In this document: positions 1 through 64,000 of the stretch, piece after piece
Position numbering within the stretch: the first letter of the stretch is position 1
Layout of the letters: every line of letters starts with the position of its first letter
Assembly (NCBI GenBank): GCA_965243285.1
Contig: OZ251537.1
Coordinates: forward strand, 2,713,484 to 2,777,483
Length of the DNA stretch: 64,000 nt
Reading direction: 5' to 3'
Source of the DNA: Candidatus Poriferihabitaceae bacterium
Lineage (GTDB): Bacteria > Pseudomonadota > Gammaproteobacteria > Arenicellales > Poriferihabitantaceae
Notes under the pieces: model-generated
Databases searched by the model: none
The model's input: the letters and a program-made list of their open reading frames with translations, nothing else
What the model was told of the DNA's origin: nothing
Made by a program: the position numbers and the translations under genes

Positions 1-202
1 AAATAATCGCGCATGGCCGCATAACCACTCTGGCTGGCTGCTTCGAACATCATCAAATCTATCCTCGCTTGTTATAAAATTTGTTATGAAACCCGCCATG
101 AATCGATCCATGAATCGATCAACCTGGCCGCTAACGCCATCGATGCCTTGATAGTATAACCCCAGAGGCACTGCTGTCATCCTCCAGCCGTAGAATTCAC
201 AT

Positions 203-266
203 CCACCCAAAACAACCCACCCAAACAACCCACCCAAACAACCCGCAAACACCCCAAAACAACCCC
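203..266 (+). repeat. C/A-rich tandem repeat (about 13-nt unit cccacccaaacaa, 3 good copies plus degenerate ones) ending at the suhB GTG start
   Basis: Direct reading of 203-266. The repeat abuts the start codon at 267, and no purine-rich Shine-Dalgarno sequence is visible. Confidence 0.8.
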
Positions 267-1127
267 GTGAGCAATCCCATTCTCAATCTCGCTGTCAAAG
301 CAGCGCGTCAGGCTGGACGCACTATTCTCCGCCATGTGGATCGTATCGACCGCGTGGCCGCGCAACGCACCGGGCGCTACGATTTCACCAGCGAGGTCGA
401 CCGCATGGCGCAAGACGACATCATTGCTACCATTCGCCGCTTGCATCCGCATCATCTCATCATCTCGCAACAAGGTGATGAAGGGGGTGGCGAACCATCC
501 GGCGACAAATCCCGCGACAAATCCAGCGACAAATCCAGCGACAAATCCAGCGACAAATCCACCTCCGCCGCACCGTGGGAATGGATTATCGACCCCTTGG
601 ATGGCACCGCCAATTTCTTACATGGCCACCCCCAGTTTGCGGTTTCCATCGCCGCCCGCCAGCGGGGGGAAATTCGCCATGCTGTGGTTTTCGACCCCCT
701 GCGCGATGAGTTGTACACCGCCTCGCGAGGCGGCGGCGCGCAGATTAACAATCGCCGCATCCATGTCACTCGTCAACCGCGTTTGGCGCGCGCCTTAATC
801 GCCACCGCCTTGCCGCATCGCCATCCGAGCGATATCGACCCGTGGCAAAAAAGTTTCCAAGCGCTGCTGCCGCAAGTGGCCGATATGCGCACCAGCGGTT
901 GCCCGGCGCTCGACCTCGCCTATGTGGCGTGCGGGCGCTTGGACGGCTACTGGGAGCAAGGCCTCGGCGCCTGGAACATGGCCGCCGGCAGTTTGCTAGT
1001 GCGCGAAGCCGGCGGTTTGGTGGCGGATTTTCACGGGCAGCAAACCTTTCTCGATAACGGGCAAATCGTCGCCGCCAGTCCGCTGATTTTCAACCAATTT
1101 TTGCGCCTGGTTTCACCACCCCAGTAA
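267..1127 (+). CDS. suhB: Inositol monophosphatase family protein (SuhB-like) with an inserted low-complexity loop
   Basis: IMPase motifs WIIDPLDGTANF and GAWNMAAGSLLVREAGG. Length is typical apart from a DKSS-repeat insert. Confidence 0.9.
   Translation: MSNPILNLAVKAARQAGRTILRHVDRIDRVAAQRTGRYDFTSEVDRMAQDDIIATIRRLHPHHLIISQQGDEGGGEPSGDKSRDKSSDKSSDKSSDKSTSAAPWEWIIDPLDGTANFLHGHPQFAVSIAARQRGEIRHAVVFDPLRDELYTASRGGGAQINNRRIHVTRQPRLARALIATALPHRHPSDIDPWQKSFQALLPQVADMRTSGCPALDLAYVACGRLDGYWEQGLGAWNMAAGSLLVREAGGLVADFHGQQTFLDNGQIVAASPLIFNQFLRLVSPPQ
501..560 (+). repeat. In-frame 12-bp microsatellite (gcgacaaatcca x5) inside suhB, encoding (S/R)DKS repeats
   Basis: Five consecutive 12-nt units read directly. 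They translate to GDKSRDKSSDKSSDKSSDKS just before the DPLDGT motif. Confidence 0.9.
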
Positions 1128-1214
1128 CGCGATGTCGTCGCCGCCCGATAACGCGCCCATTGCCGGCGATTAATGCGATGCACACCGACCGCCGCGTTTT
1201 GCCGCCACACCCCG

Positions 1215-3854
1215 ATGATACCGCCCGCCCATAAGTCCGCCAACAGCAACCCGCGCGGCGAACACACGCCCATGATGCGCCAGTATCTGGCCATCAAAGC
1301 CGACTACCCGAACGCCTTGCTGCTGTACCGTATGGGCGATTTTTATGAATTATTTTATGCCGACGCCGAGCGCGCCGCCGCCCTCCTCGACATCACCTTA
1401 ACCACCCGCAGCAAATCCGCCGGCGCCCCTATCCCCATGGCCGGGGTGCCCTACCACAGCGTAGACCAATACCTGGCGAAACTGGTGCGCCAATCGGTGT
1501 CGGTCGCCATCTGCGAACAAATCGGCGACCCGGCGACCTCCAAAGGCCCGGTGGAACGCAAGGTGACGCGCGTCATCACCCCGGGAACATTAACCGAAGA
1601 AAATCTGCTGGCCGAGCGGCAAAATAACCTCACCGCGGCGCTGTTCGAATGCGGCCGGCGCATCGGCGTCGCGGCGCTGGAACTATCCAGCGGTCGTTTC
1701 GATGCCTTCGAGCTCGACGGGCGGCAGCACCTGGCTGGGGAATTGGCGCGCTTAGGCGCTGCGGAAATTTTGCTGGCCGAGGGACAAACCGGCTTGCTGG
1801 CCGACGACGCGCCGCACACCACTGTGCCGGATTGGTATTACGACGCCGCGCGCGCCACGCAAACCTTGTGCGAAACCTTCGCCACCGCGGATTTGACCGC
1901 GTTCGGCAGCGCCGCGCATCCCATCGCCACCCGCGCCGCCGGCGCCCTGGTGCAATACGCGCGCGATTTGCATGGCGACCACATTCCGCATCTGCGCGGC
2001 ATCGCTTATCAGCGCGATGATTCCACCTTGCATATCGATGAAATCAGCCGCCTGAATCTGGAAATCGAGCACAGCCGCGACGGCCGCGATAAGCACACCC
2101 TAGTCGGCTTATTCGACCGCTGCGCCACGCCCATGGGGGCGCGCATGCTGCGGCGCTGGTTCAATAATCCGATTCGCGAGCACGCGGTTTTGGCGGCGCG
2201 CCACGATGCCGTGGATTGGCTGCTGCACAGCCGCCGCGACCATGATTTCAGCGCCGCCCTCAAACCAGCCGGCGATATGGAGCGCATGGTGGCGCGCATC
2301 GCCCTGAAAACCGCGCGCCCGCGCGACCTCACCCGCCTGCGCGATGCGCTCGCCATCCTGCCGGATTTGCAGCGCCAGTTGGCCGATGCCGACGCCCCGC
2401 TGCTGGCCACCCTGCGCGAGCCGCTGGCGCCGCAGCCGGCGGTCTGGCAGATGCTGACCGACGCGGTGGTGGACAACCCCCCCAGCGTGGCGCGCGATGG
2501 CGGCGTGTTGCGCGATGAATACGACCGCAAACTGCGCGAATATCGCCATCTGCAGCGCGATTCCGGCGAGCATTTGCTGATGCTTGAGGCGCGCGAAAAA
2601 AAACGCACCCAGGTGCCCAGTTTGCGCATCAAATACAACCGCGTGCACGGCTATTACATCGAGCTGCCGCGCTCGCGGTCGGCCGATGCGCCGGCGGATT
2701 ACATTCGCCGCCAAACCATCAAAAACGCCGAGCGTTTTGTGACTGAGGAGTTGAAGGCGTACGAAGAAAAAATATTGAGCGCGCGCGGCCAGGCGTTAGC
2801 GCGGGAAAAGTGGTTGTATGAAGCATTGCTGGCGGCTTTATTGCCGCAAGCGCGCGCCCTGCAAAATTGCGCGGATGCGTTGGCGCAGCTCGATGTGCTG
2901 GTCAATTTCGCCGCCCGCGCCGCCGATTTACAACTGGCGCGCCCGCTTTTGAGCGCCGACATGCGGCTCGACATCGAGCACGGCCGCCACCCGGTGGTGG
3001 AGCAAGCGCTGCGCGGAAAATTCATCCCCAACAGCATTCACCTCGATGCAGCGGCGCGCATGCAACTCATCACCGGCCCGAACATGGGCGGCAAAAGCAC
3101 CTACATGCGGCAAACCGCGGTTATCGTCCTGCTGGCGCACACCGGCTGCTACCTGCCGGCCAAATCGGCCGCCATCGGGCCCATCGACAGCATCTTCACG
3201 CGCATCGGCGCCTCGGATGATCTGGCCGGCGGGCGCTCCACCTTCATGGTGGAAATGACCGAAATGGCGCATATCTTACGCTGCGCCACGGCCCATAGCC
3301 TGGTGCTGGTGGACGAAATCGGCCGCGGCACCAGCACCTTCGATGGCCTCGCCCTGGCTTGGGCGTGCGCCGCCGAGTTGGCGCGCATCAACGCCTGCGC
3401 GCTGTTTTCCACGCATTACTTCGAGCTCACCGCGCTCAGCGAGCAGTTGCCCGGGGTGCTCAATGTGCATCTCGATGCGGTGGAACACGGCGATGACATC
3501 GTGTTTTTATACCGCGTCAAACCGGGCCCGGCGAACCAAAGTTTCGGCTTGCAAGTGGCTCGACTGGCCGGCGTGCCGGCCGCCGTAATCAAAGCCTCGC
3601 GGGAAAAATTGCGCGCCCTGGAGGCGCAATATAGCCGCCTCGCCGGCGGCGGCGGCCAAGCCAGCCTGTTCGCGGCCCCATCCGCGGCCGAATCGAGCGC
3701 GAAATCCACCCCGCCATCACCCGCAGAATCGACCCCGCCGCCGCACCCCGCCATCACCGCCCTAAAAGCCACCGCCACCGACGACATAAGCCCCCGCCAA
3801 GCCCTCGATGTGCTGTATGAATTGCGCGCCATGGTCGACGCCGACGCGCCGTAG
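1215..3854 (+). CDS. mutS: DNA mismatch repair protein MutS
   Basis: N-terminal HTPMMRQYL...[10 protein letters not shown], Walker [14 protein letters not shown] and STFMVEM. The ORF opens at 1173; the start at 1215 was chosen by comparison with the E. coli N-terminus from memory. Confidence 0.95.
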
Positions 3855-3881
3855 CCGCTGGCGGCCCATCGTGGCGCTACA

Positions 3882-4604
3882 ATGCGCGCCCGCTCCATGC
3901 CTACCCATAAAACCCCGCAAAACCCGTCAATTTTTATGGAAATCGTAGACCACCTGCTCAACATCGGCCCCATTATGATGGCGAATCTGGCCCTCGCTGG
4001 CGACCATGCCATGGCCTTGGCCAACCTCGACAGCCTGCTAAAACTCGGCCAGATTATCGTGGTGGATTTGGTGCTGGCCGGCGACAACGCCATCGTCATC
4101 GGCTTGGTGGCGGCGAAATTCACCGCCGAACATCGCCGCCGGGTGATTCTGTACGGCGTCGGCGCGGCCGTGGTGTTGCGCATCGCATTCGCCATACTGA
4201 CCGTGCAATTGCTCAAAATCGACTGGCTGATGTTAGCCGGCGGCTTGTTGTTGCTGTGGATTTGCTGGAAATTATGGCAGGATTTACGCGCCCCGCCGCC
4301 GCCGGCGAGCGCCGCCACCGGCCAGGCCGCCGCTAACCCGCCCATGCTGGCCTCCATCATGCAAATCGTGGTGGCCGATTTATCCATGTCGCTAGATAAT
4401 GTGCTGGCGGTGGCCGGCATCGCCGATGGGCATACCGTGTTGCTGGTCATCGGCCTGGCCATCGCGGTCGCCTTCATGACTTTCGCGGCCGCCATGATCG
4501 CCAACATCCTGCAAAAAAATCCATGGATAGGCTATGTGGGCCTGGCGATGATCCTCTATGTGGCGCTGAAAATGATTTACCGCGGCGGCTTGCAGTTGCT
4601 GTGA
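3882..4604 (+). CDS. TerC/YjbE-family integral membrane protein
   Basis: Duplicated LAGDNAIVIG and SLDNVLAVAG motifs in a polytopic hydrophobic protein. The start could instead be the internal Met at 3936. Confidence 0.75.
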   Translation: MRARSMPTHKTPQNPSIFMEIVDHLLNIGPIMMANLALAGDHAMALANLDSLLKLGQIIVVDLVLAGDNAIVIGLVAAKFTAEHRRRVILYGVGAAVVLRIAFAILTVQLLKIDWLMLAGGLLLLWICWKLWQDLRAPPPPASAATGQAAANPPMLASIMQIVVADLSMSLDNVLAVAGIADGHTVLLVIGLAIAVAFMTFAAAMIANILQKNPWIGYVGLAMILYVALKMIYRGGLQLL

Positions 4605-5821
4605 CGCCGGCTGGCGGCGCGCGCCTGCAGCGCCGCCATGGCCGGCAAGGTTTTACCCTCGAGAAATTCGAGAAAAGCGCCGCCGCCGGTGGATACGCAC
4701 GACAACCCGTCGGTGAGGCCGAAGCGCTCGGCGGCGGCCACGGTGTCGCCGCCGCCGGCCACCGAAAAGGCATCGGATTCGGCGATGGCGCGACCCACAG
4801 CGCGCGTGCCGAGGCAAAATTGCGCGGTTTCGAAAACCCCTAGCGGGCCGCTCCAGATGATGGTGGCGGCGGTTTTGATGAGGGCCACGCTATGTTTGAC
4901 CGCGGCATCGCCGAAATCGAAAATCATGTCGTCATCGGCGATATCGCCCACCGCTTTCACGCTCGAATCGATATTCGCATCCAGCCGCTTGGCCACCACC
5001 ACATCTTCGGGCAGATAAATCGGCTGCCCGCGTTCGGCGCTGGCGCGCAATAACGCCGCCGCCGCCGGCACCAACGCCGGCTCGTATAACGAGCGCCCGA
5101 TGTTATGCCCAGCGGCCGCCAAAAAGGTATTGAGCACGCCGCCGCCGGGAATGAGCTGGTCCACCCAGCCCGATAAGGCCTCTAAGGCGCTGAGTTTGGT
5201 GGACACTTTGGCGCCGCCGATAATCGCTACCAACGGGCGGCGCGGCGCTTGCAACACCGCCCCCAGCGCCGCCTGCTCGGCCAGCAGCAAGGGCCCGGCG
5301 CACGCTAACCGGGCGTATTTCGCCACCCCACAAGTGGATGCATGGGCGCGATGCGCGGCCCCGAAAGCGTCCATCACGAACACCTCGCACAGCGCCGCGT
5401 ATTGCTGCGCCAACTGCGCGTCATTGGCTTTTTCGCCGACATTGAAGCGCACATTTTCCAGCATGACCGCTTCGCCAGCGGCCAGTTGCGGCGGATTCAC
5501 CAAATAATCGGCGCGCAATTTGATGTCGATGCGCAGCGCCCGGCTTAAGTAATCCGCCATCGGCGCCAGCGACAACGCCGCATCACGCCGCCCCTCCTCG
5601 GGGCGACCGAGATGGGACATGAGCATCACCCGGGCGCCGGCATCGAGCGCCAAGCGCGCCCCGGCGACGGCGGATTCCAAGCGTTTCGCCGAGACGATTT
5701 TGCCATCCGCCAAGGGCGCGTTGAGGTCTTCGCGAATCAACACCCGCTTACCGCGCAAATCCGCCGCCGCCAAATCCGCCAGGGCTAACATGGGCGGCGT
5801 GGACTTAGCTGAAGCAGTCAT
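4577..5821 (-). CDS. pgk: Phosphoglycerate kinase
   Basis: RVLIREDLNAPL, IIGGAKVSTK and AGGGDTVAA motifs. Confidence 0.95.
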   Translation of the reverse strand: MTASAKSTPPMLALADLAAADLRGKRVLIREDLNAPLADGKIVSAKRLESAVAGARLALDAGARVMLMSHLGRPEEGRRDAALSLAPMADYLSRALRIDIKLRADYLVNPPQLAAGEAVMLENVRFNVGEKANDAQLAQQYAALCEVFVMDAFGAAHRAHASTCGVAKYARLACAGPLLLAEQAALGAVLQAPRRPLVAIIGGAKVSTKLSALEALSGWVDQLIPGGGVLNTFLAAAGHNIGRSLYEPALVPAAAALLRASAERGQPIYLPEDVVVAKRLDANIDSSVKAVGDIADDDMIFDFGDAAVKHSVALIKTAATIIWSGPLGVFETAQFCLGTRAVGRAIAESDAFSVAGGGDTVAAAERFGLTDGLSCVSTGGGAFLEFLEGKTLPAMAALQARAASRRHSNCKPPR

Positions 5822-5901
5822 ATCGATTATTTTTCATCGTAAACTTTCATCGCTGAATTTGCGCGATGAATTTTCATCAATCCGCGCCAGTTGCGCCGCC
5901 A

Positions 5902-6903
5902 TTAACGCGCCGACATCAATGCAATAGTGGTATCCAACATGCGGTTAGAAAAGCCCCATTCGTTGTCGTACCAAGCGCAAACCTTGACCAAATCGCCGCC
6001 GATGACGCGCGTCATGCCGCCATCCACGGTGGATGACAGCGGCGAGTGGTTGAAATCCACCGACACTAACGGTTCATCCGTGTAACCGAGCACTGTGCCA
6101 TCGGCCGCGGCTTGTAGCGCGGCGTTAATTTCCGCCACCGAAGTGGCGCGACCGGCGACGAAGGTGAGGTCCACCATGGACACATTGATGGTGGGCACGC
6201 GCACCGAAAAGCCGTCCAATTTGCCGTCCAACTGCGGCAACACCATGCCCACGGCCGCGGCGGCGCCGGTTTTGGTGGGAATCATCGAGCTGGTGGCGGA
6301 GCGGGCGCGGCGCAAATCGGCGTGATACACATCGGTCAGCACTTGGTCGTTGGTGTAGGCGTGAATGGTGTTCATCAAGCCGTGCAACAGCCCCACCGAA
6401 TCGAGCAACGCCTTAGCTAACGGCGCCAGGCAATTGGTGGTGCACGAGGCGTTGGAGATGACCGTGTGACCGGCTTTTAAGGTGTGGTGATTGACGCCGT
6501 ACACCACCGTGGCGTCCACATCGGCCCCGCCCGGGGCCGAGATGATGACCTTTTTGGCGCCGGCTTCTATGTGCGCCGCGGCCTTTGCTTTGGAGGCGAA
6601 AAAACCGGTGCACTCATACACCACATCGATGCCGAGTTCGCCCCATGGCAGGCGCGATGGGTCGCGCTCGGCAAAAGTTTTGATGGTATCGCCATTGACG
6701 ATAATCGCGCCATCCGCCACCTCCACCTGACCGGGAAATTTGCCATGCGCGGTGTCATAGCGCGTTAGGTGGGCGTTGGCGTTGGCATCGCCGAGATCAT
6801 TGATGGCGACGATTTGGATGTCATCACGCGCCGCTTCATATTTAGCGCGCAGGATATTGCGGCCGATTCGGCCATAGCCGTTGATGGCTACTTTGATGGT
6901 CAT
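5902..6903 (-). CDS. gap: Glyceraldehyde-3-phosphate dehydrogenase
   Basis: INGYGRIGR Rossmann motif and the active-site [12 protein letters not shown]. Confidence 0.95.
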
Positions 6904-6984
6904 GGCGGAGTTGCTCTAAGGTGGGTATGTGGGATGGTGGATTGGCGAGGTGAATCGTCATCAAACCAGTCGTGACGAAGTGGT

Positions 6985-9015
6985 TTATCGAACTAGCTGC
7001 GCGGTGACGCACTCGACCACGCGTTCGACGCTGAGGTTGAAGTGGGCGAATACATCCGCCGCTGGCGCCGATGCGCCGAAGGTATCGAGGCCGACTACGG
7101 CGCCGTCAAAACCGACATATTGCGACCAACCGGCGGTGACTCCAGCCTCCACCGCCACTCGCGCCGTGATCGATGGCGGTAATACCGAGTGCCGATAGGC
7201 CGCATCTTGGGCTGCGAATCGAGCCACCGACGGCATGGACACCACGCGGATGCGAGGCCGATTCGAGGCCGCGCTCAAGCGCTCGGCGGCGGCCACGGCT
7301 AACGCCACCTCCGAGCCGGTGGCGATGATGATGGCATCCGGCGCGCCGGCGCACTGGCGCAATACATAGCCGCCCCGGTCGATGGCCGCCAACTGCGCCG
7401 CATCGCGCGACTGGTGCGGCAAGGTTTGGCGCGATAACGCCAGGGCGTGGGGTTGCTCGGTGGATTCGCACGCCAGCCGCCAGGCCACCGCGGTTTCCAC
7501 CGCATCGCACGGCCGCCACAGCGCCAAATTCGGCACCAAGCGCAGGCTCGCCAACTGCTCGACCGGCTGATGGGTGGGGCCGTCTTCGCCCAGACCGATG
7601 GAATCATGGGTGAAGATAAAAATGCTCGGCAATTTCATCAGCGCCGCTAAGCGCACGGCGGCTCGGGCGTAATCCGAGAACACCAAAAAAGTGGCGCCAT
7701 AGGGCTTGAAACCGCCGTGCGCAGCGATGCCCGATAGCATGGCCGCCATGGCGAATTCGCGCACCCCGAAGTAGATATAGTTGCCGCCTGGATTCTCTTG
7801 AATGCCCACCGATTGCGACCATAAGGTGAGGTTGGATTCGGCCAAATCGGCCGAGCCGCCGAGCAATTCGGGCAATAACGCGCCGAATTTTTCCAGCGCG
7901 TTTTGCGAGGCTTTGCGCGAGGCGATGGCGGCGCCGGCGGCATCCGTTTGCGCGATAACCGCGTCCGCTTGGGCGGCCCACTGCAATGGCAATTGCCGAC
8001 CCATCCGGCGCGTAAACTCGGCCGCCAGCTGCGGGAATTGTTCGGCGTACGCCGCCATGCGAACCTGCCATTGTTGCTGCGCGGCGGCGCCGGATTCGCG
8101 CGCGCACCAGGCGGCGCGAATATCATCCGGGATAACGAACGGCGCATGCGGCCAATTTAGTTGGAGGCGCGCTTTTGCCACCTCATCTTCGCCCAGCGGA
8201 GCGCCGTGGCTGGCGGCGGTATCGGCTTTATTCGGCGCCCCAAAACCGATGGTGGTGCGGCAACAGATGATGCTCGGTTGGGCGGTTTGCGCCTGGGCGG
8301 CGAGCAACGCTTGCTCTACCGCTGCCGCGTCGTGGCCATCCACATCGGCTGCCACATGCCAGCCGTAAGCGGCGAAGCGCTGCGGCGTATGGTCGCTGAA
8401 CCAGCCGCTCACGCGGCCGTCGATGGAGATGCCGTTGTCGTCATAAAAGGCGATTAATTTGCCGAGTTTCAGCGTGCCGGCGAGCGAGCATGCTTCGTGC
8501 GAGATGCCTTCCATCAAGCAACCATCGCCCATAAAAACATAGGTGAAATGATCGACAATAGCGTGCCCGGGGCGATTAAATTGCGCCGCCAGGGTGCGCT
8601 CGGCCGTCGCCATGCCGACGGCGCTGGCGAGGCCCTGGCCGAGCGGGCCGGTGGTGGTTTCAACGCCCGGGGCGTGGCCGTATTCCGGATGCCCGGGCGT
8701 TTTCGAATGCAATTGGCGGAATTGTTTGAGGTCGTCTATGGTCAACGCATAGCCGCTCAAATGCAGCACCGAATACAGCAGCATGGAGGCGTGGCCGTTG
8801 GAGAGCACGAAGCGATCTCGGTCCGGCCACGCCGGGTTGGCCGGGTTGTGCTTGAGGTGCCGCCACAACACCTCGGCCATATCCGCCATGCCCATGGGCG
8901 CCCCGGGATGGCCGCTGCCGGCGCGCTGCACCGCATCCATGCTAAGGGCGCGAATGGCATGGGCTTTGTGGCGATTCAGGTCGGTCATGTTGGTCACGGT
9001 GGTCTTGGCGGTCAT
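6985..9015 (-). CDS. tkt: Transketolase
   Basis: [12 protein letters not shown] thiamine-diphosphate motif and [16 protein letters not shown]. Confidence 0.95.
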
Positions 9016-9079
9016 AAAAAGCAGCGATTCGGCGATTGGGGGAGTATATACCGGTTGCTATGATTATTTAAAAACCCGT

Positions 9080-10086
9080 CTCCCATTGCGCGCTTTAGGT
9101 GACGACATTGCAGTGGTTTTTGGCGATTTTATGCGGGCGGCGGTTTATAATTTTTAATCGCCGCAATAATATCTGCCAATTTGCCCGCCACCCATTCGCC
9201 GCGCGCTTTGAAATGCCGATGAATATACGGCTCGCAAGTTTTGTACTATCGTGCATTTTTTGGTAGGCCTTTGTTTTGCCAGCCCACCGCCGATAACTCC
9301 AAACAATTTCATTCCTGAAATTTAGAGATTTATATATCTAAATCTGCACGGTGGATTTGCTTTTGATTTTTAGCTTTGGCTTTTAGCTTTGGCTTTTAGC
9401 TTTGGCTGTCACGCTTCACTCCCCTTAGCTTTTGCTTTTTGGTGGGGGGTTGCTTTGATGTTGAGTTCGACTTAGGTTTTCGCTTTTGATGTTGATGTTG
9501 TATCTTTTAACTCATCTTTTGTGGCTGATGAGGTTGTGGCTGATGAGGTGAAAATTTAAAGGCAAAAACGACAATCGAAAATCAAACGCTATCCCCCTAA
9601 ATCAACCGCTGACCTCAAAAACGCCAATCGAACTGCAGATTTAGGTATATAAATCCCAAAATTTTCATCCCCAAAAATGCAATCCAACGCCGCGCGCAAG
9701 CCCCAGTTCATGGTCGGGTCGCAACGCAAATACAAACTGCCGGTGGGTTTCAAAACCCTATAACATCCTAATAACCGAATGGCCATATAAGCCAACTAGC
9801 AATAGTTATATTCATTGCCGAGGCCGCGAATGCCGTGCAAAAAAGAAAGCAATTGCGGATTCTCAACCCGACATTCATCGGCCCATTCATCCTTAACATC
9901 GGCTTTGGTGAAATCATCGCGAAAACTCGCGCCTTCGGCCTCCGAGCCCATCGGGGCGGTGAATTCTTTTTTCTTGTTAAAAGGGCGGTGTGGAATTGCT
10001 CGGCGGCGATGGCTGGTGCATCTCGGCCGGCGCTTCTGGTCGATTCCTAGATCGTTATCGTCGATTGATCGTTGCCGTGGATTCAT
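9080..10086 (-). pseudogene. Beta-class N4/N6 DNA methyltransferase remnant, interrupted by a MITE and truncated
   Basis: Fragments FTAPMGSEAEGASFRDDFT, MAIRLLGCYRVLKPTGSLYLRCD and IFGDENF align to residues of the intact methylase at 17196-18392. The frame resumes as RNEIVWSY on the far side of the MITE. An in-frame stop and loss of the C-terminal half are visible. Confidence 0.7.
9325..9657. mobile_element. MITE-like non-autonomous element with GGGATTTATATACCTAAATCTGCA-type terminal inverted repeats and internal GCTTTTGG-type microsatellite
   Basis: The ends match those of the elements at 22213, 25083 and 52106. It sits inside the methylase reading frame, with AAATTT present on both flanks. 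Confidence 0.75.
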
Positions 10087-10220
10087 GTTGTGGTCGCCCT
10101 ATTCCGGCCACGACTAAATTGCCGCTTGAGCGATGCACTCTTTCGCCGCCAGCGCCAGGCAACCTACATGTAATATGTAGCGCTTAACATGCGGCGGCCT
10201 TATGACGGCGATGCCATGCC

Positions 10221-11099
10221 TTATAATGGCGATAATTTGGCGGCGGTGCTGTTGGCCTCGATCCATTCGCCCCAGTGCCGCAGCAGGTCGATGTTGGCGG
10301 CCGCGACCACCGATCTTTTGCGTAGTTTGGCGCAATTTAGCGCGGCTCCGGAAAGCGAGGTGGCGGCGCCGCCGGCTTCGCTCAAGATCAAGTGGCCGGC
10401 GGCGAAATCCCACAATTTTTGGCCGCCGTGGAGGTATAGATGGAAGCGCCCGGCCGCCAGCCAGCACCACTCTAACGCCGAGGAGCCGAAGTTGCGTTGC
10501 GAGCGATAGGGTGGCTTGCGCACCAGTTGGGTGGTCAAATCGCCCACCAGCCGCTTGTAATCGACCACCGCGATGCAGTCGCCCAAAACGCGCGGCGCCC
10601 CCGGCGGCGAACACGCCAATCGGCGGCGATTTCGATAGGCGCCGCGACCCTGCTGGGCGGCGAAACACTCGCCGCGCACCGGGTCGAAAACCACCCCCAG
10701 CCGCGCCGCGCCGCCGATGACCAGGGCCAGGGAAACGCCATAAAACTGCAGGCCGGCGGTGAAATTAGTGGTGCCATCCAGGGGGTCTAGAACCCAGTAG
10801 CCGGCGCCGGCCAGGCGGCACACCGCGGCTTGCTCGGCGTGCGGCATTTCCTCGCCGATAAAGCCGTATTGCGGCCAGCGGCGGCGCAAATCCGCACCCA
10901 ACGCGTCTTGAATGCGCTGGTCTACATCGGTCACCCAGCTGCCGTCGGCCTTGACCACCCGCGCCATGCCGCGCTGCGCGGCGGTGTGCTCGCGAAGCGC
11001 GATGCGCTTGACAACAGCGCATAATTCGAATAGCTCCGGCCACTTCGACGGCGCCGGGCATGGCGGCGATGAGGGTTGCGGCGCTCGGGATGGCGACAT
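10221..11099 (-). CDS. Inositol monophosphatase/CysQ-family phosphatase (second paralogue)
   Basis: WVLDPLDGTTNF and KLWDFAAG motifs. The ORF opens at 11336, but the upstream part is Pro-rich and repeat-derived, so the Met at 11099 was chosen. Confidence 0.75.
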   Translation of the reverse strand: MSPSRAPQPSSPPCPAPSKWPELFELCAVVKRIALREHTAAQRGMARVVKADGSWVTDVDQRIQDALGADLRRRWPQYGFIGEEMPHAEQAAVCRLAGAGYWVLDPLDGTTNFTAGLQFYGVSLALVIGGAARLGVVFDPVRGECFAAQQGRGAYRNRRRLACSPPGAPRVLGDCIAVVDYKRLVGDLTTQLVRKPPYRSQRNFGSSALEWCWLAAGRFHLYLHGGQKLWDFAAGHLILSEAGGAATSLSGAALNCAKLRKRSVVAAANIDLLRHWGEWIEANSTAAKLSPL

Positions 11100-11232
11100 G
11101 GCATTCAGCGCGCCGGCGGCGGCGTGGTTTTCAGGGGCACGGTTTCCGGTGACTTGGATGTCGGTGGCATGGATTGCGGTGGCATGGATTCTGGTGACTT
11201 GGATGTCGGTGGCATGGTCGTCATGCGACGCG

Positions 11233-12411
11233 CTAGCTGGGAGGGTTGGCGGGGTGGGCGGCCGGCTCGGCGACCGGGTGGGGGCGCAGCGCGGCGAGGA
11301 AGGTGTTGGGGTCGAGAATGGCGGCTTCGCTGGCATCCGCCAATACGGCGGCCGCGGCGACTCCCCTCAGCGCGGCAAATTCCGCGCCCGGCGGCTTGAC
11401 GACGATGGCGAAAATGCCGAGAAATTCATCCACCGCCACGGCCACGAGGCGCGGCGCGGCGCGCATCAGCACCAGCGATAAAACATGCGCGACGGCGCCG
11501 TCGGCGGGCTCGGGAAAGCCCGGGTAAACCGGAAACACCAAAGAATCGGGGAATATCGGCGCCCTGCGGCCGGCTTGCGGGCTGGGGAATATGGGCATGG
11601 CCGGGGCTCTGGGGGAGGCCGGCGTCTCGCCGATTTCGGCCGCCAAATAGATGACCGGCACGCGTATTTCAGCCTCGACCTCGGTCTCGGCCTCGACCTC
11701 AGCCTCGACCTCAGCGGCGACCTGGCTAGCGGCGCCGCGAAAATAATGCCGCCCCTCGAATTCAACGATTTCATCCGCATAAGCGCGCACCGCGCTCTCG
11801 ACCAGGCGCGCCGGCAGCGCGAACCGATGCCGCCCAACCCGCACCAACAACGCGCACGCCGCATCGACCGCAGTCTCGACTGCGGTATGCGCAGCCGGCA
11901 GTGTTTTGGCGGCCGAGACGGCCACCACGGCCGGTTTTGATTCGCCATGCCAGGCGGCCGGCGACGCGGCTTTTGATTCCACCGCCGACGCCGATTCTGA
12001 TTCCGCAATCGATTCAGCCAACCCAGCGCCGCCATCGGCGGCCTCCGCAGCGCTCGGCAACAGCGATTCCAGCATGCCGTTTAGCGCTTTAATGTGCGCC
12101 TTGGTGGCCACCAAAACGCACCCCACATCGGCGCTCAAGGCATCGTGAATTTCCTCGAGAAAATGCAACAGACTGACATCGCCGGCGGCCGCGGCGGATT
12201 CGGCGCTGGCCAGATTGGCGGCCAAAATGCGCTCCACCCGGGCGCAGAATATCGCCACATCGTCATGCTCGGCGGCCTCGGCGTCATCGCACAAGGCGCG
12301 GAATTCGCCGCGCAACGCGGTCAGCAATTCCCCGCTCACCCCGTGCTCTCGCCAAAGCGTCAACTGGGCATGAATGCGGCCTAGAATTTCCGCGCTGGCC
12401 GATGGAAACAT
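11233..12411 (-). CDS. CheW-like domain protein with an N-terminal helical (Hpt-like) region
   Basis: The C-terminal part resembles a CheW fold (LLVRVGRHRFALP...LVAVAVDEFLGI...VVKP...AILDP). The N-terminal helical bundle is only tentatively Hpt-like. An in-frame EVEAEVEAETEVEAE repeat is present. Confidence 0.55.
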   Translation of the reverse strand: MFPSASAEILGRIHAQLTLWREHGVSGELLTALRGEFRALCDDAEAAEHDDVAIFCARVERILAANLASAESAAAAGDVSLLHFLEEIHDALSADVGCVLVATKAHIKALNGMLESLLPSAAEAADGGAGLAESIAESESASAVESKAASPAAWHGESKPAVVAVSAAKTLPAAHTAVETAVDAACALLVRVGRHRFALPARLVESAVRAYADEIVEFEGRHYFRGAASQVAAEVEAEVEAETEVEAEIRVPVIYLAAEIGETPASPRAPAMPIFPSPQAGRRAPIFPDSLVFPVYPGFPEPADGAVAHVLSLVLMRAAPRLVAVAVDEFLGIFAIVVKPPGAEFAALRGVAAAAVLADASEAAILDPNTFLAALRPHPVAEPAAHPANPPS

Positions 12412-12691
12412 GGCTACGATGGAATCAGCTGGGGGCTTAAGTTAATGGCGGCGGAAAACGGTGCCATACCTTGGCCTGCCCCTCGGCCAAAAACCGCGCG
12501 CCGCGCCACTGACCGCCCTCCCATCGGCGGCGATTCGGCCGCCGCGCCCCGGGGCCGGCGGCGCGGTTAAGCCGCCGGCAGCAGCCAAATAAACCTCATC
12601 CAAACCTGACCTCACCTCGGTCCACAGCCCTTTCACCGTTGAAAATTTCACCGATAAAACCATGCGTGGTTGCGCGCGCCGCCGGCGTTCG

Positions 12692-13540
12692 CTACTGGCG
12701 GCTGGAGAATTGCGGCGCAAAACCGCGCTCCACGGCGCCCGCCGGCGATGCCAGGGCGGTGGAATGCGCCAGTTTGCGCGTCGCGGCGTCAATTTTTTCC
12801 AGCGTCGCGGTGGCCGCGGGCATGGTTTGTCCGCCGACCAGGGCGGCGCGGGCGACCGCGGCGCGGCGCTCCAAAATGCGCACCCGGGCGGTGATTTCGG
12901 CCGCGCTTTGGGTGGCGCGTTCGGCCAGGCGGCGCGCTTGGGCCGCGGCCGCGGCACCGTCGCCGCCCTCGGCGACCACGGCCGCATGGATGGATGCATT
13001 CAGCGACCACAGGCTGGATTGCTCGGCCGCCGCTTCAAGCAATTCGATGATTTCATCGATGCCGCGGGTGCCTTCGCGCAGTTGCTCGGTGGCGACTTCC
13101 TGGCGGCGGCTGCCGCCGACCTCGCCGTCGGCGTTCAATTCGCCTAAGGCGGCGCGTAATTCGCTCAGCGCCAGGCCGGCCTGCTGCGCGCATCGGCGCT
13201 CGTAAGCACGCCGCCGCCGCGCCGCCCGCAGCAGCGTCCCTATCAAGGCCGCCGAAGCCAACACCGCCACGGCGCCGAAAGTCCACGGCAGCTGGGCGAT
13301 TTCCACGGCGCTGGCGGCGCGCCAAAAATCCCACGCCGCGGCCGCCGCGCGCGCCCCATCCACCACCAACCCGGCCAAACCTTGCAACGTCAACACCGGC
13401 TGATAACGCAGATAAAGCCAGCCGCCGAGCGCCGCCGTCAACAGCAGCGCCCAGCACCACCCGGCCCAGCCCAAACCGCCCGGCGGGGAGTCCACATCCT
13501 CATTCATGCGCGCAGCTTGCGCGGCGCCAGCGGCGACCAT
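12692..13540 (-). CDS. Small membrane-anchored MCP-like protein (degenerate methyl-accepting signalling hairpin)
   Basis: N-terminal hydrophobic helices. EQSSLWSLNASIHAAVVAEGG...AQARRLAERATQSAAEI resembles the conserved MCP core (QTNLLALNAAIEAARAGE...EVRxLAxRS). Confidence 0.5.
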   Translation of the reverse strand: MVAAGAAQAARMNEDVDSPPGGLGWAGWCWALLLTAALGGWLYLRYQPVLTLQGLAGLVVDGARAAAAAWDFWRAASAVEIAQLPWTFGAVAVLASAALIGTLLRAARRRRAYERRCAQQAGLALSELRAALGELNADGEVGGSRRQEVATEQLREGTRGIDEIIELLEAAAEQSSLWSLNASIHAAVVAEGGDGAAAAAQARRLAERATQSAAEITARVRILERRAAVARAALVGGQTMPAATATLEKIDAATRKLAHSTALASPAGAVERGFAPQFSSRQ

Positions 13541-13671
13541 CGGCTTAATTTAGACGGGTGGGGTTGTCAAGCGGGGGATGGCGGGGCGGCGGCCGGGCGA
13601 CTGGCGGCGGATTTATGAGCCGGCTTGAAGCAACGCGAATTCAATCTCATCCGCGCATCATGGCTGCGCCG

Positions 13672-13772
13672 CATGGCCTATTAATTAACCCGCCGGATTG
13701 TATGAATATGTTGCATAAACATATCGCATGGCATATTAATTAACCGCGATATTACATGGCATATTAATTAAC
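13672..13772. promoter_or_regulatory. Three copies of the 18-bp motif CATGGC(C/A)TATTAATTAAC in a divergent intergenic region
   Basis: Copies at 13672-13689, 13727-13744 and 13755-13772, each containing the palindrome TTAATTAA. They lie between the MCP-like gene and yqgE. Confidence 0.5.
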
Positions 13773-14055
13773 GCCGCTAGTGCATAAGCATGGCATGGAT
13801 TTAAAACTTGCCTGGCATCGGCGCCGCCAGGGCGCATTTGGATTCAAGTTTGGATGCTAATTTTGCGCCATTGTACCGCCAAAAATGGGCCTCTACTCGA
13901 TAGCGCCGGCGATGGCGAATCATCCCGACCATCGCGCCGCCGACCATCTCGACGGCGACCTCACGGCGACCTCACGGCCGGCGGTCGGCGGCCCCCGGCG
14001 GATGCAAAAAATTGCTTATAATCGCCCGCAGACCACCTTCCCAGTTGCCACGCCC

Positions 14056-14670
14056 ATGCCCCGCGCGCGCCAAAAATCCACGCCGCCAGATACCGACAAC
14101 AGCGCTGAGGTTTCCTTGAAAAATAACTTGCTGGTTTCCATGCCGCAGCTGACCAGCCCGAATTTTCATCAAACCGTTTCGCTGATTTGCCAGCACGACG
14201 CCAACGGCGCCATCGGCATCATCGTCAATCGCCTCACCGACCATCGCATGGGCGATATTTTCACCCAGCTATCCTTGCCGGTTTCCAATCTCGAGCGCAC
14301 CGAGCAACCGGTTTTCGAAGGCGGCCCGGTGCACCCCGAATTGGGGCTGGTGATTCACGCCGAAGAAGGCGGTGAAAACGACTGGGATTCCTCGTTGGAG
14401 ATCGGCGGCGGGCTATGGCTGACCAGTTCGCGAGATATTTTGGGCGCCATCGCCGGCGGCCGCGGGCCGCGGCGCGCGATCATGAGTTTGGGCTACATCG
14501 GCTGGGGGCCGGGACAACTGGAGGCGGAGATTCAGGAGAATTCATGGTTCCACGCGCCGCCCGACCACGGCCTCATTTTCAACACCCAAATCGACCAAAA
14601 ATGGCGCCAAGCGGCCGAATTGCTGGGCATCGATTATGCGCGGCTGTCTACCGAAGTGGGCCATGCGTAA
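14056..14670 (+). CDS. yqgE: YqgE/AlgH-family protein (UPF0301)
   Basis: LLVSMPQLTSPNFHQTVSLICQHDANGAIGIIVNR is the family signature. The start was chosen at the internal Met; the ORF opens at 13885. Confidence 0.85.
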   Translation: MPRARQKSTPPDTDNSAEVSLKNNLLVSMPQLTSPNFHQTVSLICQHDANGAIGIIVNRLTDHRMGDIFTQLSLPVSNLERTEQPVFEGGPVHPELGLVIHAEEGGENDWDSSLEIGGGLWLTSSRDILGAIAGGRGPRRAIMSLGYIGWGPGQLEAEIQENSWFHAPPDHGLIFNTQIDQKWRQAAELLGIDYARLSTEVGHA

Positions 14671-14721
14671 CCCCGGCGGACGCGCTTGAGCACGAGTTTG
14701 GCGCCGCGCCGGACGGCGACG

Positions 14722-15207
14722 ATGCGCGTCATCGGCCTGGATTTCGGCCTGAAGCGCATCGGCATCGCCACCGGCAACTTGCGCACCGGCAGCAGCCAAG
14801 CGCTGGCGGTGGTGTCGGCCAACCACGGCATGCCCCAGTGGCCGCCAATCGACCACTTAATCGCGCAATGGCTGCCATGCGCGCTGGTGGTCGGCCTGCC
14901 TCTGCACATGGACGGCAGCGAGGGCGCGATGGCGGCCAAAGCGCGCGCCTTCGGGGCCTCCGTCGGGCGGCGTTTCGGCCTTAGGGTCGCGTTCGTGGAC
15001 GAGCGCTTAAGCACCGTCGCGGCCGAGGAATGGCTGGCGCGCGGCGCCGTGCGCGGCCAATCCCAAGCGCGCCGCCGCCAACAACACCGCGACAGCCTGG
15101 CCGCGGAAATAATCGTGCGCACCTATCTGGCCGAACGGCGTAACGGCCGCCACGGCGCCACCGCCGCCACGGATGAGGATGAGGATAATGCAAGCGCCCG
15201 GGCCTAA
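14722..15207 (+). CDS. ruvX: Holliday-junction resolvase-like protein RuvX (YqgF)
   Basis: MRVIGLDFGLKRIGIA N-terminus. Its position after yqgE also fits. Confidence 0.85.
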   Translation: MRVIGLDFGLKRIGIATGNLRTGSSQALAVVSANHGMPQWPPIDHLIAQWLPCALVVGLPLHMDGSEGAMAAKARAFGASVGRRFGLRVAFVDERLSTVAAEEWLARGAVRGQSQARRRQQHRDSLAAEIIVRTYLAERRNGRHGATAATDEDEDNASARA

Positions 15208-15740
15208 CAACGCCGCGCAGGTGGATTCGCTCATCGCGCGCATGGCGGAGGGAATCATCGCCCAGCAACTCGCCACGCCGCTGCTCATCGGCATCCACAC
15301 CGGCGGCGCTTGGCTCGCCGAACGCTTGCAGGCGCGCATCTATCCCACCGAGCCGCCGCCGCTCGGCACCTTGGATATTTCCTTTTATCGCGATGATTTC
15401 AGTCGCGTCGGCTTGCACCCCGAGGTGCGAGCGTCGAATCTGCCACCCGTGGACGGGCGGGATTTGGTGTTGGTGGATGATGTGCTGCACACCGGGCGCA
15501 CCATTCGCGCAACCCTCAATGAAATTTTCTCCTATGGTCGGCCGCGGCGCGTTTGCCTGGCGGTGTTGGTGCAGCGCCCGGGACGGGAGTTGCCCATACA
15601 GGCCGATGTGGTCGGGCTGGCATGGGCGCGCCCATCAAGAAGCCAAACTCAGCCAAGTGGATGGCGGCTTGGCGCTGAACATCGTGGACCTCAGCGGCGC
15701 CAAATCCGCGCCTAAATCCGCGCCCGAAACTGCGTCATGA
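15173..15740 (+). CDS. pyrR: PyrR (pyr operon regulator / uracil phosphoribosyltransferase), with an apparent frameshift near 15611-15635
   Basis: PRPP motif LVLVDDVLHTGRT. After ADVVG the family-like C-terminus (HQEAKLSQVDGGLALNIVDL) continues in another frame. That frame ends in a TGA directly abutting the pyrB ATG at 15741. Confidence 0.8.
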
Positions 15741-16883
15741 ATGCGCTATGACTGCCACATGAGCGACCAGAGCAACTCCATGCGCGACCCCAGCGCCGCG
15801 GCGCTCGCGCGCCAGCCATGCGCCGACGGCAATGCATCGAGTAGCGCGCCCGAGCATGGGCCTGAGCATGGACATGAGCATGAACATGAACATGAACATA
15901 AGCATGGCATCCAATTCGACCAAGCCGGTCGCCTGAAGCACTTTTTGACCATAGACGGCTTGTCGCGCGCCGTTTTGCTCGGTATTTTGGATACCGCCGA
16001 ATCCTTCGCCAGTTTCGGTCAGCGCGAGATCAAAAAAGCGCCGTTGTTGCGCGGCAAAACCATGATAAATCTGTTTTTCGAGCCGAGCACGCGCACCCGC
16101 ACCACCTTCGAAATCGCCGCCAAGCGCTTGTCGGCCGATGTCATCAATCTCAACGCCTCGCGCATGTCCACCATCAAGGGCGAATCCATCATCGACACCG
16201 TGCGCACCTTGGAGGCCATGCACACCGATTTATTTGTAGTGCGCGACCGCGCCAGCGGCACCGCGCACCTCATCGCGCAGCATCTGCCCGAGCATGTGCG
16301 CGTCATCAACGCCGGCGACGGCCGCCACGCGCATCCGACCCAAGCCATGCTCGATATGTTCACCATCCGCCGCGCCAAAGGCGGCTTCGCCGGCCTCAAA
16401 GTCGCCATCATCGGCGACCTGCTGCACTCCCGCGTGGCGCGTTCGCAGATTCAAGCCCTGGCCACCTTAGGCGCCGCGGAAGTTCGCGTGGTCGGGCCGC
16501 GCACCCTCATCCCCACCGAAATCGAAGCCATGAGCGCCGCGCACATGCGGGTGATAGCCACCTCGAATATGTTAGACGGCTTGGCCGATATCGATGTGGT
16601 CATCATGCTGCGCCTGCAACGCGAGCGCATGAACGGCCAACTGGTGCCCAGCGCGCAAGAATATTTCCATCGTTATGGCCTGACCGAACAAAAACTGCGC
16701 CACGCCGCCGCCGATGCGGTGGTGATGCATCCCGGCCCGATCAATCGCGGCCTGGAAATCTCCTCAGCGGTAGCCGACGGCTCGCGCTCGGTCATCTTAG
16801 AGCAAGTGACCAACGGCATCGCCGTGCGTATGTCCATACTGGCGATCATCATGGGCGGCGCTGGCGGCGAAATTGCGGCATGA
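15741..16883 (+). CDS. pyrB: Aspartate carbamoyltransferase catalytic subunit with a His/Glu-rich N-terminal insert
   Basis: [23 protein letters not shown] and [10 protein letters not shown] motifs, plus an N-terminal [18 protein letters not shown] tract. Confidence 0.9.
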
Positions 16884-17073
16884 GTGGATTTATCAATCGC
16901 ATGATCAATCGCGGCGGCGGGATGGATTCGGTCACCGGCGATAAGCCCATCATCCGCTGGCGGTACTTGCCAGCGCAACCATTCATCGATTGCAAATTTA
17001 ATGAACGAAAACCAAAGCAACAGCAAAAATCCAAAAAACAAAACCAACTCCTCTCAAATAACAACCTAATAAT

Positions 17074-17096
17074 GGGGATTTAGGTATATAACTCCC
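17074..17096. repeat. Solo copy of the MITE/IS terminal palindrome (GGGGATTTAGGTATATAACTCCC)
   Basis: Matches the terminal repeat of the elements at 9657, 22823 and 52106. It lies at the left edge of the AT-rich methylase island. Confidence 0.6.
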
Positions 17097-17195
17097 TTAT
17101 ATTTTTTTGGGAATTATATACTTATTGCCATAGAAATCGGTTGAAATGGGATATAATTTCTAAAATCTACTGGCAATTACGGGGAATGTAAGGGA

Positions 17196-18392
17196 ATGGG
17201 TGAGTGCAACATAAAGCCGAGTACGATATTCGCTGGCGATAATCTCGATATTTTAAGGGGATTTAATAGCGATTGTATAGATTTGATTTATCTTGACCCG
17301 CCGTTTAATTCTAATGAGAATTATGCCGCGCCGATAGGTGGTGAGGCGGCCGGGGCGGCATTCAAGGATACATGGACACTTGATGATGTCGATGAGGCGT
17401 GGGTGGAGATAATAGAGAAAGAGTATCCTGATGTAGCAAGCATTATTGAGACCGCTGGCCGGTGTCATAGCAAAGGTATGCAATCGTACTTGACTATGAT
17501 GGCTATACGGCTAATGGAGTTGTATCGTGTATTGAAAACCACTGGTAGTATTTATTTACACTGTGACCATCATGCAGTTCATTATCTCAAAGCAATGATG
17601 GATAGTATTTTTGGGCGAAGCCGATTCAAAAACGAAATAACATGGCGGCGCACGGAAGCATCAAAAATGCCAGGTATTAGGTATGGGAATGTCACCGACT
17701 CCATTCTTTTTTATTACAAATCCAGCACTGCGGTATGGAATCAACCAAAGATAAAAAAAGATGTTAATGTTATCCCAAAATCATACAGGCAAGACGCGGA
17801 TGGCAGGTGGTTTCGCCCCATTGATGTTGTGGCATTGCCCGCGCACGGCGGCAATAGCCCCATGTATACCTACAAGGGGTTCAAACCAAATACAAGATGG
17901 CTTATGACGAAGGAAAATCTCAAAGCCCTTGATGATAAAGGGTTGCTTATGTTTAGTAAATCAGGGCGACCCTACCGAATTCAATATCTTGATAACCACC
18001 CAGGCACGCCGATAACGAATCTGTGGGATGATATAAAAGGGGCTGGTCATATGCCGGCCAAAGAACGCACTACATTTAAGACCCAAAAGCCACTCGCCCT
18101 GCTGGATCGAATTATTGAAGCGAGTAGCAATGAGGGTGATATGGTATTAGACCCGTTTTGCGGCTGTGCTACGGCGTGCGTGTCGGCCGAACAACATGGT
18201 AGAAAATGGATTGGAATTGACCTCTCGCCGCTCGCCCAAAAATTGGTGGTAAAGCGACTAAAGCGTGAGATTGGTTCCATATTTACTCAGCCGATTCCTC
18301 GGTCGGATATTCCATTCCGAACCGACATGGGGATGATTGAAAACTATAAATCTGTCGAAAATATAAACCACCTATACGGGAATCAAGAATGA
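17196..18392 (+). CDS. Site-specific DNA methyltransferase, beta-class N4/N6 (orphan, apparently intact)
   Basis: DPPFNSN (motif IV) precedes the C-terminal FCGCATACVSA...IGIDL (motif I), which is the beta-class order. The gene is AT-rich relative to its flanks, and no cognate endonuclease ORF is nearby. Confidence 0.85.
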   Translation: MGECNIKPSTIFAGDNLDILRGFNSDCIDLIYLDPPFNSNENYAAPIGGEAAGAAFKDTWTLDDVDEAWVEIIEKEYPDVASIIETAGRCHSKGMQSYLTMMAIRLMELYRVLKTTGSIYLHCDHHAVHYLKAMMDSIFGRSRFKNEITWRRTEASKMPGIRYGNVTDSILFYYKSSTAVWNQPKIKKDVNVIPKSYRQDADGRWFRPIDVVALPAHGGNSPMYTYKGFKPNTRWLMTKENLKALDDKGLLMFSKSGRPYRIQYLDNHPGTPITNLWDDIKGAGHMPAKERTTFKTQKPLALLDRIIEASSNEGDMVLDPFCGCATACVSAEQHGRKWIGIDLSPLAQKLVVKRLKREIGSIFTQPIPRSDIPFRTDMGMIENYKSVENINHLYGNQE

Positions 18393-18398
18393 GGAAAA

Positions 18399-18933
18399 AA
18401 ACAATGCAGCCGTGCATTGTATAGTTGTTGGATTTAGTTTGCAGCAAGCAAAAACGAAACGGTTGTTTGGCGTGGACGATGTTGGTAATCAAACAGAAAT
18501 TAATGCAAAAAATATCAATCCCTATTTGGTGGACGCTAATGACTTTTTCATTAATAAAAGAACTAATTCTAGGTGTGATGTTACGCCAATGGTACGCGGA
18601 AGTTCCCCGATATGCGGATGGAGTCTTTTGCTGAACGAAGACGAAAAAAATGAGTTACTTAGTGCCTACAACAATGCTGGTAAATACTTAATGAAGTTTG
18701 TTGGCGCAACCGAGTTTATATATAACATACCGAGATATTGTCTGTGGTTAGAAAATTACCCACCTGCTGAATTACGAAAAATGCCGTTAGTGATGGATAG
18801 AGTTCAAGGGGTAAAAAAGATGCGAGAAGAAAGTCGTAAAATTCCAAACGTCGCGCCCATTTTACCGGCCAAAAAGAAACCGGGCCGCAACAGCGGCGGT
18901 GGAGTTAAAAGTCAAGTTAAAACGCTGCAGTAA
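18399..18933 (+). pseudogene. Fragment of an MmeI-like (type IIL/IIG) methyltransferase-endonuclease C-terminal region
   Basis: AAVHCIVVGF...INPYL...RYCLWL...MP.V..RV..V resembles the MmeI-family target-recognition/C-terminal region as I recall it. Only about 175 aa remain, starting a few nt after the upstream stop. Confidence 0.5.
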
Positions 18934-18995
18934 AATAAATTGATGACGCGATTAATTATCGAACCCATAGTCGAACCCATGGCCGAGGTGGCGAC

Positions 18996-20270
18996 ATGAG
19001 TTTGCTCATCCACGGCGGGTGCTTGGTGGACCCGGCCAACCACATCGATGGGGCGCGCGATGTGTACATCGAGCATGGAAAAATCGTCGCCATCGACGCG
19101 CCGTCTAAAAATCGTGCCGCAGCGCAAAAGATCGATGCCGCCGGATTGTTGGTGTTGCCCGGCATCATCGATTTATGCGCCCGCCTGCGCGAGCCCGGCG
19201 ACACCCACATCGCCACCATCGCCAGCGAAACCGAGGCCGCGGTCAGCGGCGGCATCACCCGCTTGGTGTGCCCGCCAGATACCTCGCCGGTGGTCGATAC
19301 GCCGGCCATGGTGGGCATGATTCAAGACCGCGCCCGCGCCTGCGGCTTCGCCCGGGTGCATCCGTTGGGGGCGCTGACCGCGGCTTTGGGCAGCGAACGA
19401 TTGGCCGATATGGCGTTGCTGATGGAAGCCGGCTGCGTCGGCGTGAGCAACGCCTGGCATGCGGTGGAGAACACTTTGGTGATGCGGCGCGCCATGCAAT
19501 ACGCCGCCACCTACGACCTGCCGGTGTTCGCCACCCCCAGCGACCCGTGGCTACAAGGCAACGGCGTCGCCCATGAAGGCGAAATCAGCACCCGGCTGGG
19601 GCTGCCGGCCATCCCCGAGGCGGCGGAGACGGTGGGCGTGGCGCGCGATCTGGCGCTCATGGAAACCAGCGGCGCGCGCGCCCACTTCGCATTGCTGTCT
19701 TGCGGGCGCGCCGTGGATATGGTGGCCGAAGCGGCGGCGCGTGGCTTGCCGGTCACCGCCGGGGTCGCCATCGCCCACTTGCATTTGAACGAAAAACACA
19801 TCGGCGCGTTCGATTCTCGGTGCAAGGTGTTGCCGCCGCTGCGCACCGAGCGCGATCAACTGGCGTTGATTCGCGGTCTCGCCGACGGCGTCATCGGCGC
19901 GATTTGCTCAGATCACCAGCCGCACGACGCCGACGCCAAACTGGCGCCGTTCGCCGAAGCCGCCGCCGGCATCGCCGGGGTCGACACCCTGCTGACTTTG
20001 AGCATGCAATTGGTCGCGCAACAGGCGCTGCCGCGCGCCGTGGTGGTGGCCGCTTTGACCGCAAACCCAGCCGCCATCATCGGCTTAGACGCCGGCCATC
20101 TCGGCCTCGGCGGCGCCGCCGACTTATGCTTGTTCGACCCCAATTTGGAGTGGCCTCTCGACCTCGACTCCATGCGCAGCCGCGGCAAGAATTCACCATG
20201 GTTCGGCCGCACCTTGCGCGGCAAAGTGGTGGCCACCTTCATCGACGGCGAAGCCGTGTATCGACTTTAA
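18996..20270 (+). CDS. pyrX: Dihydroorotase-like protein (non-catalytic PyrC'-type)
   Basis: Amidohydrolase fold with CSDHQPH. The usual N-terminal metal-binding D-x-H-x-H is replaced by IDLCARL, as expected for the inactive ATCase-associated PyrC'. Confidence 0.8.
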   Translation: MSLLIHGGCLVDPANHIDGARDVYIEHGKIVAIDAPSKNRAAAQKIDAAGLLVLPGIIDLCARLREPGDTHIATIASETEAAVSGGITRLVCPPDTSPVVDTPAMVGMIQDRARACGFARVHPLGALTAALGSERLADMALLMEAGCVGVSNAWHAVENTLVMRRAMQYAATYDLPVFATPSDPWLQGNGVAHEGEISTRLGLPAIPEAAETVGVARDLALMETSGARAHFALLSCGRAVDMVAEAAARGLPVTAGVAIAHLHLNEKHIGAFDSRCKVLPPLRTERDQLALIRGLADGVIGAICSDHQPHDADAKLAPFAEAAAGIAGVDTLLTLSMQLVAQQALPRAVVVAALTANPAAIIGLDAGHLGLGGAADLCLFDPNLEWPLDLDSMRSRGKNSPWFGRTLRGKVVATFIDGEAVYRL

Positions 20271-20506
20271 TGTCGCGGCGGTGAAACTACGATGCAAGCC
20301 GACCGATAGATTAAGCGCCCTAAAATTATCTCCGCTCACCGGCCGCCAAGTTATGGCGATTTTAATGTTGATGGCACGACCGCGCCGGCGATGCATTGGG
20401 CGATGCCTTTAGTATCGTTAGCGAAATTTTTTCGCCTGTATTTTTGCTACGGCTTACCATCATTTAATACCTTGTCCATCTTGTGGTAATTTTTTTTGCT
20501 ACATTG

Positions 20507-20548
20507 AAATTCACATAACCAAATTCACATAACCAAATTCACATAACC
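20507..20548 (+). repeat. 14-bp tandem repeat (aaattcacataacc x3) just upstream of the protease gene RBS
   Basis: Three perfect units read directly, followed by agaggg and the ATG at 20564. Confidence 0.85.
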
Positions 20549-20563
20549 TAAGAGGGTATTTTT

Positions 20564-22063
20564 ATGAACTCCCATGTTCGTGTTTATCGACCCGTTTCGA
20601 TGAAAATCACCACGGCGCGCATGTTGGCATCGGCGCTCGCCGCCTTGGCCTTGGTTTTTGCGGCCTCGAGTTACGCCGCGCAACCGCATGCCGCCGCTGG
20701 CTTGGCGGCCATCGATGTAAACGATGGCTTTGCCGATTTAGTGAGCGCGGTAAAACCGGCCGTGGTCACCATCGCCGGCGAGCGCCGGGCGTCGACAAGC
20801 CGGCAACCATTCGGGCCGCAAACGCCGGGGTTTGAAGAATTTTTCCGCCGTTTTTTTAATGCCCCGCCCGGCGGGCCAGCGCCCAAACAACCGCCTAAGG
20901 CGCACTCCATCGGCTCCGGATTCATCATCGATGCAAGCGGCTTGGTGGTGACCAACTATCATGTCATCGAACATATCGACAACATCGAAGTAGAATTGGA
21001 CGATGGCACGCGCTGGCCGGCGACGCTCAAAGGCGGCGACCAGCGCTCCGATTTGGCGTTGTTGCAAATCACCGCCGAAGGGCCGTTGCCGTATGTGAAA
21101 TTCGGCGATTCGGACGCCGCCCAAGTGGGTGATTGGGTCATCGCCATCGGCAACCCGTTCGGCCTCGGCGGCACCACCACCAGCGGCATTATTTCCGCCC
21201 GTGGGCGTGACATTCGGCGCGACCAGTTAACCGATTTCATCCAAGTCGATGCCCCCATCAATAGCGGCAATTCCGGCGGCCCGCTGTTCAACACGCGCGG
21301 CGAAGTCATCGGCATAAACACCGCCATCGCCACCCCCACCGGCGGCAATGTCGGCATCGCGTTCGCCATTCCAGCCTCCTTAGCGAGCCGCATCATCGCC
21401 CAGTTGCGCGACAAAGGCGTGGTGAATCACGGCTTTTTGGGGGTGTATTTTCAGGCCCTCAGCGCTGAAATCGCCGAGCATCTAGGGCTGGAAGAAGCGC
21501 TCGGCGCCTTGATAGCCGAAGTCGTAAAAGACAGCCCGGCGGAAAAAGCCGGCATCAAAGCCGGCGATGTCATCCTCACCTATGATGGCCGGGCGATAAA
21601 AACCATCAGCAATTTGTCCAAGTATGTGGCCCTAACCGAGCAACAAGCCCGCGTCGACATCGAAGTTTTTCGCGACGGCAAGCGCCTCACTTTGGAGGTC
21701 GCCATCGGCAAACGCGCCGCGGAAAAACAAGATTCGACCAGCCCGGATGAGGTCTCGAAATCCAACCACCTCAGCCTATCGGTAGCCGCCTTGGACGACG
21801 CCAACCGCCAAAAATATCGCCTCGATAAAAACGCGCAAGGCGTGGTCATCGTCGCGGTGATGCCGGGCGGCGCCGCGGCCCAGCAAAATTTACGCCCCGG
21901 AGACCTCATCAAACGCGTAGGCAAAACCCCCGTGAACTCCCCAGCGGAAATGCATACCGCTATCGACAGGTACTTAACCGCCGATAAAAAATCGGTGTTG
22001 CTGCTAACCGAACGCCATGGCGAAACGCGCTTCGTGGTACTGCCCATAGAGCGCCAGGATTAA
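20564..22063 (+). CDS. Periplasmic serine endoprotease, DegP/DegQ/HtrA family, two PDZ domains
   Basis: Catalytic triad context TNYHVI, DLALLQI and GNSGGPL. A signal peptide and two PDZ-like C-terminal domains are present. Confidence 0.9.
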   Translation: MNSHVRVYRPVSMKITTARMLASALAALALVFAASSYAAQPHAAAGLAAIDVNDGFADLVSAVKPAVVTIAGERRASTSRQPFGPQTPGFEEFFRRFFNAPPGGPAPKQPPKAHSIGSGFIIDASGLVVTNYHVIEHIDNIEVELDDGTRWPATLKGGDQRSDLALLQITAEGPLPYVKFGDSDAAQVGDWVIAIGNPFGLGGTTTSGIISARGRDIRRDQLTDFIQVDAPINSGNSGGPLFNTRGEVIGINTAIATPTGGNVGIAFAIPASLASRIIAQLRDKGVVNHGFLGVYFQALSAEIAEHLGLEEALGALIAEVVKDSPAEKAGIKAGDVILTYDGRAIKTISNLSKYVALTEQQARVDIEVFRDGKRLTLEVAIGKRAAEKQDSTSPDEVSKSNHLSLSVAALDDANRQKYRLDKNAQGVVIVAVMPGGAAAQQNLRPGDLIKRVGKTPVNSPAEMHTAIDRYLTADKKSVLLLTERHGETRFVVLPIERQD

Positions 22064-22212
22064 TCGATGCCATCCGCAGCGCGCTTTGGTTTTTTAAATG
22101 AAAACCGACGCCGCGCTGCGGAATTTTCATGCTGAAAATTCACAACTGCCCGCCATTCACAACCGCCATGCAATTTAAATTGCATGTATTCAAATTTCAG
22201 GCATTAAAATTA

Positions 22213-22823
22213 GGGATTTATATACCTAAATCTGCACGGTGGGTTTGGCTTTTGTTTTACTCCCCCAGATGAAGAGGGTGTGCGAAAAGCCCCCTTGTTT
22301 GATATTTTACTCTGAAATCATTTATCAAAAAAGGTACAATAGGTGCTTACAACATTCTATTGATGCATTCAATCACTTGCCATCAAAATATTATCATGCC
22401 TTTCACAAAATCATACACCGCGCATCTATCTACGCAGTGCAGTATGTTCAATAGCATGCCGCAAGTTGCCAAGAAGGCGATGACTCTTGCTGCCAACGGT
22501 AGAAAATTTATAACCGGCGAGCCTAATAAATTGTATTACGGCACCTTGTCGTTGAAACAATATTTAGAAGAAAATGGCGAGCGCGATGCTTTTATTATTC
22601 GCGACCTAAACTCATTAGACCAAATTAGGGATGAGGTAAAAACCAACAGCCGAGTCAAAAGCCAAAGCGAAAAGCCAAAGCGAAAAGCCAAAGCGAAAAG
22701 CCAAAGTCCCCCCACCAAATCAGCCCGAGCCTATCGGCTCGGACAGATTTGACTCCCCCCAGATGAAGCGGGGGAGTAAAACAAAAGCTAAAGCCGCCGT
22801 GCAGATTTAGGTCTATAAATCCC
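22213..22823. mobile_element. Internally deleted IS1182-like element (MITE-like) retaining only the transposase N-terminus
   Basis: Roughly 60-bp terminal inverted repeats (GGGATTTATATACCTAAATCTGCACGGTGG...TTTTACTCCCCC). The internal ORF matches the first ~90 aa of the transposase at 23849, then runs into microsatellite. Confidence 0.75.
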
Positions 22824-22828
22824 TTAAA

Positions 22829-22867
22829 AAACGCCAATCGAACTGCAGATTTAGGTCTATAAATCCC
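22829..22867. repeat. Additional solo element end (AACGCCAATCGAACTGCAGATTTAGGTCTATAAATCCC)
   Basis: Same sequence as the right end of the MITE at 9620-9657. Confidence 0.7.
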
Positions 22868-22932
22868 ATATATAATGTTGCCTTGCTCGCATTAATGTCA
22901 TCGTGCGCCCACTTCATCGCATCGAAAAATCC

Positions 22933-23583
22933 ATGAGCACATTCCGCCCCTTAGACGATAAGGCGACCGCCGCCACCGATGCCATTTTAGATTTTTGGTT
23001 CGGTCGCGATGCCTACGCCCGCACCGCCACCGCCATCGCGGGCGAACAAAGCGCGCTGTGGTGGTCTAAAAATGACGCCACCGATGCCGACATCCGCCGC
23101 CGTTTCGAAGCCTTCAGCGCCGCTGCGGTCAGCGGCCAACTGGCCGATTGGGAGGGCACGCCGCGCGGTTTGCTGGCGCTGATTATCTGCACCGACCAAT
23201 TTCCGCGCAATATGTATCGCGACACCGCCCAAGCCTTCGCCGCCGATGCCGCGGCTTTGAAATTCGCCAATCAATTTGGTCGAATGAGCGGCAGCCTGTG
23301 GACACAACCCATCCAACGCGTGTTCGCCTATTTGCCTTTCGAGCATAGCGAGCGCATGGACGACCAAATTTCATCGGTAAGTGGCTATGAAATGCTGGTC
23401 CACCGCGCCGCCCGCGCATCGGCGGAAGAAATTGCCTTGTTCGAAGGCTATCTCGATTTCGCGCGCCAGCATCACGCCATCATCAAACGCTTCGGGCGCT
23501 TTCCGCATCGCAATAAAATTCTCGGGCGGCAGTCGACGGCGGAAGAGCTCGAATTCCTAACCCAGCCGGGGTCTTCTTTTTAA
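22933..23583 (+). CDS. DUF924-family protein
   Basis: ILDFWFG..., GLLALIICTDQFPRNMYR and AFAADAAAL resemble the DUF924 signature as I recall it. Confidence 0.75.
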   Translation: MSTFRPLDDKATAATDAILDFWFGRDAYARTATAIAGEQSALWWSKNDATDADIRRRFEAFSAAAVSGQLADWEGTPRGLLALIICTDQFPRNMYRDTAQAFAADAAALKFANQFGRMSGSLWTQPIQRVFAYLPFEHSERMDDQISSVSGYEMLVHRAARASAEEIALFEGYLDFARQHHAIIKRFGRFPHRNKILGRQSTAEELEFLTQPGSSF

Positions 23584-23605
23584 TACATGTAATTTGCATA
23601 TAGGT

Positions 23606-25083
23606 AATTTTAGGGGGCTGCGTTTGTTTTTTGCTTTTGATTTGGCTTTTGGCTTTTGCTGTTAACGCTTTACTCCCCCCAGAGGAAGAGGGTGTGCGAA
23701 AAGCCCCCTTGTTTGATATTTTACTCTGAAATCATTTATCAAAAAAGGTACAATAGGCGCTTACAACATTCCATTGATGCATTCCATTGATGCATTCCAT
23801 CAATGCATTTTATTGATGCATTCAATCACTTGCCATCAAAATATTATCATGCCTTCCACAAAATCATACACCGCGCATCTATCTACGCAGTGCAGTATGT
23901 TCAATAGCATGCCGCAAGTTGCCAAGAAGGCGATGACTCTTGCTGCCAACGGTAGAAAATTTATAACCGGCGAGCCTAATAAATTGTATTACGGCACCTT
24001 GTCGTTGAAACAATATTTAGAAGAAAATGGCGAGCGCGATGCTTTTATTATTCGCGACCTATTAGAAGAACAAAACTGGCGCGCCTTTGAGTCCACCTAT
24101 TCACACACCGGCAGAGCGCCCTATGCGCCGATGGCGATGATGGGGTTGCTCGTGCTGGCCATCATCAACGGCGTGCATTCGCTGCGCGGGATAAAGAAAT
24201 TCGCTGGTTTTAATTTAGCGGCGCAGTGGGTTTCTGGCGGCATTTGCCCGCAGTATAAAAGTTCGCTGCCGTGAGAAAAGCTGCGGTGTTTTTGATAAAA
24301 GAAATTTTATTTTTGACGAGCAGAGCAATAGTTATACATGCCTTGCTGGCCATCGACTTATAGAGACCTATAGAGAAGCAAACAGAGTCAGATACGCGAG
24401 TAAAAGTTGTGGCGCTTGCGCGCTGAAATCGAAGTGCACTACATCAAAAACAGGTGGTGTTATATATCGCTATCATGGCGATGCGGAAATGGCTGCTTGG
24501 AGGGCAAGCATGGCAGGAGAAGACCCGCGGAAATATTCCAACTTACGCGCTGCATCAGTTGAGACAGTATATTCAATGATACGCGGCGTGCAGCAGTTGA
24601 ATAGATTTAGGCGGCGTGGATTAGCCGCGGTGCGTCTTGAATTTGGCATGCACGCGGTGGCTTATAATGTCAATCGGTTAATAGCGCTATCGCAGCCAAA
24701 AATGATCTAAAAACATGTTTTTTAGCCACATAAAAGAATGTAATAACGATTTACTTGTTGTAATAGCCATTTATTTTGCATACTTTAGTTAACTATAATA
24801 AAAATTATTAATAAATTATTAATAAATTATTGATATGTGATATTCCTCACTTTTTTTTCAATAATCACCCGCAGAAAAATCAAAATACAGCATTTTACTT
24901 TGCGATATTAAAATAACCAAAACCGAGTTTTAGAACACCCTCATTAAAGCGGGGGAGTAAAGCGTAACAGCCAAAGCTAAAAGCCAAAAGCGAAAAATCA
25001 AAGCGAAAAATCAAAGCGAAAAGCCAAAGCGAAAAATCAAAAGCCAAATCAAAACCACTGTGCAGATTTAGATATATAAATCC
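23606..25083. mobile_element. IS1182-family insertion sequence remnant (left outermost end missing, catalytic core deleted)
   Basis: The subterminal repeat GCTGTTA(A)CGCTTTACTCCCCC occurs in inverted orientation at both ends. The right end finishes with TGCAGATTTAGATATATAAATCC. Confidence 0.75.
23849..24710 (+). pseudogene. IS1182-family transposase, internally deleted and frameshifted
   Basis: The N-terminal DUF772-like region (GRAPYAPMAMMGLLVLAIINGVHSLRGI...NLAAQWVSG) stops at 24274. The C-terminal part (Cys-rich CGACALKSKC, then VETVYSMIRG...RFRRRGLAAVRLEFGMHAVAYNVNRL) lies in another frame. The DDE core is absent. Confidence 0.75.
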
Positions 25084-25232
25084 TTTACATATGTATATGC
25101 GCCAGGCGCGTCGGCTGGAATTTTGCGCTGGCCGTAGTGTGCTGGTAGTATTGCGGCTGCGACCGGCCACGCAGTGGTGCGCGGTTTAACGCCGCCCGGG
25201 TCGCCGCCAATCCATCTCATATTCGCCCTGAA

Positions 25233-25715
25233 ATGGCCGTCCGATTATTCCTTGCACTGGTGGCGCTTGTGGGCGTCATGTGGCTCATCACGCGGTACAA
25301 AAAAGCCGACGCGGCGCGCCGCAATCGCGCCTTGCGCAACATATTGCTGTGCGGCATCGGCATCGTCATCGTGGCGCTGGCAGTGAGCGGGCGCATTCCG
25401 GTGTTGTTCGCCATCGTCGGCGCGGCCTTGCCGTGGCTGAACCGGTTATTGACGGTGCGCCAACTCTGGAAAACCTTCACCGCCTTTCGCAAGCCCGCCG
25501 GCGGCCAGCCAAACGGCGCGCCAAACGCGTCCGCCGCCGCGCTTGATATCGCCGAGGCTTATGAGATTCTCGGCTTGGCCGCCGGTGCTAGTGAGTCGGA
25601 AATCATCGAAGCCCATCGCAAATTAATGCAAAAAGTACACCCCGACCGCGGCGGCTCGGATTACCTCGCGGCGCGCATCAATCAAGCTAAGGAAATTTTG
25701 CTGAATGCGGCCTGA
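25233..25715 (+). CDS. Membrane-anchored J-domain (DnaJ-like) protein
   Basis: Two N-terminal hydrophobic helices and a C-terminal J domain (AYEILGL...KVHPDRGG). Confidence 0.75.
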
Positions 25716-27132
25716 CAATTTTAAATCCCAAGCCGGCCGCCGCGGCCAACTCAGCCCCAGGTGGCAACGCGCCATGCGGGCGTGGTATGAATCCGCTAAG
25801 TGGATTCATCCGCCAACATGGCGCGCGCCCAATTTATCGGAATGGTTTTCTAAAGGGTTGTCTAAAGGGGCGACATCCGCCGCATTCGCGCAGCCGACTA
25901 AACGGATGTGGCGGCGCTGGTTGTGCGGCGTTTGGGTGGGCGCGGCGCTGGCGGTTGCCTGGCCGGCTGGCATCAGCGCCGTCGACGCCGAACACGGCGC
26001 CACTTGGGGAATCGATGCGCAGATGATATCCGCCGCCATCACCCCAGGGGTCGCCCGCCATCGCTTGCCGCGGGAAATTTCCTTGCCGCAAGTGGGCCTC
26101 GACGGCGATTTTTCGGTGCGCTACACCATCGATGCGGCGCTGCAAGGCGAGGCCGATAGATTGCTGAAAAAATACCATCCGGATTATGGCGCGTTGGCCG
26201 TGCTCGATGCCGATAGCGGGCGCGTGTTAGCCATGGCCAGCAGCGCCCGCGACGGCAGCGAGCCCGGCAACATGACCATGCGTAACAGCTACCCGGCGGC
26301 GTCGGTGTTCAAAATCGTCACCGCAGTGGCGGCCGTGAACGAAAATAAACTCGCCGCCCAGAGCGTGCTGCCGTTCAACGGCAAGTCCACCTCGTTGTAT
26401 AAAAAAAATGTGTTCGAGCATCGCGATAACCAATGGACGCGGCGCTACTCCTTCCGCGAATCTTTCGCATACTCGGTGAATTCAATATTTGGGCGGGTCG
26501 GCTCGGTGGTGCTGGGCGGCGACGCCATGCTGGATTATGCGCAGCGGCTGGGCTTCAATCGGCGCTTCCATTCGGATTTCGGGTTCGATGCCGGCATGGT
26601 CGAAGTCGACACCGCCGATGCCTGGCAAGTGGCGGAAATGGCCTCCGGCTACACCCGCCGCAACACCTTATCGCCACTGCACGGCGCGGCGCTGGCGGCG
26701 ACGGCGATAAACGGCGGGCATTTGGTGGCGCCGGCGCTGGTGGAAAGCATCATCGGCCCCAACGGCGTACCGCTTTATCACTATGCGCAGCCGCCCAAGC
26801 GCCCGGTGATGAGCCGCCAAACGGCGCTGGAATTGCAACACATGATGCGCGCCACGGTCGCTTTCGGCTCGTCGCGAAAAGCCTTCGCGAACTTCCATCG
26901 CCGGGCTTTGAAAGAGGTCGTGGTCGGCGGCAAAACCGGTTCGTTGAGCGGGCGCATCCCGCCGGGAAAATACGATTGGTTCGTCGGCTTCGCCCAATTG
27001 GACGGCCGCAAAATCGCCTACGCGGTGCTGTGCATCAACAAAAAAAAGTGGTATGTGAAATCCACCCAGCTGGCGAGGGAAATGCTCGAGTTTTATTTCA
27101 GCGAGCTGCAAAAAACTGTCGCCGCTTCATAA
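25705..27132 (+). CDS. Penicillin-binding protein, transpeptidase domain
   Basis: SxxK (ASVFK), SxN (YSVNS) and KTG (GKTGS) motifs. The true start may be the Met at 25906, before the hydrophobic anchor. Confidence 0.8.
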
Positions 27133-27156
27133 CATTATCAATATTCAAATTAAATT

Positions 27157-28053
27157 ATGAAACAATATTTAGATGCGGTGCGCGAAACCTTGGCCAAAGG
27201 CACGCGCAAACCCAACCGCACCGGCATCGATACCATCTCCACCTTCAACATCAATTATGAGATAGATTTAACCGCCGGTTTTCCGCTGCTGACCACCAAA
27301 GCCATCTCGTGGAAAAACATCGTCATCGAAAATCTATGGTTTTTATCCGGCGCTTCTGACATCGCGGCGCTGCGAAAACATGAGTGCAATTTCTGGGAGC
27401 CATGGGCTGATGCCGACGGCCAGGTGCCCAGTGCCTACGGTAATTTTTGGCGGCATTTTCCGCTGCCCGATGGCGGGCACAACGATCAACTCGCCTATGT
27501 GGTCGAGCAATTGCGCACAAACCCCATGAGCCGCCGCATGGTGGTGTCGGCGTGGGCGCCGGGCAACGCCCAAAGCAGCGCCCTGCCGCCGTGCCACGCC
27601 ATGTGGGTGCTGAATGTGCAATTAGACGCGCACCGCGCGCCATCGCTATGCCTGCACTTGACGCAACGCAGTTGCGACATCGCCCTCGGCGTGCCGTACA
27701 ACATCGCCGGCTATGCCTTATTGCTGGAATTATTGGCGCGCTTCGGCCATATGCCGGCCGGCATTTTCGCCCATACTTTGGTGGATGCGCACATCTACAC
27801 CGCCGCCGATGGCCATGGCGAGGGCGATGACGATAGCGGCGTCGATAACGCGCAGTACGATCACATCCCCGGCCTCAAACAACAACTCAAACGCGCCCCG
27901 CGCCCCTTGCCCACTTTGGACATCGACCCGTCGATTAAATCGTTGGACGATTTAACGCCGTTGCTGGCGCTGCCCACCGACGCCCTTATGAAAAAATTTC
28001 GCCTGCATAATTATCATCCGCACCCGGCGATTCATTTCACGGTCGCGGTATAA
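27157..28053 (+). CDS. thyA: Thymidylate synthase
   Basis: MKQYLD...RTGIDTIS, LPPCHAMW and RSCDIALGVPYNIA. It contains an acidic insert (GHGEGDDDSGVDN). Confidence 0.95.
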   Translation: MKQYLDAVRETLAKGTRKPNRTGIDTISTFNINYEIDLTAGFPLLTTKAISWKNIVIENLWFLSGASDIAALRKHECNFWEPWADADGQVPSAYGNFWRHFPLPDGGHNDQLAYVVEQLRTNPMSRRMVVSAWAPGNAQSSALPPCHAMWVLNVQLDAHRAPSLCLHLTQRSCDIALGVPYNIAGYALLLELLARFGHMPAGIFAHTLVDAHIYTAADGHGEGDDDSGVDNAQYDHIPGLKQQLKRAPRPLPTLDIDPSIKSLDDLTPLLALPTDALMKKFRLHNYHPHPAIHFTVAV

Positions 28054-28608
28054 ATGGGCGATGTACACAGCGCCGCCGCGGCGCCCTTGCGCGGCGCCAT
28101 AGTCGCCATGACATCGCAGCGCGTTATCGGCGTGGACGGCGGCTTGCCATGGCATTACCGCGCCGATTTAATGCGCTTCCGCCAACGCACCATGGGCTGC
28201 GCCATCATTATGGGGCGGGTCACTTGGGATTCCATCGGCGGCAAAGCGCTGCCTGGTCGGCGCAACATGGTGTTGAGTCGATCGGGCCGCTTAGTGGATT
28301 CGGGTGACTCAGGTGACTCAGGTGATTCGGGCGACGCTTCGCCAGTCGAACACTATGGCGATTTGGATGCCGCCTTCGCCGCTTGCCACAACATGGATGC
28401 ATGGGTTATCGGCGGCGCGCAAATTTATCGAGCGGCGCTGTCGCGGCTCAACTTATTGGATGTAACCTATGTGCCGGATATCATCAGCGGCGCCGCGACG
28501 CGTTTTCCGCGCATCGATGGGGCGCATTGGCGAGAAGTCGAGCGCTGCGTTTTACCGGGTAAGCCAGTGCTCACCAACATCATTTATCACCGCATCCCTA
28601 CTCCGTAA
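28054..28608 (+). CDS. folA: Dihydrofolate reductase
   Basis: VIGVDGGLPWH, GRVTWDSIG and VIGGAQIY, with an in-frame DSGDSGDSGDSGD repeat insert. The start may be the Met at 28108. Confidence 0.9.
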   Translation: MGDVHSAAAAPLRGAIVAMTSQRVIGVDGGLPWHYRADLMRFRQRTMGCAIIMGRVTWDSIGGKALPGRRNMVLSRSGRLVDSGDSGDSGDSGDASPVEHYGDLDAAFAACHNMDAWVIGGAQIYRAALSRLNLLDVTYVPDIISGAATRFPRIDGAHWREVERCVLPGKPVLTNIIYHRIPTP

Positions 28609-28667
28609 ATCGGCCCGGTAAATCCACCCCGTAAATCGGCCCGGTAAAACCACCCCGTCATGCATCC

Positions 28668-28982
28668 ATGGGCAAACGCGTTTTCAACACCTACCACGCC
28701 TCGGCGGCGGAAATCCACGGCGTAAAAACCGCGCTTGCCGCCGCCCACATCCCCCACTACGAAACTCACAAAGGCAAATGGGGCGTCGGCTCGGCCGCCC
28801 TGTGGGCAACCGACCCCGCCGACTACCCCGCCGCCCGAGCCGCCATCGATGAATTCCAGCACCAATGGGCAGCCCAAGTACGCCAACAAGCCACCCCCAC
28901 CACCATCAACTGGGCAAAACTCCCCGCCCTACTCGCCACCATCGCCGTGGTGTTGTATTTGACTTTGTTTTGGTATTTCTAA
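28668..28982 (+). CDS. Small hypothetical protein with a C-terminal hydrophobic helix
   Basis: ORF with codon usage like its neighbours and a C-terminal LPALLATIAVVLYLTLFWYF helix. No family was confidently recognised. Confidence 0.4.
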   Translation: MGKRVFNTYHASAAEIHGVKTALAAAHIPHYETHKGKWGVGSAALWATDPADYPAARAAIDEFQHQWAAQVRQQATPTTINWAKLPALLATIAVVLYLTLFWYF

Positions 28983-30115
28983 CCGGTAGCGAGCGGTTTT
29001 ATGGCGATTTTATTCGCCTTTTTCTTCTCGCCCTTGCACATTTCTTCGACGAGTTGCATCGCTTTTTGCAGACGCTCCACAGTGGCATCAAAATCAATGG
29101 TGCCGTCTTCCTTGGTCGACAAGTGTTTATCACTATTGTTCTCAAACGATATAACTGCGAAATTAATTGTCTTTGCAGTAGTCGTCTTTGCTGGATTAAT
29201 AAAACGAGCCGGTTTATTCACCTTAATGCCATCAACAAGCGGCGCGGTTTTTTTGGCTAGTTTTAATAAAGACCACAAGATATCTCCTTTCGTCTCTTCA
29301 CCATTGTGTTTGCGCGCACGAATTGTCAATCTCTTTTTAAGATCGATATTCAAATAAACCTCGTAACCTAATGCTTGCCAAAAAGTCTTTGGCTGCCACC
29401 ATAAATGCAGCTCACCATGACCTACATATCCCCAACGCTTAGCCCATACATCGTTACCAATTCTACCGTCATTCTCAATGGCGAGAAAATATCCTTCGAC
29501 CGCATGCTTGCTCCATTCTTTGCATGGAAAAAGCATATTGGTGTCGTCTTCAATTTTCTGCAAATTTTTCCGAAATTCCTCAATGATGTTATTCCCCGTT
29601 TCCATGTGCCGACCGAGAACTTTTAGCAAATCTCATCTGAAAAAAAGCCCATCACAATTGTCATTTCCTTTTGTCGGCCAGGTGTGTTTTGATTCATTGC
29701 CAGTTTTTAAATACACGGCAACAGAACCTGGAAATTTTTTCTTATATCTCTTGATTTGGTTGGAGTGTTTTTTGGCATTCACCTTGTCTTCAATGATCAA
29801 GTGCTTTGATGCATTGATTGTGACTAAAACATCGACATTTTTTACCTGGGTTTTAACCAGCACAGTGTCGATTTTTTTGACTGGGCTTGTGTCGTGTTCC
29901 GCAACCGCTTCCAACAAAGCACGCAACAAATCATCGCCCAAAGCATGGAGTTTTGGCTCGGTGTTTTTATATTCAGGGTCAGCCCAGGCGAGTACATAAG
30001 CCAGCGCTGCATCTTGCGACAATTCGGAAGTCGCATACTCAAAAATGTTGGGGGTTTTCATGGGTAGTATCCTCCAAGTTAAGATGGAAAAATCGAAAAA
30101 GTGGGTGCCAATCAA
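28979..30115 (-). pseudogene. PD-(D/E)XK nuclease-family gene (about 378 codons) interrupted by one in-frame TGA at 29633-29635
   Basis: The N-terminal part has NIFEY..SE..QDAALAYVLAW, NVDVLV and IIEDKVNAKKHSNQIKRY (D...ExK...Q..RY). ORFs 29633-30115 and 28979-29629 share one frame, separated only by TGA-GAT. AT-rich. Confidence 0.6.
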
Positions 30116-30910
30116 TCCACCGCTAATTTATCTTGGCGTTGGTCTTGGCACATTTTTTGGACTAGTTGCATGGCGTCTACCAAGCGCTGCACAGTGGCAT
30201 CGAAATCGATGATGTCGTCTTTATCGGTCGCCAAGTACTGGTCGCTAGCGCCTGCGAAAGATAGGGTCGCCACATTGGATGTTATGGCTGATTTAAATAG
30301 AGTCGGCTGAGTCACTTTAATGCCACCGATAAGCGGAGCGCAATTTTGGGCGCTTTCGAATAAAGCCTGCAATTTATCGACTTTTACCGCGTCACCTGCT
30401 AAATCGCGGGCGCGAATGGCTAGTCCTTTGCGATTATCTTTGCGATTATCTTTGCGCAAATGTTGCTCATCTATCTGCAAATAAATCTTGCACCCCAACG
30501 CTTGCCAACAGGGTTTTGGATGCCCCCAAAAAACCTGCCGGCCGTGTGGCCGCGCGGCGAGATATTCCCACTTTTTAAAGTAATCCGCGCCACCCAATCT
30601 CGGCTCATTCTCCAAAGCATTAAAATAACCTTGGTAGGGTTTACCTTCATGATTTTCGCAATACTCGACAAAATTCTCATAATCACTATCATGGGTTGAC
30701 ACATGGGTTGACACATGGGTTGACATGGTAATGCTCGAATTTATGTTTTTATAGTCGGAATCAGAATCCGCTCGACAAAAATTATGCAACATATCAGCGC
30801 CTAATGCATGCATTTTTAGGTGAGTTTTTTCGTATCTTTGGTGTGCCCATGCGAACACCTAGGCCAGCCCGGTATAGGCCGGCGCGCAGTCAAGAATATG
30901 CGGGGTTTTC
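30112..30910 (-). pseudogene. Tandem paralogue of the PD-(D/E)XK gene, lacking the nuclease core and carrying an in-frame TAG
   Basis: MKTPHILD...TAG...FAWAHQRYEK..LKMHALGADML parallels the neighbour's N-terminus. The C-terminal 190 aa align (CWQALGCKIYLQID, APLIGGIKV, DFDATVQRLVDAMQLV). The D/ExK segment is replaced by a STHV repeat. Confidence 0.55.
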
Positions 30911-30950
30911 ATTAGCAATATCCAAATTAAAATACAAAAGTTGACTTACC

Positions 30951-31961
30951 TTACGCTTGATAACGCGCCATCATTTCGGCAGTCAATGCGGCGAATTCTT
31001 TTCGCAGTTCGGGCGGGCCGAGAACCTTCACCTGGCTGCCGAAACCCAATAGCCACCAGCGGAGTTCGGCGGTGTCGGCGATGGTGGCTGTTAGCAACGC
31101 GGCGGCGTCTTTTTGCGGGGTGATTTTTTGCTCGGCGGACAATTTTAATTCGGTCAAGTGGAAGGCGGCGCCACCGTAAAACAAAGCCCGCAGTTTGATG
31201 TTTTTATCCGATGCCGGGTAGGAAAATCCGTGTTCTTGTTCCACATATTGGGCGAGGTCGAAATCGGCGGACGGCTGGGCATCTTCATCTAACATCTCGG
31301 CGGTGCGCATACGATGCATGGCGTATTGGCGCGGCTCGGGGTAATCCCAGGCGCTTGCCACCAGGTAGATGATGCCGTCTTTCATGACGATTCCTAACGG
31401 CGTTAATGTTAGTTGTTGGACGGATTTTTTTCCTTTGCTTTGGTAGTCCACCGCGCATTTTTTATCGTTCAACAACGCTTCATAAACCGCATTTTGCACT
31501 TGGGGTTGAATGCCGGGCGGCGTGAGCATGGGGCCGCGTTTGATGATGCGAATTTTGTCCGACCATTTTCCTAAGCGGGTGGTTTGTAACACTGTTGCGG
31601 CTTTTTGGAAGTACGGCGCGAGAAAATCTTGCGTCACCTGTGGCATGACCGGCGTCAAATAGTCGGCGGTTAGTTGGAAGGCGAGCGCGGTGGCGGCGCC
31701 CATGTGGGGGATTTGAATCAACTTAGCATTGGGCCTAAAAAACCATCGCTGGGCGCGGCCGTGTTGCGTGCAATCCAGCGGAAAGAGCTCCACTAATTTG
31801 ATGAGATCGCGCTGTATGGTACGAATGTTGACTTTATATTCGGGCCTATCGCCCAGCAATTTATCGCGCAACTCCGCAGTGCTGATGCCTTTGGGTTTTG
31901 TTGGTATCATCTGCAGCAAGGTGATGTAACGCAAGGTGGTTTCGGCGGCGGTTTTTGGCAT
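30951..31961 (-). CDS. HTH-WYL-WCX transcriptional regulator
   Basis: N-terminal wHTH (ISTAELRDKL...NIRTIQRDL), central WYL-type region (DGIIYLVASAWDYPEPRQYAMHRM) and a C-terminal WWLLGFGSQVKVLGPPELR, typical of the PafBC/BrxR/CapW-like architecture. Confidence 0.8.
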   Translation of the reverse strand: MPKTAAETTLRYITLLQMIPTKPKGISTAELRDKLLGDRPEYKVNIRTIQRDLIKLVELFPLDCTQHGRAQRWFFRPNAKLIQIPHMGAATALAFQLTADYLTPVMPQVTQDFLAPYFQKAATVLQTTRLGKWSDKIRIIKRGPMLTPPGIQPQVQNAVYEALLNDKKCAVDYQSKGKKSVQQLTLTPLGIVMKDGIIYLVASAWDYPEPRQYAMHRMRTAEMLDEDAQPSADFDLAQYVEQEHGFSYPASDKNIKLRALFYGGAAFHLTELKLSAEQKITPQKDAAALLTATIADTAELRWWLLGFGSQVKVLGPPELRKEFAALTAEMMARYQA

Positions 31962-31974
31962 GGGGACTTACCTG

Positions 31975-32070
31975 GCGATTGACTTGGCGATTGATTCATC
32001 GATTAACTTATCGATTAACTTATCGATCAACTTATCGATTAACTTATCGATTAACTTATCGATCAACTGA
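31975..32070. repeat. Eight tandem 12-bp units (consensus ATCGATTAACTT), each carrying an ATCGAT palindrome, immediately upstream of the WYL regulator start
   Basis: Read directly: two degenerate units (GGCGATTGACTT, GGCGATTGATTC), then six near-perfect ones. Three 13-14 bp CGCGTGATT-type units follow, up to 32110. Confidence 0.9.
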
Positions 32071-32106
32071 GCGTGATTTAAGTTCGCGTGATTAGTGTCG
32101 CGTGAC

Positions 32107-33567
32107 TTAGGCCGCGGATAAAAACTCAACCAACGCCACCATGGCTTCGGTATCGCGCTGGCAATAGGCGCGCAGGTCGGCGGCTAAGGCTTGGGCGCGC
32201 GCCGGCGCGGTGCGCGGGTGGATGATCTCCACATAGGCGCGGCCGGCGGCGTTGCCGTCTTGCACTTCGCCGAGGTCGCGGTAATCGAGGTGCGCGGCGA
32301 TGGTCGGCAGCACCGCCTTTATCGACCACGAGCCGTGCATGTCGCGGTGGTAATAATTCGCGCGCGTCACGGGCAATAAATCCACCAAGCGCGCGATGAC
32401 GCGGGAGATAGCGGGCGCTAAATCGGGAAAGCGCGCCGCCAAATTGCCCAGGCATGTTTTTTCATACGCGCTATAGACGAAAATCGCGCCGCTATCTTGC
32501 AGCGCCGCCAGTAAGGTTTCGATAAAGGCGCGCATGGGCGCCGCGCCGCTGGTATCTAAAAATTCGCTATGCGTCAACGCACTGTTTTTTTGTTCGCTGT
32601 GGCATGACCATTGAAACGGCAACGCCTGATAGGGACGCGTGTCTTTCCAAATCGGCACCGCGAAGGCGATGGTTTCGAAATCCAAATAATAACGCGGATA
32701 GGTACATGACGCGATTGTTACCGCGGCGGCCGGGTTTAACTCGGCTTGATCATTGCACGTCGCCCGCCGCACCCGTTCGAGTTTGGCGGTAGGTAATCGC
32801 CCGGGCGGAATGTCGCGAATGTCGTGTATGCCTTCGGCTTGCAGTTGGGCTGCGAGTGCGTTGGCGTTTTTGCCCGGCAAATCGGTGACCGGATAGCCGC
32901 TGCGTGGCTCGCCGCAGTGATGTTTGAACGGGCAGGCATATGGTGAATCACAATGCGCGCCGACCTCGATGGCCGGCTGCGCGCCGCCCAATACTTTTTT
33001 GAAGCGCGCCACCCAAGCCGGCACTTCGGGTTTCAACTCGGCGATGGCGGCGGTGAGATTGGCGTGGGTGAATAAGCCGCGATAATCGCCATCGCCGCCA
33101 TAAATGAAATGTTTGTTGATGTGCGCCAATTCCACCTGCGCCACGGCCACGCCGGCGCCTTCCAACACCCAGGCTTGCACCGCGCAATCCGGCGCGTAGG
33201 GCGCTTTTACGCTGGTGCTGGATTTAACCTCGATTAAGCGATAGCCGGCCGGCATTTTTTCCAGCACATCGGCGCGCACTAATACGCCTTGATGGGAGAA
33301 AGTGGCTTCGAATAAGGTCTGCTGCGGCGCGTCTTTTAGGCGCTGTTGGGTCTCCGCCAATGCGCGCGCCAGGTTGCCGGATGGCTCAATAAAATGGCCA
33401 TCTCCATACAGCGCGCGCGCCACCACATTGACCTCCTCACCCGCAGATAAGCGATGCTCCACCGCCGCCGACACCGCTTTCAACTGCGGTTGATGCACCT
33501 CAAGCCACAGCCGTTTTTCACATTGTCTGCCGGACATGATTTTTGATTTGGAGAGGCGGTGGCTCAT
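32107..33567 (-). CDS. DUF2779-family protein (Cas4/RecB-like PD-(D/E)XK nuclease N-domain plus a DFET-motif C-domain)
   Basis: LSKSKIMSGRQCEKRLWL N-terminus, LIEVKSST (ExK), Cys cluster CDSPYACPFKHHC, then YYLDFETIAFAVP...PFQWSCH. This matches my recollection of DUF2779. Confidence 0.7.
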   Translation of the reverse strand: MSHRLSKSKIMSGRQCEKRLWLEVHQPQLKAVSAAVEHRLSAGEEVNVVARALYGDGHFIEPSGNLARALAETQQRLKDAPQQTLFEATFSHQGVLVRADVLEKMPAGYRLIEVKSSTSVKAPYAPDCAVQAWVLEGAGVAVAQVELAHINKHFIYGGDGDYRGLFTHANLTAAIAELKPEVPAWVARFKKVLGGAQPAIEVGAHCDSPYACPFKHHCGEPRSGYPVTDLPGKNANALAAQLQAEGIHDIRDIPPGRLPTAKLERVRRATCNDQAELNPAAAVTIASCTYPRYYLDFETIAFAVPIWKDTRPYQALPFQWSCHSEQKNSALTHSEFLDTSGAAPMRAFIETLLAALQDSGAIFVYSAYEKTCLGNLAARFPDLAPAISRVIARLVDLLPVTRANYYHRDMHGSWSIKAVLPTIAAHLDYRDLGEVQDGNAAGRAYVEIIHPRTAPARAQALAADLRAYCQRDTEAMVALVEFLSAA

Positions 33568-33606
33568 GGTTTTTTGTGTTTTGTGCGTTGCGCGTGGTTT
33601 GGGGAA

Positions 33607-33963
33607 TTACAAACCATAGACAGAGATAAAAAAATCACCATCATCAGTATTTTCAACTTCATAGGTGATGTCGAGATCATCTCTCCTATCACTACCTAAT
33701 GGTGTGAAATTAATTTTAGCGGCGCATTCATGAGCGCCGGTCTGATCATTGGTGTTTTGGGTACGGACGCTATCCAAAGTAACATTAAGCGAATCAAAGG
33801 TCTGGTTGTGATGATCGAGTTTTGGACCAACATGATCTTCGAATATTTCGAGAACCAAATCTTTGGCATCATCGGAGTTGCATTTAGGTACGGAATTCGA
33901 GCAACCGGCCAATACTGCGGTGGCGGCGATGAATGCAAACAAACTTAGGCGATGATGAATCAT
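33607..33963 (-). CDS. Small putative lipoprotein
   Basis: Lipobox LFAFIAATAVLAGCS after the Met at 33963. AT-rich; no family recognised. Confidence 0.5.
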   Translation of the reverse strand: MIHHRLSLFAFIAATAVLAGCSNSVPKCNSDDAKDLVLEIFEDHVGPKLDHHNQTFDSLNVTLDSVRTQNTNDQTGAHECAAKINFTPLGSDRRDDLDITYEVENTDDGDFFISVYGL

Positions 33964-34079
33964 GTCGATGTCCTCGTAGCGGCGAATGGCTGAAATAAAT
34001 GGCGAAATAGCGAAAAATGCGCGCCGAAAAATCGCGGCTTTCGACAATATAAAGCGGTAAAACGATAATATGTGTCGCA

Positions 34080-35153
34080 TTAATCCGGTTTTTGACCAAT
34101 AAAAATCGCCCGCCTCGGCGCTGGGTGGCCGTCGATGGTTTTGGCGGCATCAGCGGGGTCGAGAAAATCGGTTAGCGATTGAAATTGCATCCATTCGGTG
34201 CGGCGCTGTTCGGCGGCGGTGGTGAGGCTGATGTCGACGCAGCGGATGTTCACGGCGCCGGCCTGGCGCAGCCATTTTTCCAGCGCCAGGGGGGACGGGA
34301 TGGCGCGCACATTGCGCATTTTGGCGTAGCGCGCGGCCGGGCGCAGCACGCTGTCGACGCCGCCGGCCACGCTCAAGGTTTCGACCACCACTTCGCCGCC
34401 GGGGCGGGCCGCCGCCAACAATTCGCGCAGGTGGTCGAGCGGATGGCCGCGGTGATACAACACGCCCATGGAAAATACGGTGTCGAAGCCGTCCGCGCTG
34501 TCGCCGCGATATCCCATCGCGCCCATCGCCCCCCTCCCCCCAATGCGCGGAAGTTGCTCGCATTTGAGCGGCAACATGAAGGCCGCGGCGCCCCGGCAAT
34601 AACGTTTTAGCGCCGCGAATTGCGCCAGGAATAATTGACTCGGGTCGATGCCTAACGCCAGCCGCGCCCCTTGCCCGAGCATGCGCCACAGGCTATAGCC
34701 GTTGCCGCAGCCCACATCCAACACGCGGCGACCGCGCAAATCACTCAGCGCCGCCGCCAGCCGCTGCCACTTCAGATTCGAGCGCCACTCGCTGTCTACC
34801 ACTAAGCCGAATAACTCGAAGGGCCCCTTGCGCCATGGGCTCAATTGCAGCAAGGCGGCTTTGAGTTGCGCGCGCGCGGCGGCGGTGGCGTCTTGCGGCG
34901 CGCCGATACGGATGGCGGCGGCGTTGAAATCATAGCCCGAGGGCGTTATCTCCGGCAGGTGGATTAGCCGGTTTTGCCACGCCGCGCGATGTCCATGGGG
35001 GGCTGCTTTGTAGGCGGCGCGGCTGCTGTGGATGAGCGGCTGCGCCCACGCCCCTAAGCCGGCGGCTTGCAACGCCGGACGCAAACCGCGCGCCGGCGCT
35101 GCTAACATGGCGGCGGCTTCGGCGCCAGATTCAGCGCCCGTCGGCGGGCTCAT
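34080..35153 (-). CDS. cmoB: tRNA U34 carboxymethyltransferase CmoB
   Basis: SPWRKGPF, RVLDVGCGNGY and its position directly after cmoA. Confidence 0.9.
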   Translation of the reverse strand: MSPPTGAESGAEAAAMLAAPARGLRPALQAAGLGAWAQPLIHSSRAAYKAAPHGHRAAWQNRLIHLPEITPSGYDFNAAAIRIGAPQDATAAARAQLKAALLQLSPWRKGPFELFGLVVDSEWRSNLKWQRLAAALSDLRGRRVLDVGCGNGYSLWRMLGQGARLALGIDPSQLFLAQFAALKRYCRGAAAFMLPLKCEQLPRIGGRGAMGAMGYRGDSADGFDTVFSMGVLYHRGHPLDHLRELLAAARPGGEVVVETLSVAGGVDSVLRPAARYAKMRNVRAIPSPLALEKWLRQAGAVNIRCVDISLTTAAEQRRTEWMQFQSLTDFLDPADAAKTIDGHPAPRRAIFIGQKPD

Positions 35154-35959
35154 TTCAACGCCAAAAAAGCGCAGAAATTAAAGGCCTGAAACCATTGGCT
35201 AACTGGTGAAAACCCGACTGCCCGCAACCGCGTGAGATGCACGGCGGCGCTGTCGAGCGCCATAACTTTTTCCAGCGCGGCTCTTTTTTGCGCGATTTCC
35301 AGCGCGCTATAGCCGCAAGCCATTTTGAAATGGGCGTGCAATGCGTGCTGCAAACTGCCCTCGGCGGCATCGTCAAAGCGAATTTTTTCCGCCAAAACCA
35401 GCGCCCCGCCGGGTTTTAGGCCGGCATAGATGCGCGCCAACATGCGTCGGCGGTCGGCCGGCGGCAAAAATTGCAGGGTGAAATTCAACACCACCAAACT
35501 GGCGTTTTTTAGCTCGACATCGCGCACATCGCCATGCCATAACGCCAAGCGCTCGGCGGCGATAACACCGCGCAAATTATCGCCGCAGGCTTGCAACATG
35601 GCGGCCGAATTATCCACGCCGATGAAGCGCGCCGACGGCGCCACGCGCGCATGCATGGCTAACATGGCGGCGCCTAAGGAGCAACCCAAATCATAGATGG
35701 TGGAATCGGCCTGGGAATCGGCCTGGGAATCGACCTGGGTATAGCGTTGTGCGATAACGCCGAGCAAGGCAAGCAGCGTTTCATAGCCCGGCACCGAGCG
35801 GCGAATCATGTCCGTAAAAACCGCCGCCACGCGCTCATCGAACACGAAATCGGCCACGCGCGGCCGTTTTTCGGCGTAAATTTTATCGCTATGGGGTCGG
35901 TCGCCAGGGTCGGCGGAGTTGCCAGCTTCGCCCGAGTCGATGCGGTCGCTACAGCGCAT
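35150..35959 (-). CDS. cmoA: Carboxy-S-adenosyl-L-methionine synthase CmoA
   Basis: FDERVAAVFTDMIRRSVPGY, YDLGCSLG, and a 4-bp overlap with cmoB. An in-frame DSQADSQADS repeat is present. Confidence 0.9.
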   Translation of the reverse strand: MRCSDRIDSGEAGNSADPGDRPHSDKIYAEKRPRVADFVFDERVAAVFTDMIRRSVPGYETLLALLGVIAQRYTQVDSQADSQADSTIYDLGCSLGAAMLAMHARVAPSARFIGVDNSAAMLQACGDNLRGVIAAERLALWHGDVRDVELKNASLVVLNFTLQFLPPADRRRMLARIYAGLKPGGALVLAEKIRFDDAAEGSLQHALHAHFKMACGYSALEIAQKRAALEKVMALDSAAVHLTRLRAVGFSPVSQWFQAFNFCAFLALK

Positions 35960-35971
35960 GGTCGCCGCCGA

Positions 35972-36370
35972 CTAAATTTCTTCCAGTTCGATTAACGCGC
36001 CATGGCTATCTTTCGGGTGCAGAAAGATGACCGTTTTGCCATGGGCGCCGCGGCGCGGCGGGCCGAGAATTCGCATGCCATGGGCTTCGAGTTGTCGGCC
36101 GGCGCGCGCGATATTGTCGACCTCATAACACACATGATGGATACCGCCGGCGGGGTTTTTTGCCAAGAATTTGGTGAGCGGAGAATCTTCGCCCAGCGGT
36201 TCTAACAATTCGATTTGGGTGTTGGGCAAGCGCACGAACACCGTGCGCACGCCGTGCTGCGGCAAATTTTCCGGCGCCGTCACTTGGGCGCCGAGAACAT
36301 CTCGATAAAACGCCGCGGCGGCATTTAAATCGGCCACCGCCATGGCGACATGTTTGAGGCGACCAATCAT
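35972..36370 (-). CDS. Methylmalonyl-CoA epimerase (VOC/glyoxalase fold)
   Basis: LKHVAMAVADL...HHVCYEVDNI...GALIEL, plus its neighbourhood with meaB. Confidence 0.8.
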   Translation of the reverse strand: MIGRLKHVAMAVADLNAAAAFYRDVLGAQVTAPENLPQHGVRTVFVRLPNTQIELLEPLGEDSPLTKFLAKNPAGGIHHVCYEVDNIARAGRQLEAHGMRILGPPRRGAHGKTVIFLHPKDSHGALIELEEI

Positions 36371-36378
36371 GGGGTTGA

Positions 36379-37440
36379 TTATATCACCGGCTTAATCGGC
36401 GCCTTGGTGGATGATTTTGTCGCCGATTTCATGGGTGATTTCATGGGTGATTTCATGGACGATTTCGCATGCGTAAAAATCGCCACCAATTCTTGCGCCG
36501 CCAAGGTCGCCGGCACGGCGCCGCTGCCCACTTGCTCTAACATGCCGTCCAGGGCCGCCGCCACCGCTGGATTTTTGGTCAATTCCGCCAGCAATTGCTC
36601 GCGGGTTTCATTCCACAGCCACGATTGGGCTTGGCGGCGGCGGCGTTTTGCCAACTCGCCGTCGGCTGCTAACAGGCGGCCATACTGGTCAATTTTTTCT
36701 TGCACCTCGTCTAGGCCGGTATCGCACAGCGCCGAGACTTGCATCACCGGCGTGTGCCAGGCGGGGTGGCGGCGCTGCATTAACGCCAGTGCGCGCTGCA
36801 GGTCGGCGGCGGCGAGGGCGGCCGGGTGGCGCAAATCACCATCGGCCTTATTGACCATGATGAGGTCGGCCAACTCCATGATGCCGCGCTTGATGCCTTG
36901 CAATTCATCGCCGCCGACCGGCGACACCATCAGCAAAAAAACATCGGTCATCGCCGCCGCCATGGTCTCCGACTGCCCGACGCCGACCGTCTCTAAGATG
37001 ATGAAATCGAACCCAGCGGCTTCGCACATCAACAGCGCCTCGAAGGTGCGCCGCGCCACGCCGCCCAAGGTTTGCCCGGCCGACGATGGGCGGATAAAAG
37101 CGCGCGGATTGGCGGCCAGCGTCTCCATTCTGGTTTTATCGCCCAATATGGAACCGCCGCTGATGGCGGAAGAGGGGTCTACGGTCAACACCGCAACGCG
37201 ATGGCCGCGCGCGATGACGCGCTTGCCGAAGGCCTCGATAAAGGTGGATTTGCCGACCCCGGGCGCGCCGGTTATGGCCACGCGAATCGACGCGCCGGTG
37301 TACGGCATGGCTTCGCGCAGCAAGGCCTCGGCTTCGCGGCGATGCGAATCAAGGGTGGATTCGCATCGCGTAATGGCACGCGCCAGGGTGCGCCGGTCAC
37401 CGCCGCGCAGTTTGGCTAAGGTCACTGCGGTGTCGGTCAT
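36379..37440 (-). CDS. meaB: Methylmalonyl-CoA mutase-associated G-protein MeaB/ArgK
   Basis: P-loop GAPGVGKST, ETVGVGQSE and NKAD. The C-terminal tail carries a KSPMKSPMKS repeat. Confidence 0.9.
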   Translation of the reverse strand: MTDTAVTLAKLRGGDRRTLARAITRCESTLDSHRREAEALLREAMPYTGASIRVAITGAPGVGKSTFIEAFGKRVIARGHRVAVLTVDPSSAISGGSILGDKTRMETLAANPRAFIRPSSAGQTLGGVARRTFEALLMCEAAGFDFIILETVGVGQSETMAAAMTDVFLLMVSPVGGDELQGIKRGIMELADLIMVNKADGDLRHPAALAAADLQRALALMQRRHPAWHTPVMQVSALCDTGLDEVQEKIDQYGRLLAADGELAKRRRRQAQSWLWNETREQLLAELTKNPAVAAALDGMLEQVGSGAVPATLAAQELVAIFTHAKSSMKSPMKSPMKSATKSSTKAPIKPVI

Positions 37441-37445
37441 ACGCG

Positions 37446-37649
37446 AGGTACTTCGATCATTAAAATTAGGGATTTATATACCTAAAATTAGCGTAACCAA
37501 GTTAATGGCATGCCATGCATTGGCGCGACATTAATTACATCGGTTTTATGTCGCAACTCGGAGTACTTCGATAAATTAAAATTAGCGTAATCAAATTAAA
37601 TAAAATGCCAACATCACGCGACATTAATTACACCGATTTTATGCACCAG
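37446..37649. repeat. Tandem duplication of a ~95-110 bp AT-rich intergenic unit; the first copy carries a 15-bp GGGATTTATATACCT insert flanked by AAAATTA on both sides
   Basis: Units beginning GAGGTACTTCGATCATTAAAATTA... and GGAGTACTTCGATAAATTAAAATTA... both end in CGCGACATTAATTACA(T/C)CG(G/A)TTTTATG. Confidence 0.65.
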
Positions 37650-37673
37650 TGCCGTTTTCGCCGGCTGCACCAT

Positions 37674-39875
37674 TCACTGCGCTGCGGCAAATTCAAGCAG
37701 CGCTTGCTCAGCTTCTACGGTGGCGCCGGGTTGCGCCAGCACCGCTGCCACCACGCCGTCTTGTTCGGCGCATAGGGCGTTTTCCATTTTCATGGCTTCG
37801 ACCACCGCCAGTTCGTCGCCGGCTTTTACCTGCGCGCCCGCTTCCACCGCCACCGACACCAGCAGCCCGGGCATGGGCGAAAGCAAAAATCGCGACGGCG
37901 CGACAGCGGCCGCGGCCGGCATCAGGGCGTGCAATTGCGCGGTGCGCGGCGTTAGCACTTGCAGCGCGATTTGGCAGCCGCCGTGGGTTAACTCGTAACC
38001 ATGGCCGCGCGCCTCGATTTGCACGGTAAGCGCGGCGCCGTTCACTCGGCCGCGACAAACCGGCTCGCCAGCGCGCCACTTTTCCTCGATCAGCCAGTGT
38101 TTTTCGCCCGCTTCGCCGCCGCAGCGCACCCGCCAGCGCCCCGGCGCGCCGCCCACTTCGGCATCGTAATACGCGCTCTGCGCCGCCACCACCCAATGCG
38201 GGCCGATGGCGCGCGCAGGCCCCGGCAACTGGTCGCCGATGGTGGCGGCGCGCAGAGCGTTGCGGTGATGCCACACGGCGGCGATGGCGATGAAAATCCC
38301 GAGCGGCGGCGCGCCTGGGTTGCCGTCTGAGTTGCCGGCACTATCGACTTGCGCATCGCTGGCGAGGCCGGGCGCTTGGTCGGCACGGGCGAAGCCTTTG
38401 GGGTAGGCGCGGGCGATGAAATCGGTGGCAAAATCGCCCATCCGGAATTTTGGATGCGCCATGATGGCGGCCGCGAAGGGCAAATTGGTGGCCACGCCGC
38501 GAATATAGTATTCATCCAGCGCCTGACGCATGGCGGCGATGGCGGCGGCGCGGTCGGCGCCCCAGACCACTAATTTGGCCAGCATGGGGTCGTAGAATCG
38601 CGAGCTTTCACTGCCGGCTTCGACCCCGCTATCGACGCGCACCCGCGCCGCGCGGTGGTGGGCATGTGGGGCCGCATGTACATGTGAATGTTCGGCGGCA
38701 TGTTCGCCTACATCTATATGTGCGTCATGTACATGCGCGTCATGTACATGTTCATCGACCACGCCATCGTCGGTGCTTTTCGGCGGCCGGTAATGCGTCA
38801 ACCGCCCGCTCGATGGCATGAAATTTTTGAACGGGTTTTCTGCGTATACCCTGGACTCCATGGCCCAACCGTCGAGGGCCACTTCAGATTGAGTGATAGG
38901 CAATTTTTCACCGGCAGCGATGCGAATCATCCACTCGACCAAATCCAAACCGGTGATCATTTCGGTTACCGGATGCTCTACTTGCAAACGGGTATTCATT
39001 TCCAAAAAATAAAAATTACGCTGCGCATCCACCACCAATTCCACCGTGCCGGCCGAGACATAATCCACTGACCTAGCCAACGCCAATGCTTGGCCGACCA
39101 TGGCGGCGCGGGTGGCGGCGTCTATGAAGGGCGACGGCGCCTCTTCGATGACCTTCTGGTGGCGGCGCTGAATCGAGCATTCTCGTTCGTGCAACGCGAC
39201 CATGTTGCCGAAGGTATCGGCCATGATTTGGATTTCGATGTGGCGCGGCTGCTCGATAAATTTCTCGATGAGAATGCGCCCATCGCCAAAACTCGATAGC
39301 GCCTCGCTGCTGGCGCGGGTGAATCCGGCCGCCGCCTCGGCGCCGTCATAAGCCACGCGCATGCCCTTGCCGCCGCCGCCAGCGCTGGCTTTTATCATCA
39401 CCGGATAACCGATTTGCTCGGCGATCTCCACCGCCGCGGCCGCATCCGCCACCACTTCGGGGTGACCGGGAATGGTATTGACCCCGGCTTTTTTCGCCAG
39501 CGCTTTGGAGGTGATTTTGTCGCCCATGGCGCGAATCGCCGCTGCCGGCGGCCCGATGAAGGCCACCCCGGCGGCCTCTAAGGCCTCGGCAAAATCGGCG
39601 TTTTCGGATAAAAATCCATAGCCCGGATGCACCGCATCGGCGCCGCTGGTACGACACGCGTCTACGATGGCATGAATATCGAGATAACTTTGCGCCGACG
39701 GCGCCGGGCCTACGCGCACCGCCTCATCAGCACTGCGTACATGCAACGCGTTTTTATCCGCATCGGAATACACCGCCACCGTGGCCATACCCATGCGCCG
39801 CGCCGTTTTGATGATGCGACAAGCAATTTCGCCGCGATTGGCGATTAGTATTTTGGAAAACACGGCCGATGGCAA
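37674..39875 (-). CDS. Acetyl/propionyl-CoA carboxylase alpha subunit (biotin carboxylase + biotinyl carrier)
   Basis: ILIANRGEIA, ATP-grasp region and C-terminal VVEAMKMEN biotinylation motif. A His-rich insert (HVHDAHVHDAHIDVGEHAAEHSHVH) sits between the domains. Confidence 0.9.
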   Translation of the reverse strand: MPSAVFSKILIANRGEIACRIIKTARRMGMATVAVYSDADKNALHVRSADEAVRVGPAPSAQSYLDIHAIVDACRTSGADAVHPGYGFLSENADFAEALEAAGVAFIGPPAAAIRAMGDKITSKALAKKAGVNTIPGHPEVVADAAAAVEIAEQIGYPVMIKASAGGGGKGMRVAYDGAEAAAGFTRASSEALSSFGDGRILIEKFIEQPRHIEIQIMADTFGNMVALHERECSIQRRHQKVIEEAPSPFIDAATRAAMVGQALALARSVDYVSAGTVELVVDAQRNFYFLEMNTRLQVEHPVTEMITGLDLVEWMIRIAAGEKLPITQSEVALDGWAMESRVYAENPFKNFMPSSGRLTHYRPPKSTDDGVVDEHVHDAHVHDAHIDVGEHAAEHSHVHAAPHAHHRAARVRVDSGVEAGSESSRFYDPMLAKLVVWGADRAAAIAAMRQALDEYYIRGVATNLPFAAAIMAHPKFRMGDFATDFIARAYPKGFARADQAPGLASDAQVDSAGNSDGNPGAPPLGIFIAIAAVWHHRNALRAATIGDQLPGPARAIGPHWVVAAQSAYYDAEVGGAPGRWRVRCGGEAGEKHWLIEEKWRAGEPVCRGRVNGAALTVQIEARGHGYELTHGGCQIALQVLTPRTAQLHALMPAAAAVAPSRFLLSPMPGLLVSVAVEAGAQVKAGDELAVVEAMKMENALCAEQDGVVAAVLAQPGATVEAEQALLEFAAAQ

Positions 39876-40149
39876 GATGGGAAAAGTTGATGGATGATGG
39901 CCATAAAATGATGGCCATTAAAATGAAATAGCATCATGTTAATCACCGCCATAGCGATAGCGATAGCAATAGCAAAATTTTGTGATTTATTCGATGACTT
40001 ATTCGATAGTTTAACTGCACAGTTGGTTTAACTTCGCAATTCGATAACCATGCGCGGTCACTATCCATCCCTAATTTTACGAAAAATATCAGCCTAAAAT
40101 AGCACCCGATAACTCGCCCATAAACCGCACCGATTTCCGCTACTATTTT

Positions 40150-41688
40150 GTGATGATACCCCATCGAACAAGCCGCGCTGGCGGGCGTAGCGGGCGCGCC
40201 GAATCCCGCCGCCGCGCGCCGGCCGCCGCGCCCTACATCACCCGCGCCCTGCCGCCCTATGAATTACTGAGCGACGAGGGCTTGACGCGCATCGAGCACC
40301 ACGCCGACGCCATCTTATGCGAGTTCGGCCTCGAAATTCGCGGCGACCCAGTGGCCCTCGATTTATTCCGCCAAGCCGGCGCCGACTTATGCGGCCAGCG
40401 GCTGAAATTCCCGCCAGGGCTGGTCAAGCACCTCGTACAACGCTCAACCCCGGCGCAATTCACCCACACGGCGCGCAATCCGGCGCGTTCGGTGAGAATC
40501 GGCGGCGCGCACACCGCGTTGGCGCCGGCCTACGGCTCGCCCTTCGTGCGCGATTTGGCCGGCGGTCGCCGCTACGGTACGCTGGATGATTTCCGCAACT
40601 TCGTCAAACTCGCTTACATCAACCCGCACTTGCATTATTCCGGCGGCACGGTGTGCGAGCCCTGCGACATCGCCGTAAACCATCGCCATCTCGACATGGT
40701 CTACGCCCACATGCGCTACTCGGATAAGCCCTTTATGGGCGCCGTCACCACCGCGCAACGCGCCGCCGAAGCCATCGCCATGTGCCGCTTGTTGTTCGGC
40801 GCCGACAGCGTAGCGCGCCGCTGCGTAATACTCGGCAATGTCAATGTCAACTCGCCGTTGGTGTATGACGGCATGGTGTCGCGGGTGATTCGCACCTACG
40901 CCGCGGCCGGCCAAGGCGTGGTCATCTGCCCGTTTATTCTCGGCGGCGCCATGGGGCCGGTCACGCCGGCGGCTGCCATCGCCCAAGCGCACGCCGAAGC
41001 CATGGTCGGCGTGGCATTAACGCAGTTGGTGCGCCCCGGCGTCGCCGCCATCTACGGTAATTTTTTGACCACTATGTCGTTGCGCTCCGGCGCCCCGACC
41101 TTCGGCCAGCCGGAAGCCATGTTGGCGTATATGGCGGTCGGCCAGTTGGCGCGACGGCTCGGCGTGCCGTTGCGCTGCGGCGGCGCCTTCACCGCGTCGA
41201 AAACCGGCGACGCCCAAGCGGCCCAAGAGAGCGCGCAATCGCTATTGCCGGCGCTGCTGTCGGGCGCGAATTTTGTGCTGCACGCCGCCGGCTGGCTGGA
41301 AGGCGGCCTCACCATGGGCTATGAAAAATTCATCCAAGACGCCGACCGCTGCGGCATGATGGCGAAAATGATGCGCGGTTTATCGCTGGAAGCCGAAGAT
41401 TTCGCCCTCGATGCCTACCGCGAAACCGCCCACGGCCAACACTTTCTCGGCGCCGCCCACACCATGCGCCACTACGCCACCGCCTTCTACGAATCCCCCA
41501 TCGCCGACAGTAATTCCTACGAACAATGGCACGCCGAAGGTGAACTCAACGATGAACAACGCGCCCACGCGATATGGCAACGGCAACTCAAAGAGTATCA
41601 AGCGCCAGCCATAGACCCGGCCATCGACGAGACGCTGTTGGATTACATGGCGAAGATAAAAGCCAGCCGAAAAGCGATGTGGTATTGA
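40150..41688 (+). CDS. MttB-family (trimethylamine methyltransferase-like, no in-frame amber) methyltransferase
   Basis: Full-length similarity to the MttB superfamily as I recall it, and paralogous to 48330-49850. No internal TAG. Confidence 0.8.
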   Translation: MMIPHRTSRAGGRSGRAESRRRAPAAAPYITRALPPYELLSDEGLTRIEHHADAILCEFGLEIRGDPVALDLFRQAGADLCGQRLKFPPGLVKHLVQRSTPAQFTHTARNPARSVRIGGAHTALAPAYGSPFVRDLAGGRRYGTLDDFRNFVKLAYINPHLHYSGGTVCEPCDIAVNHRHLDMVYAHMRYSDKPFMGAVTTAQRAAEAIAMCRLLFGADSVARRCVILGNVNVNSPLVYDGMVSRVIRTYAAAGQGVVICPFILGGAMGPVTPAAAIAQAHAEAMVGVALTQLVRPGVAAIYGNFLTTMSLRSGAPTFGQPEAMLAYMAVGQLARRLGVPLRCGGAFTASKTGDAQAAQESAQSLLPALLSGANFVLHAAGWLEGGLTMGYEKFIQDADRCGMMAKMMRGLSLEAEDFALDAYRETAHGQHFLGAAHTMRHYATAFYESPIADSNSYEQWHAEGELNDEQRAHAIWQRQLKEYQAPAIDPAIDETLLDYMAKIKASRKAMWY

Positions 41689-41805
41689 TGGGTTTGAGTT
41701 TAAATTTAAGGTTGAGTTAACAAAAAAACACTCGACTCGCATCGGGCGTTTTTTGTTTTTTGGTATTGAGAAAATCTTACCGCTAATCGGGGTTTATCTT
41801 AGTTA

Positions 41806-42873
41806 TTAATGCCTGATGGTTTCGAACAAAATTCCATGCCGGTAAACTTCAGTTTTGCGAGTTACTACATACCCAATCTTGCGTGTCACCTCCCAACGCC
41901 CATGCTTTTGGTTATTTCTGTAATTTCCTGCCCTTATTTCTCCATTTGTATCAGAGAAAATATCTACCTCATTCCACTTTCCATCCTTTTTATCGTTTTT
42001 ATAATTGCCTTGATAAGTGCAACGTTCAAATTCGCATACAAGTACCGAATGCCCATTTTTTTTACCGCCTTTGAAATTAGCCACAAATATTTTTTCACGA
42101 CCAAAGTCAAACGACCATTCACCACATTTTTTGCCATTTAGTATATAGCCACTTTCTGCAATCCCAAATCTATTCTTTTCTACCCATTCACCATGAGATT
42201 CGCAACGAATGTCACTATCTCGTCCAGTAGAAACCGTGCTATTTCTCGATTCATCACGCCGACCACCCGAACCAAGTTGTTCAGATCTAATATATCCACT
42301 AGTGATTGCTGCCAATCGGTCCCGCTTGGCCGGATGAGTTCGAGATCCGTAGTCGCTACCGATGGTATTCATTGCCACTAACGCATCGTTCAAACTGCCG
42401 CCAATTTTTTGAATCATCGCCCCTGAATACTCATCCGCCTCTAGCTCTGTGGAAGGTCGGCTCCCCCCATCCTCCAAAGTATGGCCTTGCAAGTGATGGC
42501 CTATTTCATGTGCCATTATGCTAATCGCCGCCCACTTGCTGCCGGTTCTACTTCGCATATCTCGCATGAAGCGCTGGTTATACAAAATGTAACGTTTACC
42601 GAATCGCACCGCCGCCGCCGCATTCGGCACCCCGGCGGCGTGGATTTTAAAATTCGGTCGCAATCCGGAGTGATCCAAAATATCGGCGATAATTTTCTCC
42701 GCTTCCGCATCCGAACGAAAAGAGGTCACGCTATATGGCATAGATTCGCCAAAATAACTGCACGAATCGCCGACGGCAATGCTTTCATACTGCGCCCATG
42801 CTGGGAGCATAGTTCCCGCCAATCCAATTGCCGTCAACATTGAAATCAACCGCCTGTACTTTATGTGTTTCAT
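41806..42873 (-). CDS. Secreted M48-like Zn-metalloprotease domain fused to C-terminal MORN-type repeats
   Basis: Signal peptide MKHIKYRRLISMLTAIGLAGTMLPAWA. HEIGHHLQGH...ELEADEYSG...RTHPAKRDR has M48-like spacing. Repeats follow (GKKNGHSVL, KKDGKWNE, QKHGRWE). AT-rich. Confidence 0.6.
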   Translation of the reverse strand: MKHIKYRRLISMLTAIGLAGTMLPAWAQYESIAVGDSCSYFGESMPYSVTSFRSDAEAEKIIADILDHSGLRPNFKIHAAGVPNAAAAVRFGKRYILYNQRFMRDMRSRTGSKWAAISIMAHEIGHHLQGHTLEDGGSRPSTELEADEYSGAMIQKIGGSLNDALVAMNTIGSDYGSRTHPAKRDRLAAITSGYIRSEQLGSGGRRDESRNSTVSTGRDSDIRCESHGEWVEKNRFGIAESGYILNGKKCGEWSFDFGREKIFVANFKGGKKNGHSVLVCEFERCTYQGNYKNDKKDGKWNEVDIFSDTNGEIRAGNYRNNQKHGRWEVTRKIGYVVTRKTEVYRHGILFETIRH

Positions 42874-42960
42874 TTTTTTACTAATAATTAGAATTTTATA
42901 GCAGATATGCCCAATCACTTTATTAAAGTCAACGCCACTTTCATAAGATCATGTACACAC

Positions 42961-43047
42961 GCATGGGCAAAAAAAGGCAGCCGGGGGAATATGCATCTGG
43001 TGATGCATATTCAGAGGAACGCAATGGGCAACTTTCCCAACCGCAGA
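42961..43047. repeat. Copy 1 of an ~88-nt hairpin-containing element (between the DUF3800 stop and the protease start)
   Basis: About 88 percent identical by eye to 43858-43945. The central perfect palindrome is GAATATGCATC-TGGT-GATGCATATTC. Confidence 0.85.
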
Positions 43048-43066
43048 CACGGGTTGCGATTAAATT

Positions 43067-43837
43067 TCATCTAATCTGTTTGTTTTTCATTATCGGCGGG
43101 GGGGTTATGCATGCCAAACACATGCACTTTGGGTCGTGTTTTTGTTTGTGGGATAGGCCGTGGATAACGCCGTCGGCTTGGTCAAATTTTGATGCGATTA
43201 CATCGAAGTAGTGGGTGTCTTTGGCGTTGTAGCGGCGGAATACTGCATAGGCCACATGGTCGGCGAGTTGCACCACGCGCGAGGCGTGGGAATCTACGCA
43301 CAGGGTTATGTCGGCGATGTAGCGAATCGCGCCCGATTGGGTGCCATGGGCGCGAAAATCCTGCGTCATATTCCGCAACAATGGGGCGTAGGAACATTCA
43401 TCGATAATCAACAGCCCGCGTTGCTGGTCGCCGTCGTTGTTAAGGCGTCTGAGATAAAGATCAAAACGATTGACGATTTCTTCGAACGCCACCGCCATGG
43501 AGTTTTGCTCCGGGAATGATGCCTTGTGCACGGCGCACGCAAAAGCGCGCACGGAAGCATGCGATTCGCGCAATACATCGAGTACGGATTTGATAACTAA
43601 CTGCGCTGCTGGGCGCTCCAACCCGCCCCATACGGTGTTCCGGCGGCGTGAGAAAATTTCCGATGCGTGGAATTCAACGCCGTGCGGATCTTGCGGGCAA
43701 ATACCTTCGGCGAGGTGATCTAATTTTTGCGTGAGGTGATGTACTTGCGCTTCGAATACCGACACCCCGCCGAGAACAAGATAATCTTCCCTAGGGTTGC
43801 TTACCGAACCAGAGTCGTCTAAATAGAGTATGTGCAT
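43067..43837 (-). CDS. DUF3800-family protein
   Basis: MHILYLDDSGS N-terminus, EFHASEIF, LIIDE and VQLADHVAYA match my recollection of DUF3800. An AAGGA RBS lies 8 nt upstream. Confidence 0.7.
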   Translation of the reverse strand: MHILYLDDSGSVSNPREDYLVLGGVSVFEAQVHHLTQKLDHLAEGICPQDPHGVEFHASEIFSRRRNTVWGGLERPAAQLVIKSVLDVLRESHASVRAFACAVHKASFPEQNSMAVAFEEIVNRFDLYLRRLNNDGDQQRGLLIIDECSYAPLLRNMTQDFRAHGTQSGAIRYIADITLCVDSHASRVVQLADHVAYAVFRRYNAKDTHYFDVIASKFDQADGVIHGLSHKQKHDPKCMCLACITPPPIMKNKQIR

Positions 43838-43857
43838 GGCTTAAGTCCTTATGCAAT

Positions 43858-43945
43858 GCATGGGCAAAAAAAAGGCAGCCGGGTGAACATGCATCTGATG
43901 ATGCATGCTCAGCGGACCGCAATGGGCAGCCCTCCCAACCGCAGA
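43858..43945. repeat. Copy 2 of the ~88-nt hairpin-containing element (about 20 nt upstream of the DUF3800 start)
   Basis: Direct repeat of 42961-43047. The hairpin is GAACATGCATC-TGAT-GATGCATGCTC, with one compensated pair relative to copy 1. Confidence 0.85.
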
Positions 43946-44109
43946 GGCGAGTATGGGGTGGGGTGTGGGGGGATGTCAAGAGGAAATTGGGGGTAAATTA
44001 GGGTTTTTGGGCTTAAAATTCGGTTTTATCCCTAAAATTTCAGTTTATGTCGTAAATTTGTTCATTATTTATGCTAATTATTCTTAAATCTTCCGTCTAA
44101 TCTCCCGTC

Positions 44110-46539
44110 ATGACCACTCCCCTCCCCTCGCACGCTCGGGTCGTTATCATCGGCGGCGGCGTGGTCGGTTGCAGCATTTTGTTTCACCTTGCCAAGTTGG
44201 GGTGGCGGGATGTGGTATTGCTGGAGCGGGGGGCGCTGGCTTGCGGCTCGTCATGGCATGCCGCCGGCATGATTCACACCATTAGTTCGGACCCGAACAT
44301 CTCCAAACTGCAGGGCTATACCATCGAGTTGTATGCGGAGGTGGAGCAGTTGTCGGGGCAGTCGGTGGGGCATCAGCAAACCGGCGGTTTTTATCTCGCT
44401 TCGACTCCTGAGCGGCTGGATTATCTCAAGCAAGAGCGCTCCAAAGCGCGCTATATGGGGCTCGAGCAAGAGTTCGTTTCGTTGCGCGAGGTGGCGGAAA
44501 TGCACCCGTTAATCGAGCCGAAACATTATCTCGGCGCGCTGTACGACCCGCTGGACGGACACATCGACCCCAGCGGCGTCACCCTCGCCTACGCCCGCGC
44601 CGCGCAGGCGCTCGGGGCAAGTTATCACTGCGACACGCCGGTGCAAACAACCCGTCAGCGCGCCGATGGCAGTTGGGATGTGGGCACCGCGCGCGGCCGC
44701 GTAAACGCGCAGATTTTGGTGAACGCGGCCGGGCTGTGGGCGCGCGAGGTCGGGCATCTGGCCGGGGTGAATCTGCCGGTGGCGCCCATGGAGCATCAAT
44801 ATCTCATCACCGAGCCCATCGCCGAGATAGAACGCGCGACCACCACCCTGCCCTGCGGCGTGGATTACGAATCCAACTTATATTTTCGCCAGCAGGGTGA
44901 TGGGTTATTGCTCGGTACTTATGAGCCGCAGGCGAGGCCATGGATGCCCGCCGCCACGCCGCAGGATTTCGGCCAGGAATTGCTGCCATCCGACCTCGAC
45001 CGTATCGCCGGCCAGTTGCAACTCGCCTTCGAGCGCATTCCGGCCTTGGCGCGCGCCGGCATCAAAAATGTGGTGTGCGGCCCCTTCACCTTCGGGCCCG
45101 ATGGCAACCCCATGATCGGCCCCGTGCCGGGCATGAAAAACTACTGGGCCGCGGTGGGGGTGATGGCGGGCTTCTGCCAAGCCGGCGGCGTCGGGCTGTG
45201 TTTGGCGCAGTGGATGATAGACGGCGAGCCGGCGGTGGATGTGGCGGCTATGGACATCGCCCGCTTCGGCGCGTACGCCACGCATGAATACGGCGCCATC
45301 AAGGCGGCGGAAAACTACACCCGGCGCTTCCAAATCAGTTATCCCAACGAGGAATTACCGCTCGGCCGGCCGCAAAAAACCACCGCGTTATACGACCGGT
45401 TGCGCGCCCAAGGGGCCGTGATGGGGGTCAGTTTCGGGCTCGAACACATGTTGTGGGGCGCTGATTCCGCGGCCGATGCGGTGGAGATTCCCACCTTGAG
45501 ACGCGCCAACTCCTTCGCCGCCGTGGCCGCTGAAGTACGCGCCGTGCGCACTGCAGTGGGCGCGGTGGAAATCGCCAATTTCGCCCAGCATGAATTCAGC
45601 GGCCCCGGCGCTGCCGCCTTTCTCGACCACATGTTGGCGGCCAAATTGCCGCCAGTCGGCCGCCTCGCCCTCACCCCCATGCTCACCCCCAAGGGGCGGC
45701 TGTATGGCGATTTATCGGTCGCCCGGCTTGGCCACCAGCGCTTCATGTTGTTCGGCTCCGGCGCCGCCCAAGAGATGCACCGCCGCTGGTTCGAGCAGCA
45801 TTTGCCGGCCGACGGCAGCGTCCGCTACCGCCATGCGTCCGATGACTATCACGGCATCGCCATCGCCGGCCCGCAATCGCGCCAGTTGCTGACGCGCATC
45901 ACCCGCCTTGATGTTTCCACCGAAGCATTTCCCTTTCGCGCCATCCGGGCGGTAGCAGTAGGCGGCATTCCGGCGCTGCTGGCGCGCATCTCGTTCTCCG
46001 GCGAGCTCGGTTATGAAATCTACTGCGCCCCGCCCTATCAGTTGAAATTGTACCAATCCATCTGCGCCGCCAGTGAGGATTTGGGCTTGCGAATGTACGG
46101 CGCCCGCGCTTTGATGTCGCTGCGGTTGGAAAAAAACTGGGGCGCCTGGGGGCTGGATTATCGCCCCGATTTCACCGCCGAGGAGGCCGGTTTAAGTCAT
46201 TTTATTGATTTTAACAAAGCCGATTTCATCGGTCGCGCCGCGGCCTTCGAAGCCCGTCGCCACGGCGCCGCCAAAACACTCGTGGCCCTCAGCGTACAAG
46301 CCGATGACGCCGACGCCCACCGCGACGAAGCCATCTTCCATAATGGTGAATGCATAGGCTTCGTAACCTCCGGCGGCTACGCCCACCACTGCCAACTCAG
46401 CCTGGCACTGGGCTATGTACCCACGGAATTGGCGAGTCACGGCGCACAATTCGAGGTCGAAATGCTCGGCGAACTGCGTCCGGCCAGGTTGCTGGCAAAA
46501 CCACCCTATGACCCCACCGGCGATAAAATGCGGGCGTGA
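44110..46539 (+). CDS. Dimethylglycine/sarcosine dehydrogenase-like FAD oxidoreductase with a C-terminal GcvT (aminomethyltransferase) domain
   Basis: VVIIGGGVVGCS...GSSWHAAG FAD motif. About 800 aa, with a folate-binding T-protein-like C-terminal half (ISFSGELGYEIY). Confidence 0.85.
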   Translation: MTTPLPSHARVVIIGGGVVGCSILFHLAKLGWRDVVLLERGALACGSSWHAAGMIHTISSDPNISKLQGYTIELYAEVEQLSGQSVGHQQTGGFYLASTPERLDYLKQERSKARYMGLEQEFVSLREVAEMHPLIEPKHYLGALYDPLDGHIDPSGVTLAYARAAQALGASYHCDTPVQTTRQRADGSWDVGTARGRVNAQILVNAAGLWAREVGHLAGVNLPVAPMEHQYLITEPIAEIERATTTLPCGVDYESNLYFRQQGDGLLLGTYEPQARPWMPAATPQDFGQELLPSDLDRIAGQLQLAFERIPALARAGIKNVVCGPFTFGPDGNPMIGPVPGMKNYWAAVGVMAGFCQAGGVGLCLAQWMIDGEPAVDVAAMDIARFGAYATHEYGAIKAAENYTRRFQISYPNEELPLGRPQKTTALYDRLRAQGAVMGVSFGLEHMLWGADSAADAVEIPTLRRANSFAAVAAEVRAVRTAVGAVEIANFAQHEFSGPGAAAFLDHMLAAKLPPVGRLALTPMLTPKGRLYGDLSVARLGHQRFMLFGSGAAQEMHRRWFEQHLPADGSVRYRHASDDYHGIAIAGPQSRQLLTRITRLDVSTEAFPFRAIRAVAVGGIPALLARISFSGELGYEIYCAPPYQLKLYQSICAASEDLGLRMYGARALMSLRLEKNWGAWGLDYRPDFTAEEAGLSHFIDFNKADFIGRAAAFEARRHGAAKTLVALSVQADDADAHRDEAIFHNGECIGFVTSGGYAHHCQLSLALGYVPTELASHGAQFEVEMLGELRPARLLAKPPYDPTGDKMRA

Positions 46540-46686
46540 TGGCGGCAATGCTCGGGGGTTGATTTTGGCTTTGGCTTTAACTTTTGGCCTTTCGCTTTAT
46601 CCTTACAAATCTTCACCCCAACAGATGCAAAAAGAAGTGAACAGCAACAGCCCCCCTCACCAATCCCGCCCTACTCCGAATCCCTT

Positions 46687-47370
46687 ATGCCCTCGCCCGC
46701 CCGCCCGCCGGCCACCCATATTTTGTTCGATATGGATGGCGTATTGCTCGATACCGAGCCGATTTATACCGAAGTCACCGCCAAAATAGTGGCGCAGTTC
46801 GGCAAAACCTACGACTGGAGCGTCAAAAGCCACATGATCGGCCGCCCAGCGTTGGATGCGGCGCGTTATTTGGTGCAAACCTTAGATTTGCCCATCAGCG
46901 CCGAGGACTATTTGGCGCAGCGCGATGCCATGTTGCAGCGCGGTTTCGCGACTTGTTCCGCCATGCCCGGCGCCGAGGCCTTGGTGAGACGCCTGCACGG
47001 CGGCGGCGTGCCCATGGCGGTGGCGACCAGTTCATCGCGCCCCATGGTGGCGATAAAAACCGCCCGCCACGCGTGGTTCGACTTATTCACCGCCGTGGTG
47101 AGCGGCGATGACGCAGCGGTGGCCCACGGCAAGCCGGCGCCGGATATTTTTATCGAGGCCGCGGCCCGCATCGGCGCGCCGCCGGCATCTACGCTGGTAT
47201 TCGAAGATTCCCCGGCCGGGCTGGCCGCAGGAATCGCCGCCAACATGCGCGTAATCGCCATCCCCGACCCGCATATGGACAAAAATCGCTACCCGGGGGC
47301 GGATTTAATCATCGCTTCGCTGGCGGATTTTTCGCCGGCGGATTATGGCTTGCCGGTGGCCGAGGAATAA
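46687..47370 (+). CDS. HAD-superfamily hydrolase (beta-phosphoglucomutase-like subfamily IA)
   Basis: ILFDMDGVLLDTE, VATSS and GKPAPDIF...FEDSPAG. Confidence 0.85.
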   Translation: MPSPARPPATHILFDMDGVLLDTEPIYTEVTAKIVAQFGKTYDWSVKSHMIGRPALDAARYLVQTLDLPISAEDYLAQRDAMLQRGFATCSAMPGAEALVRRLHGGGVPMAVATSSSRPMVAIKTARHAWFDLFTAVVSGDDAAVAHGKPAPDIFIEAAARIGAPPASTLVFEDSPAGLAAGIAANMRVIAIPDPHMDKNRYPGADLIIASLADFSPADYGLPVAEE

Positions 47371-47381
47371 CGCCGCCGGCC

Positions 47382-48125
47382 TCAAATCAACGCCGCTTCG
47401 GTGGTTTTTTGGCGCGCTAACGGCAGGGCGTCTTGGAGGTCTACGGCGCCGGAAAATAGCGCCCAGCCGATGACCACGCCGGCGATGTTGGGCAGTTGGG
47501 ACAGCATGGATACATCGTCCAAATTGCGCACCGTGCCGCTGGAAATCACCGGGCAATCCAATTCGGCGGCGATGTGCGTGGTGTTCGCCATGCTGCTTTC
47601 GGGCAATTCATCATAGCGGTCGATGTCGGTGTAGATGATGCCGGCGGCGCCGCTGCGCTCGAATCTTTTCGCCAACTCCAAGGCGCTGAAAGTGGACACA
47701 TGCTTCCAGCCGTGCGATACCGCCCGCCCGTCGCGGGCATCGATGCTGATGATGATGCGGTCGGGGTGATGCGCGCACACCTCCTGCACCAGCCGTTGGT
47801 CGAACACGGCGGCGGTGCCCATCACCACCCGCGCCGCGCCGTCGTTGAACCAGCCATCGATGACGCTGGCCGAGCGGATGCCGCCGCCGACCTGCACCGG
47901 AATGTTCGAATCGCGGATGATCTCGCGGATGATGTCGGCGTTGTTGCGGTCGTTTTCAAACACGCCGTCCATGTCGATGATGTGCAGCCACTCGGCGCCG
48001 GCGCGTTCGAATTTCCGCGCCGCTTGCTGCGGCGTGATGTCAAAAATGGTCGGGTTTTCGATGCTGCCGTGCTTGAGATTCACGCACTGGCCGTTGTGCA
48101 GTTCGATGTCCGGATAAATAATCAT
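47382..48125 (-). CDS. HisA/HisF-family (ProFAR isomerase-like) TIM-barrel protein
   Basis: IIYPDIELHNGQCVNLKHG, VQVGGGIRS and GIIYTDIDRYD. It sits among methyl-group catabolism genes rather than his genes. Confidence 0.75.
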   Translation of the reverse strand: MIIYPDIELHNGQCVNLKHGSIENPTIFDITPQQAARKFERAGAEWLHIIDMDGVFENDRNNADIIREIIRDSNIPVQVGGGIRSASVIDGWFNDGAARVVMGTAAVFDQRLVQEVCAHHPDRIIISIDARDGRAVSHGWKHVSTFSALELAKRFERSGAAGIIYTDIDRYDELPESSMANTTHIAAELDCPVISSGTVRNLDDVSMLSQLPNIAGVVIGWALFSGAVDLQDALPLARQKTTEAALI

Positions 48126-48329
48126 GCCGGTTTCCTCAGCGAGGTGTTTTTATGTGATGGCTCGGCATGATACTGCGTACGCCGCTGTTGGGCAAGGGCG
48201 ATGGGGAGGGGATTCCCGCGATTCGTCGGCGCTGGCTGGCGACGCTTGGAAATCCGCCCGATGCGCATGGATTTAATTGCATCGACTCGGTGGATTTGAT
48301 CGAATCCATCGAATCCATCGCCGCCGCCT

Positions 48330-49850
48330 TCACCACTGCGGCTTAATGTCCTCACGGCGACGGGCGATATGCGCCTCGAGTTGTTCTGCGATGGCGGCCT
48401 CGAGCGGCGGCGGCGCATATTGGGCGAGAATTTGCTTATATAAAACATGGGCGCGTTGGGCGGCGGTTTTTTCGCCGTTTTCTTGCCAGGTTTCGAAATT
48501 GCTCCAATCGGCGACAATGGGCGCGTAAAAGGCGTTTTGATAGCGCTCCATAGTGTGCTGGGTGCCGAAAAAATGCCCGCCGGCGCCCACTTCTGCTATC
48601 GCATCCAAGGCCAGATTTTCTTCCGTGACGGCGATCGGTTGCAGCGTCTCGGCCATCATCTGCACCATTTCCATATCGATGATGAGTTTCTCAAAGGAGG
48701 CGCACAACCCGCCCTCCAACCAGCCGCCGCTGTGCTTGATTAAATTGCCGTGCCCCATCACCGCGCCCCACAGCGACATCTCGGATTCCCAGGCCGCTTG
48801 CGCATCGACGCAATTCGCCGCATTGACATTCGAGGTGCGATAAGGCAGGCGATAGCGCCGCGCCAACTGCCCGCCGGCCAGCGCCGCTTTGGTGTATTCC
48901 GGCGTGCCGAAGGCCGGGGCGCCGGATTTCATATCCACATTGGAAGTGAAACCGCCATACATCACCGGCGCCCCGGGTTGCACCATTTGAATATAGGCAA
49001 TGACCCCCAACGCCTCGGCGTTTTGCTGCGCCAACGCCCCGGCCAGGGTGATCGGGCTCATGGCGCCGGCTAAAGTAAACGGCGTGACGATGACCGGCTG
49101 GCCGTGCTGCGCCATCAGCGTGGCGCCGTCTAACATCGGCTTATCCACCTTCAGCGGCGAATTGGTGTTGACCACGGTGATGATGCTCGGCTCGCGCCGC
49201 AGTTGCGCGTCGTCTATGCCGCGGGCGATGCGCGCCATGGCGATGCCATCCTCCACCTTGCCGCCGCCGAGGCTATACACATGCCACGGTTTTTCGGTGA
49301 GGGTGATATAGGCCGCATAGGCATCGAGGTGGCGGGTGTGCACCGGCAGGTCGGTGGGCTCCACCGGATAGCCGGCCATCAGCGATAGGGCGTTGAAAGT
49401 TTGCCCGAGGCGCAAAAAATCGCAAAAATCCGCGTAATTGCCGCTGCGCCGCCCGCCAGCCAAATCCGAGCAATTTGGCGGGCTGGAGACGATGCCAAAA
49501 TTGATGAAATTGTCGCCGTAGGTGGCGTTATAAATCGGGTTGCGCGCGTGCAGGGTGAATCGCGGCGGCGCCAGCGCGACTTTTTCCATCACCAACTCCC
49601 GCGCCATGCGCACATAGCCGGTGGCGGGGTCTATCTCGGCGCCGTGCTCGACCATCAACGCTTGCGCTTGCGGGCTGACTATCTGCAACCCGATACGCTC
49701 CAAAATGCGCATGGAGCCATCGTGAATCAACTCCAACCCCTCCGCACTCAGCGTTTCGATGGGCGGATAGGGATTCCGCAGCTGCCGCAACGGCGGTTGG
49801 TGCAGCGAAAATTCGGGGCGAGTGCGATTGCGACCGGCGCGTTTTGGCAT
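48330..49850 (-). CDS. MttB-family methyltransferase (second paralogue)
   Basis: Collinear with 40150-41688 (ETLSAEGLELIHDGSMRILERIGLQI ...). The ORF opens at 50129, but the upstream extension is repeat-derived (KPSTKPSTKPST), so the Met at 49850 was chosen. Confidence 0.8.
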   Translation of the reverse strand: MPKRAGRNRTRPEFSLHQPPLRQLRNPYPPIETLSAEGLELIHDGSMRILERIGLQIVSPQAQALMVEHGAEIDPATGYVRMARELVMEKVALAPPRFTLHARNPIYNATYGDNFINFGIVSSPPNCSDLAGGRRSGNYADFCDFLRLGQTFNALSLMAGYPVEPTDLPVHTRHLDAYAAYITLTEKPWHVYSLGGGKVEDGIAMARIARGIDDAQLRREPSIITVVNTNSPLKVDKPMLDGATLMAQHGQPVIVTPFTLAGAMSPITLAGALAQQNAEALGVIAYIQMVQPGAPVMYGGFTSNVDMKSGAPAFGTPEYTKAALAGGQLARRYRLPYRTSNVNAANCVDAQAAWESEMSLWGAVMGHGNLIKHSGGWLEGGLCASFEKLIIDMEMVQMMAETLQPIAVTEENLALDAIAEVGAGGHFFGTQHTMERYQNAFYAPIVADWSNFETWQENGEKTAAQRAHVLYKQILAQYAPPPLEAAIAEQLEAHIARRREDIKPQW

Positions 49851-50183
49851 GGTGATGGCGGATGGTTTTGGTGGTGGTTTGACCGAGGGTTTGGTCGAGG
49901 GTTTGGTCGAGGGTTTGGTCGAGGGTTTAGCGATGTTTTGGCGAGCGGGCGGTGGTTTGGCATCGAGTGGAATCCATGCCAAGCGCCCATTCCCATCATA
50001 CAAATAACCGGGTGGATTTTTGGGCGGGTTTATCGAGAAAATTCGCAAAAAATCATCGCCGCCAGCCCGTCGATGCGGTGAAAATCGTACCCCTGGCGGC
50101 GATAGCGAAATTGACGCCACCGGCCGCACAGTGGCGGATATTCAATGGGGCGCCGCCCACCCAACCACGGACAGAATCTGACC

Positions 50184-51123
50184 ATGACCGCCAAAAACCA
50201 AAATCTGAACAAGGCAAGCAAAGCCAAAAATGACGAGTTTTATACTCAACTTGTCGATATTGAGACCGAGATGCATCACTACCAAGATCACTTCAAAGAC
50301 AATGTTGTGTATTGCAATTGTGGTGCCCCCAAGGCGAGCAAATTTCACCGATTTTTTACTCAAGCATATAATGCCTATGGCTTGAAAGCACTGATTACCA
50401 CCTGCTACAAAAATCAAAACCCGGATATTTTTAGCCAACATGATTCCGAGCAGGCGGTTTATTTGAAATATAACGGCTGCAAAACCGGCCGCCCTCGTCA
50501 CCTAAAAAGCGATGGCGATTTCCGTAATGATGAGTTGCTCGAGCTGTTACAACAAGCGGATATTGTGGTGACCAATCCGCCGTTCTCGTTGTTTCGCGAG
50601 TATGTCGCCCAACTGGTTAAGTACGATAAAAAGTTTTTGATTTTAGGCAATATGAATGCCATATCCTATAAGAAAATTTTCAAACTGATCAAAGATAATA
50701 AAATTTGGTTAGGCCTAAATAACAATGCGAAAAAATTTGTCGTACGGGGCTACGCAGAAAAATTCGATTCAGAAGAACACGGTACAAAATTCATGCACAT
50801 GGGCAATGTGTATTGGTATACCAATTTAGATCACAGCAAACGTCATAAACCACTAGGGTTTATATTTTACCTATAACCCGACCGACTATCCGAAATATGA
50901 CAACTACGATGCGATCAATGTCGAGAAGGTGAAACTTATCCCCAAAGATTATGCGGGGGTGATGGGTGTGCCGATTAGTTTTTTGGATAAATACAATCCT
51001 GACCAGTTCGAAATTATCGGATCAGATTACGATGTAAGGCAAGGGCTATTGCCAGCATTGGTGAATCCAAACTGGACTGGCAAACTCGACCGCTCCGGTC
51101 GATTTAGAGAAGCGAATCGCTAA
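50184..51123 (+). pseudogene. EcoRI-methylase-family N6-adenine DNA methyltransferase, frameshifted near 50860-50880
   Basis: KNDEFYTQL, DIVVTNPPFSLFREY and NAISYKKIF in frame 1. The expected continuation YPKYDNYDAINV...IPKDYAGVMGVPISFLDKYNPDQFEIIG lies in another frame. Confidence 0.7.
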
Positions 51124-51124
51124 A

Positions 51125-51414
51125 TTGGAAGAGCATCACGACATCAAACATAAGGGAATTTATGCCTATGTTTTAACCGGTGCTCCGCATCACCTGAACA
51201 CTCGCGCATTTACCAAAATTCAAAAAGATTCAGCCTACCGAAAGCAAAAAGGAATTTGCCCGGGCTGGCAATCCATGCGCCACTGCAAACAAAAAATTTA
51301 CCGCAAAGCAAATGCACGGCGACCACATCGAACCATGCAGCGAAGGCGGTCCGACCAACGACGACAACTGCCAAATGCTATGCGCGAAATGCAATCAAAG
51401 AAAAGGGAGTAAAT
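51125..51414 (+). pseudogene. HNH endonuclease remnant, frameshifted
   Basis: GICPG in one frame, then GNPCATANKKFTAKQMHGDHIEPCSEGGPTNDDNCQMLCAKCNQRKGSK (H-N-H/Cys motifs) in the next frame, ending at 51414. Confidence 0.55.
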
Positions 51415-51451
51415 AAAAACCAAAAGATCGCCGGTTTCAACCGACACCCAC

Positions 51452-51484
51452 GCCCCCGTTCGCTGCAAAACGGGCGGGGGTTTT
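51452..51484 (+). terminator. Possible rho-independent terminator after the methylase/HNH remnant
   Basis: CCCGTT...AACGGG stem, with G/C extension, followed by TTTT. The T-tract is short. Confidence 0.4.
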
Positions 51485-51491
51485 GCTATAT

Positions 51492-51602
51492 TCGCAGCCG
51501 CCTAAATCGCGGTGCGTGGCGATGGCGGTGAAGCCATGGTGGGCGAATAATGTACGCACCGTGGCGGCTTGGTCGTGGTCGTTTTCCAGCACCAACATGC
51601 CG
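51492..51602 (-). pseudogene. Displaced duplicate of the 3' end of prmC (last ~35 codons plus stop region)
   Basis: 111 bp aligning base-for-base with 53387-53497, roughly 88 percent identical by eye. It is fused directly to an internal part of the MITE. Confidence 0.8.
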
Positions 51603-52106
51603 TTCGATTGGCGTTTTTGAGGTCAGCGGCTGATTTAGGGGGCTGCGTTTGATTTTTGCTTTTGGCTTTTGGCTTTGGCTTTGGCTTTTCGCCTTTAGTC
51701 TTTGCTCCCCCCCATGCTTTTTCGGGAGGTGGAGCCAAAACTGGCGGCTTTTAGCCAGTTTTGGTGGGGGGATATCTTTAATGTTAGGTTTTACTCGACT
51801 TTTGATTTTCGATTGTCGTTTTTGCCTTTAAATTTTTACCCCATCAGCCACAAATTTACCCCATCAGCCACAAAAGGGAGTGAAAAGATACAACATCAAC
51901 AGAAAAATCAAAGTCAAAGCAACAGCAAAAGCAAAAGCAAAACCAAAATCAAACCCAAAATCAAACCCACCCCCCACCAAAACTGGCGATGAAGCCCGCC
52001 AGTCTTGACTTATCCCGCATTAAAACGGGGGGAGTAAAGCGTAACAGCCAAAATCAAAAGCAAACCCAAAACCAAACCCACCGTGCAGATTTAGGTATAT
52101 AAATCC
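51603..52106. mobile_element. MITE-like element of the same family (left outermost end missing)
   Basis: Starts with TTCGATTGGCGTTTTTGAGGTCAGCGG (subterminal sequence) and has a microsatellite-rich interior. It ends CCGTGCAGATTTAGGTATATAAATCC. Confidence 0.75.
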
Positions 52107-52110
52107 ACTT

Positions 52111-53205
52111 TTAATCATCCGTGGGTTGCCGGGCATTTCGATGCAGCGCATAGTGTTTCAATTTATCTCGATATTCATTAATGCGGTGGTCTTTCCCCAT
52201 AATCAAAAACCCCCGCGATGAGACTCGTCTAAACAGCCTGGCGCCTCTAAATGGCATGCCCAAATTTTCGAGCACCTTTAGCTTGGAGATATTATTATCG
52301 CAGGCAGTGAGATAACGCATATCGCCATAATGCTTATATCCACAATATCTATTTCTGATGCTCTCGCCCACTTTGCCATTAACCATCGACACAACGCCGG
52401 CGGCCAGACCGGTGATAAAACTAGGCGGCACGCGGGGCACGCCATCGGCCGCATTAACGATTCGATAAACCGGCGTCTTAATTTGCTCGCCGAACTCTTC
52501 GCTACCCACCCTGGGGCTGCCGAAGGTATAGCAGGCCGCCGTGTGGTCGCTTTCAAGTTCTTTGGCGGCAATAATCGCCAATGCGCCGCCCAGCGAGTGC
52601 CCGGTGATGTAGAGGGAATATCCGCTTAGCGCTGTGACCGCTTGTTGAACCTCGTCCTTTACACTATTGAATGCGCCGGAAAACCCAGCATGCACATGGG
52701 CGCCGTTGGTGCCTCGATGAAATCTAACTTTCAAATCGGTCTTGATGTCTTTCCAACTATTGCATTGCGTGCCGCGAAAAGCCAGCGCCGCCACCTTATC
52801 CGCTTCTCTTGTCGCTAAAAAACCTTGAGTGTCATCGCAATTGAAGATCTGCGCTAATGAAAACCCGCCGACGCCGAGACCGGTTTCCAATAGTTTTTCG
52901 CCGGCTGTTTTTCCGCGCTCGCCATGGCCGGTTTTGTGATCGATATATTTCATCAAACTATCTTCAAGGGCGGAAATTTTAGCGGCCATTTGTTCCGCTT
53001 TTTTAACCTTGCAAGCAAATTTTATAACGCCCGTAATGTTTTTTATTTCCTTAGCCAACGAGCTGTCGCCATCGAATGGCAAATACGCCAGCGCGCTCAT
53101 CTCGCACATCAACCAAGCCGTTCGATCGCTATAGGCTGCACGACTGGTGGGCACGACCATCATTTTTTTGGGAACTTGAAAGTATTGATCATTCATCAGC
53201 ATCAC
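52111..53205 (-). CDS. Class-3 lipase-family (alpha/beta hydrolase) protein
   Basis: Nucleophile elbow ITGHSLGGALA preceded by VALAFRGT. AT-rich. Confidence 0.8.
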   Translation of the reverse strand: MMLMNDQYFQVPKKMMVVPTSRAAYSDRTAWLMCEMSALAYLPFDGDSSLAKEIKNITGVIKFACKVKKAEQMAAKISALEDSLMKYIDHKTGHGERGKTAGEKLLETGLGVGGFSLAQIFNCDDTQGFLATREADKVAALAFRGTQCNSWKDIKTDLKVRFHRGTNGAHVHAGFSGAFNSVKDEVQQAVTALSGYSLYITGHSLGGALAIIAAKELESDHTAACYTFGSPRVGSEEFGEQIKTPVYRIVNAADGVPRVPPSFITGLAAGVVSMVNGKVGESIRNRYCGYKHYGDMRYLTACDNNISKLKVLENLGMPFRGARLFRRVSSRGFLIMGKDHRINEYRDKLKHYALHRNARQPTDD

Positions 53206-53352
53206 CCGCAGCCTAGTCTGTAATAGTTATAAGAACCATGAAATATAAATGATGATTCTTAATTTTTGCAAATCGTTATTTGCTCAATCCGCAGGCTATC
53301 GATACCCCATAGCCACCGCCCGCCAAACTTTTGAGAACCAGCGCCGCGATTT

Positions 53353-54240
53353 TTAGTCGGCGGCCGCCACCCCGCATGTCACCCGCTCGCAGCCGGCTAA
53401 ATCGCGGTGGGTGGCGATGGCGGTGAAGCCATGGCGGGCGAATAAGGCACGCACGGCGGCGGCTTGGTCGTGGCCGTGTTCTAACGCCAACATGCCGGCG
53501 GCGGCGAGATAGCGCGGGGCAGCGGCGATGATGGCGGTTAACGCCGACAACCCGTCTGGCGGCGATATTAGGGCGGAAATCGGCTCGAATATCAGGTCGC
53601 CGGCGCGCAAATGGGGGTCATCTGGGGCGATGTAGGGCGGGTTTGCCACAATCAAAGCGAAGCGCTGAGGCGGCAGCGCGGCAAACCAATCGCTCAACCG
53701 AAAATCCACATGCGATAAATCCAGCCACCGTTGCCGCGCCACGGCACGCCGATTGCGCTTTGCCACCGCCAACGCCGCCGGGCAAATATCGGTGGCGATG
53801 ATGGCGCACTGCGGTACTTCGCTCGCCACCGCCAGCGCGATGGCGCCGCAGCCGGTGCCTAATTCCAGCACGCTATCGCAGCCGCTCCGGGCGCGCGCCA
53901 CCGCCAACTCCACCAATAATTCCGATTCCGGGCGCGGAATCAGCACCGCCGGAGTCACCGCAAACGCCAGCGACCAAAATTCCCGCTGCCCTATCAAATA
54001 GGCCACCGGCTCGCCGCCCGCCCGCCGCTCCACCCAGTCGGTAAATACCTCGATTTGCGCCGCCGACAGCCGTCGCCCGCCGCCGGCGATCAACCCGGCG
54101 CTGGTTTCACCGGCCGCAGCCCCCAACAACGCTTCCGCATCCACCCCATCCAGCCGCTGCCGCGCCCAACGCAGCGCTTGATCCATGGTCATGGGTGCCG
54201 CCGATTCACCACGCCTATCGACCATCGCCATCCCCCCCAC
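53353..54240 (-). CDS. prmC: Release-factor glutamine N5-methyltransferase PrmC (HemK)
   Basis: LELGTGCGAIA SAM motif, VANPPYI, and its position downstream of prfA. Confidence 0.9.
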   Translation of the reverse strand: MGGMAMVDRRGESAAPMTMDQALRWARQRLDGVDAEALLGAAAGETSAGLIAGGGRRLSAAQIEVFTDWVERRAGGEPVAYLIGQREFWSLAFAVTPAVLIPRPESELLVELAVARARSGCDSVLELGTGCGAIALAVASEVPQCAIIATDICPAALAVAKRNRRAVARQRWLDLSHVDFRLSDWFAALPPQRFALIVANPPYIAPDDPHLRAGDLIFEPISALISPPDGLSALTAIIAAAPRYLAAAGMLALEHGHDQAAAVRALFARHGFTAIATHRDLAGCERVTCGVAAAD

Positions 54241-54277
54241 CGCCCAAAATCACCGCCCAAATCACCGCCCAAACCCC

Positions 54278-55363
54278 TCACCCATCCCCCGATGCCACCA
54301 GCAAATCGGCGCGATGTTCAGCCATCAACGGGTCGATGATCGGGTCGATATCGCCGCTTAAAATATCGTCCAATTTGTATAAGGTGAGGCCGATGCGGTG
54401 GTCGGTCACCCGCCCTTGGGGGAAATTGTAGGTGCGGATGCGCTGCGAGCGGTCGCCGCTGCCGACTAGGGATTTGCGCGTGCTGGCTTCCAGCTGGCGC
54501 TGTTTTTGCGTCTCCGCCTCTAACAGGCGGGATTTCAGCGCCGTCATGGCGCGGGCGCGATTTTTGTGCTGCGAGCGCTGGTCTTGGCACTCCACCACCA
54601 CGCCGCTCGGCACATGGGTGATGCGGATGGCGGAATCGGTCTTGTTGACATGCTGCCCGCCCGCCCCCGAGGCGCGAAAGGTATCCACCCGCAAATCGGC
54701 TGGGTTGATATCGATTTCATCCACCTCTTCGGCCTCCGCCAGCACCGCCACGGTGCAGGCGGAAGTGTGAATGCGCCCTTGGGATTCGGTCTCCGGCACG
54801 CGCTGCACGCGATGCGCGCCGGATTCGAATTTCAGCCGCGCATACACGCCGGCGCCCAACACGCGGCTGATAATTTCCTTATAGCCGCCGTGTTCGCCCT
54901 CGCTGCGGCTCATAATTTCCGTGAGCCAGCCGCGTCGCTCGGCATACGCGTGGTACATCTTGAATAAATCCCCGGCGAACAGCGCCGCCTCATCGCCGCC
55001 GGTGCCAGCGCGGATTTCGAGGAAAATATTGCGCCCATCAGTGCGCTCTTTAGGCCTCAGCAACAACACCAGCGCCGCCTCGCCGGCCGCCAAACCTTCC
55101 CGCAGGGCGGGGATTTCATCGCGCGCTAAGTCGCGGATGGCGGCATCATCATCCGCCAACATGCCCGCGGTTTCCTCCACCTGTTCGAGCCGCCGCCGGT
55201 AGTCGGTAAAACCATCCACCACCGGCTCGATTTCCGCCAGTTCGATGGATAACTCGCGAAACCGCCCCGGCGCCGAAGCCACCTCCGGCTCCGCCAGCAG
55301 GGCGAGAATTTCCTCGTGGCGCTCGACCAGCCGCCGCAATTTATCCTCGGTGCTGGCCTTCAT
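54278..55363 (-). CDS. prfA: Peptide chain release factor 1
   Basis: [11 protein letters not shown] (GGQ) and [14 protein letters not shown]. The hemA-prfA-prmC order also fits. Confidence 0.95.
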
Positions 55364-55649
55364 CGCCGCTGCGCCCGGCCCGAGCCGATTTCAAGCCCCA
55401 TTAAATCGATGTCCATTACTAGTTTTTAATGGGGTTCGTGTTGTGGTTAATAATGTAGGCCGAATTCGACCGCCACGCCGCCCAGCGCTTGCGCCGCCCT
55501 CGCCACCCGCCATTGACCGCCGGAAAATGCGCGCCCGGCCCGCCAGCCGCCGGCAATTTTGCCGAATCCATGGGGGAATCGATAGGACAATCGATAGTCG
55601 AATCGACAAGCCCACCCCTCGCCCATCCAAACCTTAAGCCGGGACCCCA

Positions 55650-56909
55650 TCACCCCCGCCCCGATTGCCCGAATAATCGCCGCACCGCGCGCAACAACTC
55701 GGCGTCGCCGTCGATATGGGCTTGCTTTATGGCGGCGCTGGGGGCGTGGGCGAATTTATTGGCCAAAGCGCGGGCTAATTGTCGCGCCACCGCTTGCGGG
55801 TCGGCGCCGTTGCGGATTTTTCGCGCTGCGCAGTCGGCCTCGGCGCGTTGCATGGCGTCCAAATCTTGGCGCAACAGGCGGATGGCGGGGGTCGAATCCA
55901 GCGACCGCATCCAACGCATAAAGCGCACCACTTGCTGGTCTACGATGATTTCCGCAGCCTCGGCGGCGCGCGCTCGGGCGCTGCGATGTTGCGCCACCAC
56001 GCCCTGCAAATCATCCACCGTGTACAAATACACATTGCGCAGCCGCCCTGCCTCCGGCTCCACATCGCGCGGCACCGCGAGGTCTAAGATGAACATCGGC
56101 TTATGTTTGCGCTCGGCCAGGGCGCGCTCCACCGCCCCTTTGCCGAGAATGGGCAATGTGCTGGCGGTGGCCGAGGCGACGATATCGGCCTGCGCCAGCC
56201 GCGCCGGAATCTGCCCCAAAGCGATCGCCTCGCCGCCCACAATGTCAGCCAAATGCCGCGCCTTGGGCAGCGAGCGATTGGCGATAATCAAGCGCCCGAG
56301 GCCGCTTTCCTTAAGGTGGCGCGCCGCCAGTTCGATGGTCTCCCCAGCGCCAATCAGCAACGCCGTCTGCTCGCTCAAACGCGCGAAAACCCGCTTCGCC
56401 AAGGCCACGCCGGCATAAGCCACCGACACCGCATGGGCGCCGATGGCGGTGTCGGTGCGCACTTGTTTAGCCACCGAAAAAGTATGCTGAAACAGGCGAT
56501 TCAACACTTTGCCGGTGGCCCCGGCGGCAGTGGCGGCGTGAAATGCGGCCTTCATTTGCCCGAGTATCTGCGGCTCGCCGAGCACCATGGAATCCAGCCC
56601 CGAAGCCACCCGAAAGGCGTGTTTTACGGCTTGCTCATCGGGCAAAACATAGACCGAATCATGCGCTGCCTGGCCCGCAAAACCGGCGCGCTGCGCGAAC
56701 CAATCCCGCACTTGCCCACAGCCGCCGGTCGGCGCCCCGCAGTAAATTTCGGTGCGATTGCAAGTCGATAAAATCGCCGCCTCGCCAACCCCGCCGGATG
56801 CGGTCAGTTCGCGCAACGCCGGCCGCAACGCCTCAGGCGCGAACGCCGCCCGCTCCCGCAGCTCGATGGAAGCGGTTTCGTGATTGAGGCCTAAGGCCAA
56901 GATTTTCAT
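55650..56909 (-). CDS. hemA: Glutamyl-tRNA reductase
   Basis: MKILALGLNHETASIELRE and LSTCNRTEIY. Confidence 0.95.
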   Translation of the reverse strand: MKILALGLNHETASIELRERAAFAPEALRPALRELTASGGVGEAAILSTCNRTEIYCGAPTGGCGQVRDWFAQRAGFAGQAAHDSVYVLPDEQAVKHAFRVASGLDSMVLGEPQILGQMKAAFHAATAAGATGKVLNRLFQHTFSVAKQVRTDTAIGAHAVSVAYAGVALAKRVFARLSEQTALLIGAGETIELAARHLKESGLGRLIIANRSLPKARHLADIVGGEAIALGQIPARLAQADIVASATASTLPILGKGAVERALAERKHKPMFILDLAVPRDVEPEAGRLRNVYLYTVDDLQGVVAQHRSARARAAEAAEIIVDQQVVRFMRWMRSLDSTPAIRLLRQDLDAMQRAEADCAARKIRNGADPQAVARQLARALANKFAHAPSAAIKQAHIDGDAELLRAVRRLFGQSGRG

Positions 56910-56915
56910 CGCAAC

Positions 56916-57105
56916 GGGGGTGGGGTGGATGGTCGGGTGGGTGGATGGTCGGGTGGGGTGGATGGTCGGGTGGATAGTCGGGTGGATGGTCAGGGGGATG
57001 GTCGGGTGGGTGGATGGTCGGGTGGGTGGATGGTTAGGGTGGATGGTCAGGTGGATGGTCAGGGGGATGGTCGGGTGGGTGGATGGTCAGGGTGGATGGT
57101 GGATG
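56916..57105. repeat. About 190-bp minisatellite of 12/16-bp units (GGGTGGATGGTC with optional GGGT), G-rich on the + strand, starting 7 nt from the hemA start codon
   Basis: Read directly across 56916-57105. It is C-rich on the hemA sense strand. Confidence 0.9.
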
Positions 57106-57345
57106 AATTAATGGTCGGCGGATTGCCACCCCAAAAAACCAGAACCTATCCATGCATTAAATCACCCCGCACCGCCGAAAACCCCATTTTACCTTATGCA
57201 GAACACCCCAATTTTTGCCCAGTCGACACTTTTCACCACTTTTCATCCATAAAACCGAAGTCACTCCCCGTTTTCGGCGTTATTCGCCGTTTTTGATAGC
57301 CCGCTAAACAGCGCTGGGTAACCAGCCTTACAGAGGGCTATTTAC

Positions 57346-58815
57346 ATGAACAAAAAACTCATTGCAGCCGCGGTTTCAGCCGTGGTAATCGCGCCAGTGG
57401 CGCAGGCGGAGATGGAGGTCTACGGGCGGATTAACAACGCCATTGACCTTAATGATTTGGCCGCCGATGGCGAGTCGACTACTGACATTAGCGGGGTTGC
57501 TTCTCGCTTTGGTCTTCGAGGCCATGCCGATCTGGGCAATGGCTTGACGGCGCATGGTCGGTACGAGTTTGCGACGCACACCGACCGAGAAAGCAACAAG
57601 GGTGGTGCAATAGCAGACACAAATGGCAAGGAATCCACAACTGGCGTGGATGATGTTCGCATCGCCACCGTCGGCCTGTCTGGTGCTTTTGGTCGGGTGG
57701 ATATCGGCAATCAGTGGAGCGCTTATTTCAACACCTTCGGCACGCTGGTCAGCCCGACTTACACTTTGGGCTACTACTTGTATTCCAGCATCGGCGGCGG
57801 AGCGTATCGTGCTTCCAACACCATCAAGTACTCCAACTCATTCGGCCCGGTTAATCTTCAACTGGATCTCCGTTTGAACGGCAGTGATGAAACCGCAGAT
57901 GTTGCGGAGAAAATCAACGGCGATGGATTTGGTATTGGCTTGAGTTTCGCCATCACCGACAACATCACCCTCGCCGGTAGTTATGATACCGAGAGTGGTG
58001 CTGATCGTGGTGCGCGTGAATACCAAGCATACCAAGCAAGCGAAGGCCGTGCTGCTGTGGCTGCTGTGGCTGCTGTGGATGGGAGAGTTGCTACGGCTGA
58101 TGATGTCAGAGATAGGGTTGATGAGGTCCCTGCATATAATGTTGTTGATGCACGAGGCAACCTCCTCAGGAAGGTGGATTTAGTACCAGCAGTACCCCAG
58201 ATTGAGATCAATGGTGACATCCCAGCAGTAGATGAAGTAGCTGCAAGGGCTGCTTCACCTGATTACATGGCCGCAACTCCCGCAGTCAGCTATCAAGCGG
58301 CTGATGAAACGCCCGACACCGACCGCTTTGGACTTGCGCTGAAGGGTACTTTCGGCAATTTCCATGCGACAGTCGGTTTCCAAAGCCACAACGTGGATGA
58401 AGACAATCGTAGTGGGGCAGAAGTTGATGTCGACAGCCAATATCTGTATGTCGGCGGCAACATCAGCGAAAAAACCACTTGGTTGGTTGGCTATTCGCAA
58501 GCCGACAATGGCCGAGATGCCCGTGCCGCTGTTGCTGCTACTACCCGTAACTTGACCGCTGCTGAAGTAGATGCAATCAATCTTGCCAATGGCGCACTTA
58601 CGGATGCTGATACCGGTTTTGTTACAGTAGACAACCAAGTGGAAACCCAAGCAGCACGACCCGCAGTCACCGCAACCGACGATTCAACCCAGTTAACCTG
58701 GGGCTTGTATCACAATGTCGGCGGCGGTTTGCGGTTGTACTACGAAGCCACCAGCCTCGACAGCGGATCAAACGACGGCGATCGTCACCTCCTCGGCATG
58801 CGTTTCGACTTCTAA
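57346..58815 (+). CDS. Outer-membrane porin (general Gram-negative porin family) with a long Ala/Val/Asp-rich insert
   Basis: Signal peptide ending AQA, EVYGRINNAI first strand, alternating beta-strand pattern and C-terminal LGMRFDF. Confidence 0.8.
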   Translation: MNKKLIAAAVSAVVIAPVAQAEMEVYGRINNAIDLNDLAADGESTTDISGVASRFGLRGHADLGNGLTAHGRYEFATHTDRESNKGGAIADTNGKESTTGVDDVRIATVGLSGAFGRVDIGNQWSAYFNTFGTLVSPTYTLGYYLYSSIGGGAYRASNTIKYSNSFGPVNLQLDLRLNGSDETADVAEKINGDGFGIGLSFAITDNITLAGSYDTESGADRGAREYQAYQASEGRAAVAAVAAVDGRVATADDVRDRVDEVPAYNVVDARGNLLRKVDLVPAVPQIEINGDIPAVDEVAARAASPDYMAATPAVSYQAADETPDTDRFGLALKGTFGNFHATVGFQSHNVDEDNRSGAEVDVDSQYLYVGGNISEKTTWLVGYSQADNGRDARAAVAATTRNLTAAEVDAINLANGALTDADTGFVTVDNQVETQAARPAVTATDDSTQLTWGLYHNVGGGLRLYYEATSLDSGSNDGDRHLLGMRFDF

Positions 58816-58860
58816 CAATGCCTCGCAAACCCATGGCTTGATATTTAAGCCATTCCTTGA

Positions 58861-58891
58861 AACCCGGGGCATTCGTGCTCCGGGTTTTTTT
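58861..58891 (+). terminator. Rho-independent terminator after the porin gene
   Basis: AACCCGG ... CCGGGTT stem followed by a run of seven T. Confidence 0.7.
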
Positions 58892-58922
58892 ATGTTATAT
58901 TTATCAACATTAATATCTTCCA

Positions 58923-59096
58923 ATGAAAATAATGTTCCAACAACAAAGCAGTAATCCGCTGACTGAATTGAAGCACACGCTTCGAACTCTGTCCATGATT
59001 CGAGATATGTTGACCCTGGCCAGCACCATGACAAAAGAGGAAATAATCCTACTTTTACTATGGGCAGTAACCAGAAATAAGGAAATCCAAATGTGA
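58923..59096 (+). CDS. Possible 57-aa hypothetical protein (below the ORF-track cutoff)
   Basis: ATG-to-TGA ORF (MKIMFQQQSSNPLTELKHTLRTL...) in an AT-rich stretch, followed about 60 nt later by a strong terminator. No homology recognised. Confidence 0.25.
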   Translation: MKIMFQQQSSNPLTELKHTLRTLSMIRDMLTLASTMTKEEIILLLLWAVTRNKEIQM

Positions 59097-59156
59097 ATTA
59101 AAAACAGCCAGCATTTAAGATGGGCAATCAGGGGAAAATACCCCACCCAAAAAAAA

Positions 59157-59181
59157 CCACCGAGCAGTCGGTGGTTTTTTT
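59157..59181. terminator. Bidirectional rho-independent terminator
   Basis: A8-CCACCGA-GCAG-TCGGTGG-T7: a perfect 7-bp stem flanked by an A-run and a T-run. Confidence 0.7.
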
Positions 59182-59347
59182 CGCCCAAACCATTCGCCCA
59201 AACATCTCCCCAAGCAACACCAGCAGAACAAACCCCACAAATCAAAAACAAAAAACTCCGCCCAACCACAAACCAACAAACCACTCAATAAACCAACCAA
59301 CCAACCAACAAACCACTCAATAAACCGACCAACACACCCCATAAAAC

Positions 59348-59575
59348 CTATGAGAGAAATTTGATGAAGCCCATCAAAGATATTGTCGAGGTTATGAACA
59401 GGGCAATCATCCACCGCATGTTAGTTTGATTGGATGTCAAAATCTCAACAACCTCTGCTTTAATTTCAGCCCGCAAGGCAGCGGCATCTGCGTTCATTTC
59501 AGCCCGCAATTCTCTAAATCCTGCGTTCATTTCAGCCCGCAAGGCAGCGGCATCTGCGTTCATTTCAGCCCGCAA
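59348..59575 (-). CDS. Tail-anchored coiled-coil repeat protein (probably the surviving 3' part of a decayed gene)
   Basis: LRAEMNADAAA / LRAEMNAGFRE 11-aa repeats encoded by 33-nt DNA repeats, with a C-terminal TM helix WMIALFITSTISLMGFI. Related coding sequence upstream (EWRFEHLESEQREIKAEIRAV) is cut off by TAG and a frame change. Confidence 0.35.
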   Translation of the reverse strand: MRAEMNADAAALRAEMNAGFRELRAEMNADAAALRAEIKAEVVEILTSNQTNMRWMIALFITSTISLMGFIKFLS

Positions 59576-60106
59576 TTCCCTAATTTTCAGCCCGCACAGC
59601 GGTGATTTTTATGTCTACGGATTGGCCTACGGCGCGAATTTCGGCTTTGATTTCGCGTTGCTCGCTTTCTAGGTGCTCGAAGCGCCATTCGATGGCGGGT
59701 ACCCATGGCCATTTTTGGGTGGCTGTTTATCCGCATCAAGGGCGCGTTTTTTCGCGGCCGGCGGGCGTTTTTGGACGGCCTCGGGTGGTTTTTTGGCGGT
59801 TTGCGGCATGGGGTGATGGGCCGATGGGGTGATGGTGATAAATGGCGGGCGGATATAAATGGCGGCTAAGTCGGGCAAACATAGCAGATTGGCGGCGGCG
59901 GGTGGCGTGGTTTTCGGGCGGCGTGGGTTTATGGGGCGCATCGAGCGGACGGCTAAAAAAATGTGGATAATGTGCTTTTGGCGGCTGTCGGGGCCGGCGT
60001 GGTCGGCTAAAATCGTCGCGAATGTGTTTTTACCTAGTGCACCGATTTCACCCAATTCACCCAATTCACCCATTCCATTCATCAATCTTATAGCGAGGCA
60101 TAATCT

Positions 60107-61300
60107 ATGCGTATCAAAACACCATCTATGGCGGCGGGTATTGTGGCGGTTTTCATGGCTTGGTCGGTGGCAGGCAATGCCGCCAGCGTGAAAATCGGGT
60201 TTGTTACCACGCTGACCACGCCGGCCGGGGTTATCGGCGAGGAAATGAAACGCGGCGTCGAGATGGCGGTGCAACATTTAGGCGGCAAGATGGCCGGGCG
60301 GGATATCGAGATTTTGTTCGAGGACGATGGTTTCAAGCCGGAAATCGGCAAGCAGAAAACCGACAAACTGGTGAAGCGCGATAAGGTGGATTTTATCGCC
60401 GGTTATATTTGGTCGCATGTGTTGTTGGCGTCGCGTAAATCGGTGTTCGATGCCGGCAAGTTTTTGATCAGCGCCAACGCCGGGCCGGCGCAGATGGCGG
60501 GCAAGCAATGCCACCGAAATTTCTTTTCCACCTCATGGCAAAACGACCAAACGCCCATGGCCATGGGCGAGGTGTTGAATAATTTGGGCGTGAAATCGCT
60601 GTATGTGATGGCGCCGAATTACACCGCCGGCAAAAACATGGCGGCCGGCGTCGAGCGCACTTTCGATGGCCAAGTGGTGGGCAAAGATTTAACCAAATGG
60701 GGCAAGGATAGGCAGCTAGACTTCTCCGCCGAGCTCGCCAAAGCGCGCGCCTCGGGCGCCGATGGGTTGTTCATTTTTTATCCCGGCAGCGCCGGCGGCG
60801 CCTTTATCAAGCAATACACCCAAGCCGGGCTGCGCGAGGTTTTGCCGCTGTATACCGTGTTCACGGTGGATTCGATTTCCCTGCCGAAACTGCAAACGGC
60901 CGGCATCGATGGCGTGCTCGGCTCTAAAAGCACGATGTTTTGGGGGCCGGATCTCGACAACGCCGTCAACCGAAAATTCGTGGCTGATTTTCGCGCCCAA
61001 CACGGTCGTTATCCGTCTTTTTATGCGGCGCAATCGTACGACAACATCATGCTCATCAACAGCGCGGTGCAAGCCACCGGCGGCAATTTAGATGATCAAG
61101 ATGCCTTGCGCGCGGCCTTTGAAAAAGCCGATTTCGATTCGGTGCGCGGCGCCTTTAGTTTTGGCAACAACCACATGCCCATCCAAAATTTCTACCTGCG
61201 CGAGGTAGTGGCGGATGCGGACGGCAAGTGGACCACGCGCATAGTCGATACCGTGTATGAAAACCATCAAGACCCGTATGCCGGGTTATGTAATTTGTGA
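60107..61300 (+). CDS. Branched-chain amino acid-type ABC transporter substrate-binding protein (LivK/LivJ family)
   Basis: Signal peptide, IGFVTTLTTPAG, and family-like length. It is followed by LivH/M/G-type genes. Confidence 0.85.
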   Translation: MRIKTPSMAAGIVAVFMAWSVAGNAASVKIGFVTTLTTPAGVIGEEMKRGVEMAVQHLGGKMAGRDIEILFEDDGFKPEIGKQKTDKLVKRDKVDFIAGYIWSHVLLASRKSVFDAGKFLISANAGPAQMAGKQCHRNFFSTSWQNDQTPMAMGEVLNNLGVKSLYVMAPNYTAGKNMAAGVERTFDGQVVGKDLTKWGKDRQLDFSAELAKARASGADGLFIFYPGSAGGAFIKQYTQAGLREVLPLYTVFTVDSISLPKLQTAGIDGVLGSKSTMFWGPDLDNAVNRKFVADFRAQHGRYPSFYAAQSYDNIMLINSAVQATGGNLDDQDALRAAFEKADFDSVRGAFSFGNNHMPIQNFYLREVVADADGKWTTRIVDTVYENHQDPYAGLCNL

Positions 61301-61414
61301 GGTGGATGGTTTTATTTCGCTAGTCGTAATTTGCTAGCCGTAATTTGCGCGCCATCGCGCCGGCGACGGTCGGTGGCGCGCATCATTCGCCGCGCTTAAT
61401 CGAGATTAAAACCC

Positions 61415-62359
61415 ATGGATTGGCACTTGCTTGTATCCCAACTGCTGAACGGGCTGCAACTCGGCTTGTTGCTATTTTTGTTAGCGGCCGGGTTGTCGTT
61501 GATCTTCGGCATTATGGATTTCATCAACTTGGCGCACGGCTCTTTTTATATGTTGGGGGCATTTGTCGGTGTCACGGTGGTGGATGTCACTGGCTCTTTT
61601 TGGCTGGCGGCGGCGGCGGCGGCGGTGGCGGTTTTTATCATCGGCGGCGTGGTGGAGTGGGCGTTGGCGCGCAAGTTGTACGCCAAAAATCACTTAGACC
61701 AGGTGTTAGTCACCTTCGGTTTGATTCTCATTTTCGATACCCTCGCCCACTTGGTATGGGGCCCCCAAGGCGCCGCCATTCCCTTACCGAGCAGTTTAAA
61801 TGGCCGCATGGAAATCGGTGGTTTTGTCATGCCCACTTATCGCTTGTTGATCATCGTTTGCGGCTTATCTGTGGCGCTGGGGTTGTATGTTTTGGTCACG
61901 CGTTCGCGCCTCGGTATGTTGATAAGAGCCGGCGCTTCGAACCGCGCCATGATCGCCGCTTTGGGGGTGAATATCGACCGCCTGTATCTCATCGTGTTCG
62001 CCATCGGCGCCGCCCTGGCGGGGTTCGCCGGGGTGTTGATAGCGCCGCTCACCGAGGCTAGCATCGGCATGGGTAACGAGATCATCATCACCGCCTTTGT
62101 GGTGGTGATAGTGGGCGGCATCGGCTCGATAAAAGGCGCGTTTTATGCCGCCATTCTCATCGGTTTTATCGACACTTTGGGGCGTTCCTACCTGGATGAT
62201 TTGCTGAAGGTGTTGCTCTCCACCGAAGCCGCCGAAAACGCCGCCCCGGCCTTGTCGGCGATGTTGGTATACCTGCTGATGGCGGTGGTATTGGCGGTAA
62301 AACCGCAAGGTTTATTCCCGCCGAGCGGCTTTAATCAGGTGCTTAAGTCGGCTAAATAA
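61415..62359 (+). CDS. ABC transporter permease, LivH family
   Basis: QLLNGLQLGLLLFLLAAGLSLIFG N-terminus; polytopic. Confidence 0.9.
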   Translation: MDWHLLVSQLLNGLQLGLLLFLLAAGLSLIFGIMDFINLAHGSFYMLGAFVGVTVVDVTGSFWLAAAAAAVAVFIIGGVVEWALARKLYAKNHLDQVLVTFGLILIFDTLAHLVWGPQGAAIPLPSSLNGRMEIGGFVMPTYRLLIIVCGLSVALGLYVLVTRSRLGMLIRAGASNRAMIAALGVNIDRLYLIVFAIGAALAGFAGVLIAPLTEASIGMGNEIIITAFVVVIVGGIGSIKGAFYAAILIGFIDTLGRSYLDDLLKVLLSTEAAENAAPALSAMLVYLLMAVVLAVKPQGLFPPSGFNQVLKSAK

Positions 62360-62495
62360 CGCCCTCGTTTTTGGTTTTGATTACGCGTTAAATCGCGCAT
62401 CGAATCGCTTATTTAATCGCGTGTAAATCGATAGCGCTAATGATCAATTCAAATATCAACATTTAATTCACCACCCCATCATTAATTCGCCGCCC

Positions 62496-63464
62496 ATGAC
62501 TATTTTGCGCCAACCCAGCGCCTGGGTTTACATGCTCATCGTCATGTTATTGCTGGCGGCGCCGGTGCTGTTGTCGTACGCTGCGCATGATTTTTATCTC
62601 GGTTTGCTAACGCGCGCACTCATCCTCGCCATCGCCGCCGCCAGCCTCAATTTACTGGTCGGCTATGGCGGCATGGTCAGCCTCGGCCATGCGGCGTATA
62701 TCGGCATCGGCGCGTATAGCGTCGGCATTCCGGCCTATTATGAAGTGCATAACGGCTTCATTCATTTGGCGCTGGCGGTGGGCTGCAGCGCGGTTTTCGC
62801 GGCGCTCACCGGCGCCATTTGCCTGCGCACCAAGGGCTTGTATTTTATTTTGATTACCTTGGCATTTTCGCAAATGCTGTATTTCATTCTGGTTAGCATA
62901 GATGAATACGGCGCCGATGACGGCTTGCTTATCGAGCAACGCAGCGCCTTCGGCGACGCGATAAATCTCGATAACGACGCCACCATGTATTACGCCGTAT
63001 TGGCCACATTATTATTGTTTTTATTTTTGATGGGGCGCTTGATTCGCGCCCGTTTCGGGCAAGCGTTGTTAGGCGCCAAGCACAACGAACAACGCATGCA
63101 AGCGCTCGGCTTCAACACCTATCAACATAAACTCATCTGCTATATTTTGGCTGGCGCCATGGGTGGCGTGGCCGGTTTTTTCATGGGCAATTTCACCTAC
63201 TACATCAGCCCGGAAATGATGGATTGGACCTATTCCGCCGAATTATTATTTATGGTCATCATCGGCGGCGCCGGCGCCTTGCTCGGGCCCGTGCTCGGCG
63301 CTATCACCTTCAACACCCTCATGGAATGGCTGTCCGAAATCACCGTGTATTGGCACTTGATTTTCGGCGCCATGCTCATCGCGCTGGTGTTGTTTGTCGG
63401 CCAAGATGGGTTGCATGGATGGCTAGCGCGCCTCGACCGCCGGCGCAGCAAGCGCGCACCGTAA
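62496..63464 (+). CDS. ABC transporter permease, LivM family
   Basis: LNLLVGYGGMVSLGHAAYIGIGAY motif; polytopic. Confidence 0.9.
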   Translation: MTILRQPSAWVYMLIVMLLLAAPVLLSYAAHDFYLGLLTRALILAIAAASLNLLVGYGGMVSLGHAAYIGIGAYSVGIPAYYEVHNGFIHLALAVGCSAVFAALTGAICLRTKGLYFILITLAFSQMLYFILVSIDEYGADDGLLIEQRSAFGDAINLDNDATMYYAVLATLLLFLFLMGRLIRARFGQALLGAKHNEQRMQALGFNTYQHKLICYILAGAMGGVAGFFMGNFTYYISPEMMDWTYSAELLFMVIIGGAGALLGPVLGAITFNTLMEWLSEITVYWHLIFGAMLIALVLFVGQDGLHGWLARLDRRRSKRAP

Positions 63465-63498
63465 ACCCCGCCGTCGGGCGGCCCCGAGACCTTATGTG

Positions 63499-64000
63499 AT
63501 GATTCTCGAAGTACACAACCTGCGCCGGCAATTCGGCGGCATCTGCGCTGTGGACGATGTCAGTTTCAGCGTGGCGGCGAATCAAACCCACGCCGTTATC
63601 GGCCCCAACGGCGCCGGCAAAACCACCCTGCTGGCGCAATTATCCGGCGCGCAACGGCCGGATGGCGGGCGCATTCGCTGGCATGGCGCCGACATCACCC
63701 ACCTGCCCGGCCACCAGCGGGCGCGCCTCGGGCTGGCGCGTTCCTTCCAAATCAGCAGCGTGATTTTGCCGATGACGCTGCTGGAAAATGTCATGTTAGC
63801 GGCCCTCGGCGGCGCTCGCGTGTTCAAGTTTTGGTCGCCCTTAGCCGCCGATGCCGATTTACGCGCTCGCGCCATGCGCATTCTGGAGCGCACCGGCTTA
63901 GCCGAGCACGCTGATTTACCGGCCGCCGCCGCCGCCCACGGCCAGCAACGCCAACTCGAATTCGCCATGGCATTAGCGCCGCGTCCGCAATTATTGATGT
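63499..64000 (+). CDS. ABC transporter ATP-binding protein, LivG family (3' end beyond the window)
   Basis: My own translation from the ATG at 63499: MILEVHNLRRQFGG...VIGPNGAGKTTLL. Not in the ORF track because it runs off the window. Confidence 0.85.
   Translation, partial: MILEVHNLRRQFGGICAVDDVSFSVAANQTHAVIGPNGAGKTTLLAQLSGAQRPDGGRIRWHGADITHLPGHQRARLGLARSFQISSVILPMTLLENVMLAALGGARVFKFWSPLAADADLRARAMRILERTGLAEHADLPAAAAAHGQQRQLEFAMALAPRPQLLM

What the first reader, a model, noticed from the sequence alone, without database searches (positions are those of the whole stretch)
28979..33963. Candidate WYL-controlled nuclease defence locus in an AT-rich island between folA and cmoB
Seen in sequence:
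- Five same-strand genes interrupt a housekeeping context: lipoprotein, DUF2779 dual-nuclease-like gene, HTH-WYL-WCX regulator, and two tandem PD-(D/E)XK-family paralogues.
- GC content is visibly mosaic across the locus.
- The regulator sits at the head of the nuclease genes, with a repeat array directly upstream of it.

Established knowledge: HTH-WYL-WCX regulators such as BrxR and CapW sit at the head of, and repress, phage-defence operons (BREX, CBASS and others).

Inference: this could be an uncharacterised defence module with the layout regulator -> single PD-(D/E)XK effector, with the Cas4-like DUF2779 protein as a possible partner. I do not recognise this gene combination as any named system. 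In this strain both effector copies look inactivated, so the locus may be a fossil.
Basis: partly seen in the sequence, partly recalled or inferred. Interest (0 to 1): 0.75.

Follow-up and report, generated by a model that had tools for sequence, protein, structure and literature searches.

The report
Decayed DUF2779–WYL–PD-(D/E)XK nuclease gene cluster
Between cmoB and folA lies a recurrent but uncharacterised cluster: an intact double-nuclease gene, an intact DNA-sensing-type regulator gene, and two dead copies of a restriction-like nuclease gene, so this genome holds a half-decayed example of a candidate anti-phage (or DNA-damage) module.

Summary
Five minus-strand genes lie between cmoB and folA: a lipoprotein, DUF2779 (a Cas4-like plus DEDD exonuclease fusion), a WYL-WCX regulator, and two PDDEXK_4-family genes. 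Both PDDEXK_4 genes are broken. par1 has one in-frame TGA at codon 143. par2 has a TAG at codon 18 and has lost the catalytic core.

- Four syntenic relatives carry WYL→PDDEXK_4←folA or DUF2779–WYL–PDDEXK_4 at the same site, so the cluster is old in this lineage. Only the PDDEXK_4 and lipoprotein genes are AT-rich.
- The tightest link is DUF2779→WYL, where stop and start overlap in relatives.
- DUF2779 also sits next to PDDEXK_4 genes in at least five distant lineages, often with a double-AAA ATPase.
- The slot after WYL holds known or candidate defence genes elsewhere (Uzume, PDC-M15, GmrSD, Mrr-like).
- The regulator resembles DriD/PafBC in sequence, not BrxR/CapW.
- The PDDEXK_4 family matches PADLOC candidate PDC-S26 only in its nuclease domain.
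- The repeat array is one of about 50 such arrays in the window and splits a normally overlapping gene junction.

Most likely this is an unnamed, probably ssDNA-responsive, multi-nuclease defence module whose effector is lost here. No function was tested.

The parts
33607..33963 (-). Small lipoprotein gene (118 aa, LAGC lipobox), GC 0.42. It occupies the position where relatives L081, L083 and L167 have an unrelated 358-393-aa protein 'X'. Probably variable cargo rather than part of the module.
   Evidence: no Pfam hit; GC; no remnant of X in the window; a relative lies near PDDEXK_4 in L025
32107..33567 (-). DUF2779 gene (486 aa), intact. The N-terminal Cas4-like PD-(D/E)XK domain has D100, E113, K115 and Cys16/206/212/218. 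The C-terminal RNase-H-like DEDD exonuclease domain has D296, E298, Y468 and D472. GC 0.59, similar to the host.
   Evidence: searches (PF11074, 137 bits; weak Cas4; invariant columns; >6144 homologues at 50-64% identity), PMC13621843 and PMC3985635 for the domain reading
31976..32068 (.). 12-nt tandem array (7.8 copies, each unit carrying an ATCGAT palindrome), followed by a second short array at 32071-32116. Together they form the 145-nt spacer between DUF2779 and WYL. In relatives these two genes overlap by 8 nt or are 1-2 nt apart.
   Evidence: junctions
30951..31961 (-). WYL-WCX transcription regulator gene (336 aa), intact, GC 0.53. The N-terminal winged helix is inferred only.
   Evidence: WYL, WCX; PADLOC WYL model covers aa 11-319; weak HTH_DeoR, Arg_repressor or HTH_11 hits in 4-5 of 47 homologues each, none in this protein; closest solved relatives are DriD and PafBC
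30112..30912 (-). par2, a pseudogene of the PDDEXK_4 family. It has a TAG at codon 18 (30859-30861) and a degraded N-terminal motif. The nuclease core (par1 residues 58-171) is deleted. Two in-frame 12-nt repeats lie at 30426-30456 and 30690-30725. The C-terminal domain is about 40% identical to par1.
   Evidence: (no Pfam hit)
28979..30061 (-). par1, a PDDEXK_4-family gene (360 codons) interrupted by one in-frame TGA at 29633-29635 (codon 143). The catalytic D77, E91 and K93 are present and the frame is otherwise open. GC 0.42. Its closest intact homologue, P0002 (44% identity), occupies the same WYL→gene←folA slot in L171.
34080..35153 (-). cmoB, the left boundary of the locus. The order PCC-MeaB-glyoxalase-cmoA-cmoB ... 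folA-thyA-PBP-DnaJ is shared with L083, L167, L168 and L169.
28054..28982 (+). folA (28054-28608) and a 104-aa host-GC ORF (28668-28982) that converges on par1. This is the right boundary of the locus.

Best explanation
The locus is the local copy of a recurrent, unnamed multi-nuclease module.

Conserved core. The core is DUF2779 (a Cas4-like PD-(D/E)XK nuclease fused to a DEDD 3'-5' exonuclease) encoded directly upstream of a wHTH-WYL-WCX regulator. It is followed by one or more members of a roughly 350-aa PDDEXK_4 family. These have an N-terminal nuclease domain and a family-specific C-terminal domain with no solved structural match. In other genomes the set is joined by a double-AAA ATPase or by an unannotated protein X.

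Proposed mechanism (inferred). The WYL regulator senses single-stranded DNA, as DriD, PafBC, CapW, SiwR and BrxR do. That ssDNA could come from damaged or restricted foreign DNA, possibly generated by the linked DUF2779 exonuclease. The regulator then changes transcription of the operon and raises the level of the PDDEXK_4 nuclease, which would be the DNA-cutting effector.

History in this lineage. The module has sat between cmoB and folA since before these genomes diverged. The position after WYL behaves as a cargo slot that also accepts known or candidate defence genes.

State in this genome. The two PDDEXK_4 genes are dead (one nonsense codon; one stop plus core deletion). DUF2779 and WYL are intact. 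The module is therefore a half-fossil: sensor and processor kept, effector lost.

Shown: gene content, inactivating lesions, synteny, recurrent linkage, defence-type neighbours.
Inferred: ssDNA sensing, the direction of regulation, the effector role, and defence as the biological function.
For: Linkage of DUF2779 and WYL.
- All three close WYL homologues whose contigs were looked up (53-56% identical; L081, L082, L083) have DUF2779 immediately upstream with an 8-nt stop/start overlap, in three different genomic contexts. L167 has the same pair 2 nt apart.
- In the 80 WYL-anchored metagenome loci, DUF2779 is the commonest neighbour. It lies directly upstream on the same strand in 8 loci, and about 40 loci have more than 1.5 kb of upstream sequence.

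Linkage of DUF2779 and PDDEXK_4.
- DUF2779 is within 10 kb in 7 of 80 PDDEXK_4-anchored genome loci. It is the neighbouring gene, or one short ORF away, in L011, L035, L043 and L066, and one gene away in L019.
- Two DUF2779 homologues chosen only for lying on large contigs are both flanked by PDDEXK_4 genes and a double-AAA ATPase.
- Even if every genome had one DUF2779 gene, about 0.5% of random 20-kb windows would contain it. That figure is my estimate.

Linkage of WYL and PDDEXK_4.
- Directly adjacent in L167, L171 and L079. L083 has one gene (UzuA) plus a scar of a WYL 3' end in between.
- The same slot holds two PDDEXK_4 subtypes that are only 30% identical to each other.

Synteny and age.
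- Identity to the window is 45-75% for housekeeping proteins, 58-60% for DUF2779, 50-53% for WYL and 30% for PDDEXK_4.
- Cargo has low GC; DUF2779 and WYL have host-like GC.

Defence context.
- UzuA in L083 (E = 4.5e-51); PDC-M15A and PDC-M15B in L081 (E = 4.5e-45 and 9e-33); GmrSD plus an AAA ATPase in L138; an Mrr-like gene in L082.
- Other members of this WYL clade sit next to a type III restriction enzyme, MkoA-like proteins and UvrD/GajB-like helicases.
- PDDEXK_4 neighbours include ParE toxins, Mrr, ResIII, SLFN/AlbA_2, HNH and a retron reverse transcriptase.
- The nuclease domain matches PADLOC candidate PDC-S26.
- C-terminal domains are swapped between paralogues in L174 and L175.

ssDNA as the WYL ligand: PMC11662680, PMC10853764, PMC10693628, PMC13622015.

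Intactness: invariant catalytic residues of DUF2779 are present in the window's copy.
Against: - No member of the module has been tested for defence.
- PADLOC has no model for the combination.
- The PDDEXK_4 family matches PDC-S26 only over profile positions of about 40-200 out of 400, at modest E-values. PDC-S26 is itself only a candidate.
- DUF2779 is unusually conserved for a defence gene: 50-64% identity across phyla and more than 6000 homologues.
- DUF2779 is retained in all five syntenic genomes, including two that lack both WYL and PDDEXK_4.
- A DUF2779 member is quasi-essential in JCVI-syn3.0 (PMC13621843). All of this fits a housekeeping or repair role.
- The regulator's closest solved relatives are activators of the DNA-damage response.
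- Most PDDEXK_4 genes stand alone among unrelated neighbours, including RecA, GlyQ and Nuo genes.
- Several linked loci come from related genomes (Latescibacterota; the syntenic gammaproteobacteria), so the counts overstate independence.
- My ORF calling in the fetched loci was a crude greedy method.
Confidence: 0.45

Rival explanations
1. This is a DNA-damage response or repair module, not immunity. A DriD/PafBC-type WYL activator senses ssDNA from the cell's own damaged chromosome and induces DUF2779, a Cas4/AddB-like plus MrfB-like exonuclease that processes DNA ends. The PDDEXK_4 proteins would be accessory repair or recombination nucleases that this strain could afford to lose.
For: - The WYL profile matches DriD at E = 2e-17 and PafBC at E = 3e-11. 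BrxR scores only E = 1.1 and CapW gives no hit.
- DUF2779 is highly conserved, has host-like GC, and is kept in all five syntenic genomes.
- The DEDD half resembles the mitomycin-repair exonuclease MrfB, and a family member is quasi-essential in syn3.0 (PMC13621843).
- WYL activators that control adjacent stress genes are known: SiwR (PMC10693628) and DriD (PMC10853764).
Against: - The genes that replace or join PDDEXK_4 in the same slot are defence genes or candidates: UzuA, PDC-M15A/B, GmrSD and Mrr-like.
- Other members of the WYL clade pair with restriction, Mokosh-like and Gabija-like helicase genes.
- The PDDEXK_4 genes have low GC, are replaced by 30%-identical alleles and swap C-terminal domains. 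That is typical of immunity genes, not repair genes.
- Defence-linked CapW and BrxR also sense ssDNA (PMC11662680, PMC13622015), so the ligand does not discriminate between the two readings.
Confidence: 0.25
2. The linkage is positional rather than functional. DUF2779 is an ordinary core gene that happens to border a defence-gene integration hotspot. WYL→PDDEXK_4 is an independent two-gene cassette (regulator plus single-gene effector, like PADLOC's single-gene candidate PDC-S26) that landed there among other cassettes.
For: - L168 and L169 keep DUF2779 at the site without WYL or PDDEXK_4.
- Cargo beside DUF2779 differs between genomes.
- L083 carries a scar of a second WYL 3' end, which suggests cassette insertion by recombination.
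- L079 has WYL→PDDEXK_4, and phmmer found no DUF2779 in the 13.6 kb fetched.
- Most PDDEXK_4 genes stand alone.
Against: - DUF2779 and WYL overlap by 8 nt in three unrelated genomic contexts, including one beside transposases. They therefore travel together as a unit.
- DUF2779 lies next to PDDEXK_4 without WYL in Latescibacterota, Campylobacterota, Thermodesulfovibrio and Thiomicrorhabdus. A single lineage-specific hotspot cannot explain that.
Confidence: 0.2
3. The PDDEXK_4 genes are remnants of a selfish or mobile element (a solitary restriction-like or homing-type nuclease, or phage-derived genes) that is decaying after insertion, with no role for the host.
For: - Low GC and pseudogenisation of both copies.
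- Transposase fragments lie elsewhere in the window at 23774-24710.
Against: - Only 3 relatives were found in 2.9 million viral contigs.
- No integrase, transposase, tRNA or repeat boundary flanks the locus.
- Intact orthologues occupy the same slot in syntenic genomes, which points to long-term retention.
Confidence: 0.05

Closest known systems
BrxR / CapW-type WYL repressors at defence islands (PMC9122601, PMC9122589, PMC9122588, PMC11662680)
   Same: [quoted passage not shown]
- It is encoded beside nuclease and defence genes.
- Members of its clade sit next to type III restriction, Mokosh-like and helicase genes, and next to Uzume.
- An ssDNA ligand is expected.
   Different: - It has no significant sequence similarity to BrxR (E = 1.1) or CapW (no hit).
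- In relatives it is the second gene of an operon behind DUF2779, not the first gene of the island.
- No inverted-repeat operator was found upstream.
- Whether it represses or activates is unknown.
DriD / PafBC / SiwR WYL activators of the DNA-damage response (PMC10853764, PMC10693628)
   Same: - These are the closest solved relatives by sequence over the WYL-WCX region: E = 2e-17 for DriD and E = 3e-11 for PafBC.
- They control nearby genes that act on DNA.
   Different: The genomic company here is restriction-like nucleases and known or candidate defence genes, not cell-division inhibitors, recA/SOS-type genes or DinB-like enzymes.
PADLOC candidate PDC-S26 (single-gene PDDEXK_4 candidate; untested as far as found here, mentioned only in PMC11551731)
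   Same: They share the PDDEXK_4 nuclease domain. All 11 family members tested hit only PDC-S26 models among nuclease candidates.
   Different: - Matches cover only about positions 40-200 of the roughly 400-position profiles, with E between 1e-5 and 1e-17.
- The C-terminal half is a different domain with no PDB structural match (best Foldseek E = 0.55).
Solo Cas4-like nucleases and the DUF2779 lineage described for JCVI-syn3.0 MMSYN1_0389 (PMC13621843; PMC3985635)
   Same: - The window's DUF2779 has the same two-domain layout of Cas4-like PD-(D/E)XK plus DEDD exonuclease.
- The D/E/K and DEDD-type residues are invariant.
   Different: - This copy keeps all four cysteines of the Cas4 Fe-S cluster motif, whereas the mycoplasma protein keeps two.
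- No CRISPR array or cas gene lies in the locus.
- The links to WYL, PDDEXK_4 and the AAA ATPase did not appear in any of the seven papers of the searched library that mention DUF2779.
Uzume (UzuA) and PDC-M15, which occupy the same slot in relatives
   Same: They sit directly after the DUF2779-WYL pair in L083 and L081. This shows that the position is used for immunity genes.
   Different: They are not present in this window and are unrelated in sequence to PDDEXK_4.

Membership tests
PDDEXK_4 (PF14281) nuclease family | Pfam match above the gathering score | tested here: met
   par1 scores 30.6 bits against a 22.3-bit cut-off over aa 5-108. par2 has no hit.
PDDEXK_4 (PF14281) nuclease family | Catalytic D ... 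(D/E)-x-K residues present in an open reading frame | tested here: not met
   par1 has D77, E91 and K93, but a TGA at codon 143 truncates the protein. par2 lacks the whole core.
PADLOC PDC-S26 | Full-length match to a PDC-S26 profile | tested here: not met
   Only profile positions of about 40-200 out of 400 are matched, in par1 and in 10 intact homologues.
DUF2779 (PF11074; Cas4-like plus DEDD fusion) | Pfam match plus conserved Cas4-type D/E/K residues, the four-cysteine motif and the DEDD-type acidic residues | tested here: met
   137 bits. D100, E113, K115, C16, C206, C212, D296, E298, Y468 and D472 are invariant across 26 homologues, and C218 is nearly invariant. All are present in the window protein.
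CRISPR-associated Cas4 | Encoded within a cas operon or next to a CRISPR array | tested here: not met
   No cas-type ORFs lie between cmoB and folA. No CRISPR-like array appears in the window's tandem-repeat list. The PADLOC Cas4 match is weak, E = 8e-4.
wHTH-WYL-WCX regulators (general architecture) | WYL and WCX domains with an N-terminal winged helix | tested here: inconclusive
   WYL and WCX are clear. The HTH is not detected in this protein, and only weakly in 4-5 of 47 homologues per HTH family. The PADLOC WYL model spans aa 11-319.
BrxR family sensu Picton et al. (PMC9122601) | Significant sequence similarity to BrxR (the paper's criterion was BLASTP E < 1e-5) | tested here: not met
   The profile of 47 clade members scores E = 1.1 against BrxR 7QFZ and does not hit CapW. 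DriD and PafBC score 2e-17 and 3e-11.
BrxR family sensu Picton et al. (PMC9122601) | Sits upstream of, and represses, a defence operon, with an inverted-repeat operator before its own gene | tested here: not met
   The gene lies downstream of DUF2779, with overlap in relatives. The only inverted repeats upstream are the self-complementary units of the tandem array. Repression cannot be tested with these tools.
DriD / PafBC-type WYL activators | ssDNA binding by the WYL domain and activation of damage-response promoters | not testable with these tools
   Only sequence similarity over WYL-WCX was shown.
Anti-phage defence system (any) | Protection against phage or plasmid when expressed | not testable with these tools
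   Only guilt by association is available: Uzume, PDC-M15, GmrSD, Mrr-like and type III restriction neighbours.

The most novel reading that the evidence does not exclude
DUF2779, a WYL regulator and PDDEXK_4 nucleases (with optional double-AAA ATPase and protein X) form a previously undescribed immune system. In this reading, a Cas4-DEDD dual exonuclease chews incoming or restricted DNA and so makes the ssDNA signal read by its own co-encoded WYL regulator. The regulator then switches on a PD-(D/E)XK effector whose exchangeable C-terminal domain sets target or trigger specificity. That would give the widespread but function-less DUF2779 family (more than 6000 proteins) its first biological role.
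Probability: 0.25. Interest if true: 0.75.

Novelty: new variant of a known kind. Interest (0 to 1): 0.5.

Why it matters
WYL regulators are emerging as the common ssDNA-sensing switch of bacterial immunity and of non-SOS damage responses. Their partner genes are therefore a productive place to look for new systems. This locus and its relatives connect three families without an assigned function into one recurrent neighbourhood found across several phyla:
- DUF2779, a very widespread Cas4-like/DEDD fusion;
- a roughly 350-aa PDDEXK_4 subfamily with a C-terminal domain that has no solved structural match;
- a double-AAA ATPase.

If the neighbourhood is a defence system, it would be one in which the nuclease that processes DNA is encoded in the same operon as the sensor of the product. 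If it is a repair module, it would give DUF2779 a role in damage processing.

This genome's copy has lost the effector. It is useful mainly as a pointer to intact orthologues such as L167 and L083.

Tried and rejected
- Looking up the window's own proteins (the WYL protein and P0001) in the contig index returned nothing. The source organism is therefore only inferred, as an Arenicellales-like gammaproteobacterium, from relatives named Candidatus Spongiihabitans.
- Foldseek against the PDB gave no significant match for a high-confidence model of an intact PDDEXK_4 homologue (pLDDT 92). The best hit was E = 0.011, and the weak hits were to PD-(D/E)XK nucleases such as ACE1, Nt.BspD6I, Can2 and NucS.
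- Foldseek also found nothing for the C-terminal domain alone (pLDDT 88, best E = 0.55). That domain stays unassigned.
- Sequence searches of the PDB with DUF2779 and with the PDDEXK_4 profile found nothing.
- NCBIfam gave nothing useful.
- The promoter and terminator scans were at background level.
- No operator-like inverted repeat was found upstream of the lipoprotein, DUF2779 or WYL genes.
- No Rfam family was found in 20000-42000 and no tRNA in the window.
- The window holds no remnant of protein X, UzuA or the AAA ATPase.
- I considered whether par2 might be a genuine short family consisting only of the C-terminal domain. I rejected this because it keeps a degraded N-terminal motif with an in-frame stop, and because the 277-aa proteins in L081 and L083 are unrelated to it.
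- I considered recoding of the par1 TGA. Nothing supports it.

Full report
WHAT IS IN THE WINDOW

Between cmoB (34080-35153, minus strand) and folA (28054-28608, plus strand) lie five minus-strand genes.
- A 118-aa lipoprotein (33607-33963) with an LAGC lipobox and no Pfam hit.
- A 486-aa DUF2779 protein (32107-33567; PF11074, E = 4e-40; weak PADLOC Cas4 hit at the N-terminus).
- A 336-aa WYL plus WCX regulator (30951-31961).
- Two PDDEXK_4-family genes, which I call par2 (30112-30912) and par1 (28979-30061).

par1 passes the Pfam PDDEXK_4 threshold (30.6 against 22.3 bits). It keeps the catalytic D77, E91 and K93. It carries one in-frame TGA at codon 143 (29633-29635). Most aligned homologues have arginine there (FxRRD), so a CGA-to-TGA change is the simplest explanation.

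par2 is much more decayed.
- It has a TAG at codon 18.
- The near-invariant ATSELSQDA motif is destroyed.
- The equivalent of par1 residues 58-171, which is the whole nuclease core, is missing.
- Two 12-nt repeats have expanded inside it.

The two copies are only about 40% identical in protein sequence, so they are old paralogues or separate acquisitions, not a recent duplication.

The 12-nt array at 31976-32068 is real. However, one search lists 87 rows (about 50 separate arrays) in the window, many of period 12-13 and several in frame inside housekeeping genes. The array alone is therefore not evidence of an operator.

THE PDDEXK_4 FAMILY

par1 belongs to a well-defined family of roughly 350-aa proteins. 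The protein search found 109 hits, the best intact one 44% identical. The genome collection held more than 551 relatives across many phyla.

A model of an intact member is confident (pLDDT 92). It shows an N-terminal PD-(D/E)XK fold followed by a helical linker and an alpha/beta C-terminal domain. Neither the whole protein nor the C-terminal domain alone (pLDDT 88) has a significant match in the PDB.

In PADLOC, par1 and ten intact relatives hit only the candidate PDC-S26. The hits cover only the nuclease domain (profile positions of about 40-200 out of 400). The family is therefore a sibling of PDC-S26, not a member.

Only three relatives were found in 2.9 million viral contigs.

The 141 immediate neighbours of 74 family members are very heterogeneous: 133 Pfam families in all.
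- Defence-type or mobile-type proteins: AAA/IetA-like x4, DUF2779 x3, ParE x3, Mrr x2, ResIII x2, SLFN/AlbA_2 x2, HNH x2, WYL x2, and a retron reverse transcriptase.
- Plain housekeeping genes: RecA, GlyQ and Nuo.

The typical family member is thus a stand-alone gene in variable DNA.

RECURRENT PARTNERS

Three neighbour families stand out within 10 kb of the 80 PDDEXK_4 loci: WYL regulators (11 loci), a roughly 700-aa double-AAA ATPase (9 loci) and DUF2779 (7 loci). DUF2779 is the neighbouring gene, or one short ORF away, in four of its seven loci and one gene away in a fifth. Thiomicrorhabdus L066 has all four families together.

I then started from the regulator. The three close homologues whose contigs I looked up (53-56% identical) all have DUF2779 immediately upstream, with an 8-nt stop/start overlap, in three different genomic settings.

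Among the 80 more distant WYL homologues from metagenomes, about 40 loci have more than 1.5 kb of upstream sequence.
- DUF2779 is directly upstream on the same strand in 8 loci.
- The double-AAA ATPase is the adjacent, divergently transcribed upstream gene in about 7.
- The rest pair with UvrD/GajB-like helicases, MkoA-like proteins or a type III restriction enzyme.
- None of these 80 loci had a PDDEXK_4 gene.

Finally I looked up two DUF2779 homologues chosen only because they lie on large contigs. Both are flanked by one or two PDDEXK_4 paralogues plus the AAA ATPase. There the N-terminal nuclease domains are about 70% identical while the C-terminal domains are swapped, one of them to a NucS_C-like domain.

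So three pairwise links exist: DUF2779-WYL, DUF2779-PDDEXK_4 and WYL-PDDEXK_4. The DUF2779-PDDEXK_4 link is seen in gammaproteobacteria, Latescibacterota, Campylobacterota and Thermodesulfovibrio. Related genomes inflate the raw counts.

SYNTENY

Five other genomes or contigs share the window's gene order PCC-MeaB-glyoxalase-cmoA-cmoB ... folA-thyA-PBP-DnaJ.
- L167: X-DUF2779-WYL-PDDEXK_4.
- L083: X-DUF2779-WYL-UzuA-(scar of a WYL 3' end)-PDDEXK_4.
- L171, a short contig: WYL-P0002 converging on folA. P0002 is the closest par1 homologue.
- L168: DUF2779, a PDC-M15A-like gene and a 199-aa gene, with no WYL.
- L169/L170: only DUF2779, read as one ORF with folA.

Identities to the window are 45-75% for housekeeping proteins, 58-60% for DUF2779, 50-53% for WYL, but only 30% for the PDDEXK_4 genes of L083 and L167. 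Those two PDDEXK_4 genes are 61% identical to each other.

This gives four conclusions.
- DUF2779 and WYL are old residents of this site with host-like GC.
- The genes after WYL, and the gene before DUF2779, are low-GC exchangeable cargo.
- The cargo slot has been filled more than once by members of the same PDDEXK_4 family. That argues for a functional tie rather than chance.
- The window's 145-nt DUF2779-WYL spacer consists mostly of two tandem arrays inserted where relatives have overlapping or abutting genes.

THE REGULATOR

Pfam finds WYL and WCX. The winged helix is only weakly visible in some homologues.

A profile of 47 clade members matches solved DriD structures at E = 2e-17 and PafBC at E = 3e-11. 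BrxR reaches only E = 1.1 and CapW is not found. The protein is therefore not a BrxR-family member by the published sequence criterion (PMC9122601). It is closer to the activator branch.

All characterised branches bind ssDNA through the WYL domain: DriD (PMC10853764), SiwR (PMC10693628), CapW (PMC11662680) and BrxR (PMC13622015). ssDNA sensing is therefore the reasonable expectation. The sign of regulation is open.

DUF2779

The literature describes DUF2779 as a Cas4-like PD-(D/E)XK nuclease fused to a DEDD-type exonuclease. It is uncharacterised and is quasi-essential in JCVI-syn3.0 (PMC13621843, PMC3985635).

The window's copy retains every invariant residue seen in 26 homologues.
- The Cas4-type residues D100, E113 and K115.
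- Cysteines 16, 206 and 212, plus the nearly invariant C218. Together these make up the four-cysteine motif.
- The DEDD-type residues D296, E298, Y468 and D472.

The family is very large and unusually conserved: more than 6144 hits, with 50-64% identity across phyla.

INTERPRETATION

The best-supported reading is a recurrent multi-nuclease module of DUF2779, WYL and PDDEXK_4, with an optional AAA ATPase and protein X. It is probably switched by ssDNA, and most likely serves immunity. I base the immunity call on the genes that share its cargo slot (Uzume, PDC-M15A/B, GmrSD, Mrr-like) and on the evolutionary behaviour of the PDDEXK_4 genes. In this genome the presumed effector genes are dead while DUF2779 and WYL are intact.

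The main rival is a DNA-damage or repair module. It is favoured by the DriD/PafBC affinity of the regulator and by the housekeeping-like conservation of DUF2779.

A third reading is that DUF2779 merely borders an integration hotspot.

None of these readings can be settled without experiments. I put them at 0.45, 0.25 and 0.20.

VERDICT

The points that do not hold are the head-of-operon layout, the idea that the whole locus is an island, the BrxR/CapW assignment and the significance of the repeat array.

This is a new variant of a known kind, namely a WYL-associated nuclease locus. It is of moderate interest, chiefly because it points to intact orthologues that could give DUF2779 a function.

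Noticed in passing
window 1-64000; e.g. 28303-28325 (folA), 35702-35739 (cmoA), 36425-36466 (meaB-like), 30426-30456 and 30690-30725 (par2): The window holds about 50 short tandem arrays, many of period 12-13. Many are in frame inside genes, including essential ones, where they add runs such as SGDSGDSGD to DHFR. This looks like a genome-wide repeat-expansion habit.
   Followed up: partly
window 22000-25200: A low-GC patch (0.37-0.47) carries broken transposase-like ORFs (23774-24710) and AAAGCG-type tandem arrays at 22657-22706 and 24959-25048. It is probably a decayed insertion sequence.
   Followed up: no
L083 10152-10259: A 36-codon remnant of a second WYL gene's 3' end (64% identical to the window's WYL C-terminus) lies between UzuA and PDDEXK_4. 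This looks like a scar of cassette insertion by recombination within the regulator gene.
   Followed up: partly
L169 2309-4294 and L170 2302-4287: DHFR and DUF2779 are called as a single 661-aa ORF in a syntenic relative that lacks WYL and PDDEXK_4. It could be a real fusion or a lost stop codon.
   Followed up: no
L081 5310-6449, L083 5419-6495, L167 6845-8026: A 358-393-aa protein 'X' with no Pfam or PADLOC hit overlaps or abuts the start of DUF2779 in three genomes. Relatives lie near WYL genes in L117, L134 and L139. It may be a fourth component of the module. It is absent from the window.
   Followed up: partly
L174 5868-6941; L175 3520-4629, 5853-6941, 8739-9851: PDDEXK_4 paralogues around DUF2779 share N-terminal domains that are about 70% identical but carry swapped C-terminal domains, one of them NucS_C-like. 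This indicates domain shuffling within the family.
   Followed up: partly
L025 8574-9017: A relative of the window's small lipoprotein (phmmer E = 2.6e-14) lies about 1 kb upstream of a PDDEXK_4 gene in a Sulfurimonas MAG. This could be coincidence or a weak link.
   Followed up: no
window 56918-57123 and 59454-59583: These are the largest repeat arrays in the window: GGATGGTCGGGTGG-type units (periods 12-69) and a 33/66-nt repeat.
   Followed up: no
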